DNA from: Escherichia coli
GTDB lineage: Bacteria; Pseudomonadota; Gammaproteobacteria; Enterobacterales; Enterobacteriaceae
Length of the DNA stretch: 34,186 nt
NCBI GenBank assembly: GCA_003321845.1
Contig: GCA_003321845.1_3917.1
Strand: one strand, 5' to 3'
In this document: positions 1 through 34,186 of the stretch, one piece after another
How the letters are laid out: every line of letters starts with the position of its first letter
How positions within the stretch are numbered: the first letter of the stretch is position 1
Notes under the pieces: generated by a model
Told to the model about the DNA's origin: nothing
The model's database searches: none
The model's input: only the letters and a program-made list of their open reading frames with translations
Made by a program: the position numbers and the translations under genes

Positions 1-4157
<4,157 letters not shown>

Positions 4158-4158
<1 letters not shown>

Positions 4159-4397
4159 TACATTTTTCCTGCTCTTCTAAGTTCGTTGTAAGCAATTTCC
4201 TCTTTATACGACCTCTGAATTTCAAGAAATTGTCTCAATGATAATAAATCAGAGAATGTCATAGCAAAGAGTTGGTCAAGTGTTTCTTTACACCCTTCCA
4301 TACCATAAATAGCAAGCACAAATTTCATCTCGTCTGCTTCTTCATAGGTTGCCTCTACAGCAGCATCAGTCAGTGGTGTCTGTAGAGTATTACCCAT
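4158..4397 (-). CDS. Tail assembly chaperone-like protein (second of pair)
   Basis: 79-aa acidic ORF between tube-like and tape measure genes, the usual G/GT chaperone position. No frameshift overlap seen. Confidence 0.4.
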
Positions 4398-4399
4398 GT

Positions 4400-4798
4400 T
4401 TACTGAGAAGTTAGGCTTTTGAAAATGCTTGCTTCGAAAAAACTTCCGAAGTTTGCCTCCAGCGCAAATGCTAAGTAATCAATAAATTCACCGTAGTTTG
4501 CTTGGAAGTATGTATCAATATTGAGTGGGAAGTCGTCAACAGTTGCCCCTTGAAATAACAGGGTAGCCATTTCTTCAAGGTTAATTTCTTCAATTCTGTC
4601 AAAACAAGCTTCAACAAGTTCTTTAAATGGAACCATTGGAGCTTCTTTCTTATCTTTATCAGTCAGACTTGATAGCATCTGTGCAAATGTTGGAACAACA
4701 ATTTTACCTAACTTCATAGACATCTTAATACCATCTCTTGCCCCAAGCAGAACGATATTTACTTTCTTACCATTAATTACTCTAGATTCTGTTTTCAT
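4400..4798 (-). CDS. Tail assembly chaperone-like protein
   Basis: 132-aa ORF immediately upstream of the tape measure gene and downstream of the tube-like gene; synteny only. Confidence 0.45.
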   Translation of the reverse strand: MKTESRVINGKKVNIVLLGARDGIKMSMKLGKIVVPTFAQMLSSLTDKDKKEAPMVPFKELVEACFDRIEEINLEEMATLLFQGATVDDFPLNIDTYFQANYGEFIDYLAFALEANFGSFFEASIFKSLTSQ

Positions 4799-4871
4799 TG
4801 TGATTCCTTAATACTTTTAAAAGAAACAAAAAAGGGGAAGACCTTTTAAAGTCTCCCCCTTATAGGATTTA

Positions 4872-5318
4872 TTAAACACTTGACGCTGGAATTGTAGAAG
4901 TGTAGTCTAGCTTCTCACAACCAAAAATCCAAGTTTTAGAGTTCTGGTCACGCCCAAGTTCAATTTGTGGTAATTCCTGCAACCAAGCATTAATACCAGT
5001 TGCCAGAACAGAGCCTGATGGGTCGTAGATTACGAAGTTAGAAGAGATATCTTCTTCAAGTTCCATGTTGTCTTGTTTAGCTTGAATTGCAGAAAGCATC
5101 TGGTTAGAGAGAGAAGTCTGCATTAGCTCAATCTCAATAGTACCTGTCTTGTCTGCATTTCTTGTCAGAGCAACCTGACCACCTGCACCTACAACTGGTG
5201 TGATAAGTGGTGATGTTCTCTGTAGACGTAAAAATGAGTCTGGGGCAAAGCCTTCAATGGCAATGCCATTCCAGCTACATACAACGTCTTTAGGGGAATA
5301 TTGCTGATACATAGCCAT
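4872..5318 (-). CDS. Putative tail tube protein
   Basis: 148-aa ORF directly after the 450-aa sheath-like gene and before the chaperones; size and position fit a myovirus tube protein. Confidence 0.5.
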   Translation of the reverse strand: MAMYQQYSPKDVVCSWNGIAIEGFAPDSFLRLQRTSPLITPVVGAGGQVALTRNADKTGTIEIELMQTSLSNQMLSAIQAKQDNMELEEDISSNFVIYDPSGSVLATGINAWLQELPQIELGRDQNSKTWIFGCEKLDYTSTIPASSV

Positions 5319-5333
5319 TCCAATTTACCTCTA

Positions 5334-6686
5334 TTATTCGTAAGCCACTGTACCTTTCAAGTCAACATCCAAGATAGCCCCTGCTAAGATACCTGCGAAG
5401 GTAACGTCTTTCAGGATACGAGCTTTCTTGTCTGCCAAAGCAACTTGAGAGGCTTTAGGAACATTAACTGTGTAAGATGACAGGAAGTTTCTGTTGACTG
5501 CTCTTTGCAGAGAGGTTTCAATGACTTGACGAATACGGGTAATACCAGTATCATCATAAGTAATCTTACCACCCTTCTGGTTAATTAGCAAGTCTCTCAG
5601 AGAAGTTTTCAGGTCTGATTCTAACCAGTCAACACCACGGATGATATCAATCCATTCCCCACCAGAAGTAATCCCTCTACGAACCACTGGAACACCACCA
5701 TCAAGGTCGATAAAGTTACAGTGACGTACATCTAAAGCTGACTTCTGAATACTTGTCAGAGGTCTCTTATTAGCTGGCTGTAAAGAAGCAGCTACACCAG
5801 TCAACTGAGCATTACCCCAAGCAATTGACCCTGCATCGTATGGAGCACCATAAGCAATATATGCCATCTCTGGATAATCTTCTGCCGCTGTGTGATGCCA
5901 CAAGCAAACTGTGCGAGTATACATACTCTTAGCAAGCTGTGCTGGAACATCATTTGCACTGTTTAATTCTGTACCTTGTAGTGCTGCTACATCAGAGTTA
6001 GCTGTGAAGAAGATTTTCTTACGAGCCTGAATCTCAGAAGCCATTGCCAAAACAAACTGTTGAGTTCTGTCTTCTGCTGCAATGAAATACCAGTCGGTAG
6101 AATAAGCTTCAATAGCTGCCAGAGCAGTTGACGCTGTATCAGCAGTTGTGCTTGCAATAGACACAGTTTGTGCTGTAGTGGTTACCTTCACGAAATCATT
6201 GTCACCAGCTTTGGAGATGACCATTGTGGCAGAACCGTTGCTACCAGTAACATTGACTGAAACTTTATCTTTAATTGATTGGTCAGCTTCAATCTGTGTT
6301 TTAAACTGTTGTAATACATTCTCGGCAGTGTCTTCACCTTGTGAGGTGTACTGGAATGGTTGTGACATTCCCCCACCGACAGCTACAGTAATTGAGTAGT
6401 CTGTACTTTCGGTAACAGCATCAGGAATTGATACAGTATACTGCATAGCACGTCTACCAATATAAAGCTGAGTTACTTTAGGAGTCTGACTCCAAAGTTG
6501 TTTAGCAGCCTTATATGCAGCAGTATTCTCATCGAAATCTTCAGCAACTTCAGTTAAGGAAGTGTAGCCACGCACTCTTTCTTCAAAGTTATCTGTTGAA
6601 GCTAAGAATAGTGGCAAACCAAAACCTTCTCTTGTAGTTCCTGCGGTGTTCAATGTAATATCTACATTAACAATTGGATTCCACAT
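5334..6686 (-). CDS. Putative tail sheath protein
   Basis: 450-aa ORF following four small connector ORFs and preceding a ~150-aa tube-like ORF. Sheath-then-tube order and size suggest a contractile tail; a large siphovirus major tail protein is the alternative. Confidence 0.5.
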   Translation of the reverse strand: MWNPIVNVDITLNTAGTTREGFGLPLFLASTDNFEERVRGYTSLTEVAEDFDENTAAYKAAKQLWSQTPKVTQLYIGRRAMQYTVSIPDAVTESTDYSITVAVGGGMSQPFQYTSQGEDTAENVLQQFKTQIEADQSIKDKVSVNVTGSNGSATMVISKAGDNDFVKVTTTAQTVSIASTTADTASTALAAIEAYSTDWYFIAAEDRTQQFVLAMASEIQARKKIFFTANSDVAALQGTELNSANDVPAQLAKSMYTRTVCLWHHTAAEDYPEMAYIAYGAPYDAGSIAWGNAQLTGVAASLQPANKRPLTSIQKSALDVRHCNFIDLDGGVPVVRRGITSGGEWIDIIRGVDWLESDLKTSLRDLLINQKGGKITYDDTGITRIRQVIETSLQRAVNRNFLSSYTVNVPKASQVALADKKARILKDVTFAGILAGAILDVDLKGTVAYE

Positions 6687-7286
6687 TTATTTTACCCCTT
6701 TGGAGTCTACATCTAGATGGATAGTATATTCTGGTGGCTCTTGCCCTTCTTCATAAACTAACTCACCATCAACAATGACACGCTCAATAATACTTCCACG
6801 TTCATCTTTCAGGACTGAGTTTTTTACAAGAGTTACAACAAGAGGTGCAGAATTTTCGAAATCTGTATTGAGATAAGTGTAATCGTTAGGGATTGCTCCA
6901 GTGTCTAATACTGTAGCTCCTGTTTCTTCAAGGATTAAATCTCTGACTGAACTCATCTCTAATCTTTGTTTAAGCTCAAGCATAATACTGTGAGCACCTT
7001 TACCATTTACCGTAATCAATACAGGAATCTGAAAAGCAATTCTGTAACAAACTACATCATCTTCAACAAACTTATCAAGAACCCAACCATAAGGTGTTGC
7101 AGCATCTTGACAATATACGGTAATAAATGGCTGGTCAGGTTTTAAACCTTTGTCATTTGAGTTATCAGAAGGGTAAGCTCTAATTACGTTTGGTCTATTA
7201 TTTTTATCACGAGCTAATCTGTGACCAATAACATCCACTAAGGTTCTAACTAGACCTTTTTCAAGTTCTGCTGTTTCTAACTGCAT
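6687..7286 (-). CDS. Head-tail joining / tail completion protein (putative)
   Basis: 199-aa ORF, start codon abuts the stop of the 5334..6686 gene; between capsid and tail genes. Confidence 0.45.
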   Translation of the reverse strand: MQLETAELEKGLVRTLVDVIGHRLARDKNNRPNVIRAYPSDNSNDKGLKPDQPFITVYCQDAATPYGWVLDKFVEDDVVCYRIAFQIPVLITVNGKGAHSIMLELKQRLEMSSVRDLILEETGATVLDTGAIPNDYTYLNTDFENSAPLVVTLVKNSVLKDERGSIIERVIVDGELVYEEGQEPPEYTIHLDVDSKGVK

Positions 7287-7662
7287 TCATTTTATCCCTT
7301 CTAATAATGATATATTCATAATGGGATGTATGGGCTAATTGCTGTGACCAATCCATAGTCATAAATACTTCATACTCATGACCATCAATCATAACAATAT
7401 CAGACTCATTCCACTCTACATCATCTGAAGTTCTAAGTTTATATGTGGTATACAGGATTCTTGTATCGGTTAGTCTAATACCTTCCGGTAAAGCAATCTG
7501 TGTACCGTTCTTTACAGAACCTTTGATATATGGCTGGATATTACCTTTGCAGTTAACCTCTACAATATCTTGTGAAGCTACCCAATCACCATCATCATTA
7601 TAATAACCGTCTTCAGAGACTTTACGCTTTACTACAAAGCTGTGTCTGTTTAAGAGTCTCAT
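7261..7662 (-). CDS. Head-tail connector protein (putative)
   Basis: 133-aa ORF, overlapping neighbours, between capsid and tail genes. Confidence 0.45.
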   Translation of the reverse strand: MRLLNRHSFVVKRKVSEDGYYNDDGDWVASQDIVEVNCKGNIQPYIKGSVKNGTQIALPEGIRLTDTRILYTTYKLRTSDDVEWNESDIVMIDGHEYEVFMTMDWSQQLAHTSHYEYIIIRRDKMNAVRNSRT

Positions 7663-8141
7663 TTTTTAATACCCTTCTTAGTAGAAATTTTATAAGCAAG
7701 GTTATCCCTTAAGTCACCTGTCTCAACAAGAGGTGCATTAAAGCCTTTTTTCTTGACTGTGGAAGGTGCGTTAGGAGGGAGGATAGCAGAATTACCAAAA
7801 CCTCTTTTAATTGCCTTTTGAGCATTCTTTGCAAATGCTTCTAAGGTATTTGAAGGGTCTACGTTGAGACTGCTAAGTTGCTTATATAGATTCTTCTTAG
7901 TCTGCTCTAACAAGGTCTGTCTGTTTAGCATCATAGTGATTTCAAACAACCTACGATATACTTTACCAGAAGCTGAGGGAACCCCAATAACTTCTTGTAA
8001 ATACATTAAAGCAGGATAAGAAAAACCAGAGCTATGTTGACCTTGTTCTTGAAAATACCCAACTTGAGCATTAGCCGTTTGCAAGTTCTTCATAGCCCCG
8101 ACTAATTTTGCTCTAGCGGGGTGAATAACCCTTTTAACCAT
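7659..8141 (-). CDS. Head-tail connector / head completion protein (putative)
   Basis: 160-aa ORF with 4-nt overlap to the next gene; position between capsid and tail genes. Confidence 0.45.
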   Translation of the reverse strand: MVKRVIHPARAKLVGAMKNLQTANAQVGYFQEQGQHSSGFSYPALMYLQEVIGVPSASGKVYRRLFEITMMLNRQTLLEQTKKNLYKQLSSLNVDPSNTLEAFAKNAQKAIKRGFGNSAILPPNAPSTVKKKGFNAPLVETGDLRDNLAYKISTKKGIKK

Positions 8142-8590
8142 TATTCATCTCGCTCGATAATAAATACGCCATTAACACGGTTGCAGTAATCTCTGCCTTC
8201 GTATCTGGCAGCATCACCATATTCTGTGTATTTCTTGACAGAGCAAGGATTCTGACGACGCATATCAATGTCACACTGATTAATACCACCTGCATAGGGT
8301 AGTCCTGAAACAGAGCTTTTAACAAGGTCGTCATAAACAGCTTTCAGAGATTTGAATCTGGAAGAGTTACGTAAATAAACACCACCAACCTTCTCATCTC
8401 CCATCTTGGCTACTTGAAAGAGTAAATATTTAAGAGCTTTGATGGCTGCTTTCTTTTCATCCTTTCCAGATTCTAGATAGAACCACTCTAGCACAGACTG
8501 CTCAATAAGAATTTCATCATTATTAGTGTCTGTGCAGAGGATTCTTACTCTATCAAGAGGGTTATTGGCTGGGTCGCCTGTATAACACAT
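8141..8590 (-). CDS. Head completion / adaptor protein (putative)
   Basis: 149-aa ORF immediately downstream of the major capsid gene. Confidence 0.45.
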   Translation of the reverse strand: MCYTGDPANNPLDRVRILCTDTNNDEILIEQSVLEWFYLESGKDEKKAAIKALKYLLFQVAKMGDEKVGGVYLRNSSRFKSLKAVYDDLVKSSVSGLPYAGGINQCDIDMRRQNPCSVKKYTEYGDAARYEGRDYCNRVNGVFIIERDE

Positions 8591-8611
8591 TAATAACCCT
8601 CCTTAAGAATA

Positions 8612-9715
8612 TTAGTCTTTAGCGTCAGCACGAACATCTACCAGCAACTGAGGACGAGTGCAGTATGGCAGCATGTAAGAGTGAGCTTCGAAGTCAATAC
8701 CTTCGTCACGGTCTTTTTCGTATTCGAATACGTACAGTTCCTGACCAAGTGTATTTGCATAACCCATCTTAGGACATGGACCATATGCAACTTCGAAGAT
8801 GTTGTTAGCTTCACCAAGCATAGATACGTTAGGGAAAGCATGACCAACACCAACAGTTGCTGCTGCACCATCAATGCTCACCAGAGTGTGAACCTTACCA
8901 CGCTTGTCTTTGAACTTACCGTTGTACTGGACAAACTTAACACCACCGTAGTAGAAAGTGTTCATGTGAGCCTGAACGCCGTCAGTACCACCAGTTCTCA
9001 GAGAACCAGTAATCTGTTGCCAAGCCAGTGGGGTCTGCTGTGCAAGATAAGCGTCACGAATCTTAGGATGCTTAACCAGCTTGCTGAAGAATACACGGTC
9101 AACAACTACGTGAATTTCTTCACCGTTGATTACAGTGCCAGTCTTAGCTTCGTCTTCCATGTGCATACGCAGTTCTTCAATAGAAGCGTCGATGTCAGCA
9201 TTAGGGTTGTCAAGGTCGAAGTAAACAGTCTTCTTCTCAACGTCGAACTGCTTGTACAGGTCAGCGTACAGAGTACCACGAGCATCAACAACCTTACCCT
9301 TCAGAGCTTGCATAAACAGGAACTCACGAGTAATATCGAACTTGGTACGAATCTTCATCAGCTTCTTAGCACGTACTACTGCTTCAGTAGTCAGTTCGTT
9401 TGCAGTGCCTGGCTGACGTACACCCTGAATTTCATCAGGAGTGATGCTTTCAACTTCTTTGAAGTACATCATTGGGAAGCTGATTTGACGAACACGCTCA
9501 GGTGCGCTAGTCTCTGCTTTACGGCTATCACGGTCTACCGCATCAAGCAAGCTGACATCCCAATCAGTCAAGTCCATAAGGAAAGTAGTTTGGGTGATTG
9601 GTGCTGAACGGAACAGACCTAAGTTGGAAATATACCCATAAGTATTTGGGATAGACTGGACTTCACCAGTCAGGTCAGCAAGGAAAAATCTGCTTTTTTC
9701 AGAATTAGTCAACAT
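8612..9715 (-). CDS. Major capsid protein
   Basis: 367-aa ORF following protease/scaffold and a small decoration-like gene, matching the lambda order B-C/Nu3-D-E; size is typical. Not confirmed by search. Confidence 0.7.
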   Translation of the reverse strand: MLTNSEKSRFFLADLTGEVQSIPNTYGYISNLGLFRSAPITQTTFLMDLTDWDVSLLDAVDRDSRKAETSAPERVRQISFPMMYFKEVESITPDEIQGVRQPGTANELTTEAVVRAKKLMKIRTKFDITREFLFMQALKGKVVDARGTLYADLYKQFDVEKKTVYFDLDNPNADIDASIEELRMHMEDEAKTGTVINGEEIHVVVDRVFFSKLVKHPKIRDAYLAQQTPLAWQQITGSLRTGGTDGVQAHMNTFYYGGVKFVQYNGKFKDKRGKVHTLVSIDGAAATVGVGHAFPNVSMLGEANNIFEVAYGPCPKMGYANTLGQELYVFEYEKDRDEGIDFEAHSYMLPYCTRPQLLVDVRADAKD

Positions 9716-9748
9716 TGTAAAATTCTCCAGAATGTCTTATTATTGTTA

Positions 9749-10126
9749 TTACAGGCCAGTTGGTACGAAATCAATACCTTTAGCAGCCAGAGCTTTCTTG
9801 ACCTCAGCAGCATCAACATCTGATTCAAGAGTAAGCAGGTCTTTTAGTTCTGCGTCACGGTAAATACCAACAACTTTCAACTGACCGTGGTAAGACAGTT
9901 GCAGGTCTGCATAAAAGTTAACAATACATACAGAATCAGCCTGAGCTTCTTCCCCTGCTGCAACTTTAGTACCATCTGCTTTCAGAACTTCACCTACACG
10001 ATATTCTGTAGATGCCTGTGGGGTGTACTCTTTACGAGAGTGGCCTGTTGGGGTAACCTGTTCCCAAAGAATGATATCATTCAGAGGTTCTCTGTTACCT
10101 AACTTAGTAAAACCTTGATATGCCAT
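9749..10126 (-). CDS. Head decoration-like protein (lambda gpD position)
   Basis: 125-aa ORF between the protease/scaffold and major capsid genes; assignment by synteny and size. Confidence 0.4.
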   Translation of the reverse strand: MAYQGFTKLGNREPLNDIILWEQVTPTGHSRKEYTPQASTEYRVGEVLKADGTKVAAGEEAQADSVCIVNFYADLQLSYHGQLKVVGIYRDAELKDLLTLESDVDAAEVKKALAAKGIDFVPTGL

Positions 10127-10137
10127 TATTGTGTTCC

Positions 10138-11484
10138 TTATTTGATAAGAGATTTTAGAGCATTCTGGAGAGCCAGTTTGCGTTGTTCAGCGGTGTCTTC
10201 GGAAGCATTCTTAGCTGGTTCTTTTTCTTCTTCAACCAAATCAGCTTCGCCGTCATTACCCACTTCTTCCATAGCATTAGAATGTTCAAGAACAGCACCA
10301 GCAGTTTCTTTCAGCTTGGTAATTTCTGATTCTTTTTCTTCCATTGCAGAAGCATGGGACGCGATAGTTTCATTAAGTTTCTGGTTAGCACCTTCCATAG
10401 CATTCATAAACAGAACACTCAGAGGGTTATCAAGACCAGCACCTAAAATAGTCGTTGCAGCTTCTTTTGCATCAAATCCAAAAGCTTCAGCAGAAGCAGA
10501 AATCTTATTAGTCAAATCTGACAAAGCAGCTTCCTGTTCTTTAGCTTTCATTTGAGCAACCTGAAGACGCAAAGCTTCTAGTTCTTGCTTTTCTTGTTCA
10601 GTCATTTCTTCACCTGAATTGTTAACGTTTAAACTTACAGGAGCCTCTTCAGAACCTTGTAAGTAATTTAAGAAATCATCTTGAGACATGATTGAGTTAA
10701 TTAAACCAAGTTCAAGAGCTTCCTGAGCAGAATAAACATTCGCCTCAGTATTCTTTACAGCTTCTTCAGAGAGATTACGGGATTCAGCTACAAAACCTGT
10801 AAAGGTTGCGTAGGTATCATTAATTCTCTTTTGAAGTCTTTCTTTGCTTTCTTCTGAAAGTGCTTGGAATGGTGAACCCATACCTTTAAACTCACCAGCT
10901 TTGATGACGTTAATTGTTACGCCATTCTTTTCAAATGCCTTAGTTAATTCCTGATGAACCATGATTACACCGATAGAACCAACATCTGCATCTGGTGATG
11001 CAATAATTTCTTCAGCAGAAGATGCAAGCGCATATGCAGCGGAACAAGCGAACTCATCTACATAAGCAATAATTTTCTTTTGGCCTCTTGAAGCCATGAT
11101 ATGACGTGCTAATTCAAAGCAACCTGAAGCTTCACCACCACCAGAATCAATATGCAGAACAATAGTCTTAATTGACTCATCTGCTAAAGCTTCGTCAAAG
11201 CCTCTGCGTAAACCTTCATAAGAGCTTAAACCACCTGTACACATTGCATCAATGAATGTCATACGGTGAGTTAAACCACCCATAATAGGGATAATAGCAA
11301 TATCATCTTTTACTTTTAAAAGACTTCTTGCTTCACCTTTAGGTTTATCAAAGTTTACTGCTGCTTGGACATCACCCAGCAATCTGTTATTCACATAAGT
11401 TGCTGCTGAGTGAGCTAATGATTCAGTGGCTAGTAAAGGTTGGTTGAATAATCTATCAGCAAGTCTGAAGATATTCGAACTCAT
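10138..11484 (-). CDS. Prohead protease (S49/ClpP-like) fused to scaffold-like C-terminal domain
   Basis: N-terminal half has S49-type motifs (IVLHIDSGGGEASG; catalytic-Ser context EFACSAAYALASSA). C-terminal ~150 aa is acidic and coiled-coil-like (EQEKQELEALRLQVAQMKAKEQEAA), as in scaffolds. Lies between portal and capsid genes. Confidence 0.75.
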   Translation of the reverse strand: MSSNIFRLADRLFNQPLLATESLAHSAATYVNNRLLGDVQAAVNFDKPKGEARSLLKVKDDIAIIPIMGGLTHRMTFIDAMCTGGLSSYEGLRRGFDEALADESIKTIVLHIDSGGGEASGCFELARHIMASRGQKKIIAYVDEFACSAAYALASSAEEIIASPDADVGSIGVIMVHQELTKAFEKNGVTINVIKAGEFKGMGSPFQALSEESKERLQKRINDTYATFTGFVAESRNLSEEAVKNTEANVYSAQEALELGLINSIMSQDDFLNYLQGSEEAPVSLNVNNSGEEMTEQEKQELEALRLQVAQMKAKEQEAALSDLTNKISASAEAFGFDAKEAATTILGAGLDNPLSVLFMNAMEGANQKLNETIASHASAMEEKESEITKLKETAGAVLEHSNAMEEVGNDGEADLVEEEKEPAKNASEDTAEQRKLALQNALKSLIK

Positions 11485-11495
11485 TTTTACTCACC

Positions 11496-11828
11496 CTATT
11501 TGTTTAAATCTACAGAGACTGAAGAGATAACATAGATACCTTCTTCAGCAAAGAATTGAGGTTTGCTAAGAGCACCAGTTGCCACGCATTTATCGTTAGC
11601 ATCCCACAAGCTATAGTGTGAGACCGTTGCAGAAGCTGGAACAGTAATATTAACTGTGTCTTCTGAGGCAATTAAGCCATTATCCGGTTCAGAAAAATAA
11701 ATAGCCACTGGCTGAGTAACCTTATTTGCTGTAGGGTCTGCCGTTGGGTCTACATTGTGTAAAATAATAGTCGTTGGGGTTAGCGTGGCGAGGATTTTAT
11801 TCTTACCATCAATAGTTAATGTTCCCAT
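11496..11828 (-). CDS. Hypothetical protein
   Basis: 110-aa ORF between portal and protease genes, stop/start coupled. Confidence 0.5.
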   Translation of the reverse strand: MGTLTIDGKNKILATLTPTTIILHNVDPTADPTANKVTQPVAIYFSEPDNGLIASEDTVNITVPASATVSHYSLWDANDKCVATGALSKPQFFAEEGIYVISSVSVDLNK

Positions 11829-12328
11829 TAATTAAACCTTACTTTTTGTTTAAGGACTGTTGAATGGTTACCAGATTCATCTACCACATTTACAATCATA
11901 TCATATACTTTACCTTTGACAAGTACTTTGTAATCATTTTGTGAAAAAATGTATTCAAGTCTGTTTGTTTCTTTATTAACTGTCATTGGAGATTGAAATG
12001 CAGTATCGAGGGTAATGAAAGCGGCTTCAATGCTATTGACATTGATACGTTTATTCTCGCAGTTATATAACTTTACACCCAAAAGGCATGAACTGTCAAA
12101 TGGAATTTTAACAATTTCACTACAATTTCCTGAAATAAACGATTTTCCACTCATTGGTGCATCAAGTAACCTGCAAATAGTGAAAACGTCAGAGATTCCA
12201 CCATCACTAACATAACCTGAAAGGCTGACCCTTGAGCCAGCCTCTACAGATAACTTGTCAGTGATGATAAGGACACCCCTATACGAATGCACTCGTGTAG
12301 CATTTGAAATAGAGATAACTTCAGCCAT
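11828..12328 (-). CDS. Hypothetical protein
   Basis: 166-aa ORF, start overlaps the portal stop (ATGA-type coupling). Confidence 0.5.
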   Translation of the reverse strand: MAEVISISNATRVHSYRGVLIITDKLSVEAGSRVSLSGYVSDGGISDVFTICRLLDAPMSGKSFISGNCSEIVKIPFDSSCLLGVKLYNCENKRINVNSIEAAFITLDTAFQSPMTVNKETNRLEYIFSQNDYKVLVKGKVYDMIVNVVDESGNHSTVLKQKVRFN

Positions 12329-13803
12329 TATTTATTTGCCTTATTTGCTGTGCTTGGGTCTTTCGCTGAAGGTGTCTTTGCAGTACCTTCTCCAGCGGTC
12401 TTATAACCATCTCCTGAGCGGCTTTGGCTATTTGGAGAAAGCTTTTCAGATACTGGCTGAGACTCATCAGCAGGAGGAAGACCAATATGCTCTCTAAGTT
12501 TGTTAGATAGCTCTTTGTCAACTTCCAAAGCACCTACTGCAACAGTCTTCTGAATATAAGAACCAATTGCTTCAAGGTCTGGAGTTTCGATATCATCATA
12601 TGTGATTTGTACATGTTCTTCATCATCCCACATATTAAGAGCATAAGTCTGTGCAACTAAATCACGGTTAATTACGTTCTTAATTTGCTTCAGCAGAATA
12701 TCTACTGACATTGCTAATAGGCTTGTCTTAGAATCTGCAAGAGAGAATGAACCATATTTTGACTGACCCATAGCAAGAACATCTGACATAAATGCCATCA
12801 TAATTTGCTTGGAATATCTGTCAATGATAGAACCTGTATCATATGCTTTAGCACCCTGTCTAGAAACTAATGAGAACTCAAAGATATCCTCTTTAGTATC
12901 TGGGTCGATATATCTAGGCCAGATTAAACCTGCTCTGTCATTAGCAATCATGTCATTAACAACAGTTTTGCAGTATTGTACGAAAGCTTTCTTTTCAGGT
13001 TCTGCATTTTCATCCAGATAGTCTGGTGGTAAACCAATCTTTGGCATACCTACTAAGTCTCTTGAAACACCAACAGCTTCATACTCTTCAATCTGTACTT
13101 TATATTTCCACGGTACATAAGCATTAAGTAATGGTGAACGACCTTCTGGATTTCCATATTCATCGTCATACTTAAATAGCATGAATTTAGCTCGTGGAAG
13201 TTTTCTTGTTAGAGGTCTCTCTCCAAGATTGATTGCTCCAGCAATATGTGAAACATTTCTTAGATTCTGTCTAACACCAGTAACTTTTCTAAAGTCTTCG
13301 TCAAAATACCACTTATCAAGTGTTGACTGGTTTCGGATTGGTAATTTAGCCCACCCAATTAGACCATCGTCAAATTTTGACTGGTACTTTCCTTTTTTAC
13401 CCTGACGTTTCTTATAAACCTTTTCGTTAACACAGAACCCATAAGTGCAGAATGACATTACAGAGTTAATAAAATCTGCCCAATCATGCTCCATGTCATC
13501 CATTAAAGAATTAAAGAAGTCTGCTCTTTCAAGCATTTTAGGGTCTTGCTCTTTTCCATTTGGAGGTACGAATCTCCAGTTGACTTTTCTGACAAACATC
13601 TTAATAATATTTACAGATGCTGCTACAGCAGGGTCACGCATCATTAATTGGAAAGTTTTAATACTTTCAGGGAACCTTAGTGCCTGACGAGGTTCTTCAT
13701 AGATTCTTCCATTCTTAACCTTCAGACCCAAAGAACCTACTTCACCCATTCTAAATGGTGGTAAGCTTTCTTGTGTTTCTGTAATATCTGCCATTCTTCT
13801 CAC
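12328..13803 (-). CDS. Portal protein
   Basis: 491-aa ORF immediately downstream of the large terminase gene and upstream of the protease/scaffold; canonical position and size. Confidence 0.7.
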   Translation of the reverse strand: MRRMADITETQESLPPFRMGEVGSLGLKVKNGRIYEEPRQALRFPESIKTFQLMMRDPAVAASVNIIKMFVRKVNWRFVPPNGKEQDPKMLERADFFNSLMDDMEHDWADFINSVMSFCTYGFCVNEKVYKKRQGKKGKYQSKFDDGLIGWAKLPIRNQSTLDKWYFDEDFRKVTGVRQNLRNVSHIAGAINLGERPLTRKLPRAKFMLFKYDDEYGNPEGRSPLLNAYVPWKYKVQIEEYEAVGVSRDLVGMPKIGLPPDYLDENAEPEKKAFVQYCKTVVNDMIANDRAGLIWPRYIDPDTKEDIFEFSLVSRQGAKAYDTGSIIDRYSKQIMMAFMSDVLAMGQSKYGSFSLADSKTSLLAMSVDILLKQIKNVINRDLVAQTYALNMWDDEEHVQITYDDIETPDLEAIGSYIQKTVAVGALEVDKELSNKLREHIGLPPADESQPVSEKLSPNSQSRSGDGYKTAGEGTAKTPSAKDPSTANKANK

Positions 13804-13810
13804 CTAGCTA

Positions 13811-15427
13811 TCAACGTCTAAGCCCCTCATATGGGTTTCCTCTCACTAAGTCTGTGTGAGCACCCATTGATGGTGGCTTGAATAATTTAACTTCGTTAAG
13901 ACTGTTGAAAGCATCACTGGTAGCATCCACTTGGTCATCTTTAGTTTTACCATCACCACAAAAACCTTCAAGTTCTTGGAAGTAAGCTTCATTCCAACTA
14001 CCTCTCAAGACTTTTACAAGTCCAGCTTCAGAAGCAGCAGAAAACCCCGCAAATCGGGTAACTTTATCTTTATTTGTTGGTTTAGCTCTTGCTCGATAAC
14101 CTTTCTCGGCAAGTTTCCTGATGAGGGATGTTGCGTAGGATTTACCAGCAGCGCCTGGGTCTTGAGGGATAAAAATACCAGTTCGCTTACCGTCACTTTC
14201 AGCAGTCAAATTAATTTGTGTTTCGACTCCAGAGGGTCTATCTCTAAATCTTACTACATCAATGATATAATAGCAACCGTCTTTTTTAGATTTACCCATC
14301 TTAACACCTGCTGTCCAGTCTGGATTAGGGTTAATCTCAGATGGTAAAGTTGCTGCTAAGTCCCATGCTCTGACATCGAATACATCTTCTGGGAGTGAAT
14401 CAACAATTTCACACCATTGTCTTTGCCAATAGTTTGAACCTTCTGCACGAGCCTTCCAGTTACCGAAACGAAGTCTTGCAACGTTTACAGGAGTGTTGTT
14501 TTCCAACTTACCGCGATACTTTGGTTCTAAGAAGTCAAGAATTGGGTTATCATCAATCGTACCAGAGATGAATGTATATGTTTGAGGAATCTCAAGAGGA
14601 AACATTTCAAGAATCTTGTCTCTCTCCCAATCAGAAACCATAACACCATCATTCATTACATACCAACGAATACGACCACACTTTTCAGGGTCTGGGTAAC
14701 CTTCTTCATCTAAGAATGGTTCTACCCAATCGTAAATGAAGTGGTCTCTGTCTGGGTTCATAGAAATCTTCATGTATGAATCACCTTCAGCCCCAGAACG
14801 TAGACGAGTCTGTAGGTATGAAATCTGTGAAGCAGAGAAGTGTGTACCTTCGTCAAAGTAAATAGCTGAGTATTCAATACCCTGATGACCTTCAGCGTGC
14901 TTTTCAAGTTCTAGATAGGTAAACTTGATAGTTGCCCCAGAAGGGAATGTGATAGTCATCTTCTGCTCGTGAGGAACCCCACCAAACTTACCAAATAGTT
15001 TCTTTGCAGCAGGCCATAAACCACCTTGTAACTGTGTTGTATTTCGACGGAAATATACAGCATTATAATTAGGGTCGTCAATAAACCTTAAAGAGTCCAT
15101 TAACAATGCAGCAGTCTTACCAGCACCCGCAGCACCACCATAGAGAACCAAGTCAGCATTAGTATTTAAAAAGACCTCTTGAGAACCCGGCTGAGGGGCT
15201 ACATAGTTCTTATCAGTCATCAATTTGAAGATAAGTCTAACTTGGTCTGGTGTGTATCTTAATAAAGTCAGAATTTGAGTTGGAAGGAATTTAGAGGGGT
15301 CTTTACCGAATGATTTGATAATTTCTTTTACTTCATCAGAAAGCCCCAACTCTCCAGCTAGGACTTTCCTAACATCTTCCACTCGCTTCTGCTTAACAGC
15401 ATTTAAGTCCATTAAGCACCTCCGCAA
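13811..15427 (-). CDS. terL: Terminase large subunit
   Basis: 538 aa; Walker A P-loop LYGGAAGAGKTAAL near the N-terminus, acidic nuclease-like C-terminal half, directly upstream of the portal gene. Confidence 0.8.
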   Translation of the reverse strand: MRRCLMDLNAVKQKRVEDVRKVLAGELGLSDEVKEIIKSFGKDPSKFLPTQILTLLRYTPDQVRLIFKLMTDKNYVAPQPGSQEVFLNTNADLVLYGGAAGAGKTAALLMDSLRFIDDPNYNAVYFRRNTTQLQGGLWPAAKKLFGKFGGVPHEQKMTITFPSGATIKFTYLELEKHAEGHQGIEYSAIYFDEGTHFSASQISYLQTRLRSGAEGDSYMKISMNPDRDHFIYDWVEPFLDEEGYPDPEKCGRIRWYVMNDGVMVSDWERDKILEMFPLEIPQTYTFISGTIDDNPILDFLEPKYRGKLENNTPVNVARLRFGNWKARAEGSNYWQRQWCEIVDSLPEDVFDVRAWDLAATLPSEINPNPDWTAGVKMGKSKKDGCYYIIDVVRFRDRPSGVETQINLTAESDGKRTGIFIPQDPGAAGKSYATSLIRKLAEKGYRARAKPTNKDKVTRFAGFSAASEAGLVKVLRGSWNEAYFQELEGFCGDGKTKDDQVDATSDAFNSLNEVKLFKPPSMGAHTDLVRGNPYEGLRR

Positions 15428-15433
15428 ATAGAA

Positions 15434-15634
15434 TTATTCAGAGTCTGTAGCAGTCTCTTCTTTCTTAACTTCGAACTTTGCATCAACAGCATCAAGAAGT
15501 GCATCCATAGACGCTTCTTGAATATCAATACCTGTTGCTACAGATAATCTGTCTGCAATTGCCATGATAGTATTCTGCATAAATTCTAGCTTCTTGTTAG
15601 CTTCATAAAGTTCTTTATAAACGGTCTCGCTCAT
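15434..15634 (-). CDS. Small hypothetical protein upstream of terL
   Basis: 66-aa ORF with GGAG 8-9 nt upstream of the ATG; too small for a typical small terminase. Confidence 0.45.
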   Translation of the reverse strand: MSETVYKELYEANKKLEFMQNTIMAIADRLSVATGIDIQEASMDALLDAVDAKFEVKKEETATDSE

Positions 15635-15670
15635 TATGTTTTCTCCAAATAATTAACCATGTTTCCCCTT

Positions 15671-15694
15671 AAAAAAGACGGTACAGAGACCGTC
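15671..15694 (-). terminator. Intrinsic terminator at the 3' end of the tRNA array
   Basis: Plus strand aaaaaa-gacggt-acagag-accgtc: a 6-bp stem followed by a U6 run when read on the minus strand, between tRNA-Cys and the packaging genes. Confidence 0.5.
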
Positions 15695-15856
15695 AAGGAG
15701 AAACCACAATGTACGTCAGAGACATACTGTATAAGTCTTCTTATAAAGTATAACTCTGTAAAAAAGCCCTGTCTAAAAATACTCTTCGGTAGCGAAAGGA
15801 AGAATACTTATAGCAGGGCATTATTATTATTTTAATTGAGAGAGAGTAAAATAACT

Positions 15857-15933
15857 TGGAGAATCCGAAGGGACTCGAACCCTTATAAACCTGTTTTGCA
15901 GACAGGCACATAGCCATTTCTGTCACGGATTCA
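15857..15933 (-). tRNA. tRNA-Cys (anticodon GCA)
   Basis: Hand-folded: encoded CCA, perfect 7-bp acceptor (gaatccg/cggattc), T-arm aaggg-actcgaa-ccctt, anticodon stem cctgt/acagg, loop reads CU-GCA-AA. Confidence 0.75.
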
Positions 15934-15936
15934 AAT

Positions 15937-16029
15937 TGGAGGAAGATACCAGACTTGAACTGGTACACCGATTTCTCAGCTACTGGCAGTTTAGCAAACT
16001 GCTCCCTTACCTTTTAGGGTTAATCTTCC
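15937..16029 (-). tRNA. tRNA-Ser (anticodon GCT), class II
   Basis: Encoded CCA, acceptor ggaagat/atcttcc, T-arm accag-acttgaa-ctggt, ~21-nt variable arm, anticodon stem gcagt/actgc, loop UU-GCU-AA. Confidence 0.75.
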
Positions 16030-16030
16030 A

Positions 16031-16765
16031 TTATTTCTGTAATGCGTTCTTCATTTCTGGTGTTGCAATAGTATCAATTACACCAGTTTTACAAGCATCA
16101 TCAAACCAGTCTGGTAAGATACCTGCTAAGAACCCATTGATATTCGTTTTAAGGTACTCTGCAATAAGAGCAGCTTCTTCTTCAATCATCTGCACAACTT
16201 CATCTGCATAAGCTGTAATCTTCGAAATACCTTCATTAATCTTACTAACAGCTTGGTTAGCTAAATCAGAAATAGTATCAAGACCTTTGTCAATAGCGTC
16301 TTGTAAGTCACTTAATACATCATTAACACCATCTAGAGCGCTGTTAATCGTATCCATAGCTTTTTGACCATACTCTGTAGCAACACCCATAATACCACTA
16401 AACGGTGTACAGCCAACTTGCTCTCCTGCTGCACCCATAACATTAGAATAACCTTTTGCTACCTGCATACGTGAGGAAAACTCATCAATGGACTTTTGAC
16501 CGTAATCCGTCAGCGTTTTGGTAGTTGATGTAGTGCTTGTCAGACTCGTTGTAAAGCTGTTAAGCAGAACTGTTGTAAGTCCAGCAGCAACAAGTTTATC
16601 TTTTATTGTAGGGTCTGTTACAGAGCTAATAGAGCTTACAAGTGATGTAGAGGCAGCTACGGTTCCACCGAGAACTGCTGCACCAGTAATAAGGGGATTA
16701 GAGAACCCTTTACCGGTTTTTAAGAGATTAAAAATCTCCTTACCTTGTTCTGTCATCTCTTTCAT
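16031..16765 (-). CDS. Hypothetical protein encoded inside the tRNA array (possible membrane or coiled-coil protein)
   Basis: ORF track gives 16031..16828 with a GTG start lying inside the tRNA-Phe anticodon arm. The first ATG (MKEMTEQ, at 16765) has AAGGTG 5 nt upstream and is the likelier start. Hydrophobic Gly/Ala segment followed by Ser/Thr-rich and acidic helical regions. Confidence 0.5.
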   Translation of the reverse strand: MKEMTEQGKEIFNLLKTGKGFSNPLITGAAVLGGTVAASTSLVSSISSVTDPTIKDKLVAAGLTTVLLNSFTTSLTSTTSTTKTLTDYGQKSIDEFSSRMQVAKGYSNVMGAAGEQVGCTPFSGIMGVATEYGQKAMDTINSALDGVNDVLSDLQDAIDKGLDTISDLANQAVSKINEGISKITAYADEVVQMIEEEAALIAEYLKTNINGFLAGILPDWFDDACKTGVIDTIATPEMKNALQK

Positions 16766-16781
16766 TAAGCACCTTTGAAAT

Positions 16782-16858
16782 TGGTAGTCCAGTGGGATTT
16801 GAACCCTCTTCTCATGTTTTTCAGACACGCGCTTTAACCATATAAGCTACTTGGACTA
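16782..16858 (-). tRNA. tRNA-Phe (anticodon GAA), slightly atypical
   Basis: Perfect acceptor tagtcca/tggacta, T-loop atttgaa with one T-stem mismatch, anticodon loop CU-GAA-AA. 3' CCA register is ambiguous. Confidence 0.55.
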
Positions 16859-16863
16859 TAAAT

Positions 16864-16939
16864 TGGGGTGACCTACGGGATTTGAACCCGTATAGACCAT
16901 GTTCACAGCATGGGTCATTACCATTTATGATAAGGCCAC
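16864..16939 (-). tRNA. tRNA-His (anticodon GTG)
   Basis: Encoded CCA, acceptor with one G-U pair, T-arm acggg-atttgaa-cccgt, anticodon stem ccatg/catgg, loop CU-GUG-AA. Confidence 0.7.
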
Positions 16940-16970
16940 ATTTAAGGACTCTCGTAAGAACCCTTAGAAG

Positions 16971-17046
16971 TGGCAGCGGCATAAGGATTTGAACCTTAAT
17001 AAGACAGCTTCAGAGACTGCTGCATTGCCAGTTATGCTATACCGCT
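16971..17046 (-). tRNA. tRNA-Gln (anticodon CTG)
   Basis: Encoded CCA, T-arm taagg-atttgaa-cctta, anticodon stem with two G-U pairs, loop CU-CUG-AA. Confidence 0.6.
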
Positions 17047-17051
17047 AAATT

Positions 17052-17130
17052 TGGTACTCCATATCGGATTCGAACCGATACATAACACAGATTTTAAGTC
17101 TGGCCTCTCTGCCAATTGGAGTAATGGAGC
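17052..17130 (-). tRNA. tRNA with anticodon TAA (formally Leu) but short variable arm
   Basis: Encoded CCA, discriminator A, T-arm atcgg-attcgaa-ccgat, anticodon loop CU-UAA-AA. Variable region only ~7 nt, i.e. class-I geometry, unusual for a Leu anticodon. Confidence 0.5.
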
Positions 17131-17131
17131 A

Positions 17132-17206
17132 TGGTACTCACTAAAGGACTTGAACCTTTTTCTTCATCTTGTAAGGGTGGTGTTTTACCATATAAACTAA
17201 GCGAGT
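17132..17206 (-). tRNA. tRNA-Val (anticodon TAC), tentative
   Basis: Encoded CCA, acceptor actcact/agcgagt with one G-U, T-arm aaagg-acttgaa-ccttt. Anticodon stem is imperfect; loop reads CU-UAC-AA. Confidence 0.5.
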
Positions 17207-17302
17207 GTGAAAGAGGTCTGAAGTTGTGCCGCTAACTCAACTCCGTGGAATTTGTTACGGTCTTCAGTTGACTCAAAGCGGTCTTTCACTTGACCTCTAA
17301 AT

Positions 17303-17378
17303 TGGTGCTCCCACAAGGATTCGAACCCTGATAAGTTGCTTACAAGGCAACCGTAATAGCCAATTATACGATAGGAGC
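17303..17378 (-). tRNA. tRNA-Thr (anticodon TGT)
   Basis: Encoded CCA, T-arm caagg-attcgaa-ccctg, perfect anticodon stem gttgc/gcaac, loop CU-UGU-AA. Confidence 0.75.
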
Positions 17379-17385
17379 ATTAATT

Positions 17386-17460
17386 TGGAGCATCCAGAGG
17401 GAATCGAACCCTCAACCTCAGTTTGGAAGACTGTAATTTTCCCGTTTAAACTATGGATGC
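17386..17460 (-). tRNA. tRNA-Gly (anticodon TCC)
   Basis: Encoded CCA, perfect acceptor gcatcca/tggatgc, T-arm gaggg-aatcgaa-ccctc, loop CU-UCC-AA. Confidence 0.7.
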
Positions 17461-17466
17461 ACTAAT

Positions 17467-17542
17467 TGGTGGAGTCACTGGGAATTGAACCCAGTTCCCA
17501 AGTTTGCAAAACTCGAATTTTAACCATATAAACTATGACCCC
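17467..17542 (-). tRNA. tRNA-Ala (anticodon TGC)
   Basis: Encoded CCA, acceptor ggagtca/tgacccc including a G-U pair, T-arm ctggg-aattgaa-cccag, loop UU-UGC-AA. Confidence 0.7.
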
Positions 17543-17548
17543 ATTGTT

Positions 17549-17624
17549 TGGTACAGGTGGAGGGAATTGAACCCATCGTCTTACTGATTAAGAGTCAGCC
17601 GCATAACCATTTTGCTACACCTGC
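17549..17624 (-). tRNA. tRNA-Lys (anticodon CTT)
   Basis: Encoded CCA, acceptor acaggtg/cacctgc, T-loop aattgaa with a 3-bp effective T-stem (same backbone as the Lys-TTT gene), loop CU-CUU-AA. Confidence 0.6.
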
Positions 17625-17631
17625 ATTAATT

Positions 17632-17709
17632 TGGTAGGAGACAAGGGATTCGAACCCTCAAACACCAACTTCTAAGGATGGTAGGTTTACCAATTACCGT
17701 CAATCTCCC
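17632..17709 (-). tRNA. tRNA with anticodon TAG (formally Leu) but short variable arm
   Basis: Encoded CCA, discriminator A, T-arm aaggg-attcgaa-ccctc, anticodon loop CU-UAG-AA with one A-A mismatch in the stem; class-I length (~78 nt). Confidence 0.5.
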
Positions 17710-17961
17710 ATTAAATCTTTTTAGAGAACTTCTAAGAACCTAAGCAACAAGGTTCCACAACAAGCTGTAATAACCTTAGAAGCCCTCTAAAAAGACCTAA
17801 TTTGGTCTTTGCATAGTCTTGTTTAATCCGGTGACTAGAACCTTTGGAGAGCTTGATATTATCTCTTCTCCGTGACACCTACTAGGTGCTTTATCAGTGT
17901 ACGACAATACACGAGGGATAAACCGAAAATGCGAGCAAGCATGGACGGTGTAAATCTTATT

Positions 17962-18052
17962 AGGCGGTAAGTAAAGGAGTCGAACCCTCACCGTATCTCT
18001 ACAGTGGCAACAGTTTTCAAGACTGTTTGGCTGCCATTAGCCGCTACCTACC
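17962..18052 (-). tRNA. tRNA-Ser (anticodon TGA), class II
   Basis: Perfect 6-bp anticodon stem aacagt/actgtt with loop CU-UGA-AA, ~20-nt variable arm, acceptor ggtaagt/acctacc, discriminator G. T-stem has two G-U pairs; CCA not fully encoded. Confidence 0.55.
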
Positions 18053-18065
18053 CCTAATAAGATTT

Positions 18066-18148
18066 TGGCATGGGACGGAGGAGTTGAACCCCTTTGAAAC
18101 GGTTTTGGAGGCCGTTGCTCATGCCTTAGAGTCTTAACATCGTCCCAT
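18066..18148 (-). tRNA. tRNA, probably Trp (anticodon CCA), atypical length
   Basis: Encoded CCA, perfect acceptor atgggac/gtcccat, T-loop agttgaa, anticodon hairpin acggc/accgt with loop CU-CCA-AA. About 7 extra nt in the D-arm region. Confidence 0.45.
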
Positions 18149-18291
18149 ACTGTAATTCGAAGCTTACCGTATTTTCACAACACTGTAAAGCCCCTTCTCA
18201 GATTATTTACATGTTCTGGAAAACATGAGATACAGACCACCTCCTTACACGGAGACCCGATAAGGTCGTCTAAGCAATCTGCTAACTAAAT

Positions 18292-18373
18292 TGGTCGAGG
18301 CGGCAGGACTCGAACCCGCATACTCCACTTACTCGGTTAACGGCGGTTTAGAAGACCGCTGAGATACGCCCCG
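18292..18373 (-). tRNA. tRNA-like element (anticodon-like loop TCT, Arg?) with degenerate D-arm
   Basis: Encoded CCA, acceptor cgaggcg/cgccccg, T-arm gcagg-actcgaa-cccgc, perfect hairpin gcggt-ttagaag-accgc giving CU-UCU-AA. Only ~7 nt where the D-arm should be and ~23 nt between the T-arm and that hairpin. Confidence 0.4.
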
Positions 18374-18667
18374 TAATTATCTTTAAAGACTCTCTGAGAA
18401 AGCCCTTAAAGATGCCCACATTATTAATCATACCGTGGGCTAGTACGCCAAATTCTTTGATGAGGGGTTGGAAGACCTCACTGGTGTTTAGCCTATCAAG
18501 CTACTGCCAGAAAAACATTGTCGTTTGCATTTATTTTAAATTTACAAAATAGACGCTACGCAACGAAAACTATTCAGAATATGTACAACAAATTTCCCCA
18601 CATTGTGTTACGTCTAACGCTCATGTCTTGGTGTTTGAATTATACATATGCTGAATCATTTTCAGTT

Positions 18668-18696
18668 ACTATAAAGTAGTCACATCTCAATGTCAA
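18668..18696 (-). promoter_or_regulatory. Candidate sigma70-type promoter internal to the tRNA array
   Basis: Minus strand reads TTGACA, 17 nt, TATAGT (plus-strand tgtcaa at ~18691 and actata at ~18668); it would drive the lower half of the array. Confidence 0.45.
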
Positions 18697-18711
18697 CAAC
18701 TTTATTGAAAT

Positions 18712-18785
18712 TGGTTGTAGGTGAGGGTATCGAACCCTCTTCTAACGGTTATCAGCCGTTTGCATTACCATTTATGCTAACCCAC
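18712..18785 (-). tRNA. tRNA-Ile (anticodon GAT)
   Basis: Encoded CCA, T-arm gaggg-tatcgaa-ccctc, perfect anticodon stem aacgg/ccgtt, loop CU-GAU-AA. Confidence 0.75.
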
Positions 18786-18788
18786 AAT

Positions 18789-18865
18789 TGGAGGTTCAGA
18801 TGGGAATCGAACCCACATCCATAGGGCTTATGAAACCCCTGCATTACCTTATCTGCGACTGAACC
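18789..18865 (-). tRNA. tRNA-Met (anticodon CAT; could be elongator Met or Ile2)
   Basis: Encoded CCA, perfect acceptor ggttcag/ctgaacc, T-arm atggg-aatcgaa-cccac, loop UU-CAU-AA. Confidence 0.6.
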
Positions 18866-18943
18866 ATAATAAGTACCCTAGTTAGAGAAACTATTGAGTG
18901 GGTGTTTCCAGCCGCGCAGGTGTTTCTCAGTTAAGGGTGAATT

Positions 18944-19019
18944 TGGTAGAAGTGGAGGGATTCGAACCCATCGCCTGTCAGATTAAAAGTCTGCCGCATC
19001 ACCATTCTGCTACACTTCC
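18944..19019 (-). tRNA. tRNA-Lys (anticodon TTT)
   Basis: Encoded CCA, acceptor agaagtg/cacttcc, T-loop attcgaa, anticodon stem caga/tctg, loop CU-UUU-AA. Confidence 0.65.
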
Positions 19020-19024
19020 ATTAA

Positions 19025-19167
19025 ATTATCTTTGTAGATAAGCTACCCAGACTTGCTTAAGGTCTGTAGCGATGTGCCTTTTTGGGTTTAAATCTAGAAT
19101 TTACCCTTTCACCCTTTGTGGTCGCATACTCACAGGTAAGCTTAATAACTTATCTACAAAGATAATT
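19025..19167. repeat. Perfect 18-bp inverted repeat (attatctttgtagataag / cttatctacaaagataat) enclosing ~107 nt
   Basis: Read directly from the sequence; arms at ~19025-19042 and ~19150-19167 within a tRNA-free stretch of the array. Predicts a long stem-closed structured RNA or a DNA cruciform. Confidence 0.6.
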
Positions 19168-19216
19168 ACCAGACCGTTGTTTATCATCTTAAGTGCTACC
19201 ATTACACCAACTCGAC

Positions 19217-19245
19217 ATCTGCCGAGTGAAGGAATCGAACCTTCG
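19217..19245 (-). other. Orphan tRNA T-arm-like hairpin (tRNA fragment or tRNA-like module)
   Basis: gaagg-aatcgaa-ccttc is a perfect T-arm mimic with an acceptor-like 7-mer beside it, but no matching 5' acceptor strand, D-arm or anticodon arm could be found. Confidence 0.3.
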
Positions 19246-19477
19246 CCTTTTCTTTACCGGAGAAATAGATTGTTTAAAGTTTGCTGTAAACGGTCTTCTG
19301 TAAATTTGTTGAGCCAGACCAAGTTTTAAATTTTTTCAAAATTAAATTGGCTTGAAAATTTCATACGTACTTGCTGAATTTGGTCTTCTGCTCCTTTAAA
19401 GAATACTCGTAAGAACTCTTTAAGGGAGGGGCTAAATAGCCCTCTCAAAACATCATTTTGAAATACTTATTATAATT

Positions 19478-19555
19478 TGGCGGTTACGAAGGGATTTGAA
19501 CCCTCATCATCTCCCGTGACAGGGGAGTATTTTAACCAGTTAAACTACATAACCT
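19478..19555 (-). tRNA. tRNA-Asp (anticodon GTC)
   Basis: Encoded CCA, T-arm aaggg-atttgaa-ccctc, perfect anticodon stem ctccc/gggag, loop CU-GUC-AC. Confidence 0.75.
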
Positions 19556-19560
19556 TTATT

Positions 19561-19648
19561 TGGTGTGCCGTGTAGGAGTCGAACCTACCGAGTCTCAATG
19601 ACAAGGGATTTACAGTCCCCACCGCTACCATCTACGGGATAACGACAC
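19561..19648 (-). tRNA. tRNA-Tyr (anticodon GTA), class II
   Basis: Encoded CCA, T-arm gtagg-agtcgaa-cctac, ~15-nt variable arm, anticodon stem aggga/tcccc, loop CU-GUA-AA. Confidence 0.7.
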
Positions 19649-19717
19649 ATTTAATTTCTATTCAGGCTAAGGACTTGCACCTTACAAATCGGTGAGCAAT
19701 CGCTTCTCTCCTAAATT

Positions 19718-19794
19718 TGGCGGTTAGTCAGGGATTCGAACCCTGTGCCATTCGCTTAACAGGCGACCGCACATACCTTATGTGCTTCCTAACC
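19718..19794 (-). tRNA. tRNA-Asn (anticodon GTT)
   Basis: Encoded CCA, T-arm caggg-attcgaa-ccctg, anticodon stem tcgc/gcga, loop CU-GUU-AA. Confidence 0.7.
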
Positions 19795-19871
19795 TTAATA
19801 CATTGCCAGACCGTGTTTTTTCTTTTATCCGCAAAAAGTATTTTGTTGCTGAATACGGTCTTCTGCAAAAT

Positions 19872-19948
19872 TGGAGGCGGGTGCAGGAGTCGAACCTACC
19901 GATACCATGCTAATGAGACATGTGAGACGCCCTTTCTCTATACCCGCA
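19872..19948 (-). tRNA. tRNA-Met (anticodon CAT), possible initiator
   Basis: Encoded CCA, T-arm gcagg-agtcgaa-cctac, D-stem gaga/tctc, anticodon loop with CAT. The 1:72 acceptor pair is mismatched, as in bacterial initiator tRNA. Confidence 0.55.
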
Positions 19949-20039
19949 ATTCTTAATGACCAGACCAAATCTCTTCTTTGTCCGATTTACCTTCAGATGA
20001 ATAAGATTAAGTTTGCTGCAATTGGTCTTCTGTCAAAAC

Positions 20040-20117
20040 TGGCGTTCCAGAAGGGATTTGAACCCTCAAATATCCACTTTGAAAGAGTGGCGACTTTACC
20101 GTTTTGTCTACTGGAAC
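20040..20117 (-). tRNA. tRNA-Glu (anticodon TTC)
   Basis: Encoded CCA, perfect acceptor gttccag/ctggaac, T-arm aaggg-atttgaa-ccctc, perfect anticodon stem ccact/agtgg, loop CU-UUC-AA. Confidence 0.75.
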
Positions 20118-20124
20118 ATTAATT

Positions 20125-20201
20125 TGGTCTCTGTTGGAGGACTTGAACCTCCGGCCTTACCGCCCCAAACGGAACGCTCTACCAAGCTGAGCTAAACAGA
20201 G
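20125..20201 (-). tRNA. tRNA-Pro (anticodon TGG)
   Basis: Encoded CCA, perfect acceptor ctctgtt/aacagag, perfect T-arm ggagg-acttgaa-cctcc, anticodon loop UU-UGG-GG. Confidence 0.65.
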
Positions 20202-28592: not shown

Positions 28593-29092
28593 TTTATGAA
28601 GAAAGATACAAAATAGACTATCAAGATACTCGTCATCACACCTCTTTGAGAGTAACCAAACCAAATGGGGATACCGGTATCATAGCACATTTTGGTGGTG
28701 ATTATTGGTACGGTACAGGTTGCTTTGAAGGCTACACTCAAGAATACTTGAAAGCTTTCTACAGAGACTTTACAAATGACTACAACAGGGTTGTTGACGA
28801 AAAGAATAAGTGCATTAAGCATGAACACCATGCCAGAGGTTGTTTAAGTACGGTAATGGTACTGGCATTTTTCCTAGCAACATTACTGGCAGTATCAGCA
28901 ATCAGTTCCATAGCTCAAGACTTAACCATTACACAGATTACTGCAAAGGTATATGATGTTTGGTACTTGTATGCTGTCCCTTTAGTTGGTATTATCATCG
29001 CACTAATGAGATTCAGAGTTCATAAGAAACGGCTTAAGGACTCTGAGGTTAAACTTGAAGAGGTAAGTAAAGAATGCAACCTACAATTATAG
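28559..29092 (+). CDS. Putative membrane protein (two predicted transmembrane helices)
   Basis: 177 aa; soluble N-terminal domain, then hydrophobic segments VMVLAFFLATLLAVSAISSIA and VWYLYAVPLVGIIIALMRF, then a charged tail. Confidence 0.55.
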   Translation: MEQTIERDWKMIYEERYKIDYQDTRHHTSLRVTKPNGDTGIIAHFGGDYWYGTGCFEGYTQEYLKAFYRDFTNDYNRVVDEKNKCIKHEHHARGCLSTVMVLAFFLATLLAVSAISSIAQDLTITQITAKVYDVWYLYAVPLVGIIIALMRFRVHKKRLKDSEVKLEEVSKECNLQL

Positions 29093-29168
29093 CTGTATGT
29101 GTTCGTTTTGCAATCGCTGAAATGATTAACAAGGCAATCTTAAAAGATGCCTATGGAGAAACTAAGTA

Positions 29169-29393
29169 ATGATTAAGACACCTGTACCAATTTTTGGATT
29201 TCCTTCTATTGAAGAGTTCAAAGTTTATCTTGACAAAAACTTCTACAATGAGCAGCCTGTTACTTTGCTGAAGAGTGACTTATCAGAGCTTCTTGATATG
29301 GTTATCAAGGCAACTTCTGAGAAGGAACCTGAGCAGAAAGCTGAGAAGAAGACTAGTAAGAAATCCGATAAGAAGACTGAAAAGTCTGAGTAG
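29169..29393 (+). CDS. Small protein with Lys/Glu-rich tail
   Basis: 74-aa ORF with GGAG upstream; C-terminus EKEPEQKAEKKTSKKSDKKTEKSE. Confidence 0.5.
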   Translation: MIKTPVPIFGFPSIEEFKVYLDKNFYNEQPVTLLKSDLSELLDMVIKATSEKEPEQKAEKKTSKKSDKKTEKSE

Positions 29394-29446
29394 TAGCTTG
29401 AGGGGTTATTTGATAGCCCCTTTGTAGAAACTTAGAAGGTAGCGAA

Positions 29447-29869
29447 ATGAAAGAGCTTATTGGTAAAAGATTGACAGTTTACTGCTCTAAAACAAAGAAA
29501 CCACTCACTTCTGTGAAAGTCTTTGATGTTGACACCACTGGTGTAGAGTACCCAATCCAATGCACAATAGTTACTCCATTCAATGTAGATGATATGGATT
29601 TTAAAGAGTGTGAAGTGATATCTTTTAATGCTGATGGGTATTGGAGTGGTAAGTTAAACAAGCAATCAAAAGATTTTGATATGCAAATCTTCATCAATGA
29701 AGGCTATATCGGTGTAAAAGATATCATCGTAGAAGCCTATGAAGAAGGTATAATAGATGTTGTGCATGATGTTGAAGAAGCTTTAAAGCTCATTATGCCA
29801 CATTTAGAATCTGGAAAGCTGACTTTAGAGATGCTTAATAGGGTTATTCGGAGAGCTTATGAAAATTAA
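29447..29869 (+). CDS. Hypothetical protein
   Basis: 140-aa ORF with a purine-rich ribosome-binding site. Confidence 0.55.
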   Translation: MKELIGKRLTVYCSKTKKPLTSVKVFDVDTTGVEYPIQCTIVTPFNVDDMDFKECEVISFNADGYWSGKLNKQSKDFDMQIFINEGYIGVKDIIVEAYEEGIIDVVHDVEEALKLIMPHLESGKLTLEMLNRVIRRAYEN

Positions 29870-30323
29870 AGAAGTAGTCCAAAAAGCAATGCTTGACAAT
29901 TCAACTAAACATGAAATGTACATAGAGATTTGTGATAAGTTGAATTGTTCAAGACATGCTGCTAAGGTTCTTGTACATTGTTTTATCTGGGAATGCTCAG
30001 AGGCTTATATGCAACATGTAGCTTTTGATAGTTCTCACTTACTAGGTGATGTAGAAGCTGGTGAGAAGCTAAAAGAACCTGAGATGAAAACAGTCCCTAA
30101 AGTTGGTAATGTATACCCTCTTAAAGATTTTAAGACTGGAAAGATTGTTGCAAAAGGTGTAGTAGAATCTGTTTATCACGATGGTAAATACTTACTTAAA
30201 ATATTTGAGTATGATAGTCAATACACACACTTATGTGGGATTACATTCTTAGTAACAGAAGAAGACCTCATTAAGAACAACGGCAACAAGTTTGCAGTAC
30301 CAGCTTACCAAGTTTTACAATAA
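29859..30323 (+). CDS. Hypothetical protein
   Basis: 154-aa ORF overlapping the upstream gene. Confidence 0.55.
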   Translation: MKIKEVVQKAMLDNSTKHEMYIEICDKLNCSRHAAKVLVHCFIWECSEAYMQHVAFDSSHLLGDVEAGEKLKEPEMKTVPKVGNVYPLKDFKTGKIVAKGVVESVYHDGKYLLKIFEYDSQYTHLCGITFLVTEEDLIKNNGNKFAVPAYQVLQ

Positions 30324-30885
30324 CGGTGTGATAGATATGAAAAAAGATAACTTAAAAGAAGTTGAAGGTAACTATCTAGTCCTTGACTGGAATGATATTC
30401 GGGAAGGACTCTCCGAAGAAAATTTTGACTGGTTCCAACAAATTATCTTTGCAGTACGGCATAACAGAGAAGTTGAAAATGGTAAAGAGCCATTAGAAGG
30501 AATCTTTGTAGAAAGGTCTTATCCGTTCTATGAAGACACTTTGCAGAAAGTTAAGATGTACTTTAGACAGAAGAACCGTAAAGTGGTCACTATGGTCTCT
30601 CTTGGTGGACAGAGTATGTCTGTGATGGAAGATATCAACCCTAAGAGACCGAGTAAAGGTGTTTGTATAAAAATCACAGGTCATGAAGAGTATATCTCAG
30701 TGGATGACTTTAGAGCATTCTGTAGTGGTTCTTGTGTCTTTAATGGTTTTCACTATGATATCCGAGTTTACCCAATCAAGGGAGATGATATTATGATGCA
30801 GGTATTTGATAACAATAATGGGTTTACTCATTTTTATCAGACAACCAAGTCATCATTAAAAACAGTTCTGGAAACACTGATTTAA
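30292..30885 (+). CDS. Hypothetical protein (start uncertain; alternative ATG near 30337)
   Basis: 197-aa ORF, last gene of the plus-strand operon; overlaps the upstream gene by ~32 nt. Confidence 0.5.
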   Translation: MQYQLTKFYNNGVIDMKKDNLKEVEGNYLVLDWNDIREGLSEENFDWFQQIIFAVRHNREVENGKEPLEGIFVERSYPFYEDTLQKVKMYFRQKNRKVVTMVSLGGQSMSVMEDINPKRPSKGVCIKITGHEEYISVDDFRAFCSGSCVFNGFHYDIRVYPIKGDDIMMQVFDNNNGFTHFYQTTKSSLKTVLETLI

Positions 30886-30895
30886 AATATCTTAA

Positions 30896-30925
30896 GAGCC
30901 TCCTTAATCGGGGGGCTTTTTAATT
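30896..30925 (+). terminator. Intrinsic terminator at the end of the plus-strand operon
   Basis: agcctcc-ttaatcg-gggggct stem-loop followed by tttttaattttt. Confidence 0.55.
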
Positions 30926-32490
30926 TTTATAAAATTTTATCGGTTGTCCCAACCTCTGGGTCACCATCATATGTGAATAAAATATCTACCCTTCTTAACA
31001 ACCTTCTTAATCTTACTCTCTATATAGTTATATAGTACTATATAGTATCTTAGTATCTATCTAGTGGTCTTAATAGCCCCTCTGTATAGCCCTTCTAAAC
31101 ACTCTTCTAACAAGCCTTCTTAACAACCTATACAATCACCTTAACCATTCCTCTACACACTCTTAGAAGCTCCTATACACCTCTTAATCTCTAGGTAAGC
31201 TATGATACCCTCTATAGGTGTTCACTAGGGAATACTAAGCCTCTATATAGACTGTTTTAACAAACTTAACAGGAATATCTTTACAGACCTTATCTCACAA
31301 GGTCTAACACGGTACTAACAAGGTATCTTATAAGCCTGTTTATGCCTGTATTTTTAAAAGACTGTCTAGGTAATTATTCAGAATTTTAAAATTTTTATAA
31401 AATAGGACTATCAAGTCATTTTTTAGGGTCTTTGAAGGAACTGAAAAATATCTGTAGAGTTGATTCGGTAGAATCTACCTCATGATGTATATCTGCTTGG
31501 TAGCCCTTAACATCCCTGTAACATCCCCTTTGCAGAATTTTAAAATATCCTTAACAATCTCTTAACAACTCTCTCAACCTCTTAACATCTCTTCAGAGGT
31601 CTTAACAGACTCTTAACAGAACTAACAAGGCTGTAACAAGTTCTTAACAGTCGATACATGGTCTTTACAGAAGCTTAACAGATGACTAACAAGAACTAAC
31701 AAGTTAATTTTTAAGAGTTATTTTGTTAAGATAATTAACAAGTTCCTAACAAGTGTTTAATCTTTTTAACAAGCTGTTAACACGGTCACTATCTCTTTCT
31801 TATCGTTCCCTTTCCCCTCTTAGTGATTCTCTAAACATACCTCTTAAAAGCTCTCTATAGCTCCTTGTAAGCTCTTTTAAGCCTCTTCCTAGTAATTACA
31901 CCCCAACTGTACAGATACCTTTTTATAGGGCTTTACAGAAGCTTTAAAGGCTATGTCAAAGACTCTTACAAGGCTTTTACGTGGTCTTAACAGAGATTTA
32001 ACAAGGGGCTAACAAGTTGCTAACAAGTGCCTTAAAAGCATAACTATGTAGGGATTGTTAAGAAATTGTTAAGAAAATGTTAAGGGGGCTAGCATTTACG
32101 TAACTTTATAGCCTCTTTCACGTAACTTTGAAGTAACTTTATAGCCCCTAAAACATACTTTTAAGACACAAACAAGCCCTTTTTAGATATTCACAAGATA
32201 ACTAACGAGATGATAAAGCTTACACCCTTATAAGATTCTTTTAAGGCTGTAGGAAGCTTTATAAAGAGCTTTTAAGGGTGAGTTAATGCAATCCCTTAAG
32301 TTAGGTTGATAAGGCTGTTATAGAACTTTATAGAGCGTTTAAACGGTTGCCCTTCCCTTTCGGGTTATGGGCTTATATTTAAGTTGATTTGATAAGAGTT
32401 TATAGAGTAGACTATAGAGTTATTGCTTTTAAGGTCTGGTAAGATTCTAGGGAGGAAAGGAAAGGGATTGTATAGAGGCTATTACATAGA
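30926..32490. repeat. ORF-free 1.6-kb iteron region (putative replication origin or regulatory hub)
   Basis: No ORF of 60 aa or more on either strand. Dozens of CTTAACA(A/G) / CTAACAAG repeats at ~10-12-bp phasing (densest ~31540-31790 and ~31980-32030), inverted copies TTGTTAAG x3 (~32055-32085), TATATAGT x3 (~31020-31050) and GTAACTTTA x3 (~32100-32150). Confidence 0.7.
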
Positions 32491-32491
32491 C

Positions 32492-32520
32492 GTAAAAAAG
32501 CCCCTATGAGAAGGAGCTTT
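32492..32520 (-). terminator. Intrinsic terminator downstream of the minus-strand small-gene cluster
   Basis: Minus strand reads AGCUCC-UUCUCAUA-GGGGCU followed by a U6 run (plus-strand aaaaaa at ~32494-32499). A second perfect hairpin ggggc-tattt-gcccc lies at ~32531-32545. Confidence 0.5.
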
Positions 32521-32555
32521 AAAGGTATCTGGGGCTATTTGCCCCGTTGCGTCGA

Positions 32556-32804
32556 TTAGTTGTAACCTTGTTTATTGTAGTACAGGGAGACAATCAAGTC
32601 ACCCCAGTAATGATAGTGATGCTCGTCGTTTAATGCCTCCTTTACAGCGTCTTTCCAGAAGTCATCAGTAGGGTTATAATCTGGGATAACTTGCTTGATA
32701 ACTGTCTTCACTAATGAAAAGCATTCATCAGTTCCACCGATATCAAATTTAACGTCCAGAGTATAACAGCCATAAGCATTGACAGTTGCGCGGATAGTTG
32801 CCAT
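32556..32804 (-). CDS. Hypothetical protein
   Basis: 82-aa ORF immediately preceded by the conserved leader box. Confidence 0.55.
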   Translation of the reverse strand: MATIRATVNAYGCYTLDVKFDIGGTDECFSLVKTVIKQVIPDYNPTDDFWKDAVKEALNDEHHYHYWGDLIVSLYYNKQGYN

Positions 32805-32828
32805 TTTTTGAATCTCCAGTTTAGGATT
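32805..32828 (-). promoter_or_regulatory. Conserved leader box, copy 1 (minus strand ATCCTAAACTGGAGATTCAAAAA-ATG)
   Basis: Identical ~23-nt sequence immediately upstream of three different start codons; contains the GGAG ribosome-binding site. Confidence 0.6.
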
Positions 32829-32893
32829 TTACTTAGTGGGGAAGGTCATTCCCTCCCCGTTGATTAGTAATTTACTTGTTTTAAAAACCAAAA

Positions 32894-33226
32894 TCAAGAG
32901 AAATTTTTTCGTTTGTTCAGTTCTTGGACAATTACAGTGTAATAGTCTTTTAAGTCACTGATATTTAAAGCATTTATCAGAGAGTTATAATCATCGACAA
33001 GCTGGAAATCATCTTTAAAAATGTCACTGATTTGATAAGTTCTCGATTTAAATCTGAAGCTCATTTCTAGCCGCTTTATTTGCTCATCACTTAAACGCTC
33101 TAGAAAGCTTATTACAAGGCTATTATTAACCTGTTGGGTGATTGCCTTACTTGCCAGATTATAGGCACTATAAGCCTTGTATAGTGCTATAATGGCGATG
33201 ATTGCAGTGATACCCATCATTAACAT
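32894..33226 (-). CDS. Hypothetical protein with N-terminal hydrophobic segment
   Basis: 110-aa ORF; N-terminus MLMMGITAIIAIIALYKAY looks like a membrane anchor or signal; start overlaps the upstream gene. Confidence 0.55.
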   Translation of the reverse strand: MLMMGITAIIAIIALYKAYSAYNLASKAITQQVNNSLVISFLERLSDEQIKRLEMSFRFKSRTYQISDIFKDDFQLVDDYNSLINALNISDLKDYYTVIVQELNKRKNFS

Positions 33227-33516
33227 AGTGCTTCCTCTTTGCGTGACACTTTGCCATTTACAGTTATCTCATAAGAATCTAGTAAATCACTTTCAGACTT
33301 AACAGGACTTTTACAAGTATCATCATAAACATTAATTTGCAATACAGGCTTTTTATACTCCCTGCAACTATTCCATAAGCAAATCACTACACGACGGCCT
33401 TTTATTTTGCCGTGTAACCATTCCATAACATCATGACTATTTCTTGATATCTCGATAAAATCAATTTTGTTGAGTAACTTGCTTAGGTTTTCGCGGACTT
33501 TATTTGATAATTTCAT
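33220..33516 (-). CDS. Hypothetical Cys-containing small protein
   Basis: 98-aa ORF preceded by the conserved leader box. Confidence 0.55.
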   Translation of the reverse strand: MKLSNKVRENLSKLLNKIDFIEISRNSHDVMEWLHGKIKGRRVVICLWNSCREYKKPVLQINVYDDTCKSPVKSESDLLDSYEITVNGKVSRKEEALC

Positions 33517-33570
33517 TTTTGAATCTCCAGTTTAGGATAGTTGATAAATCTCTTTATCTGGGGCTATCTT
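33517..33570 (-). promoter_or_regulatory. Conserved leader box, copy 2, plus upstream box AGCCCCAGATAAAGAG
   Basis: Plus strand ttttgaatctccagtttaggat ... ctctttatctggggct; the same two boxes recur at 34116-34160. Confidence 0.6.
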
Positions 33571-33707
33571 AACAGCTTGATAACCCCGTGTAAAGAAATC
33601 TATTTAGTTCTTAAAGATATTCATCACTGAATCTTTTAATGCTTCCAAGCGTTCTAATACTTCAGATTCTGCGTCTGCGTTGTTCACTTCCTCTTTTAGT
33701 CTACCAT

Positions 33708-34115
33708 CTAAATCATCGCCGTCACTGTAGCACCAATCGAAAGCGTAACCAATATAAAACTCTCTAAAACCGTGTTACCGTTTGTATCGACAACTTTCGC
33801 GGAGATGTTATATTCTGAAGCCTCTAAATCTCTTTCTAGTTCTTTCTGTAAGCTGATGTAAGCCTCTTTTGATGGGTTTTCCCGGCCTTGTTTTGCATAG
33901 TCACTTGAAAGCTGTTTAAGGCTGTAATGTAAAGGGATTGCATATTTAAATTCATTACGCTGACAGTTATGATTTTTAACAGTCACACCGCCTTGATGGT
34001 CATTTGTAAATTCCCAATTATCAAGATTATGGCTTGCTTCAAAGCAATTAACAGCTTCGTAAATGATGGAAAATTTTTCTTTTACAACTTCAAAGGTAGC
34101 GTCTACAGTTTTCAT
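33708..34115 (-). CDS. Hypothetical protein
   Basis: 135-aa ORF preceded by the conserved leader box. Confidence 0.55.
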   Translation of the reverse strand: MKTVDATFEVVKEKFSIIYEAVNCFEASHNLDNWEFTNDHQGGVTVKNHNCQRNEFKYAIPLHYSLKQLSSDYAKQGRENPSKEAYISLQKELERDLEASEYNISAKVVDTNGNTVLESFILVTLSIGATVTAMI

Positions 34116-34165
34116 TTTTGAATCTCCAGTTTAGGATTTAGTGGTAAAGCTCTTTATCTGGGGCT
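34116..34165 (-). promoter_or_regulatory. Conserved leader box, copy 3, plus upstream box AGCCCCAGATAAAGAG
   Basis: Plus strand ttttgaatctccagtttaggat ttagtggtaaag ctctttatctggggct; near-identical to copy 2 with a variable 11-12-nt linker. Confidence 0.6.
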
Positions 34166-34186
34166 TACTTTACCGAACTATAAGCC

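What the first reader, a model, noticed from the sequence alone, without database searches (positions are those of the whole stretch)
15857..20201. Near-complete tRNA complement (~24 genes, all on the minus strand) inserted inside the packaging operon
Hand folding recovers anticodons for Cys, Ser x2, Phe, His, Gln, Val, Thr, Gly, Ala, Lys x2, Ile, Met x2, Asp, Tyr, Asn, Glu and Pro, plus candidates for Leu x2, Trp and Arg, so potentially all 20 amino acids. Most genes encode their own CCA. The array lies between a terS-like gene and terL and is bracketed by a promoter-like site upstream and a U-tract hairpin downstream. Such a full set suggests codon-usage independence from the host or counter-defence against tRNA-targeting nucleases.
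Basis: partly seen in the sequence, partly recalled or inferred. Interest (0 to 1): 0.55.

Follow-up and report, generated by a model that had tools for sequence, protein, structure and literature searches.

The report
Felix O1-type phage tRNA array
This is the long-known cluster of about two dozen transfer-RNA genes of Felix O1-like phages of E. coli and Salmonella. It is ordinary in itself, but its gaps hold unannotated small RNAs that look like partners of the Ro60-like protein encoded next to it.

Summary
ARAGORN tRNA genes, all on the minus strand at 15857-20201, covering 18 amino acids; 21 of them encode CCA.

The window is a Felixounavirus, 95-97% identical over 8 kb to many GenBank phages. 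Felix O1's 22-tRNA cluster was published in 2010, so the finding is already known.

Codon counts support the classical reading. The 39%-GC phage uses the A-ending codons read by its U34 tRNAs 2-4 times more than E. coli, and AGA 25 times more.

The "terS-like" neighbour is wrong. The upstream gene is a Ro60-like ring protein (DUF2828/DUF7788), 99% identical to Bas63 gp130, a reported anti-Ppl factor.

New here:
- The array's gaps hold four Y-RNA-like genes, one of them YrlA-type with a permuted tRNA-like domain.
- They belong to a covarying RNA family found beside DUF2828 genes in 52 of 78 phage loci, always on the gene's strand, with no Rfam match.
- There is also a tmRNA-like tag template (ANDNVFLAVA**).

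RNA-protein binding and function are inferred, not shown.

The parts
20367..21782 (-). Ro60-like ring protein gene (471 aa; DUF2828 + DUF7788, vWA domain with a DxSxS MIDAS motif), directly upstream of the array
   Evidence: Pfam and PHROG 850 'RNA-binding protein'. AF2 model pLDDT 86.9. The top 12 PDB fold hits are all Ro60/TROVE, E about 1e-8, TM 0.5-0.65. D279, S281 and S283 are invariant. 99% identical to Bas63 gp130.
20320..20348 (-). sigma-70-like promoter site, TTGACA-17-TAATAT
   Evidence: sequence read
20228..20257 (-). sigma-70-like promoter site, TTGACA-18-TAAAGT with TG extension
20125..20201 (-). tRNA-Pro (UGG)
   Evidence: ARAGORN; Rfam 57.7 bits
20040..20117 (-). tRNA-Glu (UUC)
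   Evidence: 60.3 bits
19954..20038 (-). Y1, short Y-RNA-like gene: outer stem TGAC/GTCA, AGA/G internal loop, inner stem AGACCAA/TTGGTCT, then TTGCAGCAA
   Evidence: model R1 30.3 bits, E 0.0025
19872..19948 (-). tRNA with CAU anticodon (atypical, low-scoring)
   Evidence: ARAGORN; below the Rfam threshold; Cove 28.9 in Felix O1
19800..19871 (-). Y2, short Y-RNA-like gene
   Evidence: R1 28 bits, E 0.0085
19718..19794 (-). tRNA-Asn (GUU)
   Evidence: 48 bits
19561..19648 (-). tRNA-Tyr (GUA), long variable arm
   Evidence: ARAGORN; best Rfam match is the tRNA-Sec model at 29.6 bits; 'Pseudo (Tyr)' in Felix O1
19478..19554 (-). tRNA-Asp (GUC)
   Evidence: 66 bits
19308..19396 (-). Y3, short Y-RNA-like gene
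   Evidence: exact motif GAAGACC-N5-CAGCAA and the same fold; its ortholog in Mordin, L082 8894-8975, is hit by R1 at 30 bits. Not itself hit at E<0.1.
19164..19301 (-). Y4, YrlA-type Y-RNA-like gene. Terminal stem AGACCGTT/AACGGTCT, TTACAGCAA, V region, T arm GAAGG-TTCGATT-CCTTC, closed acceptor hairpin ACTCGGC-agat-GTCGAGT, D arm GTGT-AATGGTA-GCAC
   Evidence: R1 100.2 bits; the acceptor hairpin covaries in Moogleviruses
18944..19019 (-). tRNA-Lys (UUU)
   Evidence: 54.4 bits
18789..18865 (-). tRNA-Met (CAU)
   Evidence: 53.7 bits
18712..18786 (-). tRNA-Ile (GAU)
   Evidence: 63.4 bits
18668..18696 (-). internal sigma-70-like promoter, TTGACA-17-TATAGT (11 of 12)
   Evidence: conserved in related phages
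18375..18575 (-). tmRNA-like tag-template module. The reading frame at 18493-18528 is GCA AAC GAC AAT GTT TTT CTG GCA GTA GCT TGA TAG = ANDNVFLAVA**
   Evidence: Partial Rfam tmRNA hit, 15.7 bits, E 3e-4. ARAGORN reports this tag in L082. Conservation and covariation. Relatives in 603 phage records.
18292..18374 (-). non-canonical tRNA-like gene ('type A'): UCU anticodon loop, no D arm, C1-G72, G2-C71, G3:U70, A73, CCA
   Evidence: Rfam tRNA 31.7 bits; matches the ends of the tmRNA model at 22.1 bits; fold; present in 121 phage records. Canonical tRNA-Arg(UCU) occupies this position in other Ounavirinae.
18066..18148 (-). non-canonical tRNA-Trp-like gene (anticodon loop CUCCAAA, extended D region, G73-CCA)
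   Evidence: sequence; fold; Rfam tRNA-Sec model 23 bits only; relatives in L084 and L007
17963..18052 (-). tRNA-Ser (UGA), the only one without encoded CCA
   Evidence: (31.1 bits)
17632..17709 (-). tRNA-Leu (UAG)
   Evidence: 40 bits
17549..17624 (-). tRNA-Lys (CUU)
   Evidence: 56.9 bits
17467..17542 (-). tRNA-Ala (UGC)
   Evidence: 58.6 bits
17386..17460 (-). tRNA-Gly (UCC)
   Evidence: 59.6 bits
17303..17378 (-). tRNA-Thr (UGU)
   Evidence: 58.4 bits
17132..17206 (-). tRNA-Val (UAC)
   Evidence: 55.8 bits
17052..17130 (-). tRNA-Leu (UAA)
   Evidence: 47.5 bits
16971..17046 (-). tRNA-Gln (CUG)
   Evidence: 58.7 bits
16864..16939 (-). tRNA-His (GUG)
   Evidence: 53.3 bits
16782..16857 (-). 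tRNA-Phe (GAA)
   Evidence: 45 bits
16031..16768 (-). protein gene inside the array (245 aa, DUF7217, function unknown)
   Evidence: Pfam E 2e-90, PHROG 2114; same position in Mordin, Sf14, Yersinia phage P778 and Bas63
15937..16029 (-). tRNA-Ser (GCU)
   Evidence: 46.2 bits
15857..15932 (-). tRNA-Cys (GCA)
   Evidence: 56.4 bits
15760..15819 (-). long hairpin GCCCTG...CAGGGC followed by TTTTTT (terminator-like)
   Evidence: read from the sequence
15669..15694 (-). hairpin GACGGT-ctctgt-ACCGTC followed by TTTTTT (terminator-like)
13811..15427 (-). terminase large subunit (context, downstream of the array)
   Evidence: Pfam Terminase_6N/6C, PHROG 979
21864..22235 (-).
   Evidence: Pfam; no source names it a terminase; AF2 pLDDT 67.5 and no fold hit with E below 3

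Best explanation
The window comes from a Felixounavirus, a Felix O1-like virulent myovirus of E. coli and Salmonella. The stretch 15857-20201 on the minus strand is that genus's conserved tRNA gene cluster.

It holds 22 canonical tRNA genes for 18 amino acids and two non-canonical tRNA-like genes with UCU and CCA anticodon loops. Most genes are packed 1-7 nt apart and 21 of 22 encode CCA.

Transcription is inferred to start at host-type promoters at about 20.35, 20.26 and 18.70 kb and to run towards terL. It would end at hairpin-U tracts at 15.8 and 15.7 kb. The tRNAs would be cut out of polycistronic precursors by host RNase P and 3' processing nucleases.

The most likely job is supply. The 39%-GC phage uses A-ending codons (AGA above all) far more than its 52%-GC host, and every four-codon-box tRNA it carries has U34.

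The cluster is more than tRNAs. It is headed by a Ro60-like ring protein gene. Its gaps carry four Y-RNA-like genes (three short, one YrlA-type with a circularly permuted tRNA-like domain), a tmRNA-like tag-template RNA with its own promoter, and one protein gene (DUF7217).

I infer that the Y-like RNAs bind the Ro60-like protein through their conserved A-G-R/Y-C-U helix and the adjacent UUWCAGCAA strand. By analogy with Rsr-YrlA-PNPase, they would steer it towards structured RNA handling or counter-defence during infection.
For: Identity and array:
- The 8-kb stretch 13800-21800 is 95-97% identical, across 98-100% of its length, to the 20 best-matching Felixounavirus records; 202 records cover at least 80% of it.
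- tRNA calls are.
- Synteny DUF5681 / Ro-like / tRNAs / DUF7217 / tRNAs / small ORF / terL holds in E9, Mordin, Sf14, Yersinia phage P778 and Bas63.
- Felix O1 was published with 22 tRNAs (two 'pseudo'), no TerS, and a noted lack of an AGA tRNA.

Codon usage, phage against E. coli:
- GCA 0.43 vs 0.22; CCA 0.51 vs 0.18; ACA 0.37 vs 0.10.
- UUA 0.29 vs 0.10; CUA 0.12 vs 0.04; AGA 0.47 vs 0.02.

Ro60-like protein.

Y-like RNAs:
- Four exact copies of GAAGACC-N5-CAGCAA occur only at 19.16-20.03 kb.
- All four share one fold, and the outer stem covaries among the paralogs.
- Model R1 gives 116 hits, all on the strand of the Ro-like gene. Of these, 96 do not overlap tRNAs, and they lie in 52 of 78 loci. 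63 of the 96 lie within 500 nt of the gene.
- The terminal stem is 96-97% paired with 3-5 pair types per position, against 28-46% when the partner is slid. 0 of 500 shuffles reach the observed values.
- 15 distinct long forms show a T arm, a perfect closed acceptor hairpin and a D arm. The hairpin sequence differs in every long form that has one (18).
- The family also sits beside the Ro-like genes of a mycobacteriophage, a Listeria phage and a Campylobacter phage, and in loci with no tRNA genes at all, such as L011 and L015.
Against: - No expression, processing or binding data exist for any of these RNAs in this phage. Promoter-like matches are not more frequent than in shuffled sequence.
- The codon test is only marginally significant (p = 0.049). 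T-ending codons, which are also enriched, have no dedicated tRNA.
- In Bas63 the tRNA genes were mostly non-essential on four laboratory hosts.
- gp130 alone, expressed from a plasmid, rescued T7 on a Ppl strain. That phenotype therefore does not need the phage's Y-like RNAs.
- The Y-like RNAs lack the GNCGAAN0-1G / CGAA motif of described YrlA and Yrl RNAs and match no Rfam family.
- Y3 was not hit by the model at E<0.1.
Confidence: 0.85

Rival explanations
1. The tRNA set exists mainly as counter-defence. It would replace host tRNAs that are cut by anticodon nucleases or tRNA-targeting retron or PARIS-type systems, or it would resist such cleavage.
For: - The set is nearly complete, which pure codon compensation does not require.
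- The literature cited (van den Berg 2023; Azam 2023) shows phage tRNAs doing this in other phages.
- The neighbouring Ro60-like gene is itself a reported counter-defence gene.
- The tRNA genes are non-essential on laboratory strains, as expected for conditional tools.
Against: - The dedicated study of the same array in Mooglevirus Sf14 concluded that nuclease escape is unlikely and that late-gene translation is the main role.
- I did not compare anticodon loops with host tRNAs.
- The codon bias fits the supply model without further assumptions.
Confidence: 0.3
2. The four 'Y-like' elements are only processing or spacer hairpins of the tRNA precursor (nuclease entry sites or attenuators), or selfish repeats. 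They would have no link to the Ro60-like protein.
For: - They lie between tRNA genes.
- Other, different hairpins also fill gaps of the array.
- No binding data exist.
- gp130 acts against Ppl without them.
Against: - The same motif family sits within 500 nt of DUF2828 genes in diverse phages, including loci with no tRNA genes (L011, L015, L021, L024), and always on the gene's strand.
- Sequence outside the helix and the CAGCAA motif is free to vary, while the helix covaries.
- One form carries the permuted tRNA-like domain that defines YrlA-type Y RNAs.
Confidence: 0.12
3. The two non-canonical tRNA-like genes and the tmRNA-like module are decayed remnants (pseudogenes) with no function.
For: - ARAGORN does not call them. 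Rfam scores are at or below threshold.
- No split tRNA-like domain encloses the tag template.
Against: - The type A gene is 95-100% conserved in 117 of its 121 phage records, with a compensatory change in its anticodon stem.
- The Trp-like gene is conserved as far as a Yersinia phage whose Ro-like protein is only 53% identical.
- The tag keeps the pattern AN[DE]xx[FY]LAVA-stop across Ounavirinae, Kuttervirus and lambdoid phages although the codons differ. Its hairpins covary.
Confidence: 0.2
4. The array was inserted into a packaging operon between terS and terL.
For: - terL and portal follow directly downstream on the same strand.
- A small basic helical protein (DUF5681) lies two genes upstream and cannot be excluded as a small terminase.
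Against: - The immediate upstream gene is Ro60-like, not terS.
- DUF5681 has no terminase annotation in any source and no significant fold match.
- The Felix O1 authors found no TerS.
- The arrangement is ancestral to Ounavirinae rather than a recent insertion.
Confidence: 0.15

Closest known systems
tRNA gene cluster of Salmonella phage Felix O1 and other Felixounaviruses (Whichard et al. 2010, PMC3185647; Sf14 study, PMC12482277)
   Same: Same genes, order, strand and neighbours. The sequence is 95-97% identical to many deposited genomes, with 22 tRNAs of which two score poorly. Codon-compensation arguments were already made for GCA, GUA, AAG, ACA, UUA and CCA.
   Different: Nothing of substance for the tRNAs themselves. 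This genome carries the 'type A' allele instead of canonical tRNA-Arg(UCU). About half of the relatives do the same: 121 records against 145.
Rsr (bacterial Ro60) with YrlA/YrlB Y RNAs of Salmonella Typhimurium and relatives, and phage versions (mycobacteriophages; Thermus phage phiLo Ro60-Yrl1/2)
   Same: - A ring protein with the Ro60 fold plus a vWA/MIDAS domain.
- Several small RNA genes within 4 kb on the same strand.
- A terminal stem formed by the 5' and 3' ends.
- One RNA carries a T arm, closed acceptor hairpin and D arm, and the others are short.
- An RtcB-like ligase lies nearby in a Listeria phage, as in the Salmonella rsr-yrlBA-rtcBA operon.
   Different: - The protein is not detected by the Pfam TROVE model (only DUF2828/DUF7788) and has no sequence-level PDB hit.
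- The RNA motif is UUWCAGCAA next to an AGR/YCU helix, instead of GNCGAAN0-1G / CGAA.
- There is no Rfam match.
- The RNAs are interleaved with genuine tRNA genes.
- Binding is untested.
tmRNA (SsrA; Rfam RF00023 and the permuted RF04321)
   Same: - An A-rich stretch precedes a GCA resume codon.
- The 10-codon tag ANDNVFLAVA resembles E. coli ANDENYALAA.
- The stop codons sit in a hairpin loop.
- Structured hairpins with covariation follow.
   Different: - No acceptor/T-arm domain split around the template.
- A complete tRNA, or the type A tRNA-like gene, follows instead.
- Rfam scores (15.7-25.9 bits) are far below the gathering score of 47.
- ARAGORN does not call it in the window.
tRNA arrays of T4, T5 and other large virulent phages
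   Same: Co-oriented clusters with small stable RNAs and small ORFs between the tRNAs; proposed roles are codon supply and counter-defence (my own knowledge; literature cited).
   Different: The gene set and neighbours differ. I know of no Ro60-like gene heading the T4 or T5 arrays; this was not checked here.

Membership tests
Bacterial-type tRNA genes (Rfam RF00005 / ARAGORN) | Cloverleaf scoring at or above the curated threshold, with a 7-nt anticodon loop | tested here: met
   22 ARAGORN calls. 20 of them reach at least 29 bits on RF00005. Tyr and one CAU tRNA are called by ARAGORN only.
Bacterial-type tRNA genes (Rfam RF00005 / ARAGORN) | The same criterion applied to the two extra candidates, 18292-18374 (UCU) and 18066-18148 (CCA) | tested here: inconclusive
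   The UCU candidate scores 31.7 bits on RF00005, but ARAGORN does not call it and RNAfold shows no D arm. The CCA candidate reaches only 23 bits on the tRNA-Sec model. Both are conserved in relatives.
Felixounavirus / Ounavirinae tRNA cluster | Nucleotide identity and conserved synteny with described members | tested here: met
   The 20 listed best hits are 95-97% identical over 98-100% of the 8-kb query; 202 records cover at least 80% of it. Synteny is shown.
Ro60 / TROVE protein family | Ring of HEAT-like helical repeats followed by a vWA domain (fold level) | tested here: met
   Foldseek's top 12 PDB hits are all Ro60/Rsr/phiLo Ro60. Alignments span the full length, E 1.6e-8 to 4e-7, TM 0.48-0.65, from a model with pLDDT 86.9.
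Ro60 / TROVE protein family | MIDAS motif DxSxS in the vWA domain | tested here: met
   D279, S281 and S283 are invariant in 39 homologs.
Ro60 / TROVE protein family | Sequence-level match to the TROVE domain or to solved Ro60 proteins | tested here: not met
   Pfam reports only DUF2828 and DUF7788 at E<=0.01. phmmer against PDB sequences finds nothing at E<=10.
YrlA-type bacterial/phage Y RNA (Chen et al. 2014) | Encoded within 4 kb of the Ro60 ortholog, on the same strand | tested here: met
   Y1-Y4 lie 330-1200 nt downstream of the gene, on the same strand. Across loci, all hits are on the gene's strand and 87 of 96 lie within 2 kb.
YrlA-type bacterial/phage Y RNA (Chen et al. 2014) | tRNA-like domain: T arm, closed 'acceptor' stem-loop and D arm, enclosed by a stem of the 5' and 3' ends | tested here: met
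   Y4 has all of these. The acceptor hairpin is ACTCGGC/GTCGAGT here, ACCCTTC/GAAGGGT in Mordin and ACACGT/GCGTGT in Sf14. The terminal stem covaries. Y1-Y3 lack the domain, as YrlB does.
YrlA-type bacterial/phage Y RNA (Chen et al. 2014) | Conserved 5' motif GNCGAAN0-1G (CGAA), the proposed Ro60 contact | tested here: not met
   The invariant motif here is C-A/C-G-C-A-A, directly after the 5' strand of the stem. The published motif is quoted.
YrlA-type bacterial/phage Y RNA (Chen et al. 2014) | Physical association with the Ro60 protein; tRNA-type modifications | not testable with these tools
   Needs immunoprecipitation or EMSA, and modification mapping.
tmRNA (RF00023 / RF04321) | Tag reading frame with a GCA resume codon after an A-rich stretch, and stop codons in a hairpin loop | tested here: met
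   AAAAUAAAU-GCA...UGA UAG lies within UAGC-UUGAUAG-GCUA. Tag variants conserve the peptide pattern.
tmRNA (RF00023 / RF04321) | Alanine-accepting tRNA-like domain formed by the two ends around the template; score at or above gathering | tested here: not met
   Scores of 15.7, 22.1 and 25.9 bits against a gathering score of 47. ARAGORN makes no tmRNA call in the window. The 5' acceptor strand lies after the template, not before it.
   The immediate neighbour is Ro60-like. For DUF5681 the test is inconclusive: pLDDT 67.5 and a best fold E of 3.1.

The most novel reading that the evidence does not exclude
The 'tRNA array' of Felix O1-like phages is really a composite RNA island organised around a divergent Ro60-like protein. 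The island would encode that protein's own, so far undescribed, class of Y RNAs (terminal AGR/YCU helix plus UUWCAGCAA, in short forms and tRNA-mimic forms). This class is shared by hundreds of DUF2828-encoding phages of Gram-negative, Gram-positive and mycobacterial hosts.

The same island carries a free-standing tmRNA-like tag template and a D-armless UCU tRNA-like gene with alanine identity elements. Together these would let the phage remodel host RNA surveillance, trans-translation or decoding of AGA.
Probability: 0.6. Interest if true: 0.65.

Novelty: already known. Interest (0 to 1): 0.35.

Why it matters
The tRNA array itself adds nothing new. It was described for Felix O1 in 2010 and is annotated in hundreds of genomes.

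What matters is what annotation pipelines and two dedicated studies did not place.
- The Ro60-like gene next to the array is 99% identical to Bas63 gp130, which has a reported counter-defence phenotype.
- The authors of that study could only guess that 'some tRNA genes' might be its Y RNAs.
- Here the candidate Y RNAs are located precisely, in the gaps between the tRNAs. In Bas63 one such gap is annotated as an opposite-strand hypothetical ORF.
- They belong to a large covarying family linked to DUF2828 genes.

This makes a phage Ro60-Y RNA particle directly testable in an E. coli phage that already has a knockout method. The tmRNA-like tag template and the alanine-type UCU tRNA-like gene are further concrete leads on how phages tamper with translation quality control.

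Tried and rejected
- ARAGORN with lowered thresholds and intron search. At ps80 it added only implausible opposite-strand calls and one 'Pyl' call, so nothing was gained.
- Rfam at E<=5 over 15.4-20.5 kb. It gave no YrlA, Y_RNA or ribozyme hit for the repeated elements. The plastid, miRNA and sRNA hits are tRNA mirror images or noise.
- I first wondered whether CAGAAGACC...GGTCTGG could be a small self-cleaving ribozyme (hammerhead or hairpin-like). I dropped this because the core motifs do not fit and the family context points to Y RNAs.
- An exact-motif regex across 80 DUF2828 loci found the motif only in Felixouna- and Moogleviruses. The family became visible only through a T-arm scan and a covariance model.
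- The D stem could not be aligned in one register by MAFFT. The model's D helix is only 63% paired, so I checked D arms per sequence instead.
- ARAGORN's permuted tmRNA call in Mordin (L082 8965-9714) joins the Y4 hairpin to the distant tag across three tRNA genes. I regard that as an artefact, although the tag itself is real.
- The Rfam permuted-tmRNA alignment in the window uses the tRNA-Ile 3' half and a GUGGGG segment that is missing from most relatives. Rejected.
- Rfam finds no tmRNA in the Kuttervirus or HK633 relatives.
- My first collection scan used the wrong spacer length and found nothing. The corrected scan worked.
- terS test of DUF5681: homolog names, structure and fold search were all uninformative.
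- Literature searches for DUF2828, for Felixounavirus with 'RNA-binding protein', and for phage-encoded tmRNA returned nothing relevant.

Full report
**1. The observation**

ARAGORN finds 22 tRNA genes in the window. Rfam's tRNA model reaches its gathering score for 20 of them.

The two exceptions are Tyr (19561-19648) and one CAU tRNA (19872-19948). They are the same two that scored as 'pseudo' or lowest in the original Felix O1 paper.

The canonical set covers 18 amino acids; Arg and Trp are missing.
- 18292-18374 has a UCU anticodon loop. It scores 31.7 bits on the Rfam tRNA model and ARAGORN does not call it.
- 18066-18148 has a CUCCAAA anticodon loop and an over-long D region. It scores only 23 bits, on the tRNA-Sec model.

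Twenty-one of the 22 genes encode CCA, and within the clusters the genes are 1-7 nt apart.

Near-consensus TTGACA-type sites lie at 20348-20320, 20257-20228 and, inside the array, 18696-18668. Hairpins followed by T runs lie at 15819-15760 and 15694-15677. The promoter scan overall is no richer than shuffled sequence.

**2. Where it comes from**

The 8 kb around the array (13800-21800) is 95-97% identical, over 98-100% of its length, to the 20 best-matching Felix O1-like phages of E. coli, Salmonella and Shigella. In all, 202 records cover at least 80% of it.

The gene order is the same in every relative examined: Escherichia phage E9, Citrobacter phage Mordin, Shigella phage Sf14, Yersinia phage P778 and Bas63. 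That order is:
- DUF5681 protein
- 471-aa protein
- tRNA genes
- DUF7217 protein
- two more tRNA genes
- 66-aa ORF
- terminase large subunit
- portal

Felix O1 was published in 2010 with 22 tRNAs (two of them 'pseudo'), codon-usage arguments, the remark that a tRNA for AGA was unexpectedly missing, and the statement that no TerS could be found. A 2025 paper analysed the same array in Sf14. As a tRNA array, the finding is already known.

**3. What the tRNAs are probably for**

I counted codons in 43 ORFs of the window (8791 codons) and in 39 annotated genes of E. coli K-12 (14271 codons). The window is 39% GC and the E. coli stretch 52%.

Every four-codon-box tRNA of the phage has U at position 34. 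The A-ending codons they pair with are 1.9-3.8 times more frequent among synonyms than in E. coli:

| Codon | Phage | E. coli |
|---|---|---|
| GCA | 0.43 | 0.22 |
| CCA | 0.51 | 0.18 |
| ACA | 0.37 | 0.10 |
| UCA | 0.26 | 0.11 |
| GUA | 0.33 | 0.17 |
| CUA | 0.12 | 0.04 |
| UUA | 0.29 | 0.10 |
| AGA | 0.47 | 0.02 |

Codons that pair exactly with a phage anticodon have a mean log2 ratio of +0.55, against -0.26 for codons that no phage tRNA reads (one-sided Mann-Whitney p = 0.049).

This supports supply of scarce decoders as the main role, as earlier authors proposed. The significance is marginal, and T-ending codons are also enriched without a dedicated tRNA.

Counter-defence against tRNA-cutting systems is a plausible added role that I could not test. 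The Sf14 study argued against it. In Bas63 the tRNA genes were mostly dispensable on four laboratory hosts, which fits either a conditional role or a small quantitative one.

**4. The neighbour is not terS**

The gene directly upstream of the array (20367-21782) matches Pfam DUF2828 and DUF7788 and PHROG 850, 'RNA-binding protein'.
- An AlphaFold2 model built on 39 homologs has pLDDT 86.9.
- Its 12 best PDB matches are all Ro60 proteins: Xenopus Ro60, Deinococcus Rsr and Thermus phage phiLo Ro60. The alignments span the full length at E about 1e-8 and TM 0.5-0.65.
- The vWA MIDAS residues DxSxS are invariant.
- There is no sequence-level match to TROVE or to solved Ro60 chains.

The protein is 99% identical to Bas63 gp130. 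A 2024 preprint noted gp130's structural similarity to Ro60. It showed that gp130 counters the Ppl defence system, also when moved into T7 or expressed alone from a plasmid. [quoted passage not shown]

The next gene upstream (DUF5681) gave a poor model and no significant fold match, and no source names it a terminase. The 'packaging operon' reading is therefore unsupported.

**5. What lies in the gaps: Y-RNA-like genes**

Reading the minus strand shows four copies of GAAGACC-N5-CAGCAA followed 45-115 nt later by GGTCTGG. They occur only between 19164 and 20038.

All four fold the same way:
- an outer 4-bp stem whose sequence differs in each copy but stays paired (TGAC/GTCA, TTGC/GCAA, GAGC/GCTC, TTAC/GTAA)
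- an AGA/G internal loop
- an inner stem AGACCNN/NNGGTCT
- a single-stranded WNCAGCAA

The fourth copy (19164-19301) carries between the two strands, in this order:
- a T arm, GAAGG-TTCGATT-CCTTC
- a closed 7-bp hairpin, ACTCGGC-agat-GTCGAGT
- two nucleotides
- a D arm, GTGT-AATGGTA-GCAC

This is the permuted tRNA-like domain that defines YrlA-type bacterial Y RNAs. In Moogleviruses the hairpin is ACCCTTC/GAAGGGT or ACACGT/GCGTGT, which are fully compensatory changes.

**6. The Y-like family across phages**

I fetched 80 phage loci that encode relatives of the Ro60-like protein. A T-arm scan outside the tRNA genes showed similar elements in many of them. A covariance model built from 21 of these elements was run over the window and 78 loci.

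Results of that search:
- It gave 116 hits at E<0.1, every one on the strand of the protein gene.
- After removing hits that overlap ARAGORN tRNAs, 96 remain, in 52 of the 78 loci searched. (The script printed 83 as the denominator because it counted loci that were not searched.)
- 63 of the 96 lie within 500 nt of the gene and 87 within 2 kb.
- Loci with no tRNA genes at all, such as L011 and L015, also have hits.

In the window the model scores Y4 at 100 bits, Y1 at 30.3 (E 0.0025) and Y2 at 28 (E 0.0085). Y3 is missed, although its Mordin ortholog is hit.

Covariation is strong:
- The terminal stem is 96-97% paired with three to five pair types per position.
- It is 28-46% paired when the 3' partner is slid.
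- No shuffle out of 500 reaches the observed pairing or covariation score.
- The alignment was fitted to the model, which favours the structure. The size of the effect and the strand and position bias do not depend on that.

Fifteen distinct long forms show the full T arm / perfect hairpin / D arm order, and the hairpin sequence differs in every long form that has one (18).

The family consensus is A-[A G R N U N N]-U U W C A G C A A ... [N N A N Y C U]-G. It differs from the GNCGAAN0-1G / CGAA motif of described YrlA and Yrl RNAs.

No Rfam family matches. The family also sits next to the Ro-like genes of three more phages:
- Mycobacterium phage Krypton555: long form, 58.9 bits
- Campylobacter phage CP81: short form
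- Listeria phage LP-064: short forms, with an RtcB-like ligase close by

In Bas63 the Y4 ortholog (98.6 bits) lies in an unannotated gap. That gap is overlapped by an opposite-strand 'hypothetical protein'. The Y-like RNAs are therefore not among the annotated tRNAs, as the preprint guessed, but between them.

Chen et al. 2014 reported YrlA RNAs in 22 phages with annotated TROVE proteins: mycobacteriophages, CcrColossus and Bacillus phage G. I found no report for Felix O1-like phages or for the DUF2828 branch.

Shown versus inferred:
- Shown: the anatomy, the covariation and the genomic linkage.
- Inferred: that these RNAs are expressed, that they bind the protein, and what the particle does.

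gp130 acts against Ppl without them. So they may modulate or redirect the protein rather than being required for that effect.

**7. Other things in the gaps**

- After the internal promoter comes a module that resembles the template part of tmRNA. AAAAUAAAU is followed by GCA AAC GAC AAU GUU UUU CUG GCA GUA GCU UGA UAG (ANDNVFLAVA**, 18493-18528). The stop codons lie in the loop of a UAGC/GCUA hairpin, and further hairpins follow.
- Rfam's tmRNA model aligns this stretch only weakly (15.7 bits), and ARAGORN reports the tag only in Mordin.
- The module is conserved in Felixouna- and Moogleviruses, with synonymous changes in the tag and compensatory changes in a hairpin.
- Relatives occur in 603 phage records, including Kutterviruses and lambdoid phages. 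Their tags are ANDNTFLAVA, ANEEMYLAVA, ANDDQFLAVA, ANDEQFLAVA and ANDQTFLAVA: different codons, same pattern.
- No split tRNA-like domain encloses the template, so this is not a tmRNA by definition.
- Directly after it comes either canonical tRNA-Arg(UCU) (145 records) or, as in this window, the 'type A' tRNA-like gene (121 records).
- Type A has a UCU anticodon loop whose stem covaries, no D arm, and C1-G72, G2-C71, G3:U70 and A73. From my own knowledge, that is the alanine identity set.
- Whether type A accepts Arg or Ala is open. AGA is the phage's commonest Arg codon.
- The Trp-like gene is conserved as far as a Yersinia phage.

**8. Verdict**

The tRNA array is already known and ordinary for this phage genus. 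The unannotated Y-RNA-like genes beside a Ro60-like counter-defence gene, and to a lesser degree the tmRNA-like module and the type A tRNA-like gene, deserve follow-up.

Noticed in passing
window 18375-18575 (-), tag 18493-18528; relatives in L090 (Kuttervirus SeSz-1), L091 (HK633), L092-L136: A tmRNA-like tag-template RNA (ANDNVFLAVA**) with its own promoter and without an enclosing tRNA-like domain. Relatives occur in 603 phage records with tags AN[DE]xx[FY]LAVA. In lambdoid HK633 it sits between Q/PR' and the holin gene. It is unannotated everywhere I looked.
   Followed up: partly
window 18292-18374 (-): A D-armless tRNA-like gene with a UCU anticodon loop and alanine-type acceptor features (G3:U70, A73). 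It replaces canonical tRNA-Arg(UCU) in about half of Felixounaviruses (121 records against 145). AGA is 47% of the phage's Arg codons.
   Followed up: partly
window 18066-18148 (-); L084 about 11440-11525; L007 about 10000-10070: A non-canonical tRNA-Trp-like gene (anticodon CCA, C31-A39 mismatch, extended D region beginning GAUGUUAAGAC), conserved between Felixounavirus and a distant Yersinia phage. Automated finders miss it.
   Followed up: partly
window about 19030-19164 (-): A perfect 15-bp inverted repeat, ATCTTTGTAGATAAG / CTTATCTACAAAGAT, encloses about 105 nt just 3' of Y4. Inside it is the hairpin CAGAC-cttaagcaa-GTCTG. This may be another structured RNA. Some genome annotations call small ORFs here.
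   Followed up: no
window 16950-16990, 17720-17800, 18380-18415, 19400-19440 (-): Recurrent hairpins with stems of the type CTTTAAAG/CTTTAAAG or TAAGG/CCTTA. Two of them have the loop GTTCTTACGAG. They lie between tRNA clusters and may be processing or termination signals.
   Followed up: no
window 18576-18665 (-): About 90 nt between the internal promoter and the tmRNA-like module are present in this window, L001 and L004 but absent from L002, L003, L005, L006 and the Moogleviruses. This is an indel polymorphism inside the array.
   Followed up: partly
related phages: SP22, SPJ41, warpig, L006/L097: HNH or other homing-endonuclease genes are inserted at various points of the array in relatives but not in this window. 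The array is a hot spot for such insertions.
   Followed up: no
window 16031-16768 (-): A 245-aa DUF7217 protein gene lies inside the array, at the same position in all Ounavirinae examined. It has weak PHROG similarity to tape-measure segments, and its function is unknown.
   Followed up: no
L086 (Listeria phage LP-064), L087 (Campylobacter phage CP81), L032/L033: DUF2828 genes keep company with other RNA-repair or quality-control items. An RtcB-like ligase lies 1.3 kb downstream in LP-064. Five tRNA genes lie directly upstream in CP81, where a short Y-like RNA overlaps the annotated ORF140. Bona fide tmRNA genes (tags ending GELAVA) lie 4.5 kb downstream in L032 and L033.
   Followed up: partly
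L137 (Bas63, MZ501086) 27749-28023: The annotated opposite-strand 'hypothetical proteins' bas63_0137 and bas63_0138 overlap the Y4 ortholog (27777-27914, 98.6 bits). They are probably mis-called ORFs. Knockout phenotypes assigned to them would really report on the Y-like RNA.
   Followed up: partly

Follow-up and report, generated by a model that had tools for sequence, protein, structure and literature searches.

A DUF7217 protein gene inside the tRNA array of a Felixounavirus phage: start site, expression and a possible association with the virion

An open reading frame lying within a phage tRNA array raises the question of whether it is a gene at all, where it begins, and whether its product has anything to do with the surrounding tRNAs. 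The frame considered here lies in a 34,186-nucleotide stretch of DNA (the window, contig GCA_003321845.1_3917.1) from a Felixounavirus, a Felix O1-like myovirus, and the region shares 95-98% DNA identity with many Felixounavirus genomes. ARAGORN placed 22 tRNA genes on the minus strand, from 15857 to 20201. The mechanical ORF list contains a frame at 16031..16828 (minus strand, 265 aa) opened by a GTG, which an earlier sequence-only reading had described as the only ORF in the array. This is true of the window when frames of at least 100 aa are counted, but not of the genus, where a DUF7338 ORF (185 aa) lies inside the arrays of Felix O1, pinkbiff and Bas63, and HNH endonuclease genes lie inside that of Felix O1. 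Relative to Felix O1 and Bas63, the window has lost about 0.9 kb with the DUF7338 ORF, and 3 tRNAs carried by both phages are absent from it. The features discussed below are the following.

15677..15694, minus strand: terminator-like hairpin with a T6 run, between tRNA-Cys and the small ORF/large terminase gene (candidate)
15857..15932, minus strand: tRNA-Cys(GCA), the last tRNA of the array, downstream of the gene (ARAGORN; Rfam tRNA model)
15937..16029, minus strand: tRNA-Ser(GCU) of the long-variable-arm type, 5′ end 1 nt past the TAA (ARAGORN; Rfam, 46.2 bits)
16031..16765, minus strand: DUF7217 protein gene, 244 codons plus TAA; product of 25.6 kDa, pI 4.4
16770..16775, minus strand: Shine-Dalgarno AAGGTG, 4 nt upstream of the ATG (read from the sequence)
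16782..16857, minus strand: tRNA-Phe(GAA) with encoded CCA, 3′ end 16 nt upstream of the ATG (ARAGORN; Rfam RF00005, 45 bits)
16826..16828, minus strand: GTG opening the longest ORF, within the tRNA-Phe anticodon stem; not the true start
18668..18696, minus strand: sigma-70-type promoter-like site TTGACA-17-TATAGT, 11/12 match, the closest strong one upstream on the same strand (candidate)

A conserved gene and its start codon

The product matches Pfam DUF7217 (PF23854) with 303 bits (E 2e-90; gathering cut-off 29 bits), and residues 8-243 align to positions 2-238 of the 238-position model, which is thus covered in full. It likewise matches PHROG 2114 (E 4e-112). Nearly all homologues are 244 aa long, with identities of 61-99%, and dN/dS against relatives is 0.08-0.26. 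The gene is therefore under purifying selection, and the family match together with the dN/dS values excludes the chance open frame that the sequence-only reading had still allowed for. In an alignment of 23 diverse members, the family is marked by an N-terminal F/Y-x-LL-x-x-G-x-(A/G)-F-x-NPL motif, a central Y-G...E...R and the paired cysteines C119/C225, all of which are present here. A second, word-indexed homologue search with alignment brought only 1 sequence beyond those of the exhaustive search.

The gene is the orthologue of ORF49/gp49 of Felix O1 (NP_944879), of gene 159 of Bas63 (bas63_0159) and of VpaE1_047. These share its length of 244 aa, the same ATG, 95-99% protein identity and the same order of tRNA-Phe, gene, tRNA-Ser/Cys, small ORF and terminase; nothing substantive differs. 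The gene is thus already catalogued and the finding is an ordinary, known one. Within Ounavirinae it is universal and strongly constrained, unlike its dispensable DUF7338 neighbour. Our literature search found no paper that mentions DUF7217, and the text on PhageMaP, a Bas63 knockout screen, makes no mention of gene 159. DUF7217 as such is strongly conserved, has a confidently predicted helical fold and is common to Felix O1-like and Vi1-like myoviruses, which are used in phage typing, biocontrol and therapy.

As the sequence-only reading had pointed out, the GTG of the longest ORF falls within the anticodon arm of tRNA-Phe. In fact, 16828-16826 correspond to tRNA positions 30-32, on the 5′ strand of the anticodon stem and 4 nt before the GAA anticodon (16822-16820). 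The ATG at 16765-16763, exactly 21 codons past the GTG, had been proposed instead, and it is almost certainly the start of a real gene. The homologues are 244 aa long, the Pfam span covers residues 8-243, and RefSeq annotates ORF49 of Felix O1 at 29271..30005 with the equivalent ATG. Moreover, (A/T)AGGTG or AAGGA occupies the position of the ribosome-binding site in Felixounavirus, Mooglevirus, Kolesnikvirus and the metagenomic relatives, and the region around the initiation site lacks structure (z +1.18). L012 (metagenomic, 69% identical) and Erwinia phage Panisse each have an in-frame stop 3 codons before the conserved ATG.

A 265-aa protein translated from the GTG at 16828, on an mRNA overlapping tRNA-Phe, is scarcely credible. 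The 27 codons upstream of the ATG are indeed open in Felixounavirus and Mooglevirus, and some GenBank records annotate the longer form. Yet the frame is open because the tRNA itself is conserved, which accounts for it without any translation, and the GTG sits in a tRNA stem and has no ribosome-binding site. The upstream stops of L012 and Panisse also speak against the longer form, as does the presence of another tRNA upstream in L010 (metagenomic) and Panisse, and the family profile begins at the ATG. Choosing the longest ORF is the source of this artefactual start. The mis-annotation that the sequence-only reading suspected does exist in GenBank, where pinkbiff_38 is given as 798 nt overlapping tRNA-Phe, and the pEC-M719 record starts at yet another codon upstream. 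Some Felixounavirus records therefore need correction at this locus.

Packing between tRNAs and expression

The gene is bounded on both sides by same-strand tRNAs, 16 nt upstream and 1 nt downstream, and this tRNA-punctuated layout is conserved in relatives. In Felixounavirus, Mooglevirus, Kolesnikvirus, L010 and L012, the ATG follows 16-19 nt after the 3′ end of a tRNA, while 0-3 nt separate the stop codon from tRNA-Ser(GCU) in Felix O1, Mooglevirus, pEC-M719 and L012. No promoter- or terminator-like site was found on the coding strand between the gene and its flanking tRNAs. With no room for signals of its own, the gene is most likely transcribed within the tRNA operon; this co-transcription, read from the layout, is in our judgement very probable. 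The promoter-like site at 18668..18696 has hexamers and spacing identical to those of promoter “P45” of Felix O1 (PMC3185647), and the hairpin at 15677..15694 has a local fold of -20.1 kcal/mol (z -3.2). The ORF49 transcript of Felix O1 was detected by RT-PCR (PMC3185647). It is listed there in the “5 min” class together with the capsid gene (PMC3185647), and the class discriminates poorly because it holds the capsid gene as well. A tRNA operon seemingly driven by sigma-70 and a terminator-like hairpin standing between the gene and terminase speak against a late structural role.

Operons that combine tRNAs and protein genes are familiar in bacteria and phages, for example thrU-tyrU-glyT-thrT-tufB of E. 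coli and the ORFs interspersed in the tRNA regions of T4 and T5. As in the tufB operon, a protein gene lacking its own promoter lies directly downstream of same-strand tRNAs, so that its mRNA comes from a tRNA-containing precursor; unlike there, a tRNA also follows here, 1 nt after the stop codon. In this respect the layout recalls the “tRNA punctuation” model of mRNA release in mitochondria, where tRNAs likewise bound the coding sequences on both sides with almost no untranslated sequence. In L012 the last base of the TAG stop codon is the first base of the tRNA, which resembles the mitochondrial stop codons left incomplete by tRNA excision. The resemblance is one of layout only, however, as bacterial translation is coupled to transcription and processing is for that reason not needed for expression. 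Translation could take place either from the tRNA-operon precursor or from a fragment freed by tRNA processing. In the latter case, RNase E or another 3′-end nuclease would cut the A/U-rich leader between tRNA and ATG, AAUUUCAAA, and RNase P would cut at the 5′ end of tRNA-Ser. The mRNA may thus be released by tRNA processing, in which case one relative at least would be left with an incomplete stop codon. The packing is a tidy case of a mitochondria-like tRNA-CDS-tRNA arrangement in a bacterial virus, and it is unsurprising in a compact phage genome.

The sequence-only reading took the co-transcription as a hint of a role linked to the array. Conservation inside the tRNA arrays of related phages, which it proposed to check, was indeed found: the gene is embedded in Felixounavirus, in Mooglevirus and in two metagenomic relatives, and its start lies 16-19 nt past a tRNA in all Ounavirinae examined. 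Both observations would suit a protein acting on or with the phage tRNAs, by processing, modification, protection from anticodon nucleases or charging, and such a role would explain the embedding. Even so, we regard it as very improbable. Family members in Ackermannviridae and in an Acinetobacter phage have no tRNA neighbours, and for that of L009, a metagenomic phage, the surrounding 18 kb are free of tRNAs. Erwinia Kolesnikvirus has the gene outside the array, behind the last tRNA and heading the terminase/portal block. No nucleic-acid-binding or enzymatic family was matched in Pfam, NCBIfam or PHROGs, and the acidic protein (pI 4.4) contains only one Arg. Its codon use, scored against the phage tRNA set, is 0.684 against a median gene of 0.683, so that no dependence of codon use on the phage tRNAs was found. 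The proposed link to the array was therefore not borne out, and the function is very probably unrelated to tRNAs, which are neighbours through genome packing and not functional partners. The ancestral place of the gene would be directly ahead of the terminase-portal-head block; Felix O1-type phages have two tRNAs (Ser, Cys) downstream of it.

A predicted soluble helical bundle

AlphaFold2 run with a diverse alignment folds the whole chain into helices with pLDDT 96.8 and pTM 0.87, and the product is confidently predicted to be a soluble, acidic, all-alpha helical bundle. An earlier model built from 15 close homologues (pLDDT 63) gave no PDB match below E 0.3 in Foldseek, and in BFVD, a viral structure library, all matches were members of the same family, with no functional analogue. 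Across 61 family representatives, both cysteines are present in 48 and neither in 11; of the 2 with a single cysteine, one is a truncated fragment and the other is aligned only in part. From this pattern of being kept or lost together, C119 and C225 would form a disulfide.

Two features of the chain that the sequence-only reading described are present: a Gly/Ala-rich segment (residues 25-43, LITGAAVLGGTVAASTSLV) and a Ser/Thr-rich stretch at about residues 70-86. The hydrophobicity ascribed to the former is marginal, however, and the segment is polar in distant members. Its 19-residue Kyte-Doolittle mean of 1.62, the maximum of the protein, is at the usual threshold of 1.6. Several GenBank records label the product “putative membrane protein”, and one could picture a holin-like, lysis-related or superinfection-exclusion factor anchored by this segment, the more so as the profile is weakly similar to tape-measure proteins, which have membrane-active segments. 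We consider an integral membrane protein improbable nonetheless. The segment is Gly/Ser/Thr-rich and lies inside what is modelled as one compact soluble bundle with pLDDT above 90, and no conserved transmembrane helix was found by hydropathy, alignment or the model. Overall, the acidic protein has a hydropathy near 0, and no signal-peptide-like N-terminus was seen. It is probably not a membrane protein.

Several other identities were considered and rejected. A tail tape-measure protein is suggested by PHROG matches of E 1e-5 to 0.03, but a profile comparison with the 742-aa tape-measure protein of the phage itself gives a probability of 0.1%. The match to GTP-binding PHROG 289 covers profile positions 262-499 of 500, and no P-loop GxxxxGK[ST] is present. 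The “GTP-binding domain” label is carried in ViI and allotria by a different gene, which lies upstream, and the 475-aa entry of Salmonella phage 38 has DUF7217 in only about half its length. Thus neither this label nor that of membrane protein holds up. Inh of T4, a 25.6-kDa head protein and inhibitor of the prohead protease, was considered because it is comparable in size and in its place on T4-like genome maps, and hhalign gave a probability of 0.2%. The idea of a small terminase subunit was prompted by the Felix O1 paper, which found the large subunit only (PMC3185647); it is rejected because Ackermannviridae carry DUF7217 beside both terminase subunits as separate genes (PMC3296691). In NCBIfam the only matches were sub-threshold coiled-coil ones to ZorA. 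The neighbours of the homologues in Acinetobacter phage 3098, ViI and L009 have no family in common with the Ounavirinae neighbours.

Conflicting evidence on the virion

Taken as a whole, the locus is best explained as an orthologue of ORF49 that is expressed from the tRNA operon, serves a purpose unrelated to tRNAs, folds as a soluble bundle and is a low-copy virion-associated protein; we hold this combination with slightly better than even confidence. Its last part, a low-copy protein lying outside the ordered lattices of capsid, tail and baseplate, is tentative and on its own falls somewhat short of an even chance. We propose it because orthologues in Ackermannviridae were detected in virions by mass spectrometry. 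ORF129 of LIMEstone1 (“unknown structural protein”) is 28% identical to the window protein (E 8e-29), and together with Vi01_142c of ViI (“phage associated protein”) it belongs to the same family, at 26-29% identity over the full length. Both orthologues are about 242 aa long and share the cysteine pair and the N-terminal NPL motif with the window protein. Unlike in the window, their gene stands between the major capsid and gp3 tail-completion genes with no tRNA near, and a T4-type late promoter is annotated upstream. ORF129 (25.03 kDa) is listed as a “confirmed structural protein”, with 18% of its sequence covered by 2 peptides (PMC3296691), and all unknown structural proteins of LIMEstone1 are said to have structural counterparts in ViI (PMC3296691).

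The Felix O1-type protein, in contrast to these orthologues, which were detected in purified virions, has not been convincingly detected. In a stringent shotgun virion proteome of Felix O1, gp49 is absent (PMC3185647), and the DUF7217 protein is absent from the gene product table of Sf14 that was checked by mass spectrometry (PMC11821841). A search of PDB sequences with the family profile returned coiled-coil noise only (best E 0.01: coronavirus HR1, haemagglutinin HA2, XaxB and designed bundles) and no DUF7217 chain, while the same set contains the capsid and sheath of Bas63 and Sf14, found at E below 1e-230. DUF7217 is not among the deposited virion chains of Bas63 and Sf14, and was not found as an ordered structural protein. 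For Bas63 this absence is not absolute, because the map has one helix-rich density without an assigned protein.

Alternatively, the protein could be a soluble intracellular accessory factor made along with the phage tRNAs, perhaps in host takeover, anti-defence or assembly help, the detections in Ackermannviridae being carry-over of an abundant protein. We regard this as possible but doubtful. It would suit the sigma-70-like promoter upstream in the array and the hairpin separating the gene from terminase, the “5 min” transcript class of ORF49, and the absence from the Felix O1 proteome, the Sf14 table and the deposited models. Moreover, the homologue of Acinetobacter phage 3098 lies among many small unannotated ORFs, the gene occupies different positions in different phage groups, as accessory genes commonly do, and for Bas63 an anti-defence function has been reported for the 471-aa protein encoded next to it. 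The virion list of LIMEstone1 does hold clear non-structural contaminants, such as rIIB, ligase and PhoH (PMC3296691). Nevertheless, the orthologue is listed by two independent virion proteomes (LIMEstone1 and ViI), and its coverage and peptide number exceed those of the acknowledged contaminants (under 5%, 1 peptide). The joint retention or loss of the two cysteines is also easier to understand in a protein that acts outside the reducing cytoplasm, and the universality and constraint of the gene in Ounavirinae differ from those of a dispensable neighbour such as DUF7338. The biological value of the locus is modest, but the cysteine pair and the conflicting virion data pose a concrete question.

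A more specific form of the preferred, virion-associated reading can be drawn from the cryo-EM of Bas63, in which a helix-rich three-fold density without an assigned protein rings the tip of the tail puncture apparatus, whose protein is gp21 (PMC12609058); its authors mention a similar density at the tail tip of Sf14 (PMC12609058). That this density is DUF7217 is improbable. If it were, the protein would form a three-copy, disulfide-stapled helical cap, the first part to meet the host envelope, and three copies per virion would explain both the patchy detection by mass spectrometry and the absence from deposited models. Such a cap would further agree with the conservation of the cysteine pair, with the Gly/Ala-rich segment and with the presence of the gene in two myovirus groups that are not otherwise related.

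Finally, the Felix O1 paper equates a 51-kDa virion band with gp49, yet its own table gives a 48.9-kDa ORF63 as “Major structural protein” (PMC3185647). The statement on gp49 conflicts with the predicted mass of 25.6 kDa and is probably a slip.

Reality and start site of the DUF7217 gene

The 2-kb region round the gene is 95–98% identical to hundreds of genomes of Felix O1-like myoviruses (Felixounavirus, subfamily Ounavirinae), whose hosts are E. coli, Salmonella and Shigella. In the direction of transcription, the minus strand carries the gene of a 471-aa protein, an array of 22 tRNAs (20201 down to 15857), a 66-aa ORF and then the large terminase, portal and head genes. The DUF7217 gene lies within this array, with the following features at its ends:

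16782..16857, minus strand, tRNA-Phe(GAA) (ARAGORN; Rfam, 45 bits)
16031..16828, minus strand, longest ORF with GTG start (ORF list)
16828-16826, minus strand, GTG of this ORF, within the anticodon stem of tRNA-Phe (5' strand) and 4 nt ahead of the anticodon
16775-16770, minus strand, AAGGTG before the ATG, read from the sequence as the ribosome-binding site
16765, minus strand, ATG of the DUF7217 gene, 21 codons downstream of the GTG
15937..16029, minus strand, tRNA-Ser(GCU) (ARAGORN; Rfam, 46 bits)

The sequence-only reading had described the tRNA-Phe, the GTG in its anticodon arm and the ATG with its AAGGTG, all of which are present, and had proposed that translation starts at ATG 16765 rather than at the GTG. 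Comparison with relatives agrees with this. Database homologues (61–99% identity) are almost all 244 aa long, and the 244-aa product matches Pfam DUF7217 over the full length (303 bits, E 2e-90) as well as PHROG 2114 (E 4e-112). That the frame upstream of the ATG is open in Felixounavirus and Mooglevirus is due solely to the conserved tRNA that it crosses. L012, a metagenomic Ounavirinae contig with 69% protein identity, and Erwinia phage Panisse (Kolesnikvirus) both have an in-frame stop 3 codons before the conserved ATG. The tRNA preceding the gene in Panisse and in another metagenomic contig, L010, is a tRNA-Ser, not a tRNA-Phe. Moreover, the ribosome-binding site is conserved among relatives and the initiation region is unstructured. 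RefSeq Felix O1 ORF49 (29271..30005) already uses the same ATG and the original Felix O1 entry gives both starts, while other GenBank records let the gene run into tRNA-Phe, from the GTG in pinkbiff and from another upstream start in pEC-M719. A chance open frame is refuted by conservation, namely the match to DUF7217 and pairwise dN/dS values of 0.08–0.26 against relatives. The DUF7217 gene is real and ATG 16765 is its start; since gene, family and correct start are public (RefSeq Felix O1 ORF49, Pfam DUF7217), this is already known.

The longest-ORF artefact is also seen in the large terminase ORF (13811..15427, minus strand), which is 5 codons too long (TTG 15427 against the relatives' ATG 15412), and in the portal ORF (12328..13803, minus strand), which is 3 codons too long (GTG 13803 against ATG 13794).

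Transcription between the flanking tRNAs

tRNA-Phe, whose CCA is encoded, ends 16 nt before the ATG, and tRNA-Ser(GCU) begins 1 nt after the TAA stop. The first gap is 16–19 nt in every Ounavirinae genome examined and the second 0–3 nt in Felix O1, Mooglevirus, pEC-M719 and L012. No promoter-like or terminator-like site was found on the coding strand between the gene and its flanking tRNAs; two such sites lie farther away:

18696..18668, minus strand, sigma-70-type promoter-like site, the nearest strong one upstream, matching Felix O1 "P45" in hexamers and spacing
15694..15677, minus strand, terminator-like hairpin with a T6 run after tRNA-Cys (sequence and fold)

P45 is a listed promoter of Felix O1, for which an RT-PCR product of ORF49 was also obtained (PMC3185647). 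The tight gaps, the empty junctions, these two sites and the RT-PCR product together suggest that the gene would be transcribed inside the tRNA operon, and that its message would be cut back during tRNA processing to little more than the coding sequence. In L012 (8733..8736), the G of the TAG stop is at the same time the first base of tRNA-Ser(GCU), so that after an RNase P cut the mRNA would end in ...UA and its stop codon would be incomplete, as happens in mitochondrial mRNAs. With a tRNA on either side, the gene resembles mitochondrial tRNA punctuation, though only in layout. Operons in which tRNAs precede a protein gene are known, for example that of E. coli tufB.

Family distribution, fold and virion association

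A role linked to the array had been hinted at from this position, but we found no evidence for it. When 1.8 billion representative proteins were searched exhaustively with a profile, only 56 clusters were recovered, nearly all of stand-alone proteins of 220–290 aa. Translated searches of phage genomes place the family in Ounavirinae and Ackermannviridae (Kuttervirus, Limestonevirus, and Klebsiella and Shigella Vi1-like phages; 26–29% identity over the full length), with a further member in an Acinetobacter myovirus. The Ackermannviridae gene is placed between the major capsid and gp3 tail-completion genes and has no tRNA near it. Its homologue in a distant metagenomic phage (L009) comes after tail-protein genes, and no tRNA is closer than 18 kb. 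The Kolesnikvirus gene stands behind the final tRNA, as the first of the terminase/portal block, which suggests that the tRNA-Ser and tRNA-Cys of Felix O1-type phages simply sit downstream of an older gene. Codon use is also average: the phage's own tRNAs can read a fraction of 0.684 of the codons, and the median over the genes of that strand is 0.683. With tRNA-free loci and ordinary codons, a tRNA-related role is very unlikely.

The protein (25.6 kDa, pI 4.4) has one Arg and no His. Its AlphaFold2 model, from a diverse 23-sequence alignment, is all-alpha with about ten helices, three of them long (pLDDT 96.8, pTM 0.87). The hydrophobic Gly/Ala segment reported earlier is indeed Gly/Ala-rich, yet its hydropathy only just reaches the threshold (1.62), distant members have polar residues there, and in the model it forms one helix of the bundle. 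The GenBank label "putative membrane protein" is thus poorly founded, and we consider a membrane role very improbable. The PHROG 289 label "GTP-binding domain" was rejected: the protein lacks a P-loop, and in Vi1-like phages the label goes with a distinct adjacent gene. C119 and C225 are both present in 48 representatives and both absent from 11, the only two single-cysteine sequences being a truncated fragment and a partly aligned one. Since they are kept or lost together, they probably form a disulfide, a hint that the protein acts outside the reducing cytoplasm.

Evidence for a place in the virion is conflicting. LIMEstone1 ORF129, an orthologue (E 8e-29), is a "confirmed structural protein" (25.03 kDa, 2 peptides, 18% coverage), and all LIMEstone1 structural proteins of unknown function are said to have structural counterparts in ViI (PMC3296691). 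Against this, gp49 is not listed in the stringent Felix O1 shotgun proteome (PMC3185647), nor is the orthologue in the Sf14 particle-protein table (PMC11821841). Sequence search found no DUF7217 chain in the PDB, despite the Bas63 and Sf14 virion models there, whose capsid and sheath were matched at E below 1e-230 (near-identical capsid and sheath chains there include 9ncf and 9mt4). On balance, virion association is tentative, somewhat short of an even chance, and an accessory role inside the cell is only a little less likely.

In the text and abstract of the Felix O1 paper, the major virion band of 51 kDa, a possible sheath protein, is called "Gp49", whereas its Supplementary Table 1 gives gene 49 as 244 aa (25.6 kDa) and ORF63 (450 aa, 48.9 kDa) as "Major structural protein" (PMC3185647). 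The name is therefore probably a numbering slip, and could mislead annotation.

At least 23 virion gene products were counted in Bas63 and 22 modelled; cryo-EM left one unassigned, helix-rich, three-fold density round the tip of the puncture apparatus, and its authors pointed to a comparable ring, although smeared, at the tail tip of Sf14 (PMC12609058). A 25.6-kDa, all-helical protein with a probable disulfide could perhaps account for it, and three copies per virion would explain the patchy detection. This assignment is nonetheless very unlikely, because in the authors' view the gene of the missing protein should lie in the baseplate module (PMC12609058). The Sf15 orthologue gp102 (L014 2501..3235) carries the GenBank note "predicted receptor-binding protein", for which sequence and fold searches found no basis.

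Other features of the tRNA array

The gene had been called the only ORF of the array. This holds for the window at a length of at least 100 aa but not for relatives, whose arrays additionally hold a 185-aa DUF7338 ORF, and in Felix O1 also HNH endonuclease genes. Compared with Felix O1, pinkbiff and Bas63, about 0.9 kb is missing at 17130/17132 (minus strand), comprising tRNA-Leu(CAA), tRNA-Arg(ACG), the DUF7338 ORF ("holin" or "membrane protein" in some records) and tRNA-Gln(UUG), so that tRNA-Val directly adjoins an intact tRNA-Leu(UAA). The DUF7338 gene is therefore dispensable. IME338, which aligns to the window without a gap, probably shares this reduced layout.

At 18295..18373 (minus strand), the Rfam tRNA model scores 31.7 bits, just over the gathering threshold, with no ARAGORN call. 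This may be a degenerate copy of tRNA-Arg(UCU), since relatives annotate that tRNA between tRNA-Ile and tRNA-Ser(UGA). Rfam at the gathering threshold misses two ARAGORN calls, tRNA-Tyr (19561..19648) and one tRNA-Met (19872..19948). In the Bas63 record MZ501086, the 93-nt tRNA after the DUF7217 gene (bas63_0160; L020 10707..10799) is labelled tRNA-Arg (AGA). Its equivalent in the window has a long variable arm and is called tRNA-Ser(GCU) by ARAGORN, and the records of Mordin, Sf15 and pinkbiff also give tRNA-Ser; the Bas63 label is likely a mis-annotation.

The 471-aa protein directly upstream of the array (20367..21782, minus strand) has Pfam domains DUF2828 and DUF7788 and is named "RNA-binding protein" in RefSeq Felix O1. 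Its Bas63 homologue gp130 is reported to have a Ro60-like structure and to counter the ppl defence system, and the authors of that work suggested that some of the array "tRNAs" might be Y-RNA-like partners (PMC11482910).

Follow-up and report, generated by a model that had tools for sequence, protein, structure and literature searches.

Two tRNA genes in the 34,186-nucleotide stretch of DNA analysed here (the window) encode phage type I leucine tRNAs without a long variable arm, the arm that textbooks and the specialist literature give as the hallmark of bacterial tRNA-Leu. The window, of 39% G+C, belongs to a Felix O1-like phage (Felixounavirus), and both genes reside in a tRNA cluster whose layout is the same in Escherichia phage vB_EcoM_E9. 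Three other tRNAs of the cluster have a long variable arm and were used as internal controls for class II geometry. The cluster, its flanks and these controls are located as follows:

13811-15427: terminase gene, on one flank of the tRNA cluster
15857..20201, minus strand: phage tRNA cluster, 22 tRNAs, all on this strand (ARAGORN)
15937..16029, minus strand: tRNA-Ser(GCU), 93 nt, long variable arm, internal control (ARAGORN)
17963..18052, minus strand: tRNA-Ser(UGA), 90 nt, long variable arm, internal control (ARAGORN)
19561..19648, minus strand: tRNA-Tyr(GUA), 88 nt, long variable arm, internal control (ARAGORN)
20367-21782: DUF2828/DUF7788 gene, on the other flank of the tRNA cluster

The two leucine tRNAs were delimited by ARAGORN, by the Rfam tRNA model RF00005 and by a covariance model built from 60 long-armed (type II) bacterial tRNA-Leu, hereafter R1, and their parts are:

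17052..17130, minus strand: tRNA-Leu(UAA), type I, 79 nt including the encoded CCA at 17052-17054 (ARAGORN, Rfam 47.5 bits)
within 17052..17130, minus strand: acceptor stem GCUCCAU/AUGGAGU with G1.U72, and A73 (sequence)
17105-17121, minus strand: D arm CUCC-AAUUGGCAG-AGAG of tRNA-Leu(UAA) (sequence)
17094..17096, minus strand: anticodon UAA, reading UUA and UUG (sequence; ARAGORN anticodon position 35)
17080..17086, minus strand: variable region GUUAUGU of tRNA-Leu(UAA), 7 nt, stemless, last nucleotide U48 (Rfam and R1 alignments, ARAGORN drawing)
17632..17709, minus strand: tRNA-Leu(UAG), type I, 78 nt including the encoded CCA at 17632-17634 (ARAGORN, Rfam 40.0 bits, R1 42.4 bits)
within 17632..17709, minus strand: acceptor stem GGGAGAU/GUCUCCU with G1.U72, and A73 (sequence)
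17683-17700, minus strand: D arm ACGG-UAAUUGGUAA-ACCU of tRNA-Leu(UAG), with a C11xC24 mismatch and an extra U (sequence)
within 17632..17709, minus strand: anticodon stem CCAUC/GUUGG with a U.U mismatch (sequence)
17672..17674, minus strand: anticodon UAG, reading CUA and CUG, and CUU too given host-like modification of U34 (sequence, ARAGORN)
17660..17664, minus strand: variable region UGUUU of tRNA-Leu(UAG), 5 nt, last nucleotide U48 (Rfam alignment, ARAGORN drawing)

Both genes of the original prediction proved real: ARAGORN called Leu(taa) at 17052-17130 and Leu(tag) at 17632-17709, and both exceed the RF00005 gathering score of 29 bits, tRNA-Leu(UAG) having the lowest score among the cluster tRNAs without a long arm. 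The anticodon loops CU-UAA-AA and CU-UAG-AA, the discriminator A and the encoded CCA were read directly from the sequence as had been described, and the distance from the 5′ acceptor strand to the T stem, given as 43-44 nt, is 44 nt in the UAA and 43 nt in the UAG tRNA. As to the short variable arm, no alternative register yields a long one, the R1 alignment of the UAA tRNA has the whole arm stem as a deletion, and the proposed check by ARAGORN and the Rfam covariance model returned the same anticodons and no missed long arm. With variable regions of 7 and 5 nt, neither tRNA is class II (an arm of more than 10 nt with a stem), and both agree with type I tRNA-Leu, namely a leucine anticodon plus a short variable loop that includes nt 48 and measures 5 nt or more (PMC6614811). 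Both tRNAs retain an intact T loop, G18G19, A73 and CCA, and U8 and A14 occupy their standard positions in tRNA-Leu(UAA); the D loop of tRNA-Leu(UAG) opens with U and then AA, so that A14 is shifted by one nucleotide or replaced. A reading of the pair as nonsense suppressors was rejected, because 5′-UAA-3′ and 5′-UAG-3′ pair with the sense codons UUA/UUG and CUA/CUG and not with stops.

The leucine character of the pair was assessed against the identity elements of the host enzyme. E. coli LeuRS takes no account of the anticodon and can do without the long arm; it reads A73 together with the shape of the D-loop/T-loop corner, i.e. U8-A14, A15-U48, the position of G18G19, and A20a (PMC9976931). 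Both window tRNAs have A73 and U48, and their D arms, with G18G19 and A20a, resemble those of the host. The leucine-type D arm (A14, A15, G18G19, A20a, 13:22 unpaired) is found in both, with an irregular position 14 in the UAG tRNA, which has AAUUGGUAA and an extra U before A14. The host genes leuZ (UAA) and leuW (UAG) have the same anticodons as the window pair and A73, leuZ has G1.U72 as well, and the D-arm geometry is shared: a 3-bp stem, a 13:22 mismatch and a 9-nt loop AAYYGGYAG, exemplified by leuZ GUGG-AAUCGGUAG-ACAC and the window UAA tRNA. Unlike the window tRNAs, leuZ and leuW are 87 and 85 nt long with stem-bearing variable arms of 15 and 13 nt, and the overall similarity lies below blastn detection, as neither window tRNA gave a match at E = 10 against all complete E. 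coli genomes, a database large for such short queries. The description of the pair as structurally unusual leucine isoacceptors is supported by type I loops combined with leucine anticodons, A73 and a leucine-type D arm.

Wider sampling placed the two genes in a family with strongly constrained structure. Over 76 diverse short tRNA-Leu, both window genes included, 98.8% of the cells of the short cloverleaf are paired and two-sided changes occur at 19 of 20 pairs, versus only 37-48% pairing in slid controls; the short-armed leucine geometry is far beyond chance. Among 149 unique short tRNA-Leu, A73 is present in 148, U48 in 125 and A14A15 in 120, and the leucine D-loop signature is found in 87% of long tRNA-Leu, 63% of short tRNA-Leu and about 7% of other tRNAs. 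The scaffold signatures of the two window tRNAs matched leucine anticodons exclusively (115/115; UAA, UAG, CAA, CAG and GAG) and none of 964 short non-Leu tRNAs, the pattern expected from a synthetase that ignores the anticodon. When the cluster was ranked by R1, tRNA-Leu(UAA) came first with 55.6 bits, the runner-up reaching 44.5 bits, and tRNA-Leu(UAG) came fifth. Subtraction of the general tRNA model score left +8.1 bits for Leu(UAA), +2.4 for Leu(UAG) and a marginal +0.8 for Ser-UGA, with −2.3 for a tRNA-like element at 18295-18373 and −13 to −34 for the remaining tRNAs scored by both models. As an isotype test, R1 is clear for tRNA-Leu(UAA) and not decisive for tRNA-Leu(UAG).

One of the closest known counterparts is tRNA-Leu1 of the T5-like phage BF23 (AJ604530, UAG), whose host is also E. 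coli: a 77-nt type I tRNA with a 5-nt variable loop GUUUU, 84% identical to the window Leu(UAG) and sharing its T arm, U30.U40 mismatch, A73 and CCA. The BF23 D arm is regular (AUGG-AAUUGGCAU-ACAU) with A14 in place, and its first pair is G1-C72, whereas the window tRNA has C11xC24, G1.U72 and, as sequence alignment with BF23 shows, the extra U that opens the D loop. A U-to-C change at locus L021 was considered as a D-stem compensation in the UAG tRNA and rejected, since the second change, A21 to G21, falls in the loop; the BF23 alignment sets the register of the D arm. According to its GenBank note, BF23 tRNA-Leu1 suppresses amber codons effectively in E. coli when given a CUA anticodon; the note does not name the inserted amino acid, and amber suppressors are sometimes mischarged. 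The coliphage T5 has a tRNA-Leu(UAG) with the same anticodon as the window gene, of type II and 85 nt, in the slot beside tRNA-Ala, and the BF23 type I tRNA occupies this same slot, indicating that the two types interchange between closely related phages of one host.

Short tRNA-Leu genes are common in phages and hardly discussed: literature searches for phage type I tRNA-Leu and for Felix O1 tRNAs yielded nothing on the subject in phages. Every sampled Felixounavirus relative has two or three of them, and at the sampled loci leucine tRNAs of 77-79 nt are accompanied by 90/93-nt Ser tRNAs and, at loci with a Tyr call, by an 88-nt Tyr tRNA. The same genes or close homologues occur in hundreds of enterobacterial phage genomes; armless tRNA-Leu are kept in Felix O1-like phages, where they are near-identical, in T5-like phages such as BF23 and in larger Salmonella phages, and 253 phage records contain the tRNA-Leu(UAA) gene at 95-100% identity. 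The UAG allele in Felixounavirus has an anticodon stem of CCAUC/GUUGG, UCUCG/CGAGA or CCUCG/CGAGG, the changes being compensatory. In scans limited to the anticodon loop CTTAAAA plus the T loop GGTTCRANTCC, the variable region was short (4-7 nt) in 18 of 114 viral (∼16%) and 11 of 123 bacterial and archaeal (∼9%) tRNA-Leu(UAA) among the matches listed, rough fractions given this scope and the host tRNA genes that viral contigs may include at prophage ends. The expectation that phage tRNA-Leu are normally class II therefore stood for E. coli (85-87 nt) and T5 (85 nt) and did not extend to these short minorities. In contigs assigned to bacteria, Gordonia, Nocardioides and Arcanobacterium among others, the short scaffold is a single-copy gene.

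Type I tRNA-Leu is already known as a kind, of which the window genes are further members. Bacterial representatives were called rare by Fan et al. (2019, PMC6614811), who described tRNA-Leu(CAA) of Streptomyces coelicolor, with a 5-nt loop ACAGC and a U8-A14 pair important for charging, as leucylated by a bacterial LeuRS. That tRNA is chromosomal, in a host of high G+C with an adapted leucine-specific domain in its LeuRS (PMC6614811), whereas E. coli or Salmonella is where the phage tRNAs have to function; when compared by loop only, a widespread scaffold with an 'NCAGU' loop, found in Actinobacteria and in a type B allele of Felixounavirus Leu(UAG), resembles the S. coelicolor ACAGC. Human mitochondrial tRNA-Leu(UUR), also type I with anticodon UAA, obtains its identity through A73 and A14 without a long arm (PMC9976931), but it is organellar, loosely structured and served by its own LeuRS, and no sequence kinship to the phage tRNAs is expected.

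Ordinary codon supply is the probable function of both genes, with charging by the host LeuRS, and we infer both the leucine charging and the benefit to the phage. TTA and CTA make up 28.1% and 11.2% of the leucine codons of the phage versus 10.1% and 4.2% in 40 E. coli K-12 genes (∼2.7-fold), and the E. coli tRNAs matching UUA/UUG and CUA/CUG are minor species. In this scheme, the two tRNAs would be transcribed with about 20 others from the minus-strand cluster and trimmed by host enzymes, the CCA being pre-encoded; host LeuRS would charge both with leucine through A73 and the D-loop/T-loop corner, and the charged tRNAs would add decoding capacity for UUA/UUG, CUA/CUG and possibly CUU. Codon supply is favoured by the covarying fold, the conservation, the identity nucleotides, the leucine-only scaffolds, the R1 scores, the codon bias and the BF23 homologue recorded as a suppressor, and also by the long arms that the cluster's Ser and Tyr tRNAs have kept. 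Against it stand the irregular UAG tRNA, with its extra U at A14, C11xC24 and U.U, the lowest Rfam score among the armless tRNAs and only the fifth rank by R1, as well as the pseudo labels on UAG homologues and the published failure of E. coli LeuRS, an enzyme described as type II-only, to leucylate the S. coelicolor type I tRNA-Leu(CAA) (PMC6614811).

This LeuRS failure would also suit an identity switch, namely that another host synthetase charges these readers of leucine codons with a different amino acid and UUA/CUA are deliberately mistranslated or recoded, and so would the disturbed A14 position of the UAG tRNA and a leucine model that does not set this tRNA apart. Such a switch is nevertheless very unlikely, because the D arm copies that of host tRNA-Leu, A73 is retained in all but one of the short leucine tRNAs, and the five anticodons found on the scaffolds are all leucine ones and span both codon boxes. 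The A73 of both tRNAs excludes Gly, Cys, His, Asp, Asn, Gln and Trp by E. coli rules, and the anticodons UAA and UAG fit no anticodon-reading synthetase. Nor do the tRNAs have the identity element of any other synthetase: alanine was rejected for lack of G3.U70, the UAA tRNA having U-A and the UAG tRNA G-C at 3:70, and serine, which takes G73 and a long arm of the right size, variable-arm size being the main identity element for SerRS (PMC9976931), was rejected as both tRNAs are short-looped with A73 and the phage's own Ser tRNAs are armed. The suggestion of a charging identity that differs from the anticodon accordingly found no positive support. Even less probable is that the genes are decaying or non-functional pseudo-tRNAs, passengers of the cluster after a deletion removed the long arm. 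Some GenBank records do label the UAG homologue 'tRNA-Pseudo-TAG' or a pseudo 'tRNA-OTHER', its D and anticodon stems contain mismatches, and single-sequence minimum-energy folding gave no cloverleaf for either tRNA (z-scores −1.6 and −0.3); such folding is a poor test for tRNAs generally, making these z-scores uninformative. Decay is contradicted by the near-identity of the UAA gene across the phage records, by the near-complete pairing and abundant compensatory change of the scaffolds in unrelated phages, and by the intact T loop, G18G19, A73 and CCA. Moreover, the BF23 homologue with the same U.U mismatch is recorded as a working suppressor.

An evasive role is unlikely too, in which true leucine tRNAs would have had the short arm selected to hide from a factor that recognizes the class II shape of host tRNA-Leu, candidates being a defence nuclease directed at tRNAs and host-tRNA turnover induced by the phage. 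The higher share of short tRNA-Leu in the viral than in the bacterial and archaeal sample (16% versus 9%, among the matches listed) and the repeated swapping of the UAG allele anticodon stem within one genus are consistent with it, and according to published work phage tRNAs can escape tRNA-cleaving defences (PMC10264068; cited in PMC10644984). However, T5 thrives in the same host on a type II Leu(UAG), the single-copy short scaffold also turns up in contigs assigned to bacteria such as Gordonia, Nocardioides and Arcanobacterium, and codon supply already accounts for the presence of the genes. No nuclease directed at the variable arm of tRNA-Leu is known to us, and none came up in our literature searches. 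A broader proposal, that the armless tRNA-Leu is the preferred design in many phages with E. coli-type hosts, reflecting either escape from a class II-directed factor, with a private leucine-decoding pool, or a charging route unpredicted by work on E. coli LeuRS, has a slim chance of being right.

The conservation of armless tRNA-Leu across hundreds of phage genomes implies that E. coli LeuRS accepts natural type I tRNAs or that something unexpected befalls them, and the phage tRNAs offer a test of whether this enzyme really needs the long arm. Annotation pipelines disagree on these genes (tRNA-Leu, pseudo or OTHER), and recognizing one coherent family would clean up phage annotation. In addition to its tRNAs, the cluster contains, at 18292-18374, a conserved tRNA-like RNA that has no D arm.

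Both leucine tRNAs were placed by ARAGORN exactly where the original prediction had put them, within a cluster of 22 tRNA genes, 20 of which were confirmed by the Rfam tRNA model (threshold, 29 bits) along with one odd match at 18295-18373. The cluster is located between the large terminase gene and a DUF2828/DUF7788 gene, a layout identical to that of Escherichia phage vB_EcoM_E9 (E9), and comprises or adjoins the following features.

13811-15427, minus strand: large terminase gene, flanking the tRNA cluster
15857-20201, all minus strand: cluster of 22 tRNA genes (ARAGORN)
17052-17130, minus strand: tRNA-Leu(taa), the UAA tRNA (ARAGORN; Rfam, 47.5 bits)
17632-17709, minus strand: tRNA-Leu(tag), the UAG tRNA (ARAGORN; Rfam, 40.0 bits)
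18292-18374, minus strand: tRNA-like RNA of 83 nt with no D arm (Rfam tRNA, 31.7 bits; missed by ARAGORN)
20367-21782, minus strand: DUF2828/DUF7788 gene (471-aa protein), directly upstream of the tRNA cluster

By megablast, 16700-18100 matched 313 phage records, nearly all of them Felix O1-like (Felixounavirus) phages of Escherichia, Salmonella, Shigella and Citrobacter, with E9 at the top (98.9% identity). E9 annotates its DUF2828/DUF7788 protein as 'RNA-binding protein', and a gene for a 265-aa DUF7217 protein (16031-16828, minus) lies within the cluster between tRNA-Ser(GCU) and tRNA-Phe.

Read on the minus strand, the UAA tRNA is GCUCCAU UA CUCC AAUUGGCAG AGAG G CCAGA CUUAAAA UCUGU GUUAUGU AUCGG UUCGAAU CCGAU AUGGAGU A CCA and the UAG tRNA is GGGAGAU UG ACGG UAAUUGGUAA ACCU A CCAUC CUUAGAA GUUGG UGUUU GAGGG UUCGAAU CCCUU GUCUCCU A CCA, with variable regions of 7 and 5 nt, respectively, and G1.U72 in both. 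The predicted discriminator A (A73) and encoded CCA are read directly in both tRNAs, as are the anticodon loops CU-UAA-AA (CUUAAAA) and CU-UAG-AA (CUUAGAA), and the span from acceptor strand to T stem, previously counted as 43-44 nt, is 44 nt in the UAA tRNA and 43 nt in the UAG tRNA. These counts match, and the cluster also contains two Ser tRNAs (93 and 90 nt) and one Tyr tRNA (88 nt) that ARAGORN draws with long arms, so misplaced gene boundaries do not account for the short Leu tRNAs.

Among 35 loci collected via the terminase gene and run through ARAGORN, every Felixounavirus locus covering the region carried a 79-nt Leu(UAA) and a 77-79-nt Leu(UAG), and a 78-nt Leu(CAA) was usual, not constant; the same loci had Ser tRNAs of 90/93 nt as well as an 88-nt Tyr tRNA wherever one was called. 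A 77-nt Leu(UAG) was also present in distant relatives with a terminase identity of only 42%. In an alignment of 76 short tRNA-Leu, including the window's two, out of 149 unique ones from viral and genome contigs, 98.8% of cells of the type I (short variable loop) cloverleaf were standard pairs and both-side changes occurred at 19 of the 20 pairs, while shifting the 3′ partners by one to three columns gave a pairing of only 37-48%. Within one genus (loci L001-L029), the Leu(UAG) slot corresponding to window 17632-17709 is occupied by two unrelated alleles, type A (gggagatt..., 78-79 nt), which is that of the window, and type B (gcacctat..., 77 nt). Among phages the type A anticodon stems show paired changes (CCAUC/GUUGG, UCUCG/CGAGA and CCUCG/CGAGG), each fully or nearly fully paired, and since three such stems exist in one genus, the Leu(UAG) anticodon arm turns over unusually fast.

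Identity towards the E. coli leucine-charging enzyme (LeuRS) requires neither the anticodon nor the long arm, and arm-less variants are still active (review PMC9976931). The host tRNA-Leu genes leuZ, leuW and leuX measure 87, 85 and 85 nt, respectively. Compared with the D arm of leuZ (GUGG-AAUCGGUAG-ACAC), that of the UAA tRNA (CUCC-AAUUGGCAG-AGAG) has in common a three-pair stem, an unpaired 13:22, a nine-base loop and the same landmarks, and G1.U72 is found in leuZ as well. In both phage tRNAs the variable region ends in U, and therefore A15-U48 can form. Over the 149 short tRNA-Leu, A73 was present in 148, U48 in 125, A14A15 in 120 and G1.U72 in 92; a simple D-loop signature matched 197/226 long Leu and 99/158 short Leu tRNAs versus ∼7% of other tRNA types.

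Two scaffolds were distinguished. Scaffold 1, with the D arm NNCC-AAYYGGCAG-AGGN and an NCAGU-like variable loop, comprises the Felixounavirus UAA, CAA and type B UAG tRNAs as well as actinobacterial genes, and scaffold 2, with UGAYGG-AAUUGGYAUAC and a GUUUU-like variable loop, includes a tRNA of phage BF23, with the window's UAG tRNA as a variant. All 115 short-tRNA matches to the two signatures had Leu anticodons (UAA, UAG, CAA, CAG or GAG), and neither signature occurred in any of 964 short non-Leu tRNAs. One scaffold bearing anticodons of both leucine boxes is what would be expected from a synthetase that ignores the anticodon. As a substitute for isotype-specific scoring, the cluster was scored with R1, a covariance model made from 60 long-armed bacterial tRNA-Leu, by which the UAA tRNA ranked top (55.6 bits versus 44.5 for the next, with part contributed by the anticodon loop) and the UAG tRNA fifth (42.4 bits). 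Relative to the general Rfam model, R1 raised the scores of the UAA and UAG tRNAs by 8.1 and 2.4 bits, respectively, and that of Ser-UGA by 0.8 bits, an effect of its arm. The score of the tRNA-like element at 18295-18373 fell by 2.3 bits, and those of the remaining tRNAs scored by both models fell by 13 to 34 bits. Judged by these model scores, the leucine character of the UAA tRNA is clearly supported and that of the UAG tRNA weakly.

Of the window's two short tRNA-Leu, the UAG tRNA is the more unusual. It is 84% identical to BF23 tRNA-Leu1 (GCGUGAU UG AUGG AAUUGGCAU ACAU A CCGUC CUUAGAA GUCGG GUUUU GAGGG UUCGAAU CCCUU GUCACGC A CCA), with which it shares the T arm and a U30.U40 mismatch, but its D loop opens with one additional U and C11xC24 is mismatched. 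Its homologues are annotated inconsistently: most records have tRNA-Leu, but Yersinia phage phiR2-01 has 'tRNA-Pseudo-TAG' and Salmonella phage DaR-2019b a pseudo 'tRNA-OTHER'. The BF23 GenBank record (AJ604530), submitted by the group that worked on T5 and BF23 tRNAs, notes that swapping in a CUA anticodon yielded an effective amber suppressor, the inserted amino acid being unnamed in the record. In E. coli, a type I tRNA-Leu of the BF23 scaffold thus undergoes processing and charging and serves the ribosome despite an altered anticodon.

How common short tRNA-Leu are was estimated by scanning viral contigs and bacterial and archaeal genomes for a common T loop downstream of a UAA anticodon loop, with the spacing free to range from short to long. 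Variable regions of 4-7 nt were found in 18 of 114 viral-contig matches and 11 of 123 genome matches among the matches listed, fractions that are approximate, since the scans covered a single loop sequence. In genomes these were mostly single genes of Actinobacteria (Nocardioides, Gordonia, Arcanobacterium and Herbiconiux), with three consecutive short Leu tRNAs on one Planctomycetota contig, again among the matches listed. By these rough figures, short tRNA-Leu form a considerable minority, most of all in phages. Among cultured phages, 253 records carry the UAA gene at an identity of 95% or more, and 261 further ones carry UAG-gene homologues of 80-90% identity, mainly T5-like phages (BF23, Epseptimavirus) along with certain Salmonella phages of 150-160 kb. 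At the position adjoining tRNA-Ala, T5 has a type II (long variable arm) Leu(UAG) of 85 nt, whereas BF23 has the type I Leu(UAG) of 77 nt. Klebsiella phage VLCpiM5a (L396; Vequintavirinae) carries a short tRNA-Leu(UAA) of 78 nt, Pectobacterium phage POP12 (L397; T4-like Straboviridae) a short tRNA-Leu(CAG) of 76 nt, and Escherichia phage alia a type II Leu(UAA) of 86 nt by ARAGORN (85 nt as annotated).

The window has a G+C content of 39%, and TTA, CTA and CTG make up 28.1%, 11.2% and 14.1% of leucine codons in its 31 long reading frames, versus 10.1%, 4.2% and 57.2% in 40 annotated genes of E. coli K-12. The host tRNAs reading UUA and CUA are minor species. These figures fit codon supply, the usual role of phage tRNAs; the phage's commonest leucine codon is CUU (28.6%), which the UAG tRNA could read too if its U34 were modified as in the host. 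A type I tRNA-Leu(CAA) of Streptomyces coelicolor, characterised by Fan et al. 2019 (PMC6614811), is charged by the Streptomyces LeuRS, which requires five or more nucleotides in the variable loop, position 48 among them, and not by E. coli LeuRS, described by the authors as charging type II only. The S. coelicolor tRNA may simply lack the E. coli-specific features. We infer that the phage tRNAs are charged by the host LeuRS, and it is this inferred status that makes the finding worth an experiment. Since type I tRNA-Leu are already known from animal mitochondria and Streptomyces, many records label the Felixounavirus genes tRNA-Leu, and the literature searched yielded nothing on arm-less tRNA-Leu in phages, the phage short tRNA-Leu were classed as real, conserved and ordinary in function; their interest lies in their commonness in phages and the E. 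coli LeuRS question.

At window 17131, the junction of tRNA-Leu(UAA) and tRNA-Val (17132-17206), ∼1.06 kb is absent that E9, between its Leu(UAA) and Val, and most relatives carry, namely tRNA-Gln(UUG), two small genes, tRNA-Arg(ACG) and tRNA-Leu(CAA). One relative (L018), also without Leu(CAA), carries a Leu gene that is a chimera, CAA-type towards the 5′ end and UAA-type towards the 3′ end. The missing block and this chimera suggest loss by recombination between similar Leu genes.

The D-arm-less RNA at 18292-18374 may merit separate study; no paper on it was found in the literature searched. E9 has a normal tRNA-Arg(UCU) in its slot. A 7-bp acceptor stem is followed by UAUCUCA, a 7-nt connector that replaces the D arm, and then by an anticodon arm (loop CUUCUAA, anticodon UCU) and an extra region of 23 nt (CGUUAAYCGAGUAANYGGAGUAU). 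Next comes a T arm of normal form, position 73 is A, and most copies have CCA. It was found by blastn in 263 phage records, mostly unannotated and of unrelated families, with carriers among unrelated jumbo phages, Stephanstirmvirinae and Vequintavirinae (alia, muut and VLCpiM5a) and T4-like phages, and by pattern scan in 41 viral (IMG/VR) contigs, and these contigs, with four phage loci added, gave 27 sequence variants of a single length. The acceptor, anticodon and T stems covary: in 25 variants, 97.3% of their cells were paired and 14 pairs had both-side changes. The connector and extra region were invariant; G3.U70 is not conserved.

Nearby, 18072-18146 (minus) gave a weak, degenerate tRNA-like match, below threshold with both the tRNA-Sec model (23 bits) and R1 (11.7 bits), and may be a decayed tRNA gene. 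The 147-kb record GU169904.1, 'Staphylococcus phage SA1', contains a stretch 96% identical to the window phage's tRNA cluster and a near-full-length, 100% match to the Leu(UAA) gene (query bases 2-79), and looks like a chimeric or contaminated assembly.

Follow-up and report, generated by a model that had tools for sequence, protein, structure and literature searches.

A phage RNA with the message half of a tmRNA and a 5' arm antisense to the host tmRNA is, in our best explanation, encoded on the minus strand within positions 18374–18711 of the analysed stretch of Felixounavirus (Felix O1-like phage) DNA, which is 34,186 nt long and is referred to as the window. In this reading, to which we give a probability of roughly 45%, the RNA is a chimera of a tmRNA-type message module lacking a tRNA-like domain and an arm with which it would dock on the host tmRNA, mask the host tag template and offer its own. 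The conserved element is present in a single copy in the window (18568–18411, nhmmer E = 1e-42) and is encoded on the same strand as the tRNAs, which is also the case for its homologues in unrelated phages. An earlier note on this DNA had called 18374–18711 tRNA-free, which holds true by both ARAGORN and Rfam; the tmRNA-like tag frame, the two pseudoknots and the anti-tmRNA arm inside the interval were absent from that note. The features discussed below are as follows.

18668–18696, minus strand: sigma-70-type promoter, with -35 TTGACA (18696–18691), a 17-nt spacer and -10 TATAGT (18673–18668)
18573–18656, minus strand: leader hairpin with a long-range stem of ~17 bp, AUUCAG.CAUAUGUAUAA / UUGUACAUAU.UCUGAAU (fold z = -3.3)
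18546–18572, minus strand: anti-tmRNA arm UAGUUUUCGUUGCGUAGCGUCUAUUUU (27 nt), complementary to E. coli tmRNA nt 81–106
18529–18545, minus strand: single-stranded linker ending in AUAAAU (18534–18529), the AUAAAU being invariant in A1 and A3
18493–18528, minus strand: tag frame GCA AAC GAC AAU GUU UUU CUG GCA GUA GCU UGA UAG, starting at a resume-like GCA
18481–18510, minus strand: helix-5-like hairpin CUGG...CCAG plus an inner stem, stop codon in the apical loop, outer helix 95.7% paired
18448–18480, minus strand: pseudoknot A, S1 UGAGG/CCUCA, loop CCAA pairing with downstream UUGG
18414–18447, minus strand: pseudoknot B, S1 CGUACU/GGUAUG, S2 GCCCAC/GUGGGC, A-rich loop 3 AUUAAUAAU
18379–18413, minus strand: 3'-terminal hairpin AUCUUUAAGGGCUUUCUC-AGA-GAGAGUCUUUAAAGAU, a 16-bp stem in the minimum-energy fold, conserved in Ounavirinae
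18292–18373, minus strand: D-arm-less tRNA-like gene with a UCU anticodon loop, C1-G72, G3.U70, A73 and CCA

The promoter TTGACA-17-TATAGT, which the earlier note had placed on the minus strand at 18696–18668, is real, and its position is kept across related genera. It matches the consensus at 11 of 12 positions, is the top site within 15–21 kb, and has a predicted transcription start near A18661 (minus strand). Because the number of promoter-like sites in 15–21 kb (12 observed) equals the expectation from shuffles (12.3), the consensus match alone proves nothing, and the site is credible because it is conserved in relatives. An identical promoter occupies the identical place in other Felixounaviruses and in one Mooglevirus, the record of phage ASO1B carries a promoter annotation at the corresponding site, an Erwinia Kolesnikvirus has TTGACA-17-TAATCT at the corresponding place, and in Ackermannviridae TTGTCA-17-TATAGT precedes the homologous element. 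Both hexamers, a spacing within 17 +/- 1 bp and conservation in relatives, i.e. the marks of a sigma-70 promoter, are all present. In relatives, a conserved 5' end, AGUUUUCG, follows the -10 box by 6–7 nt.

The leader hairpin is an insertion of ~90 nt that was found only in some Felixounaviruses and ends right before the conserved RNA; none of 200 shuffles was equally stable. Phages ASO1B, MET-P1-301 and 3HA14 lack it, and in these the promoter abuts AGTTTTCG. The hairpin is probably a processing module. Analogous 'bracket' hairpins lie 5' of the element in Ackermannviridae and other phages; the bracket motif itself (CAGGTAAGAGCA...TGCTCTTTCCG), found beside the element in other phages, does not occur in the window, and local covariation of its outer pairs marks it as an independent hairpin rather than a P2-like helix around the element. 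The best explanation of these data is that the promoter drives a structured RNA, which after removal of the leader hairpin would be ~195 nt long (18572–18379, minus strand). The suggestion of a leader or small RNA downstream of a conserved sigma-70-type promoter is supported, with a content far more specific than that wording. The accompanying idea of a second tRNA transcription unit is borne out in part: the promoter exists and the transcript probably continues into the tRNA-like genes that follow, there being no intrinsic terminator before them, but the interval is more than a leader. The terminal hairpin is followed by AAUUA, after which the next tRNA-like gene begins; this junction is likely to be an RNase P processing site.

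Comparison of homologues indicates that the element is maintained as a structured RNA. In total, 91.1% of the cells are paired, compared with 36–44% in slid controls, and compensatory changes were found in 15 of 27 pairs, distributed over six helices; none of 500 shuffles reached the observed values. The outer helix of the helix-5-like hairpin shows compensatory changes in two of its four pairs, and both H-type pseudoknots covary. In pseudoknot A, S1 and S2 are 99.2 and 95.8% paired, with compensatory changes in 3/5 and 3/4 pairs, respectively, and S1 of pseudoknot B is 97.2% paired (3/6 compensatory). The variants of S2 of pseudoknot B, as read from the alignment, are GCCC/GGGC, GUCCCG/CGGGGC, GACGGGAG/CUCCCGUC, GCCCUGA/UCAGGGC and CCUCA/UGAGG. 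No consistent PK1-type fold was found upstream of the tag across subfamilies; this region is the antisense arm.

The tag frame carries a coding signature. In the window, it specifies ANDNVFLAVA (10 codons) followed by two stops, the E. coli ssrA tag being ANDENYALAA. Ten codons and a stop are kept in all 21 unique variants, codon 11 being TAA, TAG or TGA; the entropy of the frame is highest at the third position, and the variation is of the synonymous type (e.g. GCT/GCC/GCG, CTG/TTG, and GAC/GAT). The other frames over this stretch are closed in 19/21 (+1) and 13/21 (+2) variants. One variant has GCU AAU at codons 1 and 2, and the C-terminus is conserved as L-[AM]-[VA]-A across lineages with unrelated flanks. 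In the window sequence, there is no in-frame canonical start codon between the upstream UAG and the GCA, so that the frame opens at a resume codon without a start codon, as in tmRNA. The Rfam tmRNA_permuted model aligns to the tag stretch. In the linker, U(-5) and A(-4) are invariant and equivalent to U85 and A86 of E. coli tmRNA; roles in tmRNA have been described for both nucleotides, A86 being the main frame-setting one (PMC2481249).

The segment upstream of the linker is complementary to the host tmRNA. Its target, nt 81–106, comprises the A-rich linker, the resume codon and tag codons 1–6 and lies just 3' of pseudoknot 1 (PK1); within the arm, UAGUUUUCGU is a perfect complement of ACGAAAACUA in ssrA. 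In other phage lineages, the lambdoid type among them, the arm extends over nt 57–106 and thus into PK1 (the majority type). By local alignment, every variant is colinear with one E. coli ssrA site, either nt 57–106 or nt 81–106, and the divergent variants L043, L050 and L088 retain only UAGUUUUCGUC or a GUUUUCG block. Scoring by identity gave z values of 10.2, 7.8, 7.2 (window), 5.2 and 3.2, and the sense-strand controls gave noise. With G.U-aware scoring, the window-type arm reaches z = 2.9–3.1, with 2–6 of 300–500 shuffles as good, which is moderate support for the window alone. Complementarity to the host exceeds that to the RNA itself in 23 of 24 variants, and the only RNA found to have extended complementarity to the arm is the host tmRNA; the arm thus shows what is expected of an antisense sRNA, i.e. 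extended, conserved complementarity above chance and above self. These local-alignment statistics were used instead of RNAduplex energies, which range from -39 to -48 kcal/mol and discriminate poorly (window z -2.1), because shuffles also score high.

The target is nearly invariant in the ssrA genes of Salmonella, Aeromonas, Pectobacterium and Pantoea, and because it hardly varies, host-specific covariation could not be shown. Against the Salmonella-type ssrA (codon 5 ACC), the arm has a central mismatch in the toehold and all scores are lower. No variants carrying the Salmonella-matched AGGUUUCG were found in IMG/VR, where the 18 pattern matches represent chance or ordinary tmRNA, and the Ackermannviridae GG variant is present in Klebsiella and Salmonella phages alike. 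In the minimum-energy fold of the window RNA, the first seven nucleotides at the 5' end are left unpaired, and the remainder of the arm is base-paired with the resume region of the same molecule, so that the arm could also act in cis. The D-loop motif AGGUUUCGACAG of a two-piece tmRNA looks similar to AGUUUUCGUCAG, but this similarity was discarded as noise (z 0.5).

A docking mechanism can be outlined from these features; we infer the duplex in vivo, the resumption on the phage template and the effect of the altered tag. The free 5' UAGUUUU would nucleate pairing on the single-stranded tag template of the host tmRNA, and the arm would then zip as far as nt ~81 or, in the other lineages, into PK1 (nt 57), masking the host resume codon. 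The antiparallel orientation of the strands would bring the phage linker and its resume codon out beside PK1, about as far from it as the resume codon of the host normally lies. Since the fold predicted for the free RNA has the arm paired with the resume region of that RNA, docking would in addition expose the phage template. Alanyl-tmRNA-SmpB would enter the stalled ribosome as usual, but the phage template would be the one read on resumption, giving rescued proteins that carry (A)ANDNVFLAVA at their end in place of (A)ANDENYALAA. With a C-terminus of L-[AM]-[VA]-A in place of A-L-A-A, the ClpXP/SspB fate of the tagged proteins may change. That the whole sequence operates as an RNA-guided swap of the tmRNA message half, with toehold docking, silencing of the host template and use of the phage tag in many Enterobacterales phages (Felix O1-like, Vi01-like, T1-like, and G7C-like phages and lambdoid/EHEC prophages), is a tentative proposal that we hold a little short of an even bet. 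We know of no precedent, except the two-piece tmRNAs, for resumption on a template that is merely base-paired to tmRNA, and the long duplex might instead simply trigger RNase III cleavage.

Such cleavage belongs to the strongest of the alternatives, which we nevertheless regard as unlikely: the RNA may be a pure antisense silencer or decoy that blocks tagging, triggers RNase III cleavage, or soaks up S1, SmpB or RNase R, with the tag frame as an untranslated relic. The complementarity to tmRNA is the same as in the docking model, and the majority-type arm, which invades PK1, would disrupt tmRNA folding. There is also a precedent for phage interference with trans-translation in mycobacteriophage DS6A, whose tmRNA remnant consists of the tRNA-like domain only; an inhibitory effect on tmRNA through titration of SmpB has been proposed for it (Hudson, Lau & Williams 2014, PMC4131195). 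Each of the two is a partial tmRNA carried by a phage, with a presumed role in disturbing trans-translation of the host, but DS6A is the mirror image, having a tRNA-like domain and no tag template, whereas the present RNA has the reverse and, in addition, the antisense arm. A relic, however, would not be expected to keep 10 codons with a switching stop at codon 11, a third-position bias and a conserved C-terminus, nor to hold U(-5) and A(-4) invariant; this argument is not absolute, because tag codons 7–10 overlap helix 5. Among known phage regulators, AgvB and AsxR, the 'anti-sRNAs' of EHEC prophages, likewise use a seed at the 5' end that matches a conserved non-coding RNA of the host by complementarity. 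RNAs of this type are known only to sequester their targets, and none is known to carry a replacement module comparable to a translatable tag template with pseudoknots.

The RNA shares only some features with one-piece tmRNA (RF00023; E. coli ssrA). Both have a GCA resume codon after U(-5) and A(-4), a 10-codon tag that starts with A-N-D and ends in small hydrophobic residues, a stop codon in the helix-5 loop and H-type pseudoknots downstream, and neither has a start codon or a Shine-Dalgarno sequence. Unlike E. coli ssrA, the phage RNA lacks an acceptor stem, T arm, CCA and P2 helix; the absence of the first three means that it can neither be charged nor enter a ribosome by itself. In the place of PK1 of E. 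coli ssrA it carries the arm antisense to tmRNA, and there are two downstream pseudoknots in ~170–195 nt, compared with three in the 363 nt of ssrA. Helix 5 and pseudoknots are thus present (two rather than three), whereas the tRNA-like domain, the linkage of PK1 and P2, and a match at the Rfam gathering score are lacking. In gathering and E-value modes alike, Rfam gave no family assignment, and its tmRNA-type matches were sub-threshold, at 15.7–31 bits against a gathering threshold of 47; those to tmRNA_permuted recurred at 21–31 bits and were driven by the resume region and tag. In the 34-kb window, ARAGORN detected no tmRNA and Rfam none at the gathering score; the window covers 34 kb of a genome of ~87 kb, and a partner with a tRNA-like domain could sit outside it.

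The closest sequence relative of the tag module is the coding piece of a two-piece tmRNA (RF04321) on viral contig L045, in which CAAAAUAAAU is directly followed by GCA AAC GAU... and the tag is ANDNAFLMAA; true two-piece tmRNAs in viral contigs have a nearly identical resume context and similar tags of this kind. They provide a precedent for a tag template that works while joined to its tRNA-like part by base pairing alone. In a true coding piece, however, the 5' acceptor strand GGGGCUGA comes first, and its gene follows closely on that of the matching acceptor piece; L045 has both pieces. The phage RNA has neither property: upstream of it are a complete tRNA-Ile and then the promoter, and no GGGGCUGA-type strand is present. 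Moreover, a two-piece coding piece pairs with its acceptor piece, whereas the target of the phage arm is the message part of an intact tmRNA of the host.

These differences bear on the improbable alternative that the RNA is the coding piece of a split phage tmRNA, whose acceptor piece would be the tRNA-like RNA at 18292–18373, the T-arm bracket modules that other phages carry, or a gene located beyond the window. Besides the kinship of the tag module with two-piece tmRNAs, this alternative can draw on the tRNA-like RNA ~5 nt downstream, with its alanine identity pair G3.U70, A73 and CCA, and on the T-arm-like hairpins that flank the element in other phages. The element, however, has no 5' acceptor strand, its conserved 5' end being the antisense arm; the bracket modules are absent from the window; and the arm's only extended match is the host tmRNA. 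As for the adjacent odd tRNA-like genes, both were rejected as acceptor pieces, showing no complementarity to the RNA (scores at or below the shuffle mean). The D-arm-less gene scores 31.7 bits over 18295–18373 against a gathering score of 29. Close relatives that keep the RNA have a canonical tRNA-Arg(UCU) in its place, suggesting that this gene is probably not part of the system.

Homologues of the element were found in 758 of 50,697 phage records, spanning Felixounavirus, Vi01-like, T1-like, G7C-like and lambdoid phages, and in 144 of 5,426 complete E. coli genomes. The element is 72–94% identical across unrelated phage families and prophages. Comparative data contradict the very improbable view that the interval is simply an ordinary internal promoter, opening the second tRNA unit suggested in the earlier note, with a spacer or leader that has no function. 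The promoter is indeed real and conserved, and no terminator separates it from the same-strand tRNA-like genes and tRNAs behind it; a spacer would not, however, stay this similar across unrelated genomes, the compensatory changes in six helices and the kept tag frame would be unexpected, and lambdoid prophages carry the element without tRNA genes nearby. The least credible alternative, a small protein gene in one of the plus-strand ORFs (18412–18552, 46 aa; 18518–18679, 53 aa) or in a same-strand AUG-CAA-ACG frame, was rejected on either strand: such ORFs do exist, are recorded as hypothetical proteins in some records, with similar ones annotated in phage GEC_vB_B1, and opposite-strand open stretches of 29–60 codons are common in the family, but the opposite-strand frame has stops in most variants and no conserved start, the AUG-CAA-ACG frame stops after 5 to 9 codons at a varying place, close variants differ by one-nucleotide indels, and the compensatory pair changes fit an RNA and not a protein.

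None of the homologues found carries an RNA annotation, and no description of such an RNA was found in Rfam or the searchable literature. An exhaustive 2014 survey of ssrA in 543 phage genomes reported it only in mycobacteriophages, Bacillus phage G and DS6A (PMC4131195). The element has so far been overlooked or mis-annotated as hypothetical proteins, even in well-studied or applied phages such as relatives of Felix O1, Vi01, members of the BASEL collection, and prophages of O26 and O104-type E. coli.

The tmRNA-SmpB system is the universal bacterial means of rescuing stalled ribosomes and marks unfinished proteins for degradation, and stalled ribosomes arise from phage infection and from many anti-phage defences that cut mRNA or tRNA. 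If the docking reading is correct, a phage that blocks or dictates the tag would represent a novel level of host takeover and a novel manner in which one RNA is re-used by another, as well as a natural case of a tmRNA tag template supplied in trans. Even if the antisense part alone works, this would be, within the literature searched, the first known phage sRNA with tmRNA as its target.

Two further sequence features cited in the earlier note are peripheral to the RNA. The catgtt-ctggaa-aacatg hairpin exists, but it is located at 18210–18227, one base off the position given there (18209–18226), and thus outside the interval. The 'direct ctttaaag repeats' are in fact the two arms of one imperfect hairpin on the minus strand (18413–18379), i.e. 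the 3'-terminal hairpin of the RNA, and read as direct repeats because the motif is self-complementary.

The interval 18374-18711 lies in a gap of a tRNA array that runs on the minus strand from 15857 to 20201. Many E. coli and Salmonella phages of the Felix O1-like group (Felixounavirus) share 94-98% identity with the 761 nt around it. Nothing meaningful is annotated in the interval in phage records except one 'promoter' feature and small 'hypothetical proteins'; small ORFs on either strand were rejected as candidates, being not conserved. A sensitive search with the interval also matched unrelated phages (72-81% identity over ~120 nt), i.e. Klebsiella and E. coli siphoviruses, Vi01-like Ackermannviridae, a G7C-like podovirus, and an Aeromonas phage, in which the matches are unannotated, adjoin tRNA genes, and lie on the same strand. 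Judged by sequence comparison, the interval encodes an RNA derived from tmRNA (~195 nt, predicted at 18572-18379), which is widespread and was previously unannotated, has no tRNA-like domain, and carries an anti-tmRNA arm; we put the probability that a functional tmRNA-derived RNA is encoded at about 0.9. The 'leader or small RNA' proposed in the earlier note was right in kind but far understated this RNA. The element is absent from Rfam 15, and targeted literature searches found no description of it, although literature outside those searches may hold one; an exhaustive 2014 survey of ssrA (the tmRNA gene) in phage genomes lists no enterobacterial phage (PMC4131195).

In the alignment with the unrelated phages, AUAAAUGCAAACGA is invariant and is followed by a short open frame, which reads GCA AAC GAC AAU GUU UUU CUG GCA GUA GCU UGA UAG in the window and specifies ANDNVFLAVA followed by two stops, compared with ANDENYALAA for the tag of E. 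coli tmRNA. In IMG/VR and GenBank phages, 21 distinct variants were collected; in all of them, the frame is exactly 10 codons long and is closed by TAA, TAG or TGA, whereas stops occur in the +1 frame of 19 variants and the +2 frame of 13. The variants differ mostly at third positions (GAC/GAT/GAA; GCT/GCC/GCG) or synonymously at first positions (CTG/TTG) and follow the pattern A-N-[DE]-x-x-[FYVM]-L-[AM]-[VA]-A; in an Enterobacter phage, even codons 1 and 2 are synonymously altered (GCU AAU...; ANDSEVLMAA). In the predicted phage tags, AAND is retained and position 7 is still aromatic or hydrophobic, but the end is L-[AM]-[VA]-A, unlike the A-L-A-A of E. coli. Between the GCA and an upstream UAG, the window contains no in-frame start codon. 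The nucleotides U (-5) and A (-4) ahead of this resume codon are invariant and are the counterparts of U85 and A86, the latter chiefly determining which frame is used on tmRNA (PMC2481249). The Rfam permuted-tmRNA model aligns to exactly the tag-frame stretch in every phage, with scores (21-31 bits) below the threshold of 47. The codon pattern, the lack of a start codon, and the invariant U and A are the signature of a trans-translation template, not of an ordinary gene.

The structure was examined in an alignment of 24 diverse sequences of the element, with slid-partner controls and 500 shuffles. Six helices were supported, namely those of the following features:
helix-5-like outer and inner stem, with the stop codon placed in the loop
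pseudoknot A, S1 UGAGG/CCUCA, with loop CCAA pairing with a downstream UUGG
pseudoknot B, S1 CGUACU/GGUAUG and S2 GCCCAC/GUGGGC, with an A-rich loop 3

Pairing was seen in 91.1% of cells overall, compared with 36-44% with slid partners, and 15 of 27 pairs showed compensatory changes; none of the 500 shuffles reached the observed values. The helix support, covariation, and shuffle results therefore indicate that the predicted RNA has the body of a tmRNA, i.e. tag template, helix 5, and pseudoknots.

The 5' arm of the RNA (18546-18572, minus strand) contains UAGUUUUCGU, which exactly reverse-complements codons 3-6 of E. coli ssrA (ACGAAAACUA). When phage 5' domains were locally aligned to the antisense strand of ssrA, one and the same colinear site was always obtained: nt 57-106 in most lineages (3' half of PK1, linker, resume codon, and codons 1-6) and nt 81-106 in Ounavirinae including the window (TAGTTTTCGTTGCGTAGCGTCTATTTT versus antisense TAGTTTTCGTCG-TTTGCGACTATTTT). 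With identity scoring, z values were 10.2 (an O26 prophage), 7.8, 7.2 (window), 5.2, and 3.2, and alignments to the ssrA sense strand, or to the 5' portion of the coding piece from a true two-piece tmRNA, gave noise. With G.U-aware scoring, the result for the window alone was more modest (z ~3; 2 to 6 of 300-500 shuffles equally good). For 23 of 24 variants, complementarity of the arm to host tmRNA exceeds that to the downstream sequence of the RNA itself. UAGUUUUCG is fixed while the phage's own codons 3-6 vary freely, which argues that the partner under selection is external. The target stretch is nearly identical in ssrA of Salmonella, Aeromonas, Pectobacterium, and Pantoea, which accounts for the arm being common to phages of different genera; codon 5 (ACC) of Salmonella-type ssrA makes one central mismatch with it. 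We regard pairing of the RNA with host tmRNA as probable.

From the sequence, we infer docking, masking, and template presentation. The RNA would dock on host tmRNA by its arm and, because the strands are antiparallel, the phage linker and resume codon would exit the duplex beside PK1, at a distance of 17 nt (window) or 9-10 nt (majority type), comparable to the 11 nt that separate the host resume codon from PK1. The host template would be masked and the phage template shown in its stead. Folded alone at minimum energy, the window RNA leaves its first seven nt unpaired and pairs the rest of the arm with its own AAAAUAAAUGCAAACG. This arrangement resembles a toehold switch, which would expose the phage resume codon only once docked. 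That the RNA swaps the tag is a tentative proposal, to which we give slightly less than even odds. The main rival is a pure antisense silencer or decoy, which is consistent with the pairing but does not fit the coding signature of the tag frame.

No tRNA-like domain was detected in the RNA by ARAGORN or Rfam. The copies of ctttaaag described in the earlier note do exist, not as direct repeats but as the two arms of a 3'-terminal hairpin (18413-18379). A tRNA-like gene comes after this hairpin, and RNase P cleavage therefore probably sets the 3' end of the RNA. This gene is one of two that ARAGORN missed:
18292-18373, minus strand, odd tRNA-like gene (Rfam tRNA, 31.7 bits)
18065-18150, minus strand, odd tRNA-like gene (tRNA-Sec model, only 23 bits)

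The former has a 7-bp acceptor stem with C1-G72, G3.U70, A73, and CCA, a UCU (Arg) anticodon stem-loop, a ~20-nt variable region, and a normal T arm, with 7 nt only in place of a D arm; the tmRNA model covers it end to end as a tRNA-like domain alone (22 bits). Phages of the rV5-like and jumbo groups carry almost identical copies, one labelled 'tRNA-OTHER'. A split phage tmRNA with this adjacent G3.U70 RNA as partner is unlikely, since the two show no complementarity and the slot is occupied by a canonical tRNA-Arg(UCU) in the close relatives MET-P1-301 and 3HA14. In the second gene, the acceptor stem is UGGGACG/CGUCCCA, the anticodon loop is CUCCAAA (CCA, Trp), and the D region is oversized. 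Because Trp and Arg are absent from the ARAGORN list for the array, the two genes may fill these roles. The 6-bp perfect hairpin catgtt-ctggaa-aacatg, cited in the earlier note, is real but lies outside the interval, at 18210-18227 in the spacer between the two genes, and is kept in phage ASO1B. The array also contains, between tRNA-Ser and tRNA-Phe, a 265-aa ORF (16031-16828, minus strand) whose sole match is DUF7217 (PF23854, E = 3e-90).

The promoter noted previously (TTGACA-17-TATAGT, 18696-18668, minus strand) was confirmed, with 11 of 12 positions matching. Promoter-like sites are as frequent in the AT-rich 6 kb as in shuffles, so that the match by itself is weak evidence, and conservation in relatives gives the predicted promoter its weight: the site is kept in other Felixounaviruses and a Mooglevirus, the homologous place in an Erwinia Kolesnikvirus carries TTGACA-17-TAATCT, and TTGTCA-17-TATAGT lies upstream of the homologous element in Ackermannviridae. 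The reading as a mere promoter and spacer conflicts with both the conservation and the covariation of the interval. Conservation across phages starts abruptly at (U)AGUUUUCG, which is the predicted 5' end because it lies 6-7 nt past the -10 box in leader-less Felix-like phages and Kolesnikvirus. In the window, ~90 extra nt separate the promoter from this end:
18573-18661, minus strand, leader insertion (~90 nt) with a long hairpin, found in only part of the Felixounaviruses

Its fold contains a 17-bp long-range stem that ends immediately before UAGUUUUCG (z = -3.3). Comparable 'bracket' hairpins occupy the leader position in other lineages, and both are taken to be putative processing modules. 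The unrelated phage vB_EcoM_JL1 shares 81% identity with query positions 70-151 of the sensitive search, largely inside the insertion, and the insertion may be a small module that is mobile or exchangeable.

A search of 50,697 phage records gave homologues in 758, without exception phages of Enterobacterales, including Felixounavirus, Mooglevirus, Kolesnikvirus, Vi01 and other Ackermannviridae, 46-48 kb siphoviruses, Gamaleyavirus, lambdoid HK633, and BASEL phage Bas81. Homologues are also present in 144 of 5,426 complete E. coli genomes, with eight places on plasmids. One O26:H11 lambdoid prophage was examined and has the element in its late transcript, in a non-coding gap of ~1 kb between the Q antiterminator and holin genes, a slot that carries tRNAs and stx in Stx phages:
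NC_013361.1 ~3287100-3287320 (E. coli O26:H11 str. 11368), element unannotated in RefSeq

The tag module is most closely related to genuine two-piece tmRNAs in viral contigs (RF04321, 123-130 bits), which have the resume context CAAAAUAAAU|GCAAACGAU in common with the element. Complete genes were found in three IMG/VR viral contigs (phage or flanking host DNA):
L045:340-697, tag ANDNAFLMAA
L017:7184-7472, tag ANDERFLMAA
L048:2538-2837, tag ANDSVYEDVRLAA

The element looks like a coding-piece-type module in which the acceptor strand was lost and a fragment of enterobacterial ssrA was acquired in inverted orientation.

'Bracket' modules, which match no Rfam family, recur in other phages and E. 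coli prophages, not in the window:
L003:1620-1720 (a comparison locus)
L133:3425-3490 and 3665-3785 (the O26:H11 prophage)
other loci

They consist of a conserved imperfect stem (CACAACAGGUAAGAGCAUUG ... CAGUGCUCUUUCCGUUGUGG) around a variable cargo of 30-100 nt, and many include a T-arm-like GGGUUCGAnUCCC hairpin. Located on both sides of the tmRNA-like RNA, they may be tRNA-like processing (punctuation) signals.

What the first reader, a model, noticed from the sequence alone, without database searches (positions are those of the whole stretch)
19025..20040. tRNA array spacers are themselves structured repeats (CCAGACC ... GGTCTTCTG modules; 18-bp perfect inverted repeat; orphan T-arm)
At least four inter-tRNA spacers share conserved ends (plus strand ...taat..CCAGACC(a/g) at one side and ttgctg.a.t.GGTCTTCTG at the other) that can pair (AGACC/GGUCU) to close a 45-60-nt AT-rich loop. 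A perfect 18-bp inverted repeat (~19025-19042 / ~19150-19167) encloses 107 nt, followed by an isolated T-arm-like hairpin (~19228-19244) with no other tRNA parts. A similar stem-closed spacer sits at ~17207-17302 (agaggtc ... gacctct). These look like processing cassettes, small RNAs or decayed tRNA/mobile-element remnants.
Basis: seen in the sequence. Interest (0 to 1): 0.5.

Follow-up and report, generated by a model that had tools for sequence, protein, structure and literature searches.

The report
Phage Y-RNA-like genes between tRNAs
The "spacers" in this phage's tRNA array are a conserved family of small structured RNA genes that travels with a neighbouring Ro60-like RNA-binding protein gene in very diverse phages, so they are probably that protein's undescribed RNA partners.

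Summary
Four repeats with the ends CCAGACC … TTGCTG-N5-GGTCTTCTG lie at 19166-19303, 19311-19393, 19803-19868 and 19957-20035 (4 exact copies, 0.04 expected). The 22-bp inverted repeat at 19024-19167 is also real.

Read on the tRNA (minus) strand, each repeat is an RNA with four parts:
- a 4-bp outer helix;
- a small internal loop;
- a 7-bp helix that covaries;
- an invariant single-stranded (U)UACAGCAA box, followed by a variable loop.

The "orphan T-arm" belongs to a complete tRNA-like domain, in the circularly permuted order seen in bacterial YrlA Y RNAs (V, T, closed acceptor stem, D).

The gene just upstream (20367-21782) encodes a DUF2828 protein whose predicted fold matches Ro60. A covariance model built only from non-Felix phages recovers the window's modules. 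In 75 metagenomic loci carrying a homolog of this gene it gave 54 hits. All 54 were on the gene's strand, and 47 lay within 500 nt of the gene.

Best reading: a new family of Y-RNA-like ncRNAs, released by tRNA processing and bound by the Ro60-like protein. Binding and expression are inferred, not shown.

The short form also resembles Dictyostelium Class I RNAs, at scores below the Rfam threshold.

The parts
20367..21782 (-). Gene for a 471-aa Ro60-like protein (Pfam DUF2828 + DUF7788, vWA MIDAS motif DxSxS); the proposed protein partner of the RNAs
   Evidence: Pfam E 1e-30 and 1e-44. AlphaFold2 pLDDT 89. The top 11 Foldseek PDB hits are all Ro60/TROVE structures over the full length, E about 1e-8, TM 0.55-0.65. 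D279/S281/S283 are invariant.
20228..20348 (-). Two sigma70-like promoters (TTGACA-17/18-TAATAT/TAAAGT, 10 of 12 matches) between the Ro60-like gene and tRNA-Pro; the likely start of the tRNA + module transcript
   Evidence: These are consensus matches only; the number of sites in the region does not exceed the shuffles.
19957..20035 (-). Module M4, short form. P0 is UGAC/GUCA, the internal loop is AGA/G, P1 is AGACCAA/UUGGUCU, the box is UUGCAGCAA, and the loop is variable
   Evidence: CM R1 gives 29.6 bits, E 1e-3. Rfam Class I gives 16.5 bits.
19803..19868 (-). Module M3, short form. P0 is UUGC/GCAA, P1 is AGACCGU/ACGGUCU, and the box is AUUCAGCAA
   Evidence: CM R1 gives 36.3 bits, E 2.5e-5. 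Rfam Class I gives 24.0 bits.
19311..19393 (-). Module M2, short form. P0 is GAGC/GCUC, P1 is AGACCAA/UUGGUCU, and the box is AUUCAGCAA
   Evidence: CM R1 gives 32.2 bits, E 2.4e-4.
19166..19303 (-). Module M1, long form. P0 is UUAC/GUAA, P1 is AGACCGU/ACGGUCU and the box is UUACAGCAA. The loop holds a tRNA-like domain: V hairpin 19249-19265, T arm 19228-19244, closed acceptor stem 19210-19227, D arm 19193-19207
   Evidence: The minimum-free-energy fold gives exactly this layout. 98.9% of cells are paired, and the acceptor-like stem has 3 pairs with compensatory changes across three genera. The Rfam tRNA model scores 24.7 bits here and 30-31 bits in Sf14 and mistaenkt.
19024..19167 (-). A closing stem of about 22-28 bp encloses about 100 nt. 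The apical hairpin CAGACC-UUAAGCAA-GUCUGG (19047-19066) looks like a miniature module
   Evidence: The structure is kept in a second, divergent sequence type, with 9 pairs changed on both sides.
17207..17302 (-). Val-Thr spacer. An extended hairpin that is almost invariant between Felixounavirus and Mooglevirus. It is not a member of the CAGCAA family
   Evidence: 29 predicted pairs with no variation. There is no R1 hit.
18944..20201 (-). Flanking tRNA genes: Pro, Glu, Met, Asn, Tyr, Asp and Lys. Processing of these tRNAs would free the modules from the polycistronic transcript

Best explanation
The repeated spacers are genes for a previously undescribed family of Y-RNA-like noncoding RNAs.

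Biogenesis. They are transcribed on the minus strand together with the tRNAs, from promoters just downstream of the Ro60-like gene. They are set free when RNase P and the tRNA 3'-end nucleases excise the neighbouring tRNAs. Each RNA closes on itself through an outer helix P0, a small asymmetric internal loop, and helix P1. P1 always starts with a G-C pair. It is followed by an invariant single-stranded box, (U)UACAGCAA.

Proposed function. This stem-plus-box is the likely recognition site for the adjacent DUF2828/Ro60-like protein. The variable loop is the effector part. In the long form (M1) the loop is a tRNA mimic of the YrlA type, which could engage tRNA-binding enzymes or nucleases. The resulting RNP probably acts in RNA surveillance or repair, or in counter-defence, during infection.

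Shown: the repeats, the covarying structure, the Ro60-like fold, and the strict genomic linkage. Inferred: transcription, processing, direct binding and function.
For: 1. The repeats are far beyond chance: 4 copies found, 0.04 expected.

2. Structure. P0 and P1 covary between the four copies. Across 23 modules from 8 phage lineages, 5 of the 6 P1 pairs change on both sides, and the first G-C pair is invariant in 23 of 23. That set was chosen by a descriptor that requires pairing.

3. M1 folds into V, T, closed acceptor stem and D arm. The acceptor-like stem has three different sequences in three genera, all of them paired. Homologous long modules in other phages hit Rfam YrlA at 36-41 bits, E 1e-5 to 1e-7.

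4. The protein has a Ro60 fold.

5. Linkage. Modules lie next to the homologous gene in Yersinia, Vibrio, Aeromonas, Cronobacter, Sinorhizobium, Mycobacterium, Listeria and Staphylococcus phages and in metagenomic contigs.

6. Independent model. CM R1 was built without any Felix-like sequence. It finds M3, M2 and M4 at E 2.5e-5 to 1e-3, and nothing else in the 34-kb window below E 0.4.

7. Systematic test. In 75 IMG/VR loci carrying a homolog, R1 gave 54 hits at E <= 0.05. All 54 were on the gene's strand, 47 were within 500 nt of the gene, and 42 loci had at least one hit.

8. The Ounavirinae relatives that lack the gene at the syntenic position (Wc4-1, Erwinia BoyaciRG1) lack the modules.

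9. Miniature modules end 9-14 nt before the start codon of the protein gene in several phages. This fits autoregulation through the same binding site.

10. A preprint reports that the orthologous Bas63 gp130 is Ro60-like and counters the Ppl defence. It guessed that Y RNAs hide among the tRNA genes.
Against: - There is no expression, end-mapping or binding data for any of these RNAs.
- The canonical Ro60-binding motif of known Y RNAs (GGUCCGA, or GNCGAA in YrlA) is absent.
- M1 in the window gives no Rfam YrlA hit even at E <= 10.
- 33 of the 75 metagenomic loci gave no hit. The model covers only the short form and ran with default filters, so this is a lower bound.
- Locus L141 has the gene but no module was found within 6 kb.
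- ESCO49 has lost M1 and M2, so not every copy is essential.
- MFE z-scores of the single modules are unremarkable, -0.4 to -2.0.
Confidence: 0.78

Rival explanations
1. The modules are only cis-acting processing or stability cassettes for the polycistronic tRNA precursor. They space and fold the transcript so that RNase P and RNase E cut properly, and they have no life of their own.
For: In the window they sit between tRNAs, begin 3-6 nt after a CCA end and stop about 8-12 nt before the next tRNA. Other conserved hairpins also occur in the array, for example 17207-17302.
Against: The same modules occur with no adjacent tRNA. In Staphylococcus 6ec they lie between the Ro-like gene and an exonuclease gene, in Mycobacterium Faith1 after the gene, and in Listeria LP-124 in front of it. 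A processing spacer does not explain the invariant CAGCAA box across phyla or the tRNA-mimic insert. Most tRNA junctions in this array are only 1-9 nt long and need no cassette.
Confidence: 0.08
2. They are chiefly regulatory decoys or operators for the Ro60-like gene. The protein binds them, or the mRNA leader copy, to set its own level, and there is no effector role.
For: Miniature modules abut the Shine-Dalgarno sequence or start codon of the gene in several phages: L142 5952-5991, L144 5953-5992, L137 9962-10009, and further IMG/VR loci with gaps of 9-14 nt.
Against: The window's own gene leader has no such module. Titration alone does not explain the long forms with their conserved tRNA-like domain, or arrays of up to 7 or more copies.
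Confidence: 0.08
3. They are decayed tRNA genes or remnants of miniature mobile elements with terminal inverted repeats.
For: Their size is similar to a tRNA. M1 holds tRNA-like arms. The ends are inverted repeats. The tRNA array is rich in insertions, deletions and homing-endonuclease genes in relatives.
Against: The order T arm, closed acceptor stem, D arm cannot arise by decay of a tRNA gene. It is preserved with compensatory changes. The stems covary while the box stays invariant across phyla, and the modules track one protein gene and its strand in 54 of 54 hits. No target-site duplications or transposase-type features were seen.
Confidence: 0.03
4. They are DNA-level signals, either promoters or protein-binding sites, on one of the strands.
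For: TTGCTG resembles a -35 hexamer.
Against: No -10 element lies at a workable spacing on either strand, and the promoter scan finds nothing inside the modules. Compensatory changes that keep base pairing indicate selection on RNA structure.
Confidence: 0.02

Closest known systems
Bacterial and phage Y RNAs bound by Ro60/Rsr: YrlA and YrlB of Salmonella, Yrn1 of Deinococcus, Yrl1 and Yrl2 of Thermus phage phiLo (Chen et al. 2014, PMC4201824; PMC12135203)
   Same: - They are encoded within about 2 kb of a Ro60-fold protein gene, on the same strand.
- The 5' and 3' ends pair into a stem with an internal loop.
- There is one long form with a tRNA-like domain in the order V-T-acceptor-D, plus shorter forms without it, like YrlA and YrlB.
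- RNA-repair genes are often nearby: RtcB in Listeria LP-124, and Rnl/PNK in L139, L143 and L144.
   Different: - The protein is a DUF2828/DUF7788 family member. It matches no PDB Ro60 sequence and is related by fold only.
- The conserved RNA element is (U)UACAGCAA next to P1, not GGUCCGA or GNCGAA/CGAA.
- The Rfam YrlA score is below threshold: none for the window's M1, and 36-41 bits against a threshold of 69 for relatives.
- Here the RNAs are embedded in a tRNA array.
Class I RNAs of dictyostelid social amoebae (Rfam RF01414; Kjellin et al. 2021, PMC7919456)
   Same: - Both are about 50-65 nt long.
- A 6-bp stem joins the ends. Its sequence varies and covaries, but its first G is invariant and pairs with the C of a 3' CUG(U).
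- AAG often precedes or begins the stem.
- The conserved box sits directly 3' of the 5' stem strand: CCUUACAGCAA in Class I, and N-N-UUACAGCAA in the phages.
- The loop is AU-rich and variable.
- Genes occur in clusters.
- RF01414 is the only Rfam family that picks up the short modules. All of its hits in about 90 kb of phage DNA fall on modules.
   Different: - Scores of 15-27 bits are below the gathering score of 41.5.
- The spacing between the stem and CAGCAA is 1-2 nt shorter.
- The phage RNAs have an extra outer helix.
- Class I genes have a eukaryotic DUSE promoter and are reported only in Dictyostelia.
- Their known direct binder is the RRM protein CIBP, not a Ro60-like protein.
Stable non-tRNA RNAs within phage tRNA clusters (T4 species 1 and 2, rnaC and rnaD; from my own knowledge, not checked here)
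   Same: Small stable RNAs co-transcribed with phage tRNAs and released by tRNA-processing enzymes.
   Different: No sequence or structural similarity was tested. T4 has no DUF2828 gene to my knowledge.

Membership tests
Phage CAGCAA-box RNA family (defined here; CM R1 built from non-Felix phages) | Scores significantly with a covariance model built only from other phage lineages | tested here: met
   M3 36.3 bits, E 2.5e-5. M2 32.2 bits, E 2.4e-4. M4 29.6 bits, E 1e-3. The 5' part of M1 scores 24.1 bits, E 0.019. The search space was 238 kb on both strands.
Phage CAGCAA-box RNA family (defined here; CM R1 built from non-Felix phages) | Lies close to a DUF2828/Ro60-like gene and on the same strand | tested here: met
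   The modules start 332 nt downstream of the gene's stop codon and extend to about 1.2 kb, on the same strand. The general rule holds in 54 of 54 hits for strand and 47 of 54 for distance within 500 nt.
YrlA-type Y RNA (Rfam RF02553; Chen et al. 2014) | tRNA-like domain in the order V hairpin, T arm, closed acceptor-like stem-loop, D arm | tested here: met
   M1: T arm GAAGG-UUCGAUU-CCUUC, acceptor-like stem ACUCGGC-AGAU-GUCGAGU, D arm GUGU-AAUGGUA-GCAC, V hairpin UUUCU-CCGGUAA-AGAAA. The MFE fold and the covariation agree.
YrlA-type Y RNA (Rfam RF02553; Chen et al. 2014) | GNCGAA(N)G motif near the 5' end, the presumed Rsr-binding site | tested here: not met
   The 5' region reads UUACAGAAGACCGUUUACAGCAA and has no CGAA.
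YrlA-type Y RNA (Rfam RF02553; Chen et al. 2014) | Reaches the Rfam gathering score (69 bits) | tested here: not met
   M1 gives no YrlA hit at E <= 10. Long modules of other phages score 35.8-40.9 bits.
YrlA-type Y RNA (Rfam RF02553; Chen et al. 2014) | Bound by a Ro60 ortholog in vivo | not testable with these tools
   Needs immunoprecipitation or gel shift.
Dictyostelium Class I RNA (Rfam RF01414) | Reaches the Rfam gathering score (41.5 bits) | tested here: not met
   Window: M3 24.0, M4 16.5, M1 14.7 bits, and M2 no hit. The best score in relatives is 27.4 bits.
Dictyostelium Class I RNA (Rfam RF01414) | A 6-bp terminal stem with an invariant 5' G, followed by the 11-nt CCUUACAGCAA motif, with the 3' end CUGU | tested here: inconclusive
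   The stem, the invariant G-C pair, CAGCAA and a 3' C-U/A-G are present in all modules. However, the first 2-3 motif positions differ and the spacing is 1-2 nt shorter (alignments).
Dictyostelium Class I RNA (Rfam RF01414) | DUSE promoter about 60 nt upstream, with eukaryotic Pol III-type expression | tested here: not met
   This is a phage locus with sigma70-like promoters upstream of the array. No eukaryotic promoter context applies.
Ro60/TROVE protein family (for the neighbouring gene) | HEAT-repeat ring plus C-terminal vWA domain with a MIDAS motif, matching solved Ro60 structures | tested here: met
   The top 11 Foldseek hits are Ro60/Rsr/phiLo Ro60, at probability 1.00 over about 510-560 aligned columns. 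DxSxS is invariant. There is no sequence-level match to PDB Ro60, and Pfam assigns DUF2828/DUF7788 rather than TROVE.

The most novel reading that the evidence does not exclude
The phage CAGCAA-box RNAs and the Class I RNAs of dictyostelid amoebae may be one RNA family, or two families shaped by the same kind of protein partner. DUF2828/Ro60-like proteins also occur in giant viruses and, from my memory of the Pfam description, in eukaryotes. They would then be the missing core partner of Class I RNAs.

One Class I pull-down protein of unknown function, DDB_G0281243, would be the first candidate. If true, an RNA class thought unique to Dictyostelia, with no known mechanism, would become a Y-RNA-like RNP shared with bacteriophages.
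Probability: 0.25. Interest if true: 0.9.

Novelty: new variant of a known kind. Interest (0 to 1): 0.8.

Why it matters
DUF2828 proteins are encoded by at least 710 sequenced phage genomes of Gram-negative, Gram-positive and actinobacterial hosts. In the accessible literature, one member (Bas63 gp130) is reported to counter the Ppl defence system. No RNA partner has been described there.

This finding does four things:
- It assigns a defined, searchable RNA family to that protein family: a stem plus a CAGCAA box, in short and tRNA-mimic forms.
- It turns unannotated "spacers" into genes.
- It predicts an autoregulatory operator in some mRNA leaders.
- It gives concrete constructs for binding, structural and counter-defence experiments.

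It also shows that Ro60-type RNPs in phages are much more widespread than the canonical TROVE/YrlA pairs known so far. And it offers a testable lead on the 20-year-old question of what Dictyostelium Class I RNAs do.

Tried and rejected
- Promoter reading. I looked by eye for -35/-10 pairs on both strands of each module and ran the consensus scan. Nothing lies inside the modules.
- Alternative grouping. Pairing GGUCUGG with the next CAGAAGACC, so that stems would bracket the tRNAs, leaves two orphan ends. It is also contradicted by the tRNA-like insert of M1 and by phages without tRNAs.
- Exact-motif scan of IMG/VR. It returned only Felix-like contigs plus chance single hits, so it added no diversity.
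- Rfam YrlA or Y_RNA on M1: no hit.
- PDB sequence search with the protein: no hit.
- AlphaFold DB fold search, to look for a Dictyostelium homolog: the library was unavailable.
- Papers not held: Avesson 2011, Aspegren 2004 and two Wolin-lab reviews. I therefore could not check the identity of DDB_G0281243, or whether the reviews mention these RNAs.
- MAFFT alignments of whole short modules mis-register the 3' strand in some rows. I therefore counted P1 pairs on end-anchored sequences (A5) and used the crude alignment only to seed the CM.
- My stem-plus-CAGCAA descriptor has a background of about 0.4 hits per 10 kb in shuffles. Single descriptor hits inside ORFs were ignored.
- Literature searches found no transcriptome data for Felix O1-like phages.
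Full report
CONTEXT
The window is a Felix O1-like myovirus (Ounavirinae, Felixounavirus). Bases 15500-20400 are 95-96% identical to E. coli and Salmonella phages such as KEP3, JH2 and SP22. ARAGORN finds 22 tRNA genes, all on the minus strand, from 20201 down to 15857, and Rfam agrees. The finding therefore has to be read on the minus strand.

CHECK OF THE OBSERVATION
The composite motif TTGCTG-N5-GGTCTTCTG occurs exactly four times in 34 kb. The expected number is 0.04, and no shuffle reached four. Each copy is preceded by CCAGACC.

The inverted repeat is real: arms 19024-19045 and 19146-19167, 22 nt, 95% complementary. The T-arm hairpin at 19228-19244 is also real.

Two details need correcting. 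The four modules occupy three spacers, because Lys-Asp holds two. And the T-arm is not isolated.

All four modules are present, in the same order, in every Felixounavirus, Mooglevirus and Suspvirus locus I fetched, except where deletions removed them. About 250 phage records match these spacers.

ANATOMY ON THE RNA STRAND
Every module reads 5'-NNNC AGA AGACCRN (N)UU(A/U/G)CAGCAA … N'Y'GGUCU G GN'N'N'-3'. Three layers of pairing emerge.
- P1, 7 bp. It is AGACCGU/ACGGUCU in M1 and M3 and AGACCAA/UUGGUCU in M2 and M4, so two positions are compensated between copies.
- P0, the outer helix, 4 bp. It is UUAC/GUAA in M1, GAGC/GCUC in M2, UUGC/GCAA in M3 (UUAC/GUAA in Felix O1) and UGAC/GUCA in M4.
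- An asymmetric internal loop between P0 and P1, with AGA on the 5' side and G on the 3' side.

ViennaRNA recovers P0 and P1 for M2-M4, and P1 for M1. The loops differ greatly between phages, while the ends and the box stay fixed.

M1 IS A tRNA MIMIC, NOT A tRNA REMNANT
The loop of M1 folds, in the unconstrained minimum-free-energy structure, into four hairpins:
- a V hairpin;
- a canonical T arm (GAAGG-UUCGAUU-CCUUC);
- a 7-bp stem closed by a tetraloop (ACUCGGC-AGAU-GUCGAGU);
- after UG, a D arm (GUGU-AAUGGUA-GCAC).

Ten sequences from three genera keep 98.9% of cells paired. The acceptor-like stem has three unrelated sequences (ACUCGGC, ACACGUU, ACCCUUC), all of them paired, giving 3 pairs changed on both sides. 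Sliding the partners drops pairing to 44-50%.

The order V-T-closed acceptor-D is exactly the layout described for bacterial YrlA Y RNAs. A decaying tRNA gene cannot produce it.

THE NEIGHBOURING GENE
The gene at 20367-21782 lies immediately upstream of the array, on the same strand. It encodes a 471-aa protein with Pfam DUF2828 and DUF7788 domains. It has no sequence match in the PDB.

An AlphaFold2 model built from 57 homologs has a mean pLDDT of 89. Its eleven best Foldseek PDB matches are all Ro60: Xenopus Ro60, human Ro60 complexes, Deinococcus Rsr and Thermus phage phiLo Ro60. The matches run over the full length, at E about 1e-8 and TM 0.55-0.65. Isolated vWA domains follow far behind.

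A preprint independently reports that the ortholog Bas63 gp130 resembles Ro60 and counters the Ppl defence. It speculates that "some tRNA genes are possibly Y RNAs" but identifies none.

THE LINKAGE IS GENERAL
A simple descriptor (a 6-bp stem ending 3-5 nt before CAGCAA) finds arrays of such modules right next to the homologous gene in many phages:
- Yersinia P778;
- Vibrio phi-pp2;
- three unrelated metagenomic phages (L138, L139, L140) and L143;
- Mycobacterium Faith1, Listeria LP-124 and Staphylococcus 6ec;
- Cronobacter S13, Aeromonas LAh_6 and Sinorhizobium phiM7.

Protein identity to the window ranges from 53% down to 29%. The stems differ completely between lineages but always pair. The first pair is G-C in 23 of 23 modules, and the box is invariant. 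That set was selected for pairing, so its location is the independent evidence.

Several arrays again contain one or two long forms with T, closed-acceptor and D arms. Rfam's YrlA model hits them at 35.8-40.9 bits, E 1e-5 to 1e-7, below the gathering score of 69.

Two Ounavirinae relatives, Pectobacterium Wc4-1 and Erwinia BoyaciRG1, lack the gene in the fetched region around their tRNA arrays. They also lack the modules.

AN INDEPENDENT MODEL
I built covariance model R1 from 25 short modules, none from a Felix-like phage. In 238 kb it finds the following:
- M3 at 36.3 bits, E 2.5e-5;
- M2 at 32.2 bits, E 2.4e-4;
- M4 at 29.6 bits, E 1e-3;
- the 5' part of M1 at E 0.019;
- nothing else in the window below E 0.4.

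I then fetched 80 IMG/VR loci through the protein alone and searched the 75 that are not Felix-like, 641 kb on both strands. R1 gave 54 hits at E <= 0.05. All 54 are on the strand of the gene, and 47 lie within 500 nt of it (23 upstream, 31 downstream). They fall in 42 loci. This test does not depend on my eye or on the descriptor.

LEADER COPIES
In several phages a miniature module ends 9-14 nt before the start codon of the protein gene, or overlaps its ribosome-binding site. Examples are L142, L144, phi-pp2, phiM7 and further IMG/VR loci. This is what one expects if the protein recognises stem-plus-box and represses its own translation. It is an inference. The window's own leader has a promoter embedded in an inverted repeat instead.

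THE OTHER ELEMENTS IN THE FINDING
The inverted repeat at 19024-19167 is a conserved long-stem RNA. Some relatives carry a different sequence of the same length at this place. That sequence folds the same way, with 9 pairs changed on both sides. Its apical hairpin, CAGACC-UUAAGCAA-GUCUGG, looks like a degenerate module. Its function is unknown.

The Val-Thr spacer at 17207-17302 is an extended hairpin that is nearly invariant even in Mooglevirus. It has no CAGCAA box and gives no R1 hit.

HOW IT MOST LIKELY WORKS
- Transcription (inferred). Two strong sigma70-like promoters lie between the gene and tRNA-Pro, and no promoter-like site lies inside the modules.
- Release (inferred). The modules begin a few bases after a CCA end and stop about 8-12 nt before the next tRNA. 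Excision of the tRNAs would therefore leave them as free RNAs, with P0 protecting the ends.
- Partner (inferred). The Ro60 fold, the linkage and the leader copies all point to the protein.
- Role (speculative). Possible roles are RNA quality control or repair, or counter-defence, with the tRNA-mimic form addressing tRNA-binding enzymes. Supporting context is the frequent neighbourhood of RNA ligase, PNK or RtcB genes and the reported Ppl phenotype.

COMPARISON WITH WHAT IS KNOWN
Y RNAs next to canonical TROVE Ro60 genes are known in bacteria and in some phages: Bxz1/ET08-type mycobacteriophages, CcrColossus, Bacillus phage G and Thermus phiLo. All are described with a GNCGAA/CGAA motif.

The present RNAs share the architecture and the genomic logic. 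They differ in having another conserved box and a protein family that sequence methods do not call TROVE. No Rfam family covers them, and I found no paper describing them.

THE CLASS I RESEMBLANCE
The only Rfam family that reacts to the short modules is RF01414, Dictyostelium Class I RNA. It scores 14.7-24.0 bits in the window and up to 27.4 bits elsewhere. All its hits in about 90 kb of phage DNA fall on modules.

The published definition of Class I RNAs has these features: 42-65 nt, a 6-bp covarying terminal stem with an invariant 5' G paired to the C of a 3' CUGU, the motif CCUUACAGCAA directly after the 5' stem strand, and a variable AU-rich loop. The phage RNAs fit this closely, apart from 1-2 nt of spacing and the extra outer helix.

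The scores are below threshold, and the eukaryotic promoter context does not apply, so I do not file the modules as Class I RNAs. Whether the likeness reflects a shared DUF2828-type partner is open. DUF2828 homologs are reported from mimivirus-like sequences. One of the four proteins pulled down with a Class I RNA, DDB_G0281243, has no known function. I could not test this.

VERDICT
The spacers are best explained as a new, widespread family of Y-RNA-like genes tied to a Ro60-like phage protein.

Noticed in passing
window 18292-18373 (-) and 18060-18146 (-): Two tRNA-like elements that ARAGORN does not call. The first has an acceptor stem, a T arm and an anticodon-like hairpin with UCU, but no clear D stem. 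It scores only as a tmRNA-type tRNA-like domain (RF00023, 22.1 bits, E 5.5e-6). The orthologous place is annotated tRNA-Arg(TCT) in relatives. The second scores 23 bits with the tRNA-Sec model.
   Followed up: partly
window 18375-18769 (-); L135 1020-1204; L130 1005-1191: Sub-threshold tmRNA and permuted-tmRNA matches lie in the 660-nt gene-free gap between tRNA-Ser and tRNA-Ile: 15.7-25.9 bits in the window, and up to 36.2 bits in phage mistaenkt. Small tmRNA-like tRNA-domain hits also occur in the tRNA arrays of L138 (12213-12288, 31.6 bits) and L140.
   Followed up: no
window 16941-16970, 18382-18411, 19396-19425: A three-copy family of hairpins of about 30 nt (TTTAAGGACTCTCGTAAGAACCCTTAGAAG-like, each a near-perfect palindrome) is scattered through the tRNA array. 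It is distinct from the CAGCAA modules.
   Followed up: no
window 19649-19717 (Tyr-Asn spacer): This 69-nt spacer holds a degenerate T-arm-like stretch (GGUGCAAGUCC on the minus strand). The spacer is absent in phage JLBYU32, where tRNA-Tyr and tRNA-Asn are 8 nt apart. That looks like a true tRNA remnant, unlike the modules.
   Followed up: partly
window 21810-21860 (-), upstream of the Ro60-like gene: A sigma70-like promoter (TTGACA-18-TAAAGT) is embedded in an inverted repeat, GGTGTTGACAGACT…AGTCTGTCACACC. This is a possible operator for the Ro60-like gene.
   Followed up: no
L142 5952-5991, L144 5953-5992, L137 9962-10009, L150 2896-2930, L162 1761-1798, L165 2856-2893: Miniature stem-plus-CAGCAA hairpins sit directly in front of, or over, the ribosome-binding site of the Ro60-like gene in several unrelated phages. 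This suggests translational autoregulation.
   Followed up: partly
L139 16225-19138; L143 4279-5391; L144 1725-2774; L146 5815-7026: RNA-repair genes (T4-type RNA ligases, PNK/phosphatase, RtcB) lie within a few kb of the Ro60-like gene in several phages. This echoes the bacterial rsr-rtcBA operon.
   Followed up: no
L148 (Cronobacter phage S13) 4896-5138: Two annotated "tRNAs" of 121 and 113 nt carry an insert of about 40 nt in the anticodon region. The insert contains …GUUUGUAUUCAGCA…, and the two genes sit directly upstream of a long CAGCAA module.
   Followed up: no
L134 (Escherichia phage ESCO49) 1501-1695: A natural deletion removes most of M1, all of M2 and tRNA-Asp, and a second one removes tRNA-Glu. 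M3, M4 and the long-stem element are kept, so individual modules are dispensable.
   Followed up: partly
window 16031-16828 (-): A 265-aa ORF interrupts the tRNA array between tRNA-Ser(GCT) and tRNA-Phe. Relatives carry hypothetical, holin or HNH-endonuclease genes at various array positions, so the array is a hotspot for insertions.
   Followed up: no

Follow-up and report, generated by a model that had tools for sequence, protein, structure and literature searches.

Felix O1-like phages are widely used in Salmonella and E. coli typing and in biocontrol. There are more than 250 Felix O1-like genome records, most of which were opened at arbitrary points and leave the region of the direct terminal repeat (DTR) unannotated.

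A short DTR has been documented for the genus Felixounavirus (PMC4837284, PMC8303462). For UAB_Phi87, a DTR of 608 bp was determined by Bal31 digestion and run-off sequencing/sequencing drop-off (PMC4837284), and for Pr103Blw a DTR of 581 bp was determined by PhageTerm (PMC8303462). PhageTerm also defined the 439-bp DTR of SPARTY (PMC8928762), which belongs to Kolesnikvirus, a distant genus of Erwinia/Hafnia phages. The large subunit of the terminase (TerL) of Felix O1-like phages clusters in the DTR group (PMC4837284), and DTRs serve replication, concatenation, and packaging (10.1101/2024.10.10.617714). Felixounavirus phages have been described as lytic (PMC3185647, PMC8303462). The DTR papers for Felixounavirus and Kolesnikvirus (PMC4837284, PMC8303462, PMC8928762) report the length of the repeat only; phased TTAACA arrays, mirrored boundaries, cut-site boxes, and a small terminase are not described in them.

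The window analyzed here, a stretch of 34,186 nucleotides, originates from a Felixounavirus (Felix O1-like myovirus). It contains a gene-free region (30926-32490) which had been proposed to be a replication origin or a partition site. Its reading as an origin is attractive but probably wrong and is corrected here.

The direct terminal repeat and its boundaries

As stated in the initial annotation, the region is devoid of ORFs of at least 60 aa on either strand; the longest ORF between positions 30886 and 32555 has 35 aa. The annotation was also right in that the region is enclosed by a plus-strand and a minus-strand terminator (Table 1). Both point inward, so that the junction site is shielded from transcription. 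More than 250 Ounavirinae records share the region, which is located between convergent terminators. The flanking genes are all assigned to PHROGs of unknown function.

In BLAST comparisons, positions 31499-32089 are matched exactly by the DTR annotated in Pr103Blw (581 bp) as well as by the exact terminal duplication of SPJ41 (613 bp). The deposited record of Pr103Blw has the identical 581 bp at both of its ends, and that of SPJ41 has the identical 613 bp at both ends. Besides these two, about seven records break at the DTR boundaries: I14.1, E9, Ro111lw, NBEco005, and EcSzw_1 start or end at 31499/31500, and SeKF_63, GE_vB_7A, and ECOH1 end or start at ~32083-32089. Based on this homology to relatives which are 87-92% identical over the stretch, we identify 31499-32089 as the DTR of this Felix O1-like phage. 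It is found as a single copy in the window because the assembly shows the concatemer-junction form. Since the DTR is already documented for the genus, the region does not represent an uncharacterized system, as had been considered initially.

The boundaries are conserved in position. The DTR of SPARTY starts right after TGTATATCTGCTT and ends with ...GTGGC/TAAC (the slash marks the boundary), both of which align with the boundaries in the window (CTGCTT/ and GGC/TA). The termini are thus fixed at defined sequences, with Felixounavirus and Kolesnikvirus agreeing in their aligned position to the nucleotide. When predicted from the boundary motifs, the DTR lengths are exactly the 581, 613, and 439 bp which have been reported. 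With three independently determined DTR lengths reproduced, true phage ends can be annotated from sequence alone via the two conserved boundary boxes. UAB_Phi87 record JN225449.1 opens in the tRNA cluster and not at a terminus, and its boundary motifs were used instead; in the earlier version of the UAB_Phi87 record, these predict 614 bp (published length: 608 bp).

Table 1. Features of the gene-free region, and the terminase-related genes of the window
Feature	Position	Strand	Remarks
Rho-independent terminator, end of the rightward operon, left edge of the gene-free region	30894..30920	+	11-pair stem and T-run; terminator annotated at the homologous place of AYO145A
DTR left flank	30926..31498		7 forward YTAACA; CTCTATA/TATATAGT repeats; AT-rich block 31372-31411
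TATATAGT triplet (31021, 31029, 31039)	31021..31046	+	3 observed vs. 0.10 expected; 0 elsewhere in the window
Conserved box GATGTATATCTGCTT, putative left cut-site/recognition box just outside the left DTR boundary	31484..31498		core TGTATATCTGCTT invariant in 10/10 aligned phages
Direct terminal repeat, 591 bp	31499..32089		mapped via the termini of relatives
Array A, 13 forward (Y/G)TAACA	31507..31702	+	starts 8 bp inside the left terminus; cores invariant, spacers variable
Conserved AT-rich spacer between arrays A and B	31703..31734		85% AT; one inverted copy
Array B, 4 forward copies	31735..31783	+	last copy within palindrome TGTTAACA
Second phased array, CTNNNNAG-type units (CTTAAAAG, CTCTATAG, CTTGTAAG, CTTTTAAG, CTTCCTAG)	31843..31892	+	10-11 bp spacing; read from sequence
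Array C, 4 forward copies	31987..32027	+	perfect 11-bp tandem
Invariant core AAGCATAACTATGTAG between forward array C and inverted array D, which converge on it	32036..32051		identical in 10/10 aligned phages
Array D, 3 inverted copies (TTGTTAAG, TTGTTAAG, ATGTTAAG)	32055..32084	-	11-bp tandem; ends 6 bp from the right terminus
DTR right flank	32090..32490		devoid of TTAACA; GTAACTTT x3, CTTTWAAG, TATAGAG x4
Nearly invariant block GGTTGCCCTTCCCTTTCGGGTTATGGGCTTATATT, with a T-rich run after a nested hairpin	32344..32380	+	core TTGCCCTTCCCTTTCGGGTTATGGGCTT identical in 10/10 phages
Terminator ending the leftward operon of small genes, right edge of the gene-free region	~32487..32515	-	hairpin and T-run read from sequence; annotated terminator at the homologous place of AYO145A
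Terminase large subunit (TerL), expected maker of both cuts	13811..15427	-	phrog_979, E = 8e-234
123-aa DUF5681 protein, candidate small terminase and candidate array binder	21864..22235	-	PF18932, E = 2.3e-14

The phased TTAACA motif

The 1565 bp of the gene-free region carry 26 forward copies of YTAACA, 22 of which extend to YTAACAR. In 1000 dinucleotide-preserving shuffles of the region, 2.0±1.3 and 1.1±1.1 copies were obtained (with maxima of 9 and 5), so that the motif is enriched far above expectation (z ~18-20). Its density is 16.6 per kb within the region compared to 1.0 per kb across the other 32.6 kb of the window. Along the genome of Pr103Blw, which has a median of 1 copy per kb, the terminal kilobases are the only place where the motif accumulates (up to 25 per kb). 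The inverted form TGTTAR occurs five times (31724, 31775, 32056, 32067, and 32078), with the last three copies representing the block of inverted copies noticed initially, which is an 11-bp tandem. Most motif copies (24 of 31) are within the DTR, namely all 5 inverted and 19 forward ones; the remaining 7 forward copies are found in 30926-31498 and there is none in 32090-32490.

The spacing at helical turns, which had also been claimed, proved correct. Nearest neighbors are separated by exactly 11 bp in 12 of 27 cases, with the rest being mainly 9, 10, 20, or 31 bp. For pairwise distances up to 130 bp, phase coherence reaches 0.62 at 10.25-10.5 bp. Random placement yields at most 0.485, and a jitter of ±5 bp which preserves clustering yields at most 0.469 (the observed value was attained in 0 of 2000 cases). 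The block 31800-31990, which includes the second phased array of CTNNNNAG-type units, has a periodicity power of 7.6 at 11.2 bp (window median ~2).

When compared to Suspvirus and Mooglevirus, identity is 0.93 in motif columns and 0.73 in the spacers, which means that the motif is kept while spacers drift across the three genera. The same hexamer and layout recur in Kolesnikvirus, which is barely alignable elsewhere in the region. Indels and differences in DTR length occur in steps of ~11 bp (569/570, 579/581, 591, and 613/614 bp). These data support that the region is a non-coding, cis-acting array of phased putative binding sites in opposed orientations. To this extent the proposal of a phased control array stands, given that cores are conserved and the array recurs in Kolesnikvirus. 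The evidence does not point to the associated function as origin or partition site, given that the array is densest within the DTR and that the inverted block is located at a cut site.

The core of the left box, which is invariant in the 10 aligned phages from three genera, is also kept in phiEa21-4 and SPARTY. The best conserved 50-bp bin of the region starts at 31486 (0.96). The left end starts with 5'-GGTAGCCCTTAACAT and the right end, on the bottom strand, with 5'-GCCCCCTTAACAT. As the inverted block is adjacent to the right cut site, both ends begin 5'-G..CCC-TTAACAT; the mirror is not exact, as the nearest TTAACA is 8 nt from the left and 6 nt from the right cut site.

Both repeat triplets listed in the initial annotation were recovered, TATATAGT in the left flank and GTAACTTT in the right flank (32100, 32122, and 32133). 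The TATAGAG repeats of the right flank are the reverse complement of CTCTATA from the left flank. The left flank is conserved across Felixounavirus, Suspvirus, and Mooglevirus. The right flank of Kolesnikvirus differs in having another repeat, TTAGAAG. In virion DNA, the left flank would be the unique sequence adjoining the right-end repeat on its inner side, and the right flank that adjoining the left-end repeat. The folding energy of the nearly invariant block 32344-32380 is not exceptional (z = -1.0 vs. shuffles), and the predicted single-strand DNA folds of both DTR boundaries, of a 24-bp insertion, and of this hairpin block do not beat shuffles.

A scan for sigma-70 promoters retrieved 13 weak sites, none of which has a good -10 element, and a promoter cluster was rejected. 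The matches are mostly due to TTAACA being one mismatch away from TTGACA.

Packaging signals and alternative readings

In our assessment, the gene-free region is probably the concatemer junction, with its phased array positioning the terminase, and it is more likely that the repeats signal packaging than that they act as a replication origin. We prefer this reading because the core of the gap is the DTR, where replicated DNA is cut for packaging. The phased TTAACA copies would be cis-acting sites, and a phage protein would coat or wrap one face of the DNA and position the terminase. Cuts would be made at two fixed points, on the left after the conserved CTGCTT, and on the right after GGC and before TAGC. 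The inverted copies would make the right boundary mirror the left one, so that a single protein could mark both. The repeat would then be duplicated, or alternate genomes may be sacrificed, as in other short-DTR phages. With arrays A and D, multiple short motifs with a phase of 10.25-10.5 bp are found beside the cut sites, as in sites of the pac/cosB type. The junction is a defined cis element which may be of use when vectors for packaging or transduction are built or when Felix O1-like phages are rebooted synthetically.

The likeliest binder of the array would be the terminase small subunit, for which we propose the 123-aa DUF5681 protein; none of the libraries searched with the window proteins named a small terminase. 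The DUF5681 gene belongs to the core genes of those taxa in which the DTR region is found, and distant homologs are encoded directly upstream of TerL genes in three unrelated contig contexts. In the window, it is 6.4 kb away from the TerL gene, with a Ro60-like gene and the tRNA cluster in between. The protein has an invariant basic N-terminal arm (FKKGQSGNPxGRPKGSRN), and its AlphaFold model (pLDDT 72) consists of this basic arm and a helical hairpin. Foldseek comparison of the model to PDB gave no match with an E-value below 3, and neither a PDB sequence search nor NCBIfam gave a match. In unrelated phages with DUF5681 beside TerL, there are no TTAACA arrays within 5 kb, so that nothing ties the DUF5681 family to the motif. 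Immediately before TerL is an ORF of 66 aa (15434-15634), which has no informative family assignment and whose product is acidic, not basic. DUF5681 is proposed as the missing small terminase, a candidate which can be tested.

The array may instead be, or may also be, an iteron-type origin. A phage initiator would bind the phased TTAACA copies and melt one of the AT-rich blocks (31372-31411, 88% AT, or 31705-31744, 85% AT, the second of which is conserved), with replication starting at or next to the DTR. Direct repeats in helical phase are indeed present and flank conserved AT-rich blocks, the array is conserved across the subfamily, and in T7-type phages, terminal repeats contribute to replication and to the formation of concatemers (10.1101/2024.10.10.617714). 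Also, no other origin is known, and papers which name both "Felixounavirus" and "origin of replication" are silent on the subject. However, an initiator-like family is not found among 30 window proteins; for the rest of the genome, the annotation of a relative lists primase/helicase, polymerase, and ligase but no initiator. Searches of the region for IHF, DnaA, and Chi consensus sequences returned essentially nothing, with a single weak match resembling a DnaA box (30972) and no IHF consensus. The GC-skew analysis which had been suggested was performed on the complete 88-kb genome of Pr103Blw. The sign of the skew follows the coding strand everywhere, there is no replication-specific switch, and the junction, which is between convergent operons, is at the cumulative maximum rather than the minimum. 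A local change of sign within the region (-0.25/-0.18/+0.17) is due to motif orientation. As the limits of the array moreover coincide with packaging cut sites, which is not required of an origin, we consider an origin function unlikely. A partition site was rejected because par genes are lacking (ParA/ParB families are found neither in the window nor in the annotation of the relative) and because the phage is lytic.

It is also improbable that the array is bound by an architectural protein of phage or host other than terminase, which would protect the genome ends from exonucleases, bring repeats together for recombination into concatemers, or control DNA ejection. Such a protein would be in accordance with the concentration of the motif at both physical ends and with the phasing, which implies that one side of the helix is coated; a Felixounavirus, Bas63, has been described as devoid of a RecBCD inhibitor (PhageMaP preprint). 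The text of that preprint on Bas63 has nothing on the DTR region or the DUF5681 gene. No candidate emerged, though; the flanking genes are all from PHROGs without known function, and the complex which makes the cuts offers a simpler explanation of the mirrored layout at both cut sites. Another possibility is that the repeats have no sequence-specific function and are 11-bp tandem units which were generated by slippage and are tolerated where the region must stay non-coding, being duplicated at the ends. While indels do occur in 11-bp units and copy number differs between phages, we judge this to be very unlikely: motif cores are better conserved than spacers, Kolesnikvirus has retained hexamer and layout although little else of the region can be aligned, and non-tandem copies still keep the helical phase. 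The hardest to credit is that structured non-coding RNAs, one or several, are encoded in the region, as might be thought from 1.6 kb without ORFs and the nearly invariant hairpin block. Rfam (E-value mode, 30800-32600) returned only a chance match on a flanking terminator (E = 0.12), the terminators on either side block incoming transcription, and promoter-like sites are all weak (9/12 matches). Conservation has the pattern of a DNA motif, and local folds are no better than those of shuffled sequences.

Packaging remains our preferred reading. An extension of it, which we consider quite unlikely, is that the DTR is a dual-purpose platform. A subfamily-specific protein would polymerize on the ~30 phased TTAACA copies, set both cuts, and also start replication or recombination from the ends. 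One candidate for the polymerizing protein is DUF5681, with its GRP-containing basic arm reading the minor groove of TTAA. If so, the DTR of this myovirus would somewhat resemble the p6-coated ends of phi29, and DUF5681 would be a previously unrecognized family of small terminases.

Comparison with known systems

The short DTRs of UAB_Phi87, Pr103Blw, and SPARTY represent the same element as described here, with the same boundaries and flanking genes. Iteron origins (lambda ori and plasmid oriV) are similar to the array in having direct, helically phased repeats beside AT-rich stretches. They differ from it in that here a cognate initiator gene, DnaA/IHF sites, and a replication-specific skew are lacking, and the array is delimited by packaging cut sites.

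The R sites of lambda cosB and the pacL/pacR boxes of SPP1 consist of 3-7 sites over 100-200 bp and are associated with cohesive ends or headful packaging. The array appears analogous to them, having several short motif copies on one helical face beside a terminase cut, some of them opposed. However, ~31 sites are spread over 1.1 kb in the phage analyzed here, the two cuts are 591 bp apart, and it is by inference that we assign terminase binding.

The T7/T3 junction has a terminal repeat of 160 bp, nearby arrays of short repeats, pac sites, and a terminase consisting of gp18 and gp19. There is no sequence similarity to this junction, the repeats are mostly inside the DTR whereas those of T7 are beside it, and the DTR is ~4 times longer. 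As the phage analyzed here, a myovirus, does not have an RNA polymerase of its own, the transcription-coupled steps of end formation in T7 need not apply. What is shared with the T7/T3 junction is a short exact DTR which is present once per junction, fixed cuts at both of its boundaries, and arrays of short repeats at the repeat region.

Phage context and gene-free region

When window 30900-32520 was searched against phage records by megablast, 257 records matched; of these, 203 had a query coverage of 80% or more, with identities of 77-94%, and nearly all are Felixounavirus, Suspvirus or Mooglevirus (subfamily Ounavirinae). The minus strand of the window encodes the terminase large subunit (TerL), portal, protease, major head protein, tail sheath and tape measure, and a rightward operon, whose small products have no known function, stops at 30885. 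The 'RNA-binding protein' adjoins the tRNA gene cluster; in Bas63, gp130, which likewise sits immediately upstream of a tRNA stretch, is described as Ro60-like and as counteracting the ppl defence system (PhageMaP preprint). Neither strand of the 34-kb window (1-34186) contains a single GATC (97±9 expected from dinucleotide-preserving shuffles), which is total avoidance of this Dam/MboI-type site. An 11-bp periodic composition signal within coding sequence (power 6.8), equal in strength to that of the junction region, falls in an ORF matching phrog_5380 in two stretches and may reflect an internal protein repeat.

Features of the window
Feature	Position	Strand	Remark
TerL	13811-15427	-
tRNA gene cluster	15857-20201		22 genes
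'RNA-binding protein'	20367-21782	-	471 aa; phrog_850
DUF5681 protein	21864-22235	-	123 aa; matches PF18932
ORF with phrog_5380 matches	27793-28377		194 aa
Periodic signal	28001-28600		11 bp
Terminator	30894-30920	+
Gene-free (junction) region	30926-32490
Left flank	30926-31498
Insertion GTTGATTCGGTAGAATCTACCTCAT	31459-31483		24 bp, palindromic
Core, assigned as DTR	31499-32089		591 bp
Array A	31507-31702	+
Array C	31987-32027	+
Invariant core AAGCATAACTATGTAG	32036-32051		16 bp
Array D	32055-32084	-
Right flank	32090-32490
Block GGTTGCCCTTCCCTTTCGGGTTATGGGCTTATATT	32344-32380
Terminator	~32487-32515	-

The initial annotation had described a coding-free region with phased iterons of opposed orientation, and this observation is confirmed. 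The longest ORF between 30886 and 32555 has 35 aa. Forward copies of YTAACA number 26 (2.0±1.3 in dinucleotide-preserving shuffles of the region) and those of YTAACAR 22 (1.1±1.1; z about 18-20), with a forward-motif density of 16.6 per kb compared to 1.0 per kb in the remaining window. Five inverted copies (31724, 31775, 32056, 32067, 32078) were found, and the TATATAGT and GTAACTTT triplets are both real. The helical phasing also holds: nearest-neighbour spacing is exactly 11 bp in 12 of 27 cases, and pairwise distances up to 130 bp show a phase coherence of 0.62 at 10.25-10.5 bp, which never exceeded 0.49 in placement/jitter controls. The copies thus lie on one helix face. Because the enclosing transcription units are convergent and their terminators point inward, it is no promoter region, and transcription is kept out of it from either side.

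Direct terminal repeat and probable packaging junction

Comparison with related genome records identifies the core of the region as a direct terminal repeat (DTR). Several relatives' GenBank records start or stop within the region. The Pr103Blw record has a 581-bp 'short direct terminal repeat' annotated at both ends, derived with PhageTerm (PMC8303462), and in that of SPJ41 the first and last 613 bp are identical; both repeats map exactly to the core. The records of I14.1, E9, Ro111lw, and NBEco005 end at 31499, that of EcSzw_1 starts at 31500, and those of SeKF_63, GE_vB_7A, and ECOH1 start at about 32083-32089. The window holds a single copy, as expected for an assembly in the concatemer-junction form.

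In an alignment of 10 phages, the left boundary lies directly after the invariant TGTATATCTGCTT and the right boundary between GGC and TA(G/A)C. These two motifs alone were used to predict DTR lengths in other genomes.

DTR lengths predicted from the boundary motifs and as reported
Phage	Predicted (bp)	Reported (bp)	Source
Pr103Blw	581	581	record annotation
SPJ41	613	613	exact duplication at record ends
UAB_Phi87, earlier record version	614	608	Bal31 digestion and run-off sequencing (PMC4837284)
phiEa21-4 and phi63_307 (Kolesnikvirus)	439	439, for near-identical Hafnia phage SPARTY	PMC8928762

Before the SPARTY report was found, the phiEa21-4 sequence had already given an estimate of about 440 bp. 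The SPARTY record contains a 439-bp exact terminal duplication, from directly after CTGCTT to GTGGC before TAAC, and its boundaries align nucleotide for nucleotide with those of the window; the junction regions across these genera otherwise align over only ~100 bp at ~71% identity. The cut positions are therefore conserved across genera.

Of the more than 250 Ounavirinae records, most have an arbitrary start point, and their junction region is either left without annotation or assigned spurious small CDSs ('hypothetical protein'; e.g. Phi87_32-34 in UAB_Phi87, gp118 in Michonne). The region is also found, at 91% identity, in a 147-kb record named 'Staphylococcus phage SA1', a hint that this deposit is chimeric or contaminated.

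The motif copies are arranged relative to the ends: the DTR holds 19 forward YTAACA copies and all five inverted ones, the left flank seven forward copies and the right flank none. Array A begins 8 bp in from the left terminus, and the inverted array D stops 6 bp short of the right one, so that the two virion ends read, on opposite strands, 5'-GGTAGCCCTTAACAT and 5'-GCCCCCTTAACAT. The opposed orientation noted initially is explained by this arrangement. Forward array C and array D converge on the invariant AAGCATAACTATGTAG. The flanks are mirrored as well (CTCTATA left, TATAGAG right), and this mirroring of flanks and motifs explains the local sign change in GC skew (-0.25, -0.18, +0.17). Over the whole Pr103Blw genome, the motif is concentrated (up to 25 per kb vs. 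a median of 1) in the terminal kilobases and nowhere else.

The initial annotation had likened the region to replication origins and partition sites. An origin is possible but unsupported: phased iterons and conserved AT-rich blocks are origin-like, but the window proteins include no initiator-like protein, the region has no DnaA or IHF signal, no literature on a replication origin in Felixounavirus was found, and an origin leaves unexplained why the array is delimited by packaging cuts. Cumulative GC skew, proposed as a check, does not single out an origin in the complete Pr103Blw genome, since its sign changes exactly with gene orientation and its peak at the junction is due to the two operons converging there. 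The classification as a cis-acting phased binding array stands; the region is probably a DTR-containing packaging junction, and the origin or partition-site reading is probably wrong.

Motif conservation and a candidate binding protein

In the 10-phage alignment, identity to Suspvirus/Mooglevirus is 0.93 in the motif columns of the DTR and 0.73 in its other columns, and indels are 11-bp units; DTR lengths step through 569/570, 579/581, 591, and 613/614 bp. phiEa21-4 has the same layout as the window, with 17 TTAACA copies, an identical left box and, at the right boundary, a block of inverted TGTTAA. The core conservation, the 11-bp indels and this shared layout support a functional role of the motif.

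In the right flank of phiEa21-4 (locus L013, 2060-2370), 9-12 copies of (C)TTAGAAG(R) replace the Felixounavirus CTTTWAAG/TATAGAG repeats; in Kolesnikvirus the flank motif is swapped and the TTAACA array of the DTR retained. All 10 phages, from three genera, share an identical core in the right-flank block GGTTGCCCTTCCCTTTCGGGTTATGGGCTTATATT. On the plus strand the block forms a nested hairpin with a T-rich run behind it; its folding energy is unremarkable, and it could be a terminator facing outward from the DTR or a protein site. The insertion GTTGATTCGGTAGAATCTACCTCAT, just left of the DTR boundary, occurs among 10 aligned relatives only here and in SPJ41 and is found once in the window; its appearance is that of a small mobile or hairpin element. 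The junction regions of fjerdesal, mio, Michonne, and SUSP1 carry insertions of similar GATTCGATAGAATC-type elements at other sites.

None of the libraries searched named a small terminase among the window proteins. The DUF5681 gene is the first in the leftward operon that includes TerL. Three unrelated contexts, phage or prophage (loci L018, L021, L024), have a gene for a distant homologue immediately upstream of TerL and overlapping it; the TerL identity was confirmed. The position directly upstream of TerL is canonical for the small terminase. An invariant basic arm, FKKGQSGNPxGRPKGSRN, is common to the family, and its GRP core presumably resembles an AT-hook. The gene and the DTR region occur in the same phage set, the product always being annotated as 'hypothetical' or 'DUF5681'; Pfam and PHROGs list the DUF5681 (PF18932) proteins without a known function, and NCBIfam gave no match. 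The AlphaFold model (pLDDT 72) had no PDB match, and no TTAACA arrays were found near the DUF5681 gene in unrelated phages. For these two reasons, the link between protein and motif is put forward as a hypothesis, with the DUF5681 protein as candidate small terminase binding the TTAACA array.

In the literature searched, we found no description of the phased array in the Felixounavirus junction, of the mirror-image, positionally conserved DTR boundaries, or of DUF5681 as a small-terminase candidate; the DTR itself is already known for Felixounavirus.

Follow-up and report, generated by a model that had tools for sequence, protein, structure and literature searches.

Conserved boxes before small genes of a Felix O1-like phage are probably parts of a repeated cassette with a predicted promoter, a hairpin and a common leader

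The window analysed here, a stretch of 34,186 nucleotides, is DNA of a Felix O1-like myovirus, Felixounavirus (Ounavirinae). It breaks off within a cluster of small genes without known function. Two conserved boxes found upstream of these genes are very probably the downstream halves of a cassette of about 90-110 bases that comprises a predicted host-type promoter, a hairpin and a leader and that stands before each module (one or two genes) of this one cluster. We hold with the same confidence that, in Felix O1-like phages, genes are gained and lost at junctions inside these cassettes, much as described for PeSLs, the promoter-early stem-loops of T4-like phages (Arbiol et al. 2010, PMC2839356; Comeau et al. 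2014, PMC4122927). The cassettes constitute a repeat family in one cluster. They display promoter-like conservation, the arms of their hairpins covary and the junctions of gene content lie within them.

The original prediction was of an identical leader box directly before three unrelated genes, accompanied in two cases by a second box. Both boxes are present. The 23-mer ATCCTAAACTGGAGATTCAAAAA has three exact copies, at 32805-32827 (copy 1), 33516-33538 (copy 2) and 34115-34137 (copy 3), which, like all window features located below, are on the minus strand. Three occurrences in the window compare with a chance expectation of none; a search of the window with up to three mismatches did not detect a fourth copy, and the result was 0 in 100 shuffles. 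Copy 1 adjoins the ATG at 32804 (32802-32804); in copies 2 and 3 the final A of the 23-mer is the A of the ATG (33514-33516 and 34113-34115, respectively). The 16-mer AGCCCCAGATAAAGAG, or box 2, occurs at 33550-33565 and 34150-34165, at distances of 11 and 12 nt from the leader box on its upstream side. BLASTP assigns the proteins encoded downstream to three separate families (E<=1e-5), Pfam matches none of them, and they are indeed not paralogs. A fourth, partial element is found after the last gene, where GGGGCAAATAGCCCC (32531-32545), followed by AGATA, forms an orphan half-cassette hairpin. This end of the cluster (32491-32545; fold z = -3.45) is conserved in AYO145A and SUSP2. It closes with a canonical intrinsic terminator carrying a T-run (32491-32520), as read from the fold; it is not reported by the terminator scan, and the equivalent site is annotated as a terminator in the AYO145A record.

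From 5' to 3', a cassette consists of an A-tract, a sigma-70-like -35 element, 17 bp, a -10 element (TAnnnT), a hairpin built on GGGG...CCCC and a shared 5' UTR with the Shine-Dalgarno (SD) sequence GGAG. The A-tract lies at about -47 to -42, where the UP element of a promoter would be. The common leader reads ...CT(T)AAACT(A)GGAG, then about eight A/T-rich bases, then ATG. The SD is 8-9 nt from the ATG in 3/3 copies of the window (32814-32817, 33525-33528 and 34124-34127 in copies 1 to 3), as well as in the census described below. The 23-mer is a shared 5' UTR, as one of the two original readings had it, and contains the ribosome-binding site.

Two cassette types can be distinguished. In type A, to which copies 2 and 3 belong, spacer and -10 element lie within the hairpin. 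The 3' arm of this hairpin, AGCCCC, corresponds to the promoter discriminator, and the predicted transcript begins with AGATAAAGAG. Box 2 is this 3' arm together with the predicted +1 to +10 region. In addition, the -35 region pairs with +4 to +16, extending the helix to about 20 bp. Folding of the hairpin is consequently confined to RNA that arrives by read-through from upstream. Type B, represented by copy 1, has a hairpin of 8 bp at about 3 nt from the predicted 5' end.

Copy 2 has a complete type-A core (33544-33603), supported by promoter scan, fold and covariation. The promoter scan gives the -35 element TTTACA (33589-33594), a 17-nt spacer and the -10 element TAAGAT (33566-33571) with TG before it; the predicted +1 is the A at 33559. 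In the upper stem, GGGGTTATC (33579-33587) is paired with GATAGCCCC (33560-33568), and in the lower stem ATAGATTTCTTTA (33591-33603) with TAAAGAGATTTAT (33544-33556). Copy 3 (34145-34186) has its 5' part cut off by the window end. What is left comprises a truncated 5' arm, GGCTTA (34181-34186), the -10 element TAAAGT (34167-34172), the hairpin 3' arm TAAGCCCC (34160-34167), the predicted +1 A (34159) and the 3' strand of the lower stem, TAAAGAGCTTTA (34145-34156). Full-length equivalents of this cassette are found in AYO145A and NRG857CP1. The type-B core of copy 1 (32838-32909) begins with the A-tract AAAAAA (32904-32909). Next comes the -35 element TTGATT (32892-32897), which shares bases with the stop codon (TGA) of the gene upstream. 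A spacer of 17 nt separates it from the -10 element TAAATT (32869-32874), and the predicted +1 is the A at 32861. Its hairpin, GGGGAGGG/CCTTCCCC (32851-32858 with 32838-32845), occupies about +4 to +24 of the predicted transcript.

Beyond the window, BLAST finds both cassette types, in several copies each, in 252 phage records. These are almost exclusively Felix O1-like, the exceptions being one record named Staphylococcus phage SA1 and one Campylobacter phage. An nhmmer census of 11 genomes, preferred to a fuzzy-regex census that missed about half of the copies, counts 118 cassettes, or 6-18 per genome. The conservation of the leader is regulatory and not coding, as had been argued, and the element is not an artefact of local duplication, an outcome that had been named as a possible refutation. 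The complete 86-kb genome of Felix O1 carries 8/8 copies within 3.6 kb, at 8423-12057, and none elsewhere, and diverged copies occur in SUSP2 and Erwinia phage phiEa21-4. All multi-copy loci in IMG/VR lie in contigs of 53-90 kb, mostly 81-90 kb; single-copy matches, which by a rough estimate are at about the chance level for a 15-mer, were ignored.

The hairpin of copy 2 folds with -27.9 kcal/mol (z = -4.6). In the comparisons that follow, the unvarying GGGG and CCCC runs served as hand-set anchors for aligning the stems, with N as padding, since plain MAFFT put the arms out of register. The type-A upper stem is 98.2% paired, against 83.6 +/- 1.8% in shuffled alignments, and the full bipartite structure 97.4%, against 89.9 +/- 0.6%; 0/500 shuffles reach the observed value in either case, although the copies are kin by descent and recombination, which makes the shuffle statistics overstate their independence. 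Three pairs of the upper stem have changed on both sides. A 3x3 internal loop divides the structure into two stems, each about 9-11 bp long; with the partner strand slid, pairing does not exceed 56%. RNAalifold, run on the same type-A alignment, predicts 19 of the same 20 pairs. In the lower stem a single pair covaries; most of the others never vary, so this helix rests mainly on invariant complementarity. A compensatory change within the G-run itself is seen in phiEa21-4, which has GGTG...CACC. As for type B, 22/22 distinct variants fold (-8.4 to -15.6 kcal/mol) despite paired indels. U.G pairs, which would be A.C mismatches on the other strand, are frequent, and this points to a structure of the sense-strand RNA.

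A U-run is absent after either type of hairpin, the next bases being AGATAAAG or ACTAAAT, and the terminator scan reports nothing there. The idea that the hairpins are canonical intrinsic terminators was rejected on this ground. Rfam, at its gathering threshold and over the whole window, yields 21 tRNA matches, none of them at the cassettes. It is possible, and may tentatively be entertained, that the hairpin is mainly an element of RNA processing or stability rather than a terminator or attenuator. RNase III would then cut the helix of about 20 bp formed by type A in read-through RNA, separating the module mRNAs and leaving protective 3' hairpins. The type-B hairpin, and a small 5' hairpin of the predicted primary transcript of copy 2, would protect 5' ends. 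Such a role would be in keeping with the conserved pair of stems around the internal loop, with the missing U-run, with the RNA character suggested by the U.G pairs and with the onset of the type-B hairpin about 3 nt from the predicted 5' end. It also agrees with the predicted accessibility of the SD, which is equal in primary and read-through RNAs and led us to reject a translational switch as probably wrong. However, this reasoning is purely structural and type-B hairpins are too short for RNase III. Attenuation is equally plausible, considering that a T4-type PeSL stem-loop cut the expression of a downstream reporter like a strong terminator (PMC2839356, PMC4122927).

The uniformity of the leader raises the question of whether it has a further partner. 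T4 encodes a repressor, RegA, and a nuclease, RegB, which cuts within GGAG. A regulator of either kind, acting in trans after transcription, could shut off the whole cluster jointly by targeting the leader. This additional role seems unlikely to us. It would account for the presence of GGAG in every copy and for the stretch CT(T)AAACT upstream of the SD, which is conserved beyond the needs of ribosome binding. Leader variants are, moreover, specific to lineages, as expected under co-evolution with such a factor; the comparison uses the variant table alone, ungapped identity being blurred by 1-nt differences in A-run length. Yet all 8 leader copies of Felix O1 differ between SD and ATG, recombination among copies can explain the conservation, and the one lead followed gave no candidate factor. 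That lead, Mordin gp003, described in its record as 'similar to T4 RegB', was rejected: its Felix O1 homologue is a weak match to SLT transglycosylase, below the Pfam cut-off.

The genes served by the cassettes are small, and Pfam matched no family to any of the four window proteins concerned. The cluster as a whole probably holds genes for host takeover or anti-defence. Copy 3 precedes a gene of family F (Felix O1 ORF16; 33708-34115), which encodes 135 aa here as against 170 aa in relatives, having been shortened by a 1-nt deletion in a T-run. Copy 2 precedes a two-gene module (32894-33516). It is made up of a family C gene (ORF17; 33220-33516, 98 aa) and, overlapping it and without a cassette of its own, the equivalent of ORF18 (32894-33226, 110 aa). 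The last module, behind copy 1, is a family A gene (ORF23; 32556-32804, 82 aa).

Comparison with relatives places gene-content junctions in the cassettes. Positions 34167-32805 of the window correspond to AYO145A genes 17-19, and positions 32876-32400 to AYO145A gene 28. These two flanks overlap by 72 nt (32805-32876), within the cassette of copy 1. They meet inside the cassette, hence the eight AYO145A genes 20-27 (3.6 kb) are absent from the window. Across the 11 genomes the order of modules is colinear, and their presence or absence varies. Families D and I are preceded by type A in some genomes and by type B in others. Michonne has one duplicated module and one empty cassette, and Mordin has two tandem cassettes with no gene between them.

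An arrangement of gene modules bounded by hairpin-containing repeats could also mean that the hairpin is the DNA site of a dedicated site-specific recombinase, like an integron attC, its promoter-like features being secondary. The authors of the PeSL work raised this idea for their GGGG...CCCC motif (PMC2839356, PMC4122927). In the present case it is very unlikely. The U.G pairs make the structure strand-asymmetric, and in the two junctions read in detail (window versus AYO145A and versus NRG857CP1) the exchange falls within the stretch from hairpin to leader, not in the hairpin alone. The cassette type follows the upstream gene, and each lineage has its own leader variants, a pattern in keeping with general homologous recombination. 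The record of Felix O1 carries no annotated integrase.

The upstream half of the cassette has the architecture of a host sigma-70 promoter. A first census covered 73 copies, and in 73/73 the highest-scoring combination of -35 and -10 has a spacing of 17 nt; ties were broken toward 17, and a few copies gave an out-of-register pair. TTTACA is present in every one of 32 distinct type-A cores, and so are the first T and A of the -10 element; the final T of the -10 differs in 1/32, and its three middle bases vary freely. For type B, 21 independent upstream contexts were considered: a TTGACA-like hexamer lies exactly 17 nt away in 20/21, with an A-tract upstream. The mean match to the -35 consensus is 4.86/6 at this distance and at most 3.05 at every other offset. 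Several copies have weak -35 hexamers, such as TTGATT in window copy 1 and TTGCAA elsewhere.

These elements bear on the phage-specific promoter that the original prediction had put forward, according to which an RNA polymerase or sigma factor encoded by the phage would recognise the boxes. Strongly conserved, repeated boxes at a fixed distance from genes did invite that reading, which we now regard as highly improbable. Neither box is a promoter recognition element. Canonical sigma-70 elements with 17-nt spacing and the expected conservation pattern lie upstream of or around box 2, and both boxes are at or after the predicted start site. A phage-specific promoter is not needed to account for the boxes. 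The portion of the leader between SD and ATG varies freely among the copies of Felix O1 itself. What a single-subunit RNA polymerase would lead one to expect, some 20 conserved bp that end at the start site plus a polymerase of the phage, was not found. As to the encoded polymerase or sigma factor for which a test had been suggested, neither a phage RNA polymerase nor a protein changing promoter specificity is reported in the genome paper on Felix O1, and no such polymerase is annotated in the Felix O1 record. Least credible of all is the notion that local duplication left the repeats behind without a function, or that they are selfish. Although the three window copies lie within 1.4 kb, it is already contradicted by their occurrence in four genera at a constant distance before the start codon, by the promoter-type conservation of TAnnnT and by compensatory changes in the stems.

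The literature gives some hints as to expression. According to the Felix O1 genome paper (2010), how transcription is initiated and timed is not known; parts of the cassette are listed there as unexplained direct repeats of 57 bp and 39 bp. Its RT-PCR table, which is noisy (the capsid gene also appears in the 5-min class), has cluster ORFs 16, 20, 21 and 22 peaking at 5 min and ORFs 17, 19 and 23 at 25 min, with no cluster ORF at the late time point. The wV8 paper makes no mention of promoters or repeats. In the literature searched on Felix O1-like phages we found no mapped transcript 5' or 3' ends, start sites or RNA-seq data.

We infer the promoter activity of the cassettes, its timing, the start sites, the role of the hairpin and the mechanism of recombination, and propose the following scheme. 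Host RNA polymerase would start at every cassette, probably soon after infection, and the standard leader would provide each unrelated gene with the same strong translation start. The hairpin would act on RNA, by attenuating, ending or processing read-through transcripts or by stabilising mRNA ends, and would in this way insulate the modules from one another. The shared 35-70 nt would serve as sites of homologous recombination at which modules are deleted, duplicated and exchanged. We propose that the three 23-mers are identical because recombination between cassettes keeps the copies alike. Concerted evolution of this kind is one possible cause; leaders may also stay identical under selection imposed by a trans-acting factor.

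A more speculative version, which we consider rather doubtful, regards type A as a 'self-insulating promoter'. The DNA of the promoter would at the same time cause any RNA coming from upstream to form the bipartite helix of about 20 bp. This helix may be cut by an RNase III-like activity, or may stall and stabilise the upstream message. RNA started locally would lack the 5' strand and hence escape. If true, this would be a compact natural device that makes modules independent of their neighbours and hence freely exchangeable.

The cassettes supply a concrete set of 6-18 predicted promoters per sampled genome for the small-gene cluster of Felix O1-like phages. Felix O1 is a classic Salmonella-typing phage, and its relatives are widely used for biocontrol. 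For engineering, the cassettes would be natural, expression-ready sites of gene insertion in these phages. Current records label their pieces inconsistently, as 'repeat_region', 'terminator' or 'promoter', or leave them unlabelled.

Several known systems share individual traits with the cassettes. The host-takeover module of Bacillus phage SPO1 and the early regions of T-odd phages are likewise blocks of many small genes without known function, which multiple strong host-type promoters and strong ribosome-binding sites apparently drive. To our knowledge, the promoters of those phages are not set in repeated hairpin-plus-leader cassettes and have not been reported as recombination sites. RNase III sites between co-transcribed early genes of T7 are intergenic two-stem hairpins with an internal loop. 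Type-A hairpins resemble them in having two stems around an internal loop between consecutive genes, their cleavage being hypothetical; the T7 sites are not known to be joined to promoters or a shared leader. Stabilising 5' hairpins are also known, to which the type-B hairpin may be likened.

Integron cassettes present another parallel, drawn for PeSLs by their authors (PMC2839356, PMC4122927): genes that are promoterless or self-contained form variable arrays, with imperfect, hairpin-forming inverted repeats at their borders. Integrons, however, depend on an integrase acting on folded single-stranded attC DNA and on one common promoter. In the Felix O1 record, by contrast, no integrase is annotated; in the cassettes each module has its own (predicted) promoter and the structure looks RNA-specific.

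The closest counterpart is the PeSL. At the level of sequence, the Felix O1-like architecture has every feature by which PeSLs are defined. Both are intergenic elements of about 100 bp with an A/T-rich tract upstream of sigma-70-like -35 and -10 elements and with SD and start codon at the 3' end. Both have a G-run/C-run stem-loop that tolerates G.T pairs and whose position relative to the promoter is variable, across the spacer and -10 (as in type A) or just downstream of the start site (as in type B). Both stand before small genes without known function, in a part of the genome whose gene content varies, and the junctions between relatives are located in the cassettes. They differ in several respects. 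The Felix O1-like cassettes belong to the Ounavirinae and form one cluster of 6-18 copies in the genomes sampled, whereas RB49 and phi1 have about 50 PeSLs over several variable regions. The Felix O1-like leader is much more standardised and, unlike the stem of PeSLs, that of type A continues into a second helix in which the -35 region is paired with the transcript start. For PeSLs, promoter activity, terminator activity and mini-circles have been measured, while the Felix O1-like cassettes are described here at the level of sequence. We found no paper linking PeSLs and Felix O1 and no description of a PeSL-like architecture for the Ounavirinae, the phiEa21-4 genome paper (Lehman 2009) lying outside the search. 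With the cassettes, the PeSL principle would have a second and unrelated example that lies outside the T4-like phages. This would suggest that virulent phages generally use such cassettes to combine the expression of accessory genes with their exchange. BLAST with both cassette types revealed neither homology to T4-like PeSLs nor an occurrence in T4-like phages; we therefore file them as the same kind of element and not as a homologous member.

The 23-mer ATCCTAAACTGGAGATTCAAAAA occurs in three exact minus-strand copies, at 32805-32827 (copy 1), 33516-33538 (copy 2) and 34115-34137 (copy 3), and each copy runs into the ATG of an ORF (82, 98 and 135 aa, respectively), as the original prediction stated. 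No further copies with three or fewer mismatches were detected in the window, nor any in 100 shuffles. Equally correct is the description of a second box shared by copies 2 and 3: the 16-mer AGCCCCAGATAAAGAG lies at 33550-33565 and 34150-34165, 11 and 12 nt upstream of the 23-mer leader box. The claim that the three proteins are not paralogs also holds, as they fall into separate BLASTP families; neither they nor a fourth small ORF match a Pfam family. The window belongs to a Felix O1-like myovirus, its top matches being Felixounavirus genomes (88-93% identity). Annotated relatives carry a run of 8-18 small genes on a single strand, with spacers of ~60-100 nt. Since the right-hand end of the window cuts into this run, the three copies are only the tail of a longer series.

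The conservation of the boxes is real and regulatory, as had been proposed. They form part of a cassette whose best reading, judged from its sequence, is a host-type promoter, a hairpin and a leader, resembling the promoter-early stem-loops (PeSLs) of T4-like phages (Arbiol et al. 2010, PMC2839356; Comeau et al. 2014, PMC4122927). It comes in two main types. Type A (copies 2 and 3) consists of CTTTACA, one base, GGGG, a loop containing the -10 element, CCCC, AGATAAAGAG, C/ATTTA... and the leader. In type B (copy 1) a -35 element is followed after 17 nt by TAAATT and, 7 nt further on, by AACGGGGAGGGAATGACCTTCCCCACTAA... and the leader.

A sigma-70 scan of copy 2 finds TTTACA (33589-33594), a 17-nt spacer and TAAGAT (33566-33571) with TG upstream, all on the minus strand; the predicted +1 is at ~33559. 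Copy 3 has TAAAGT at 34167-34172 (-) and a predicted +1 at ~34159, with its -35 beyond the window end. A first census covered 73 copies, and in every one the -35/-10 pair with the best score was spaced at 17 nt (ties were resolved toward 17, and a few copies gave an out-of-register pair); its register relative to the hairpin was nearly constant. The 32 distinct type-A cores all have TTTACA and a -10 beginning with T-A; the last T of the -10 differs in one, and the middle three bases are free (TAAAGT, TATCTT, TAGTAT, TAAGAT, TACCAT, TATGAT). Such TAnnnT conservation is the pattern expected of a working -10. Type B offers the most independent test of the promoter because its -35 sits outside the repeat, in the terminal parts of unrelated genes upstream. 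Of 21 type-B upstream contexts, sharing 75% identity at most, 20 place a TTGACA-like hexamer exactly 17 nt from the -10; the mean match is 4.86 of 6 at 17 nt versus 3.05 or less at every other offset. An A-tract upstream of the type-B -35 occupies the place of a proximal UP element. In copy 1 these elements are AAAAAA (32904-32909), TTGATT (32892-32897) and TAAATT (32869-32874), all on the minus strand, with a predicted +1 at ~32861.

The original prediction had invoked phage-specific promoters, a reading rejected here in favour of host-type -35/-10 elements at 17 nt; the Felix O1 genome paper reports neither a phage RNA polymerase nor a protein that changes promoter specificity. A search of the accessible literature found no transcript-end data for Felix O1-like phages. 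By RT-PCR, in a noisy table, Felix O1 cluster ORFs 16, 20, 21 and 22 peak at 5 min and ORFs 17, 19 and 23 at 25 min; none is late.

The AGCCCC of box 2 is predicted to be at once the 3' arm of the GGGG...CCCC hairpin and the promoter discriminator, with AGATAAAGAG as predicted positions +1 to +10. In an alignment of 25 distinct hairpins anchored on the invariant G and C runs only, stem positions 1-9 are paired in 92-100% of sequences, and positions 10-11 drop to 20-24%. Two-sided changes occur at positions 7 (T-A/A-T), 8 (A-T/T-A) and 9 (A-T/T-A/C-G); within the G-run itself, the Erwinia phage phiEa21-4 has the compensatory change GGTG...CACC. On the far side of a 3x3 internal loop, the -35 region (ATAAAGT.CTTTA) and box 2 (TAAAG.GCTTTA) form another helix, of 5 + 6 bp, in which one G-C/T-A swap occurs. 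The upper stem is 98.2% paired versus 83.6 +/- 1.8% in shuffled alignments (56% or less with the partner strand slid), and the full ~20-bp structure 97.4% versus 89.9 +/- 0.6%; 0 of 500 shuffles reach either value, though these statistics are generous because the cassette copies are not independent. From the same alignment RNAalifold recovers 19 of the 20 pairs (consensus energy -20 kcal/mol); the fold of copy 2 has an energy of -27.9 kcal/mol (z = -4.6). U.G pairs are frequent or invariant, corresponding to A.C mismatches on the opposite strand, which suggests that the type-A structure is most likely selected in sense-strand RNA. Since the predicted +1 lies at the base of the upper stem, this hairpin could be formed only by read-through RNA from upstream. 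Type-B hairpins start ~3 nt from the predicted 5' end, and all 22 distinct ones form stable folds (-8.4 to -15.6 kcal/mol) even though they differ by paired indels and whole-stem replacements. No U-run follows the cassette hairpins. They may act in transcription attenuation, processing or mRNA stabilisation.

The leader box is, by its predicted elements, a standard 5' UTR, with a Shine-Dalgarno sequence (SD), GGAG, 8-9 nt upstream of the ATG. All eight Felix O1 copies differ in the SD-ATG interval; the exact 23-mer is not obligatory. The dominant variant depends on the lineage (GGAGATTCAAAAATG, GGAGAATCTAAAATG or GGAGAATCTGAAAATG), which would fit homogenisation among copies inside a lineage. 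CT(T)AAACT(A)GGAG is nearly constant in enteric-phage copies; the leader of phiEa21-4 is a different one, ...CCCTTATAAAGGAATC.... Predicted SD accessibility is the same with and without the large hairpin. Within the leader boxes (32814-32825, 33525-33536 and 34124-34135) a conserved TCC is complementary to the GGA of the SD, allowing a mini-hairpin of 3-4 bp; the L2 leader variant and phiEa21-4 could form a comparable one. For the SD, the predicted unpaired probability is just 0.19-0.28; the helix is too weak for interpretation.

BLAST recovers each cassette type from 252 phage records, almost all of them Felix O1-like, and an nhmmer census counted 118 copies over 11 genomes: 3 in this window (34 kb searched, cluster cut by the window end), 6 in NRG857CP1 (40 kb), 8 in Felix O1 (whole genome), 9 in Alf5 (17.5 kb), 9 in Sf15 (10.8 kb, cluster cut by the record end), 10 in VpaE1 (18 kb), 12 in AYO145A (first 17 kb), 13 in SUSP2 (20 kb), 14 in Henu11 (18 kb), 16 in Mordin (18 kb) and 18 in Michonne (18 kb). 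In AYO145A, 12 genes are preceded by the same leader. In the complete Felix O1 genome the eight copies are all confined to 8423-12057 (ORF15-23), with none in the remaining ~80 kb. In an IMG/VR scan with the box-2 core, every contig with a multi-copy locus was 53-90 kb long, most of them 81-90 kb. Since phiEa21-4 carries a diverged version, the family covers Felixounavirus, Mooglevirus, Suspvirus and Kolesnikvirus. The phiEa21-4 set (9700-16500) has hairpins of the forms GGTG...CACC and GGGGTTAT...ATAACCCC; its leader is CCCTTATAAAGGAATCAAAACATG, with AAGGA rather than GGAG as SD. It would be a good outgroup for tracing cassette evolution.

Module order is constant in the 11 genomes (K-I-J-F-C-E-H-O/M-G-P/Q-D-N-B-L-A, letters denoting gene families), and presence or absence is highly variable; the F-C-A of the window is the most reduced right-hand end. 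Window 34167-32805 aligns to AYO145A genes 17-19 and window 32876-32400 to gene 28. These alignments share 72 nt of the window, inside the type-B cassette, so the phage of the window lacks AYO145A genes 20-27 (~3.6 kb); NRG857CP1 has one additional module at this position. Families D and I are preceded by type A in some genomes and by type B in others. Next to a duplicated 85-aa module, at ~5130-5300, Michonne carries an 'empty' cassette, in which leader and ATG are followed immediately by the next cassette; Mordin has two type-A cassettes in tandem at ~6530-6611 with no gene in between. These arrangements look like direct footprints of inter-cassette recombination.

Downstream of the final cluster gene lies an orphan half-cassette, GGGGCAAATAGCCCC then AGATA (32531-32545), with a true terminator just beyond it (32491-32520). 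The half-cassette is kept in AYO145A and SUSP2, perhaps as a relic of recombination or as a point where new modules can dock. The family-F ORF (33708-34115) has a 1-nt T-run deletion (TTTTT to TTTT) at ~33755-33760 and encodes 135 aa, versus 170 aa in AYO145A and Felix O1; the remainder runs on in another frame to a TAA at ~33613. Either the gene is a genuine pseudogene or the homopolymer was misread in sequencing.

Elsewhere in the window, 1.6 kb devoid of ORFs (30886-32555) is flanked by convergent terminators and dense in YTAACAR. Of 57 window matches, 27 lie within 30995-32072, 24 of these on the plus strand and often at 11-nt intervals; a few copies at 32055-32072 are inverted. The stretch looks like an array of putative protein-binding sites, as at a replication origin, a packaging site or a genome end; two repeat_regions are marked in the equivalent stretch of the fjerdesal record. 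A cluster of 21 tRNA genes (15860-20201, minus strand) directly adjoins the gene for a 471-aa protein with DUF7788 and DUF2828 domains (20367-21782, minus strand). Felix O1 ORF42, matched by length and position alone, is labelled 'RNA-binding protein' in its record. The database label of Mordin gp003 (1239-1787), 'similar to T4 endoribonuclease RegB', looks mistaken: all that the Felix O1 homologue (3582-4130) yields is a weak match to SLT transglycosylase, with an E of 1e-3 that misses Pfam's cut-off, and the older Felix O1 note calls it a protein from the vs-regB intergenic region of T4.

The Felix O1-like records and the literature found contain only fragments of the cassette picture. The Felix O1 genome paper gives 57-bp and 39-bp 'direct repeats' without comment, the AYO145A record has promoter features at 3 of 12 cassettes, the Mordin record 14-nt 'repeat_region' features and the KhF3 record a 'terminator' label. 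No paper mentioning PeSLs together with Felix was found in the literature searched. The cassettes give a testable account of cluster transcription and gene turnover in a much-used phage group.

T4-type PeSLs are described as a sigma-70-like promoter, an A/T-rich tract and a GGGG...CCCC stem-loop at several promoter-relative positions, with SD and ATG at the 3' end; they precede genes of unknown function in variable regions and show inter-copy recombination (PMC2839356). The Felix O1-like cassettes match this description feature by feature. However, they occur in another phage subfamily, without detectable sequence similarity to PeSLs, and in a single cluster, whereas PeSLs are found in many regions. 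Their leader is more uniform, and, unlike in PeSLs, a second helix joins the -35 region to the transcript start. The Felix O1-like cassette is a new instance of an already known kind of element.
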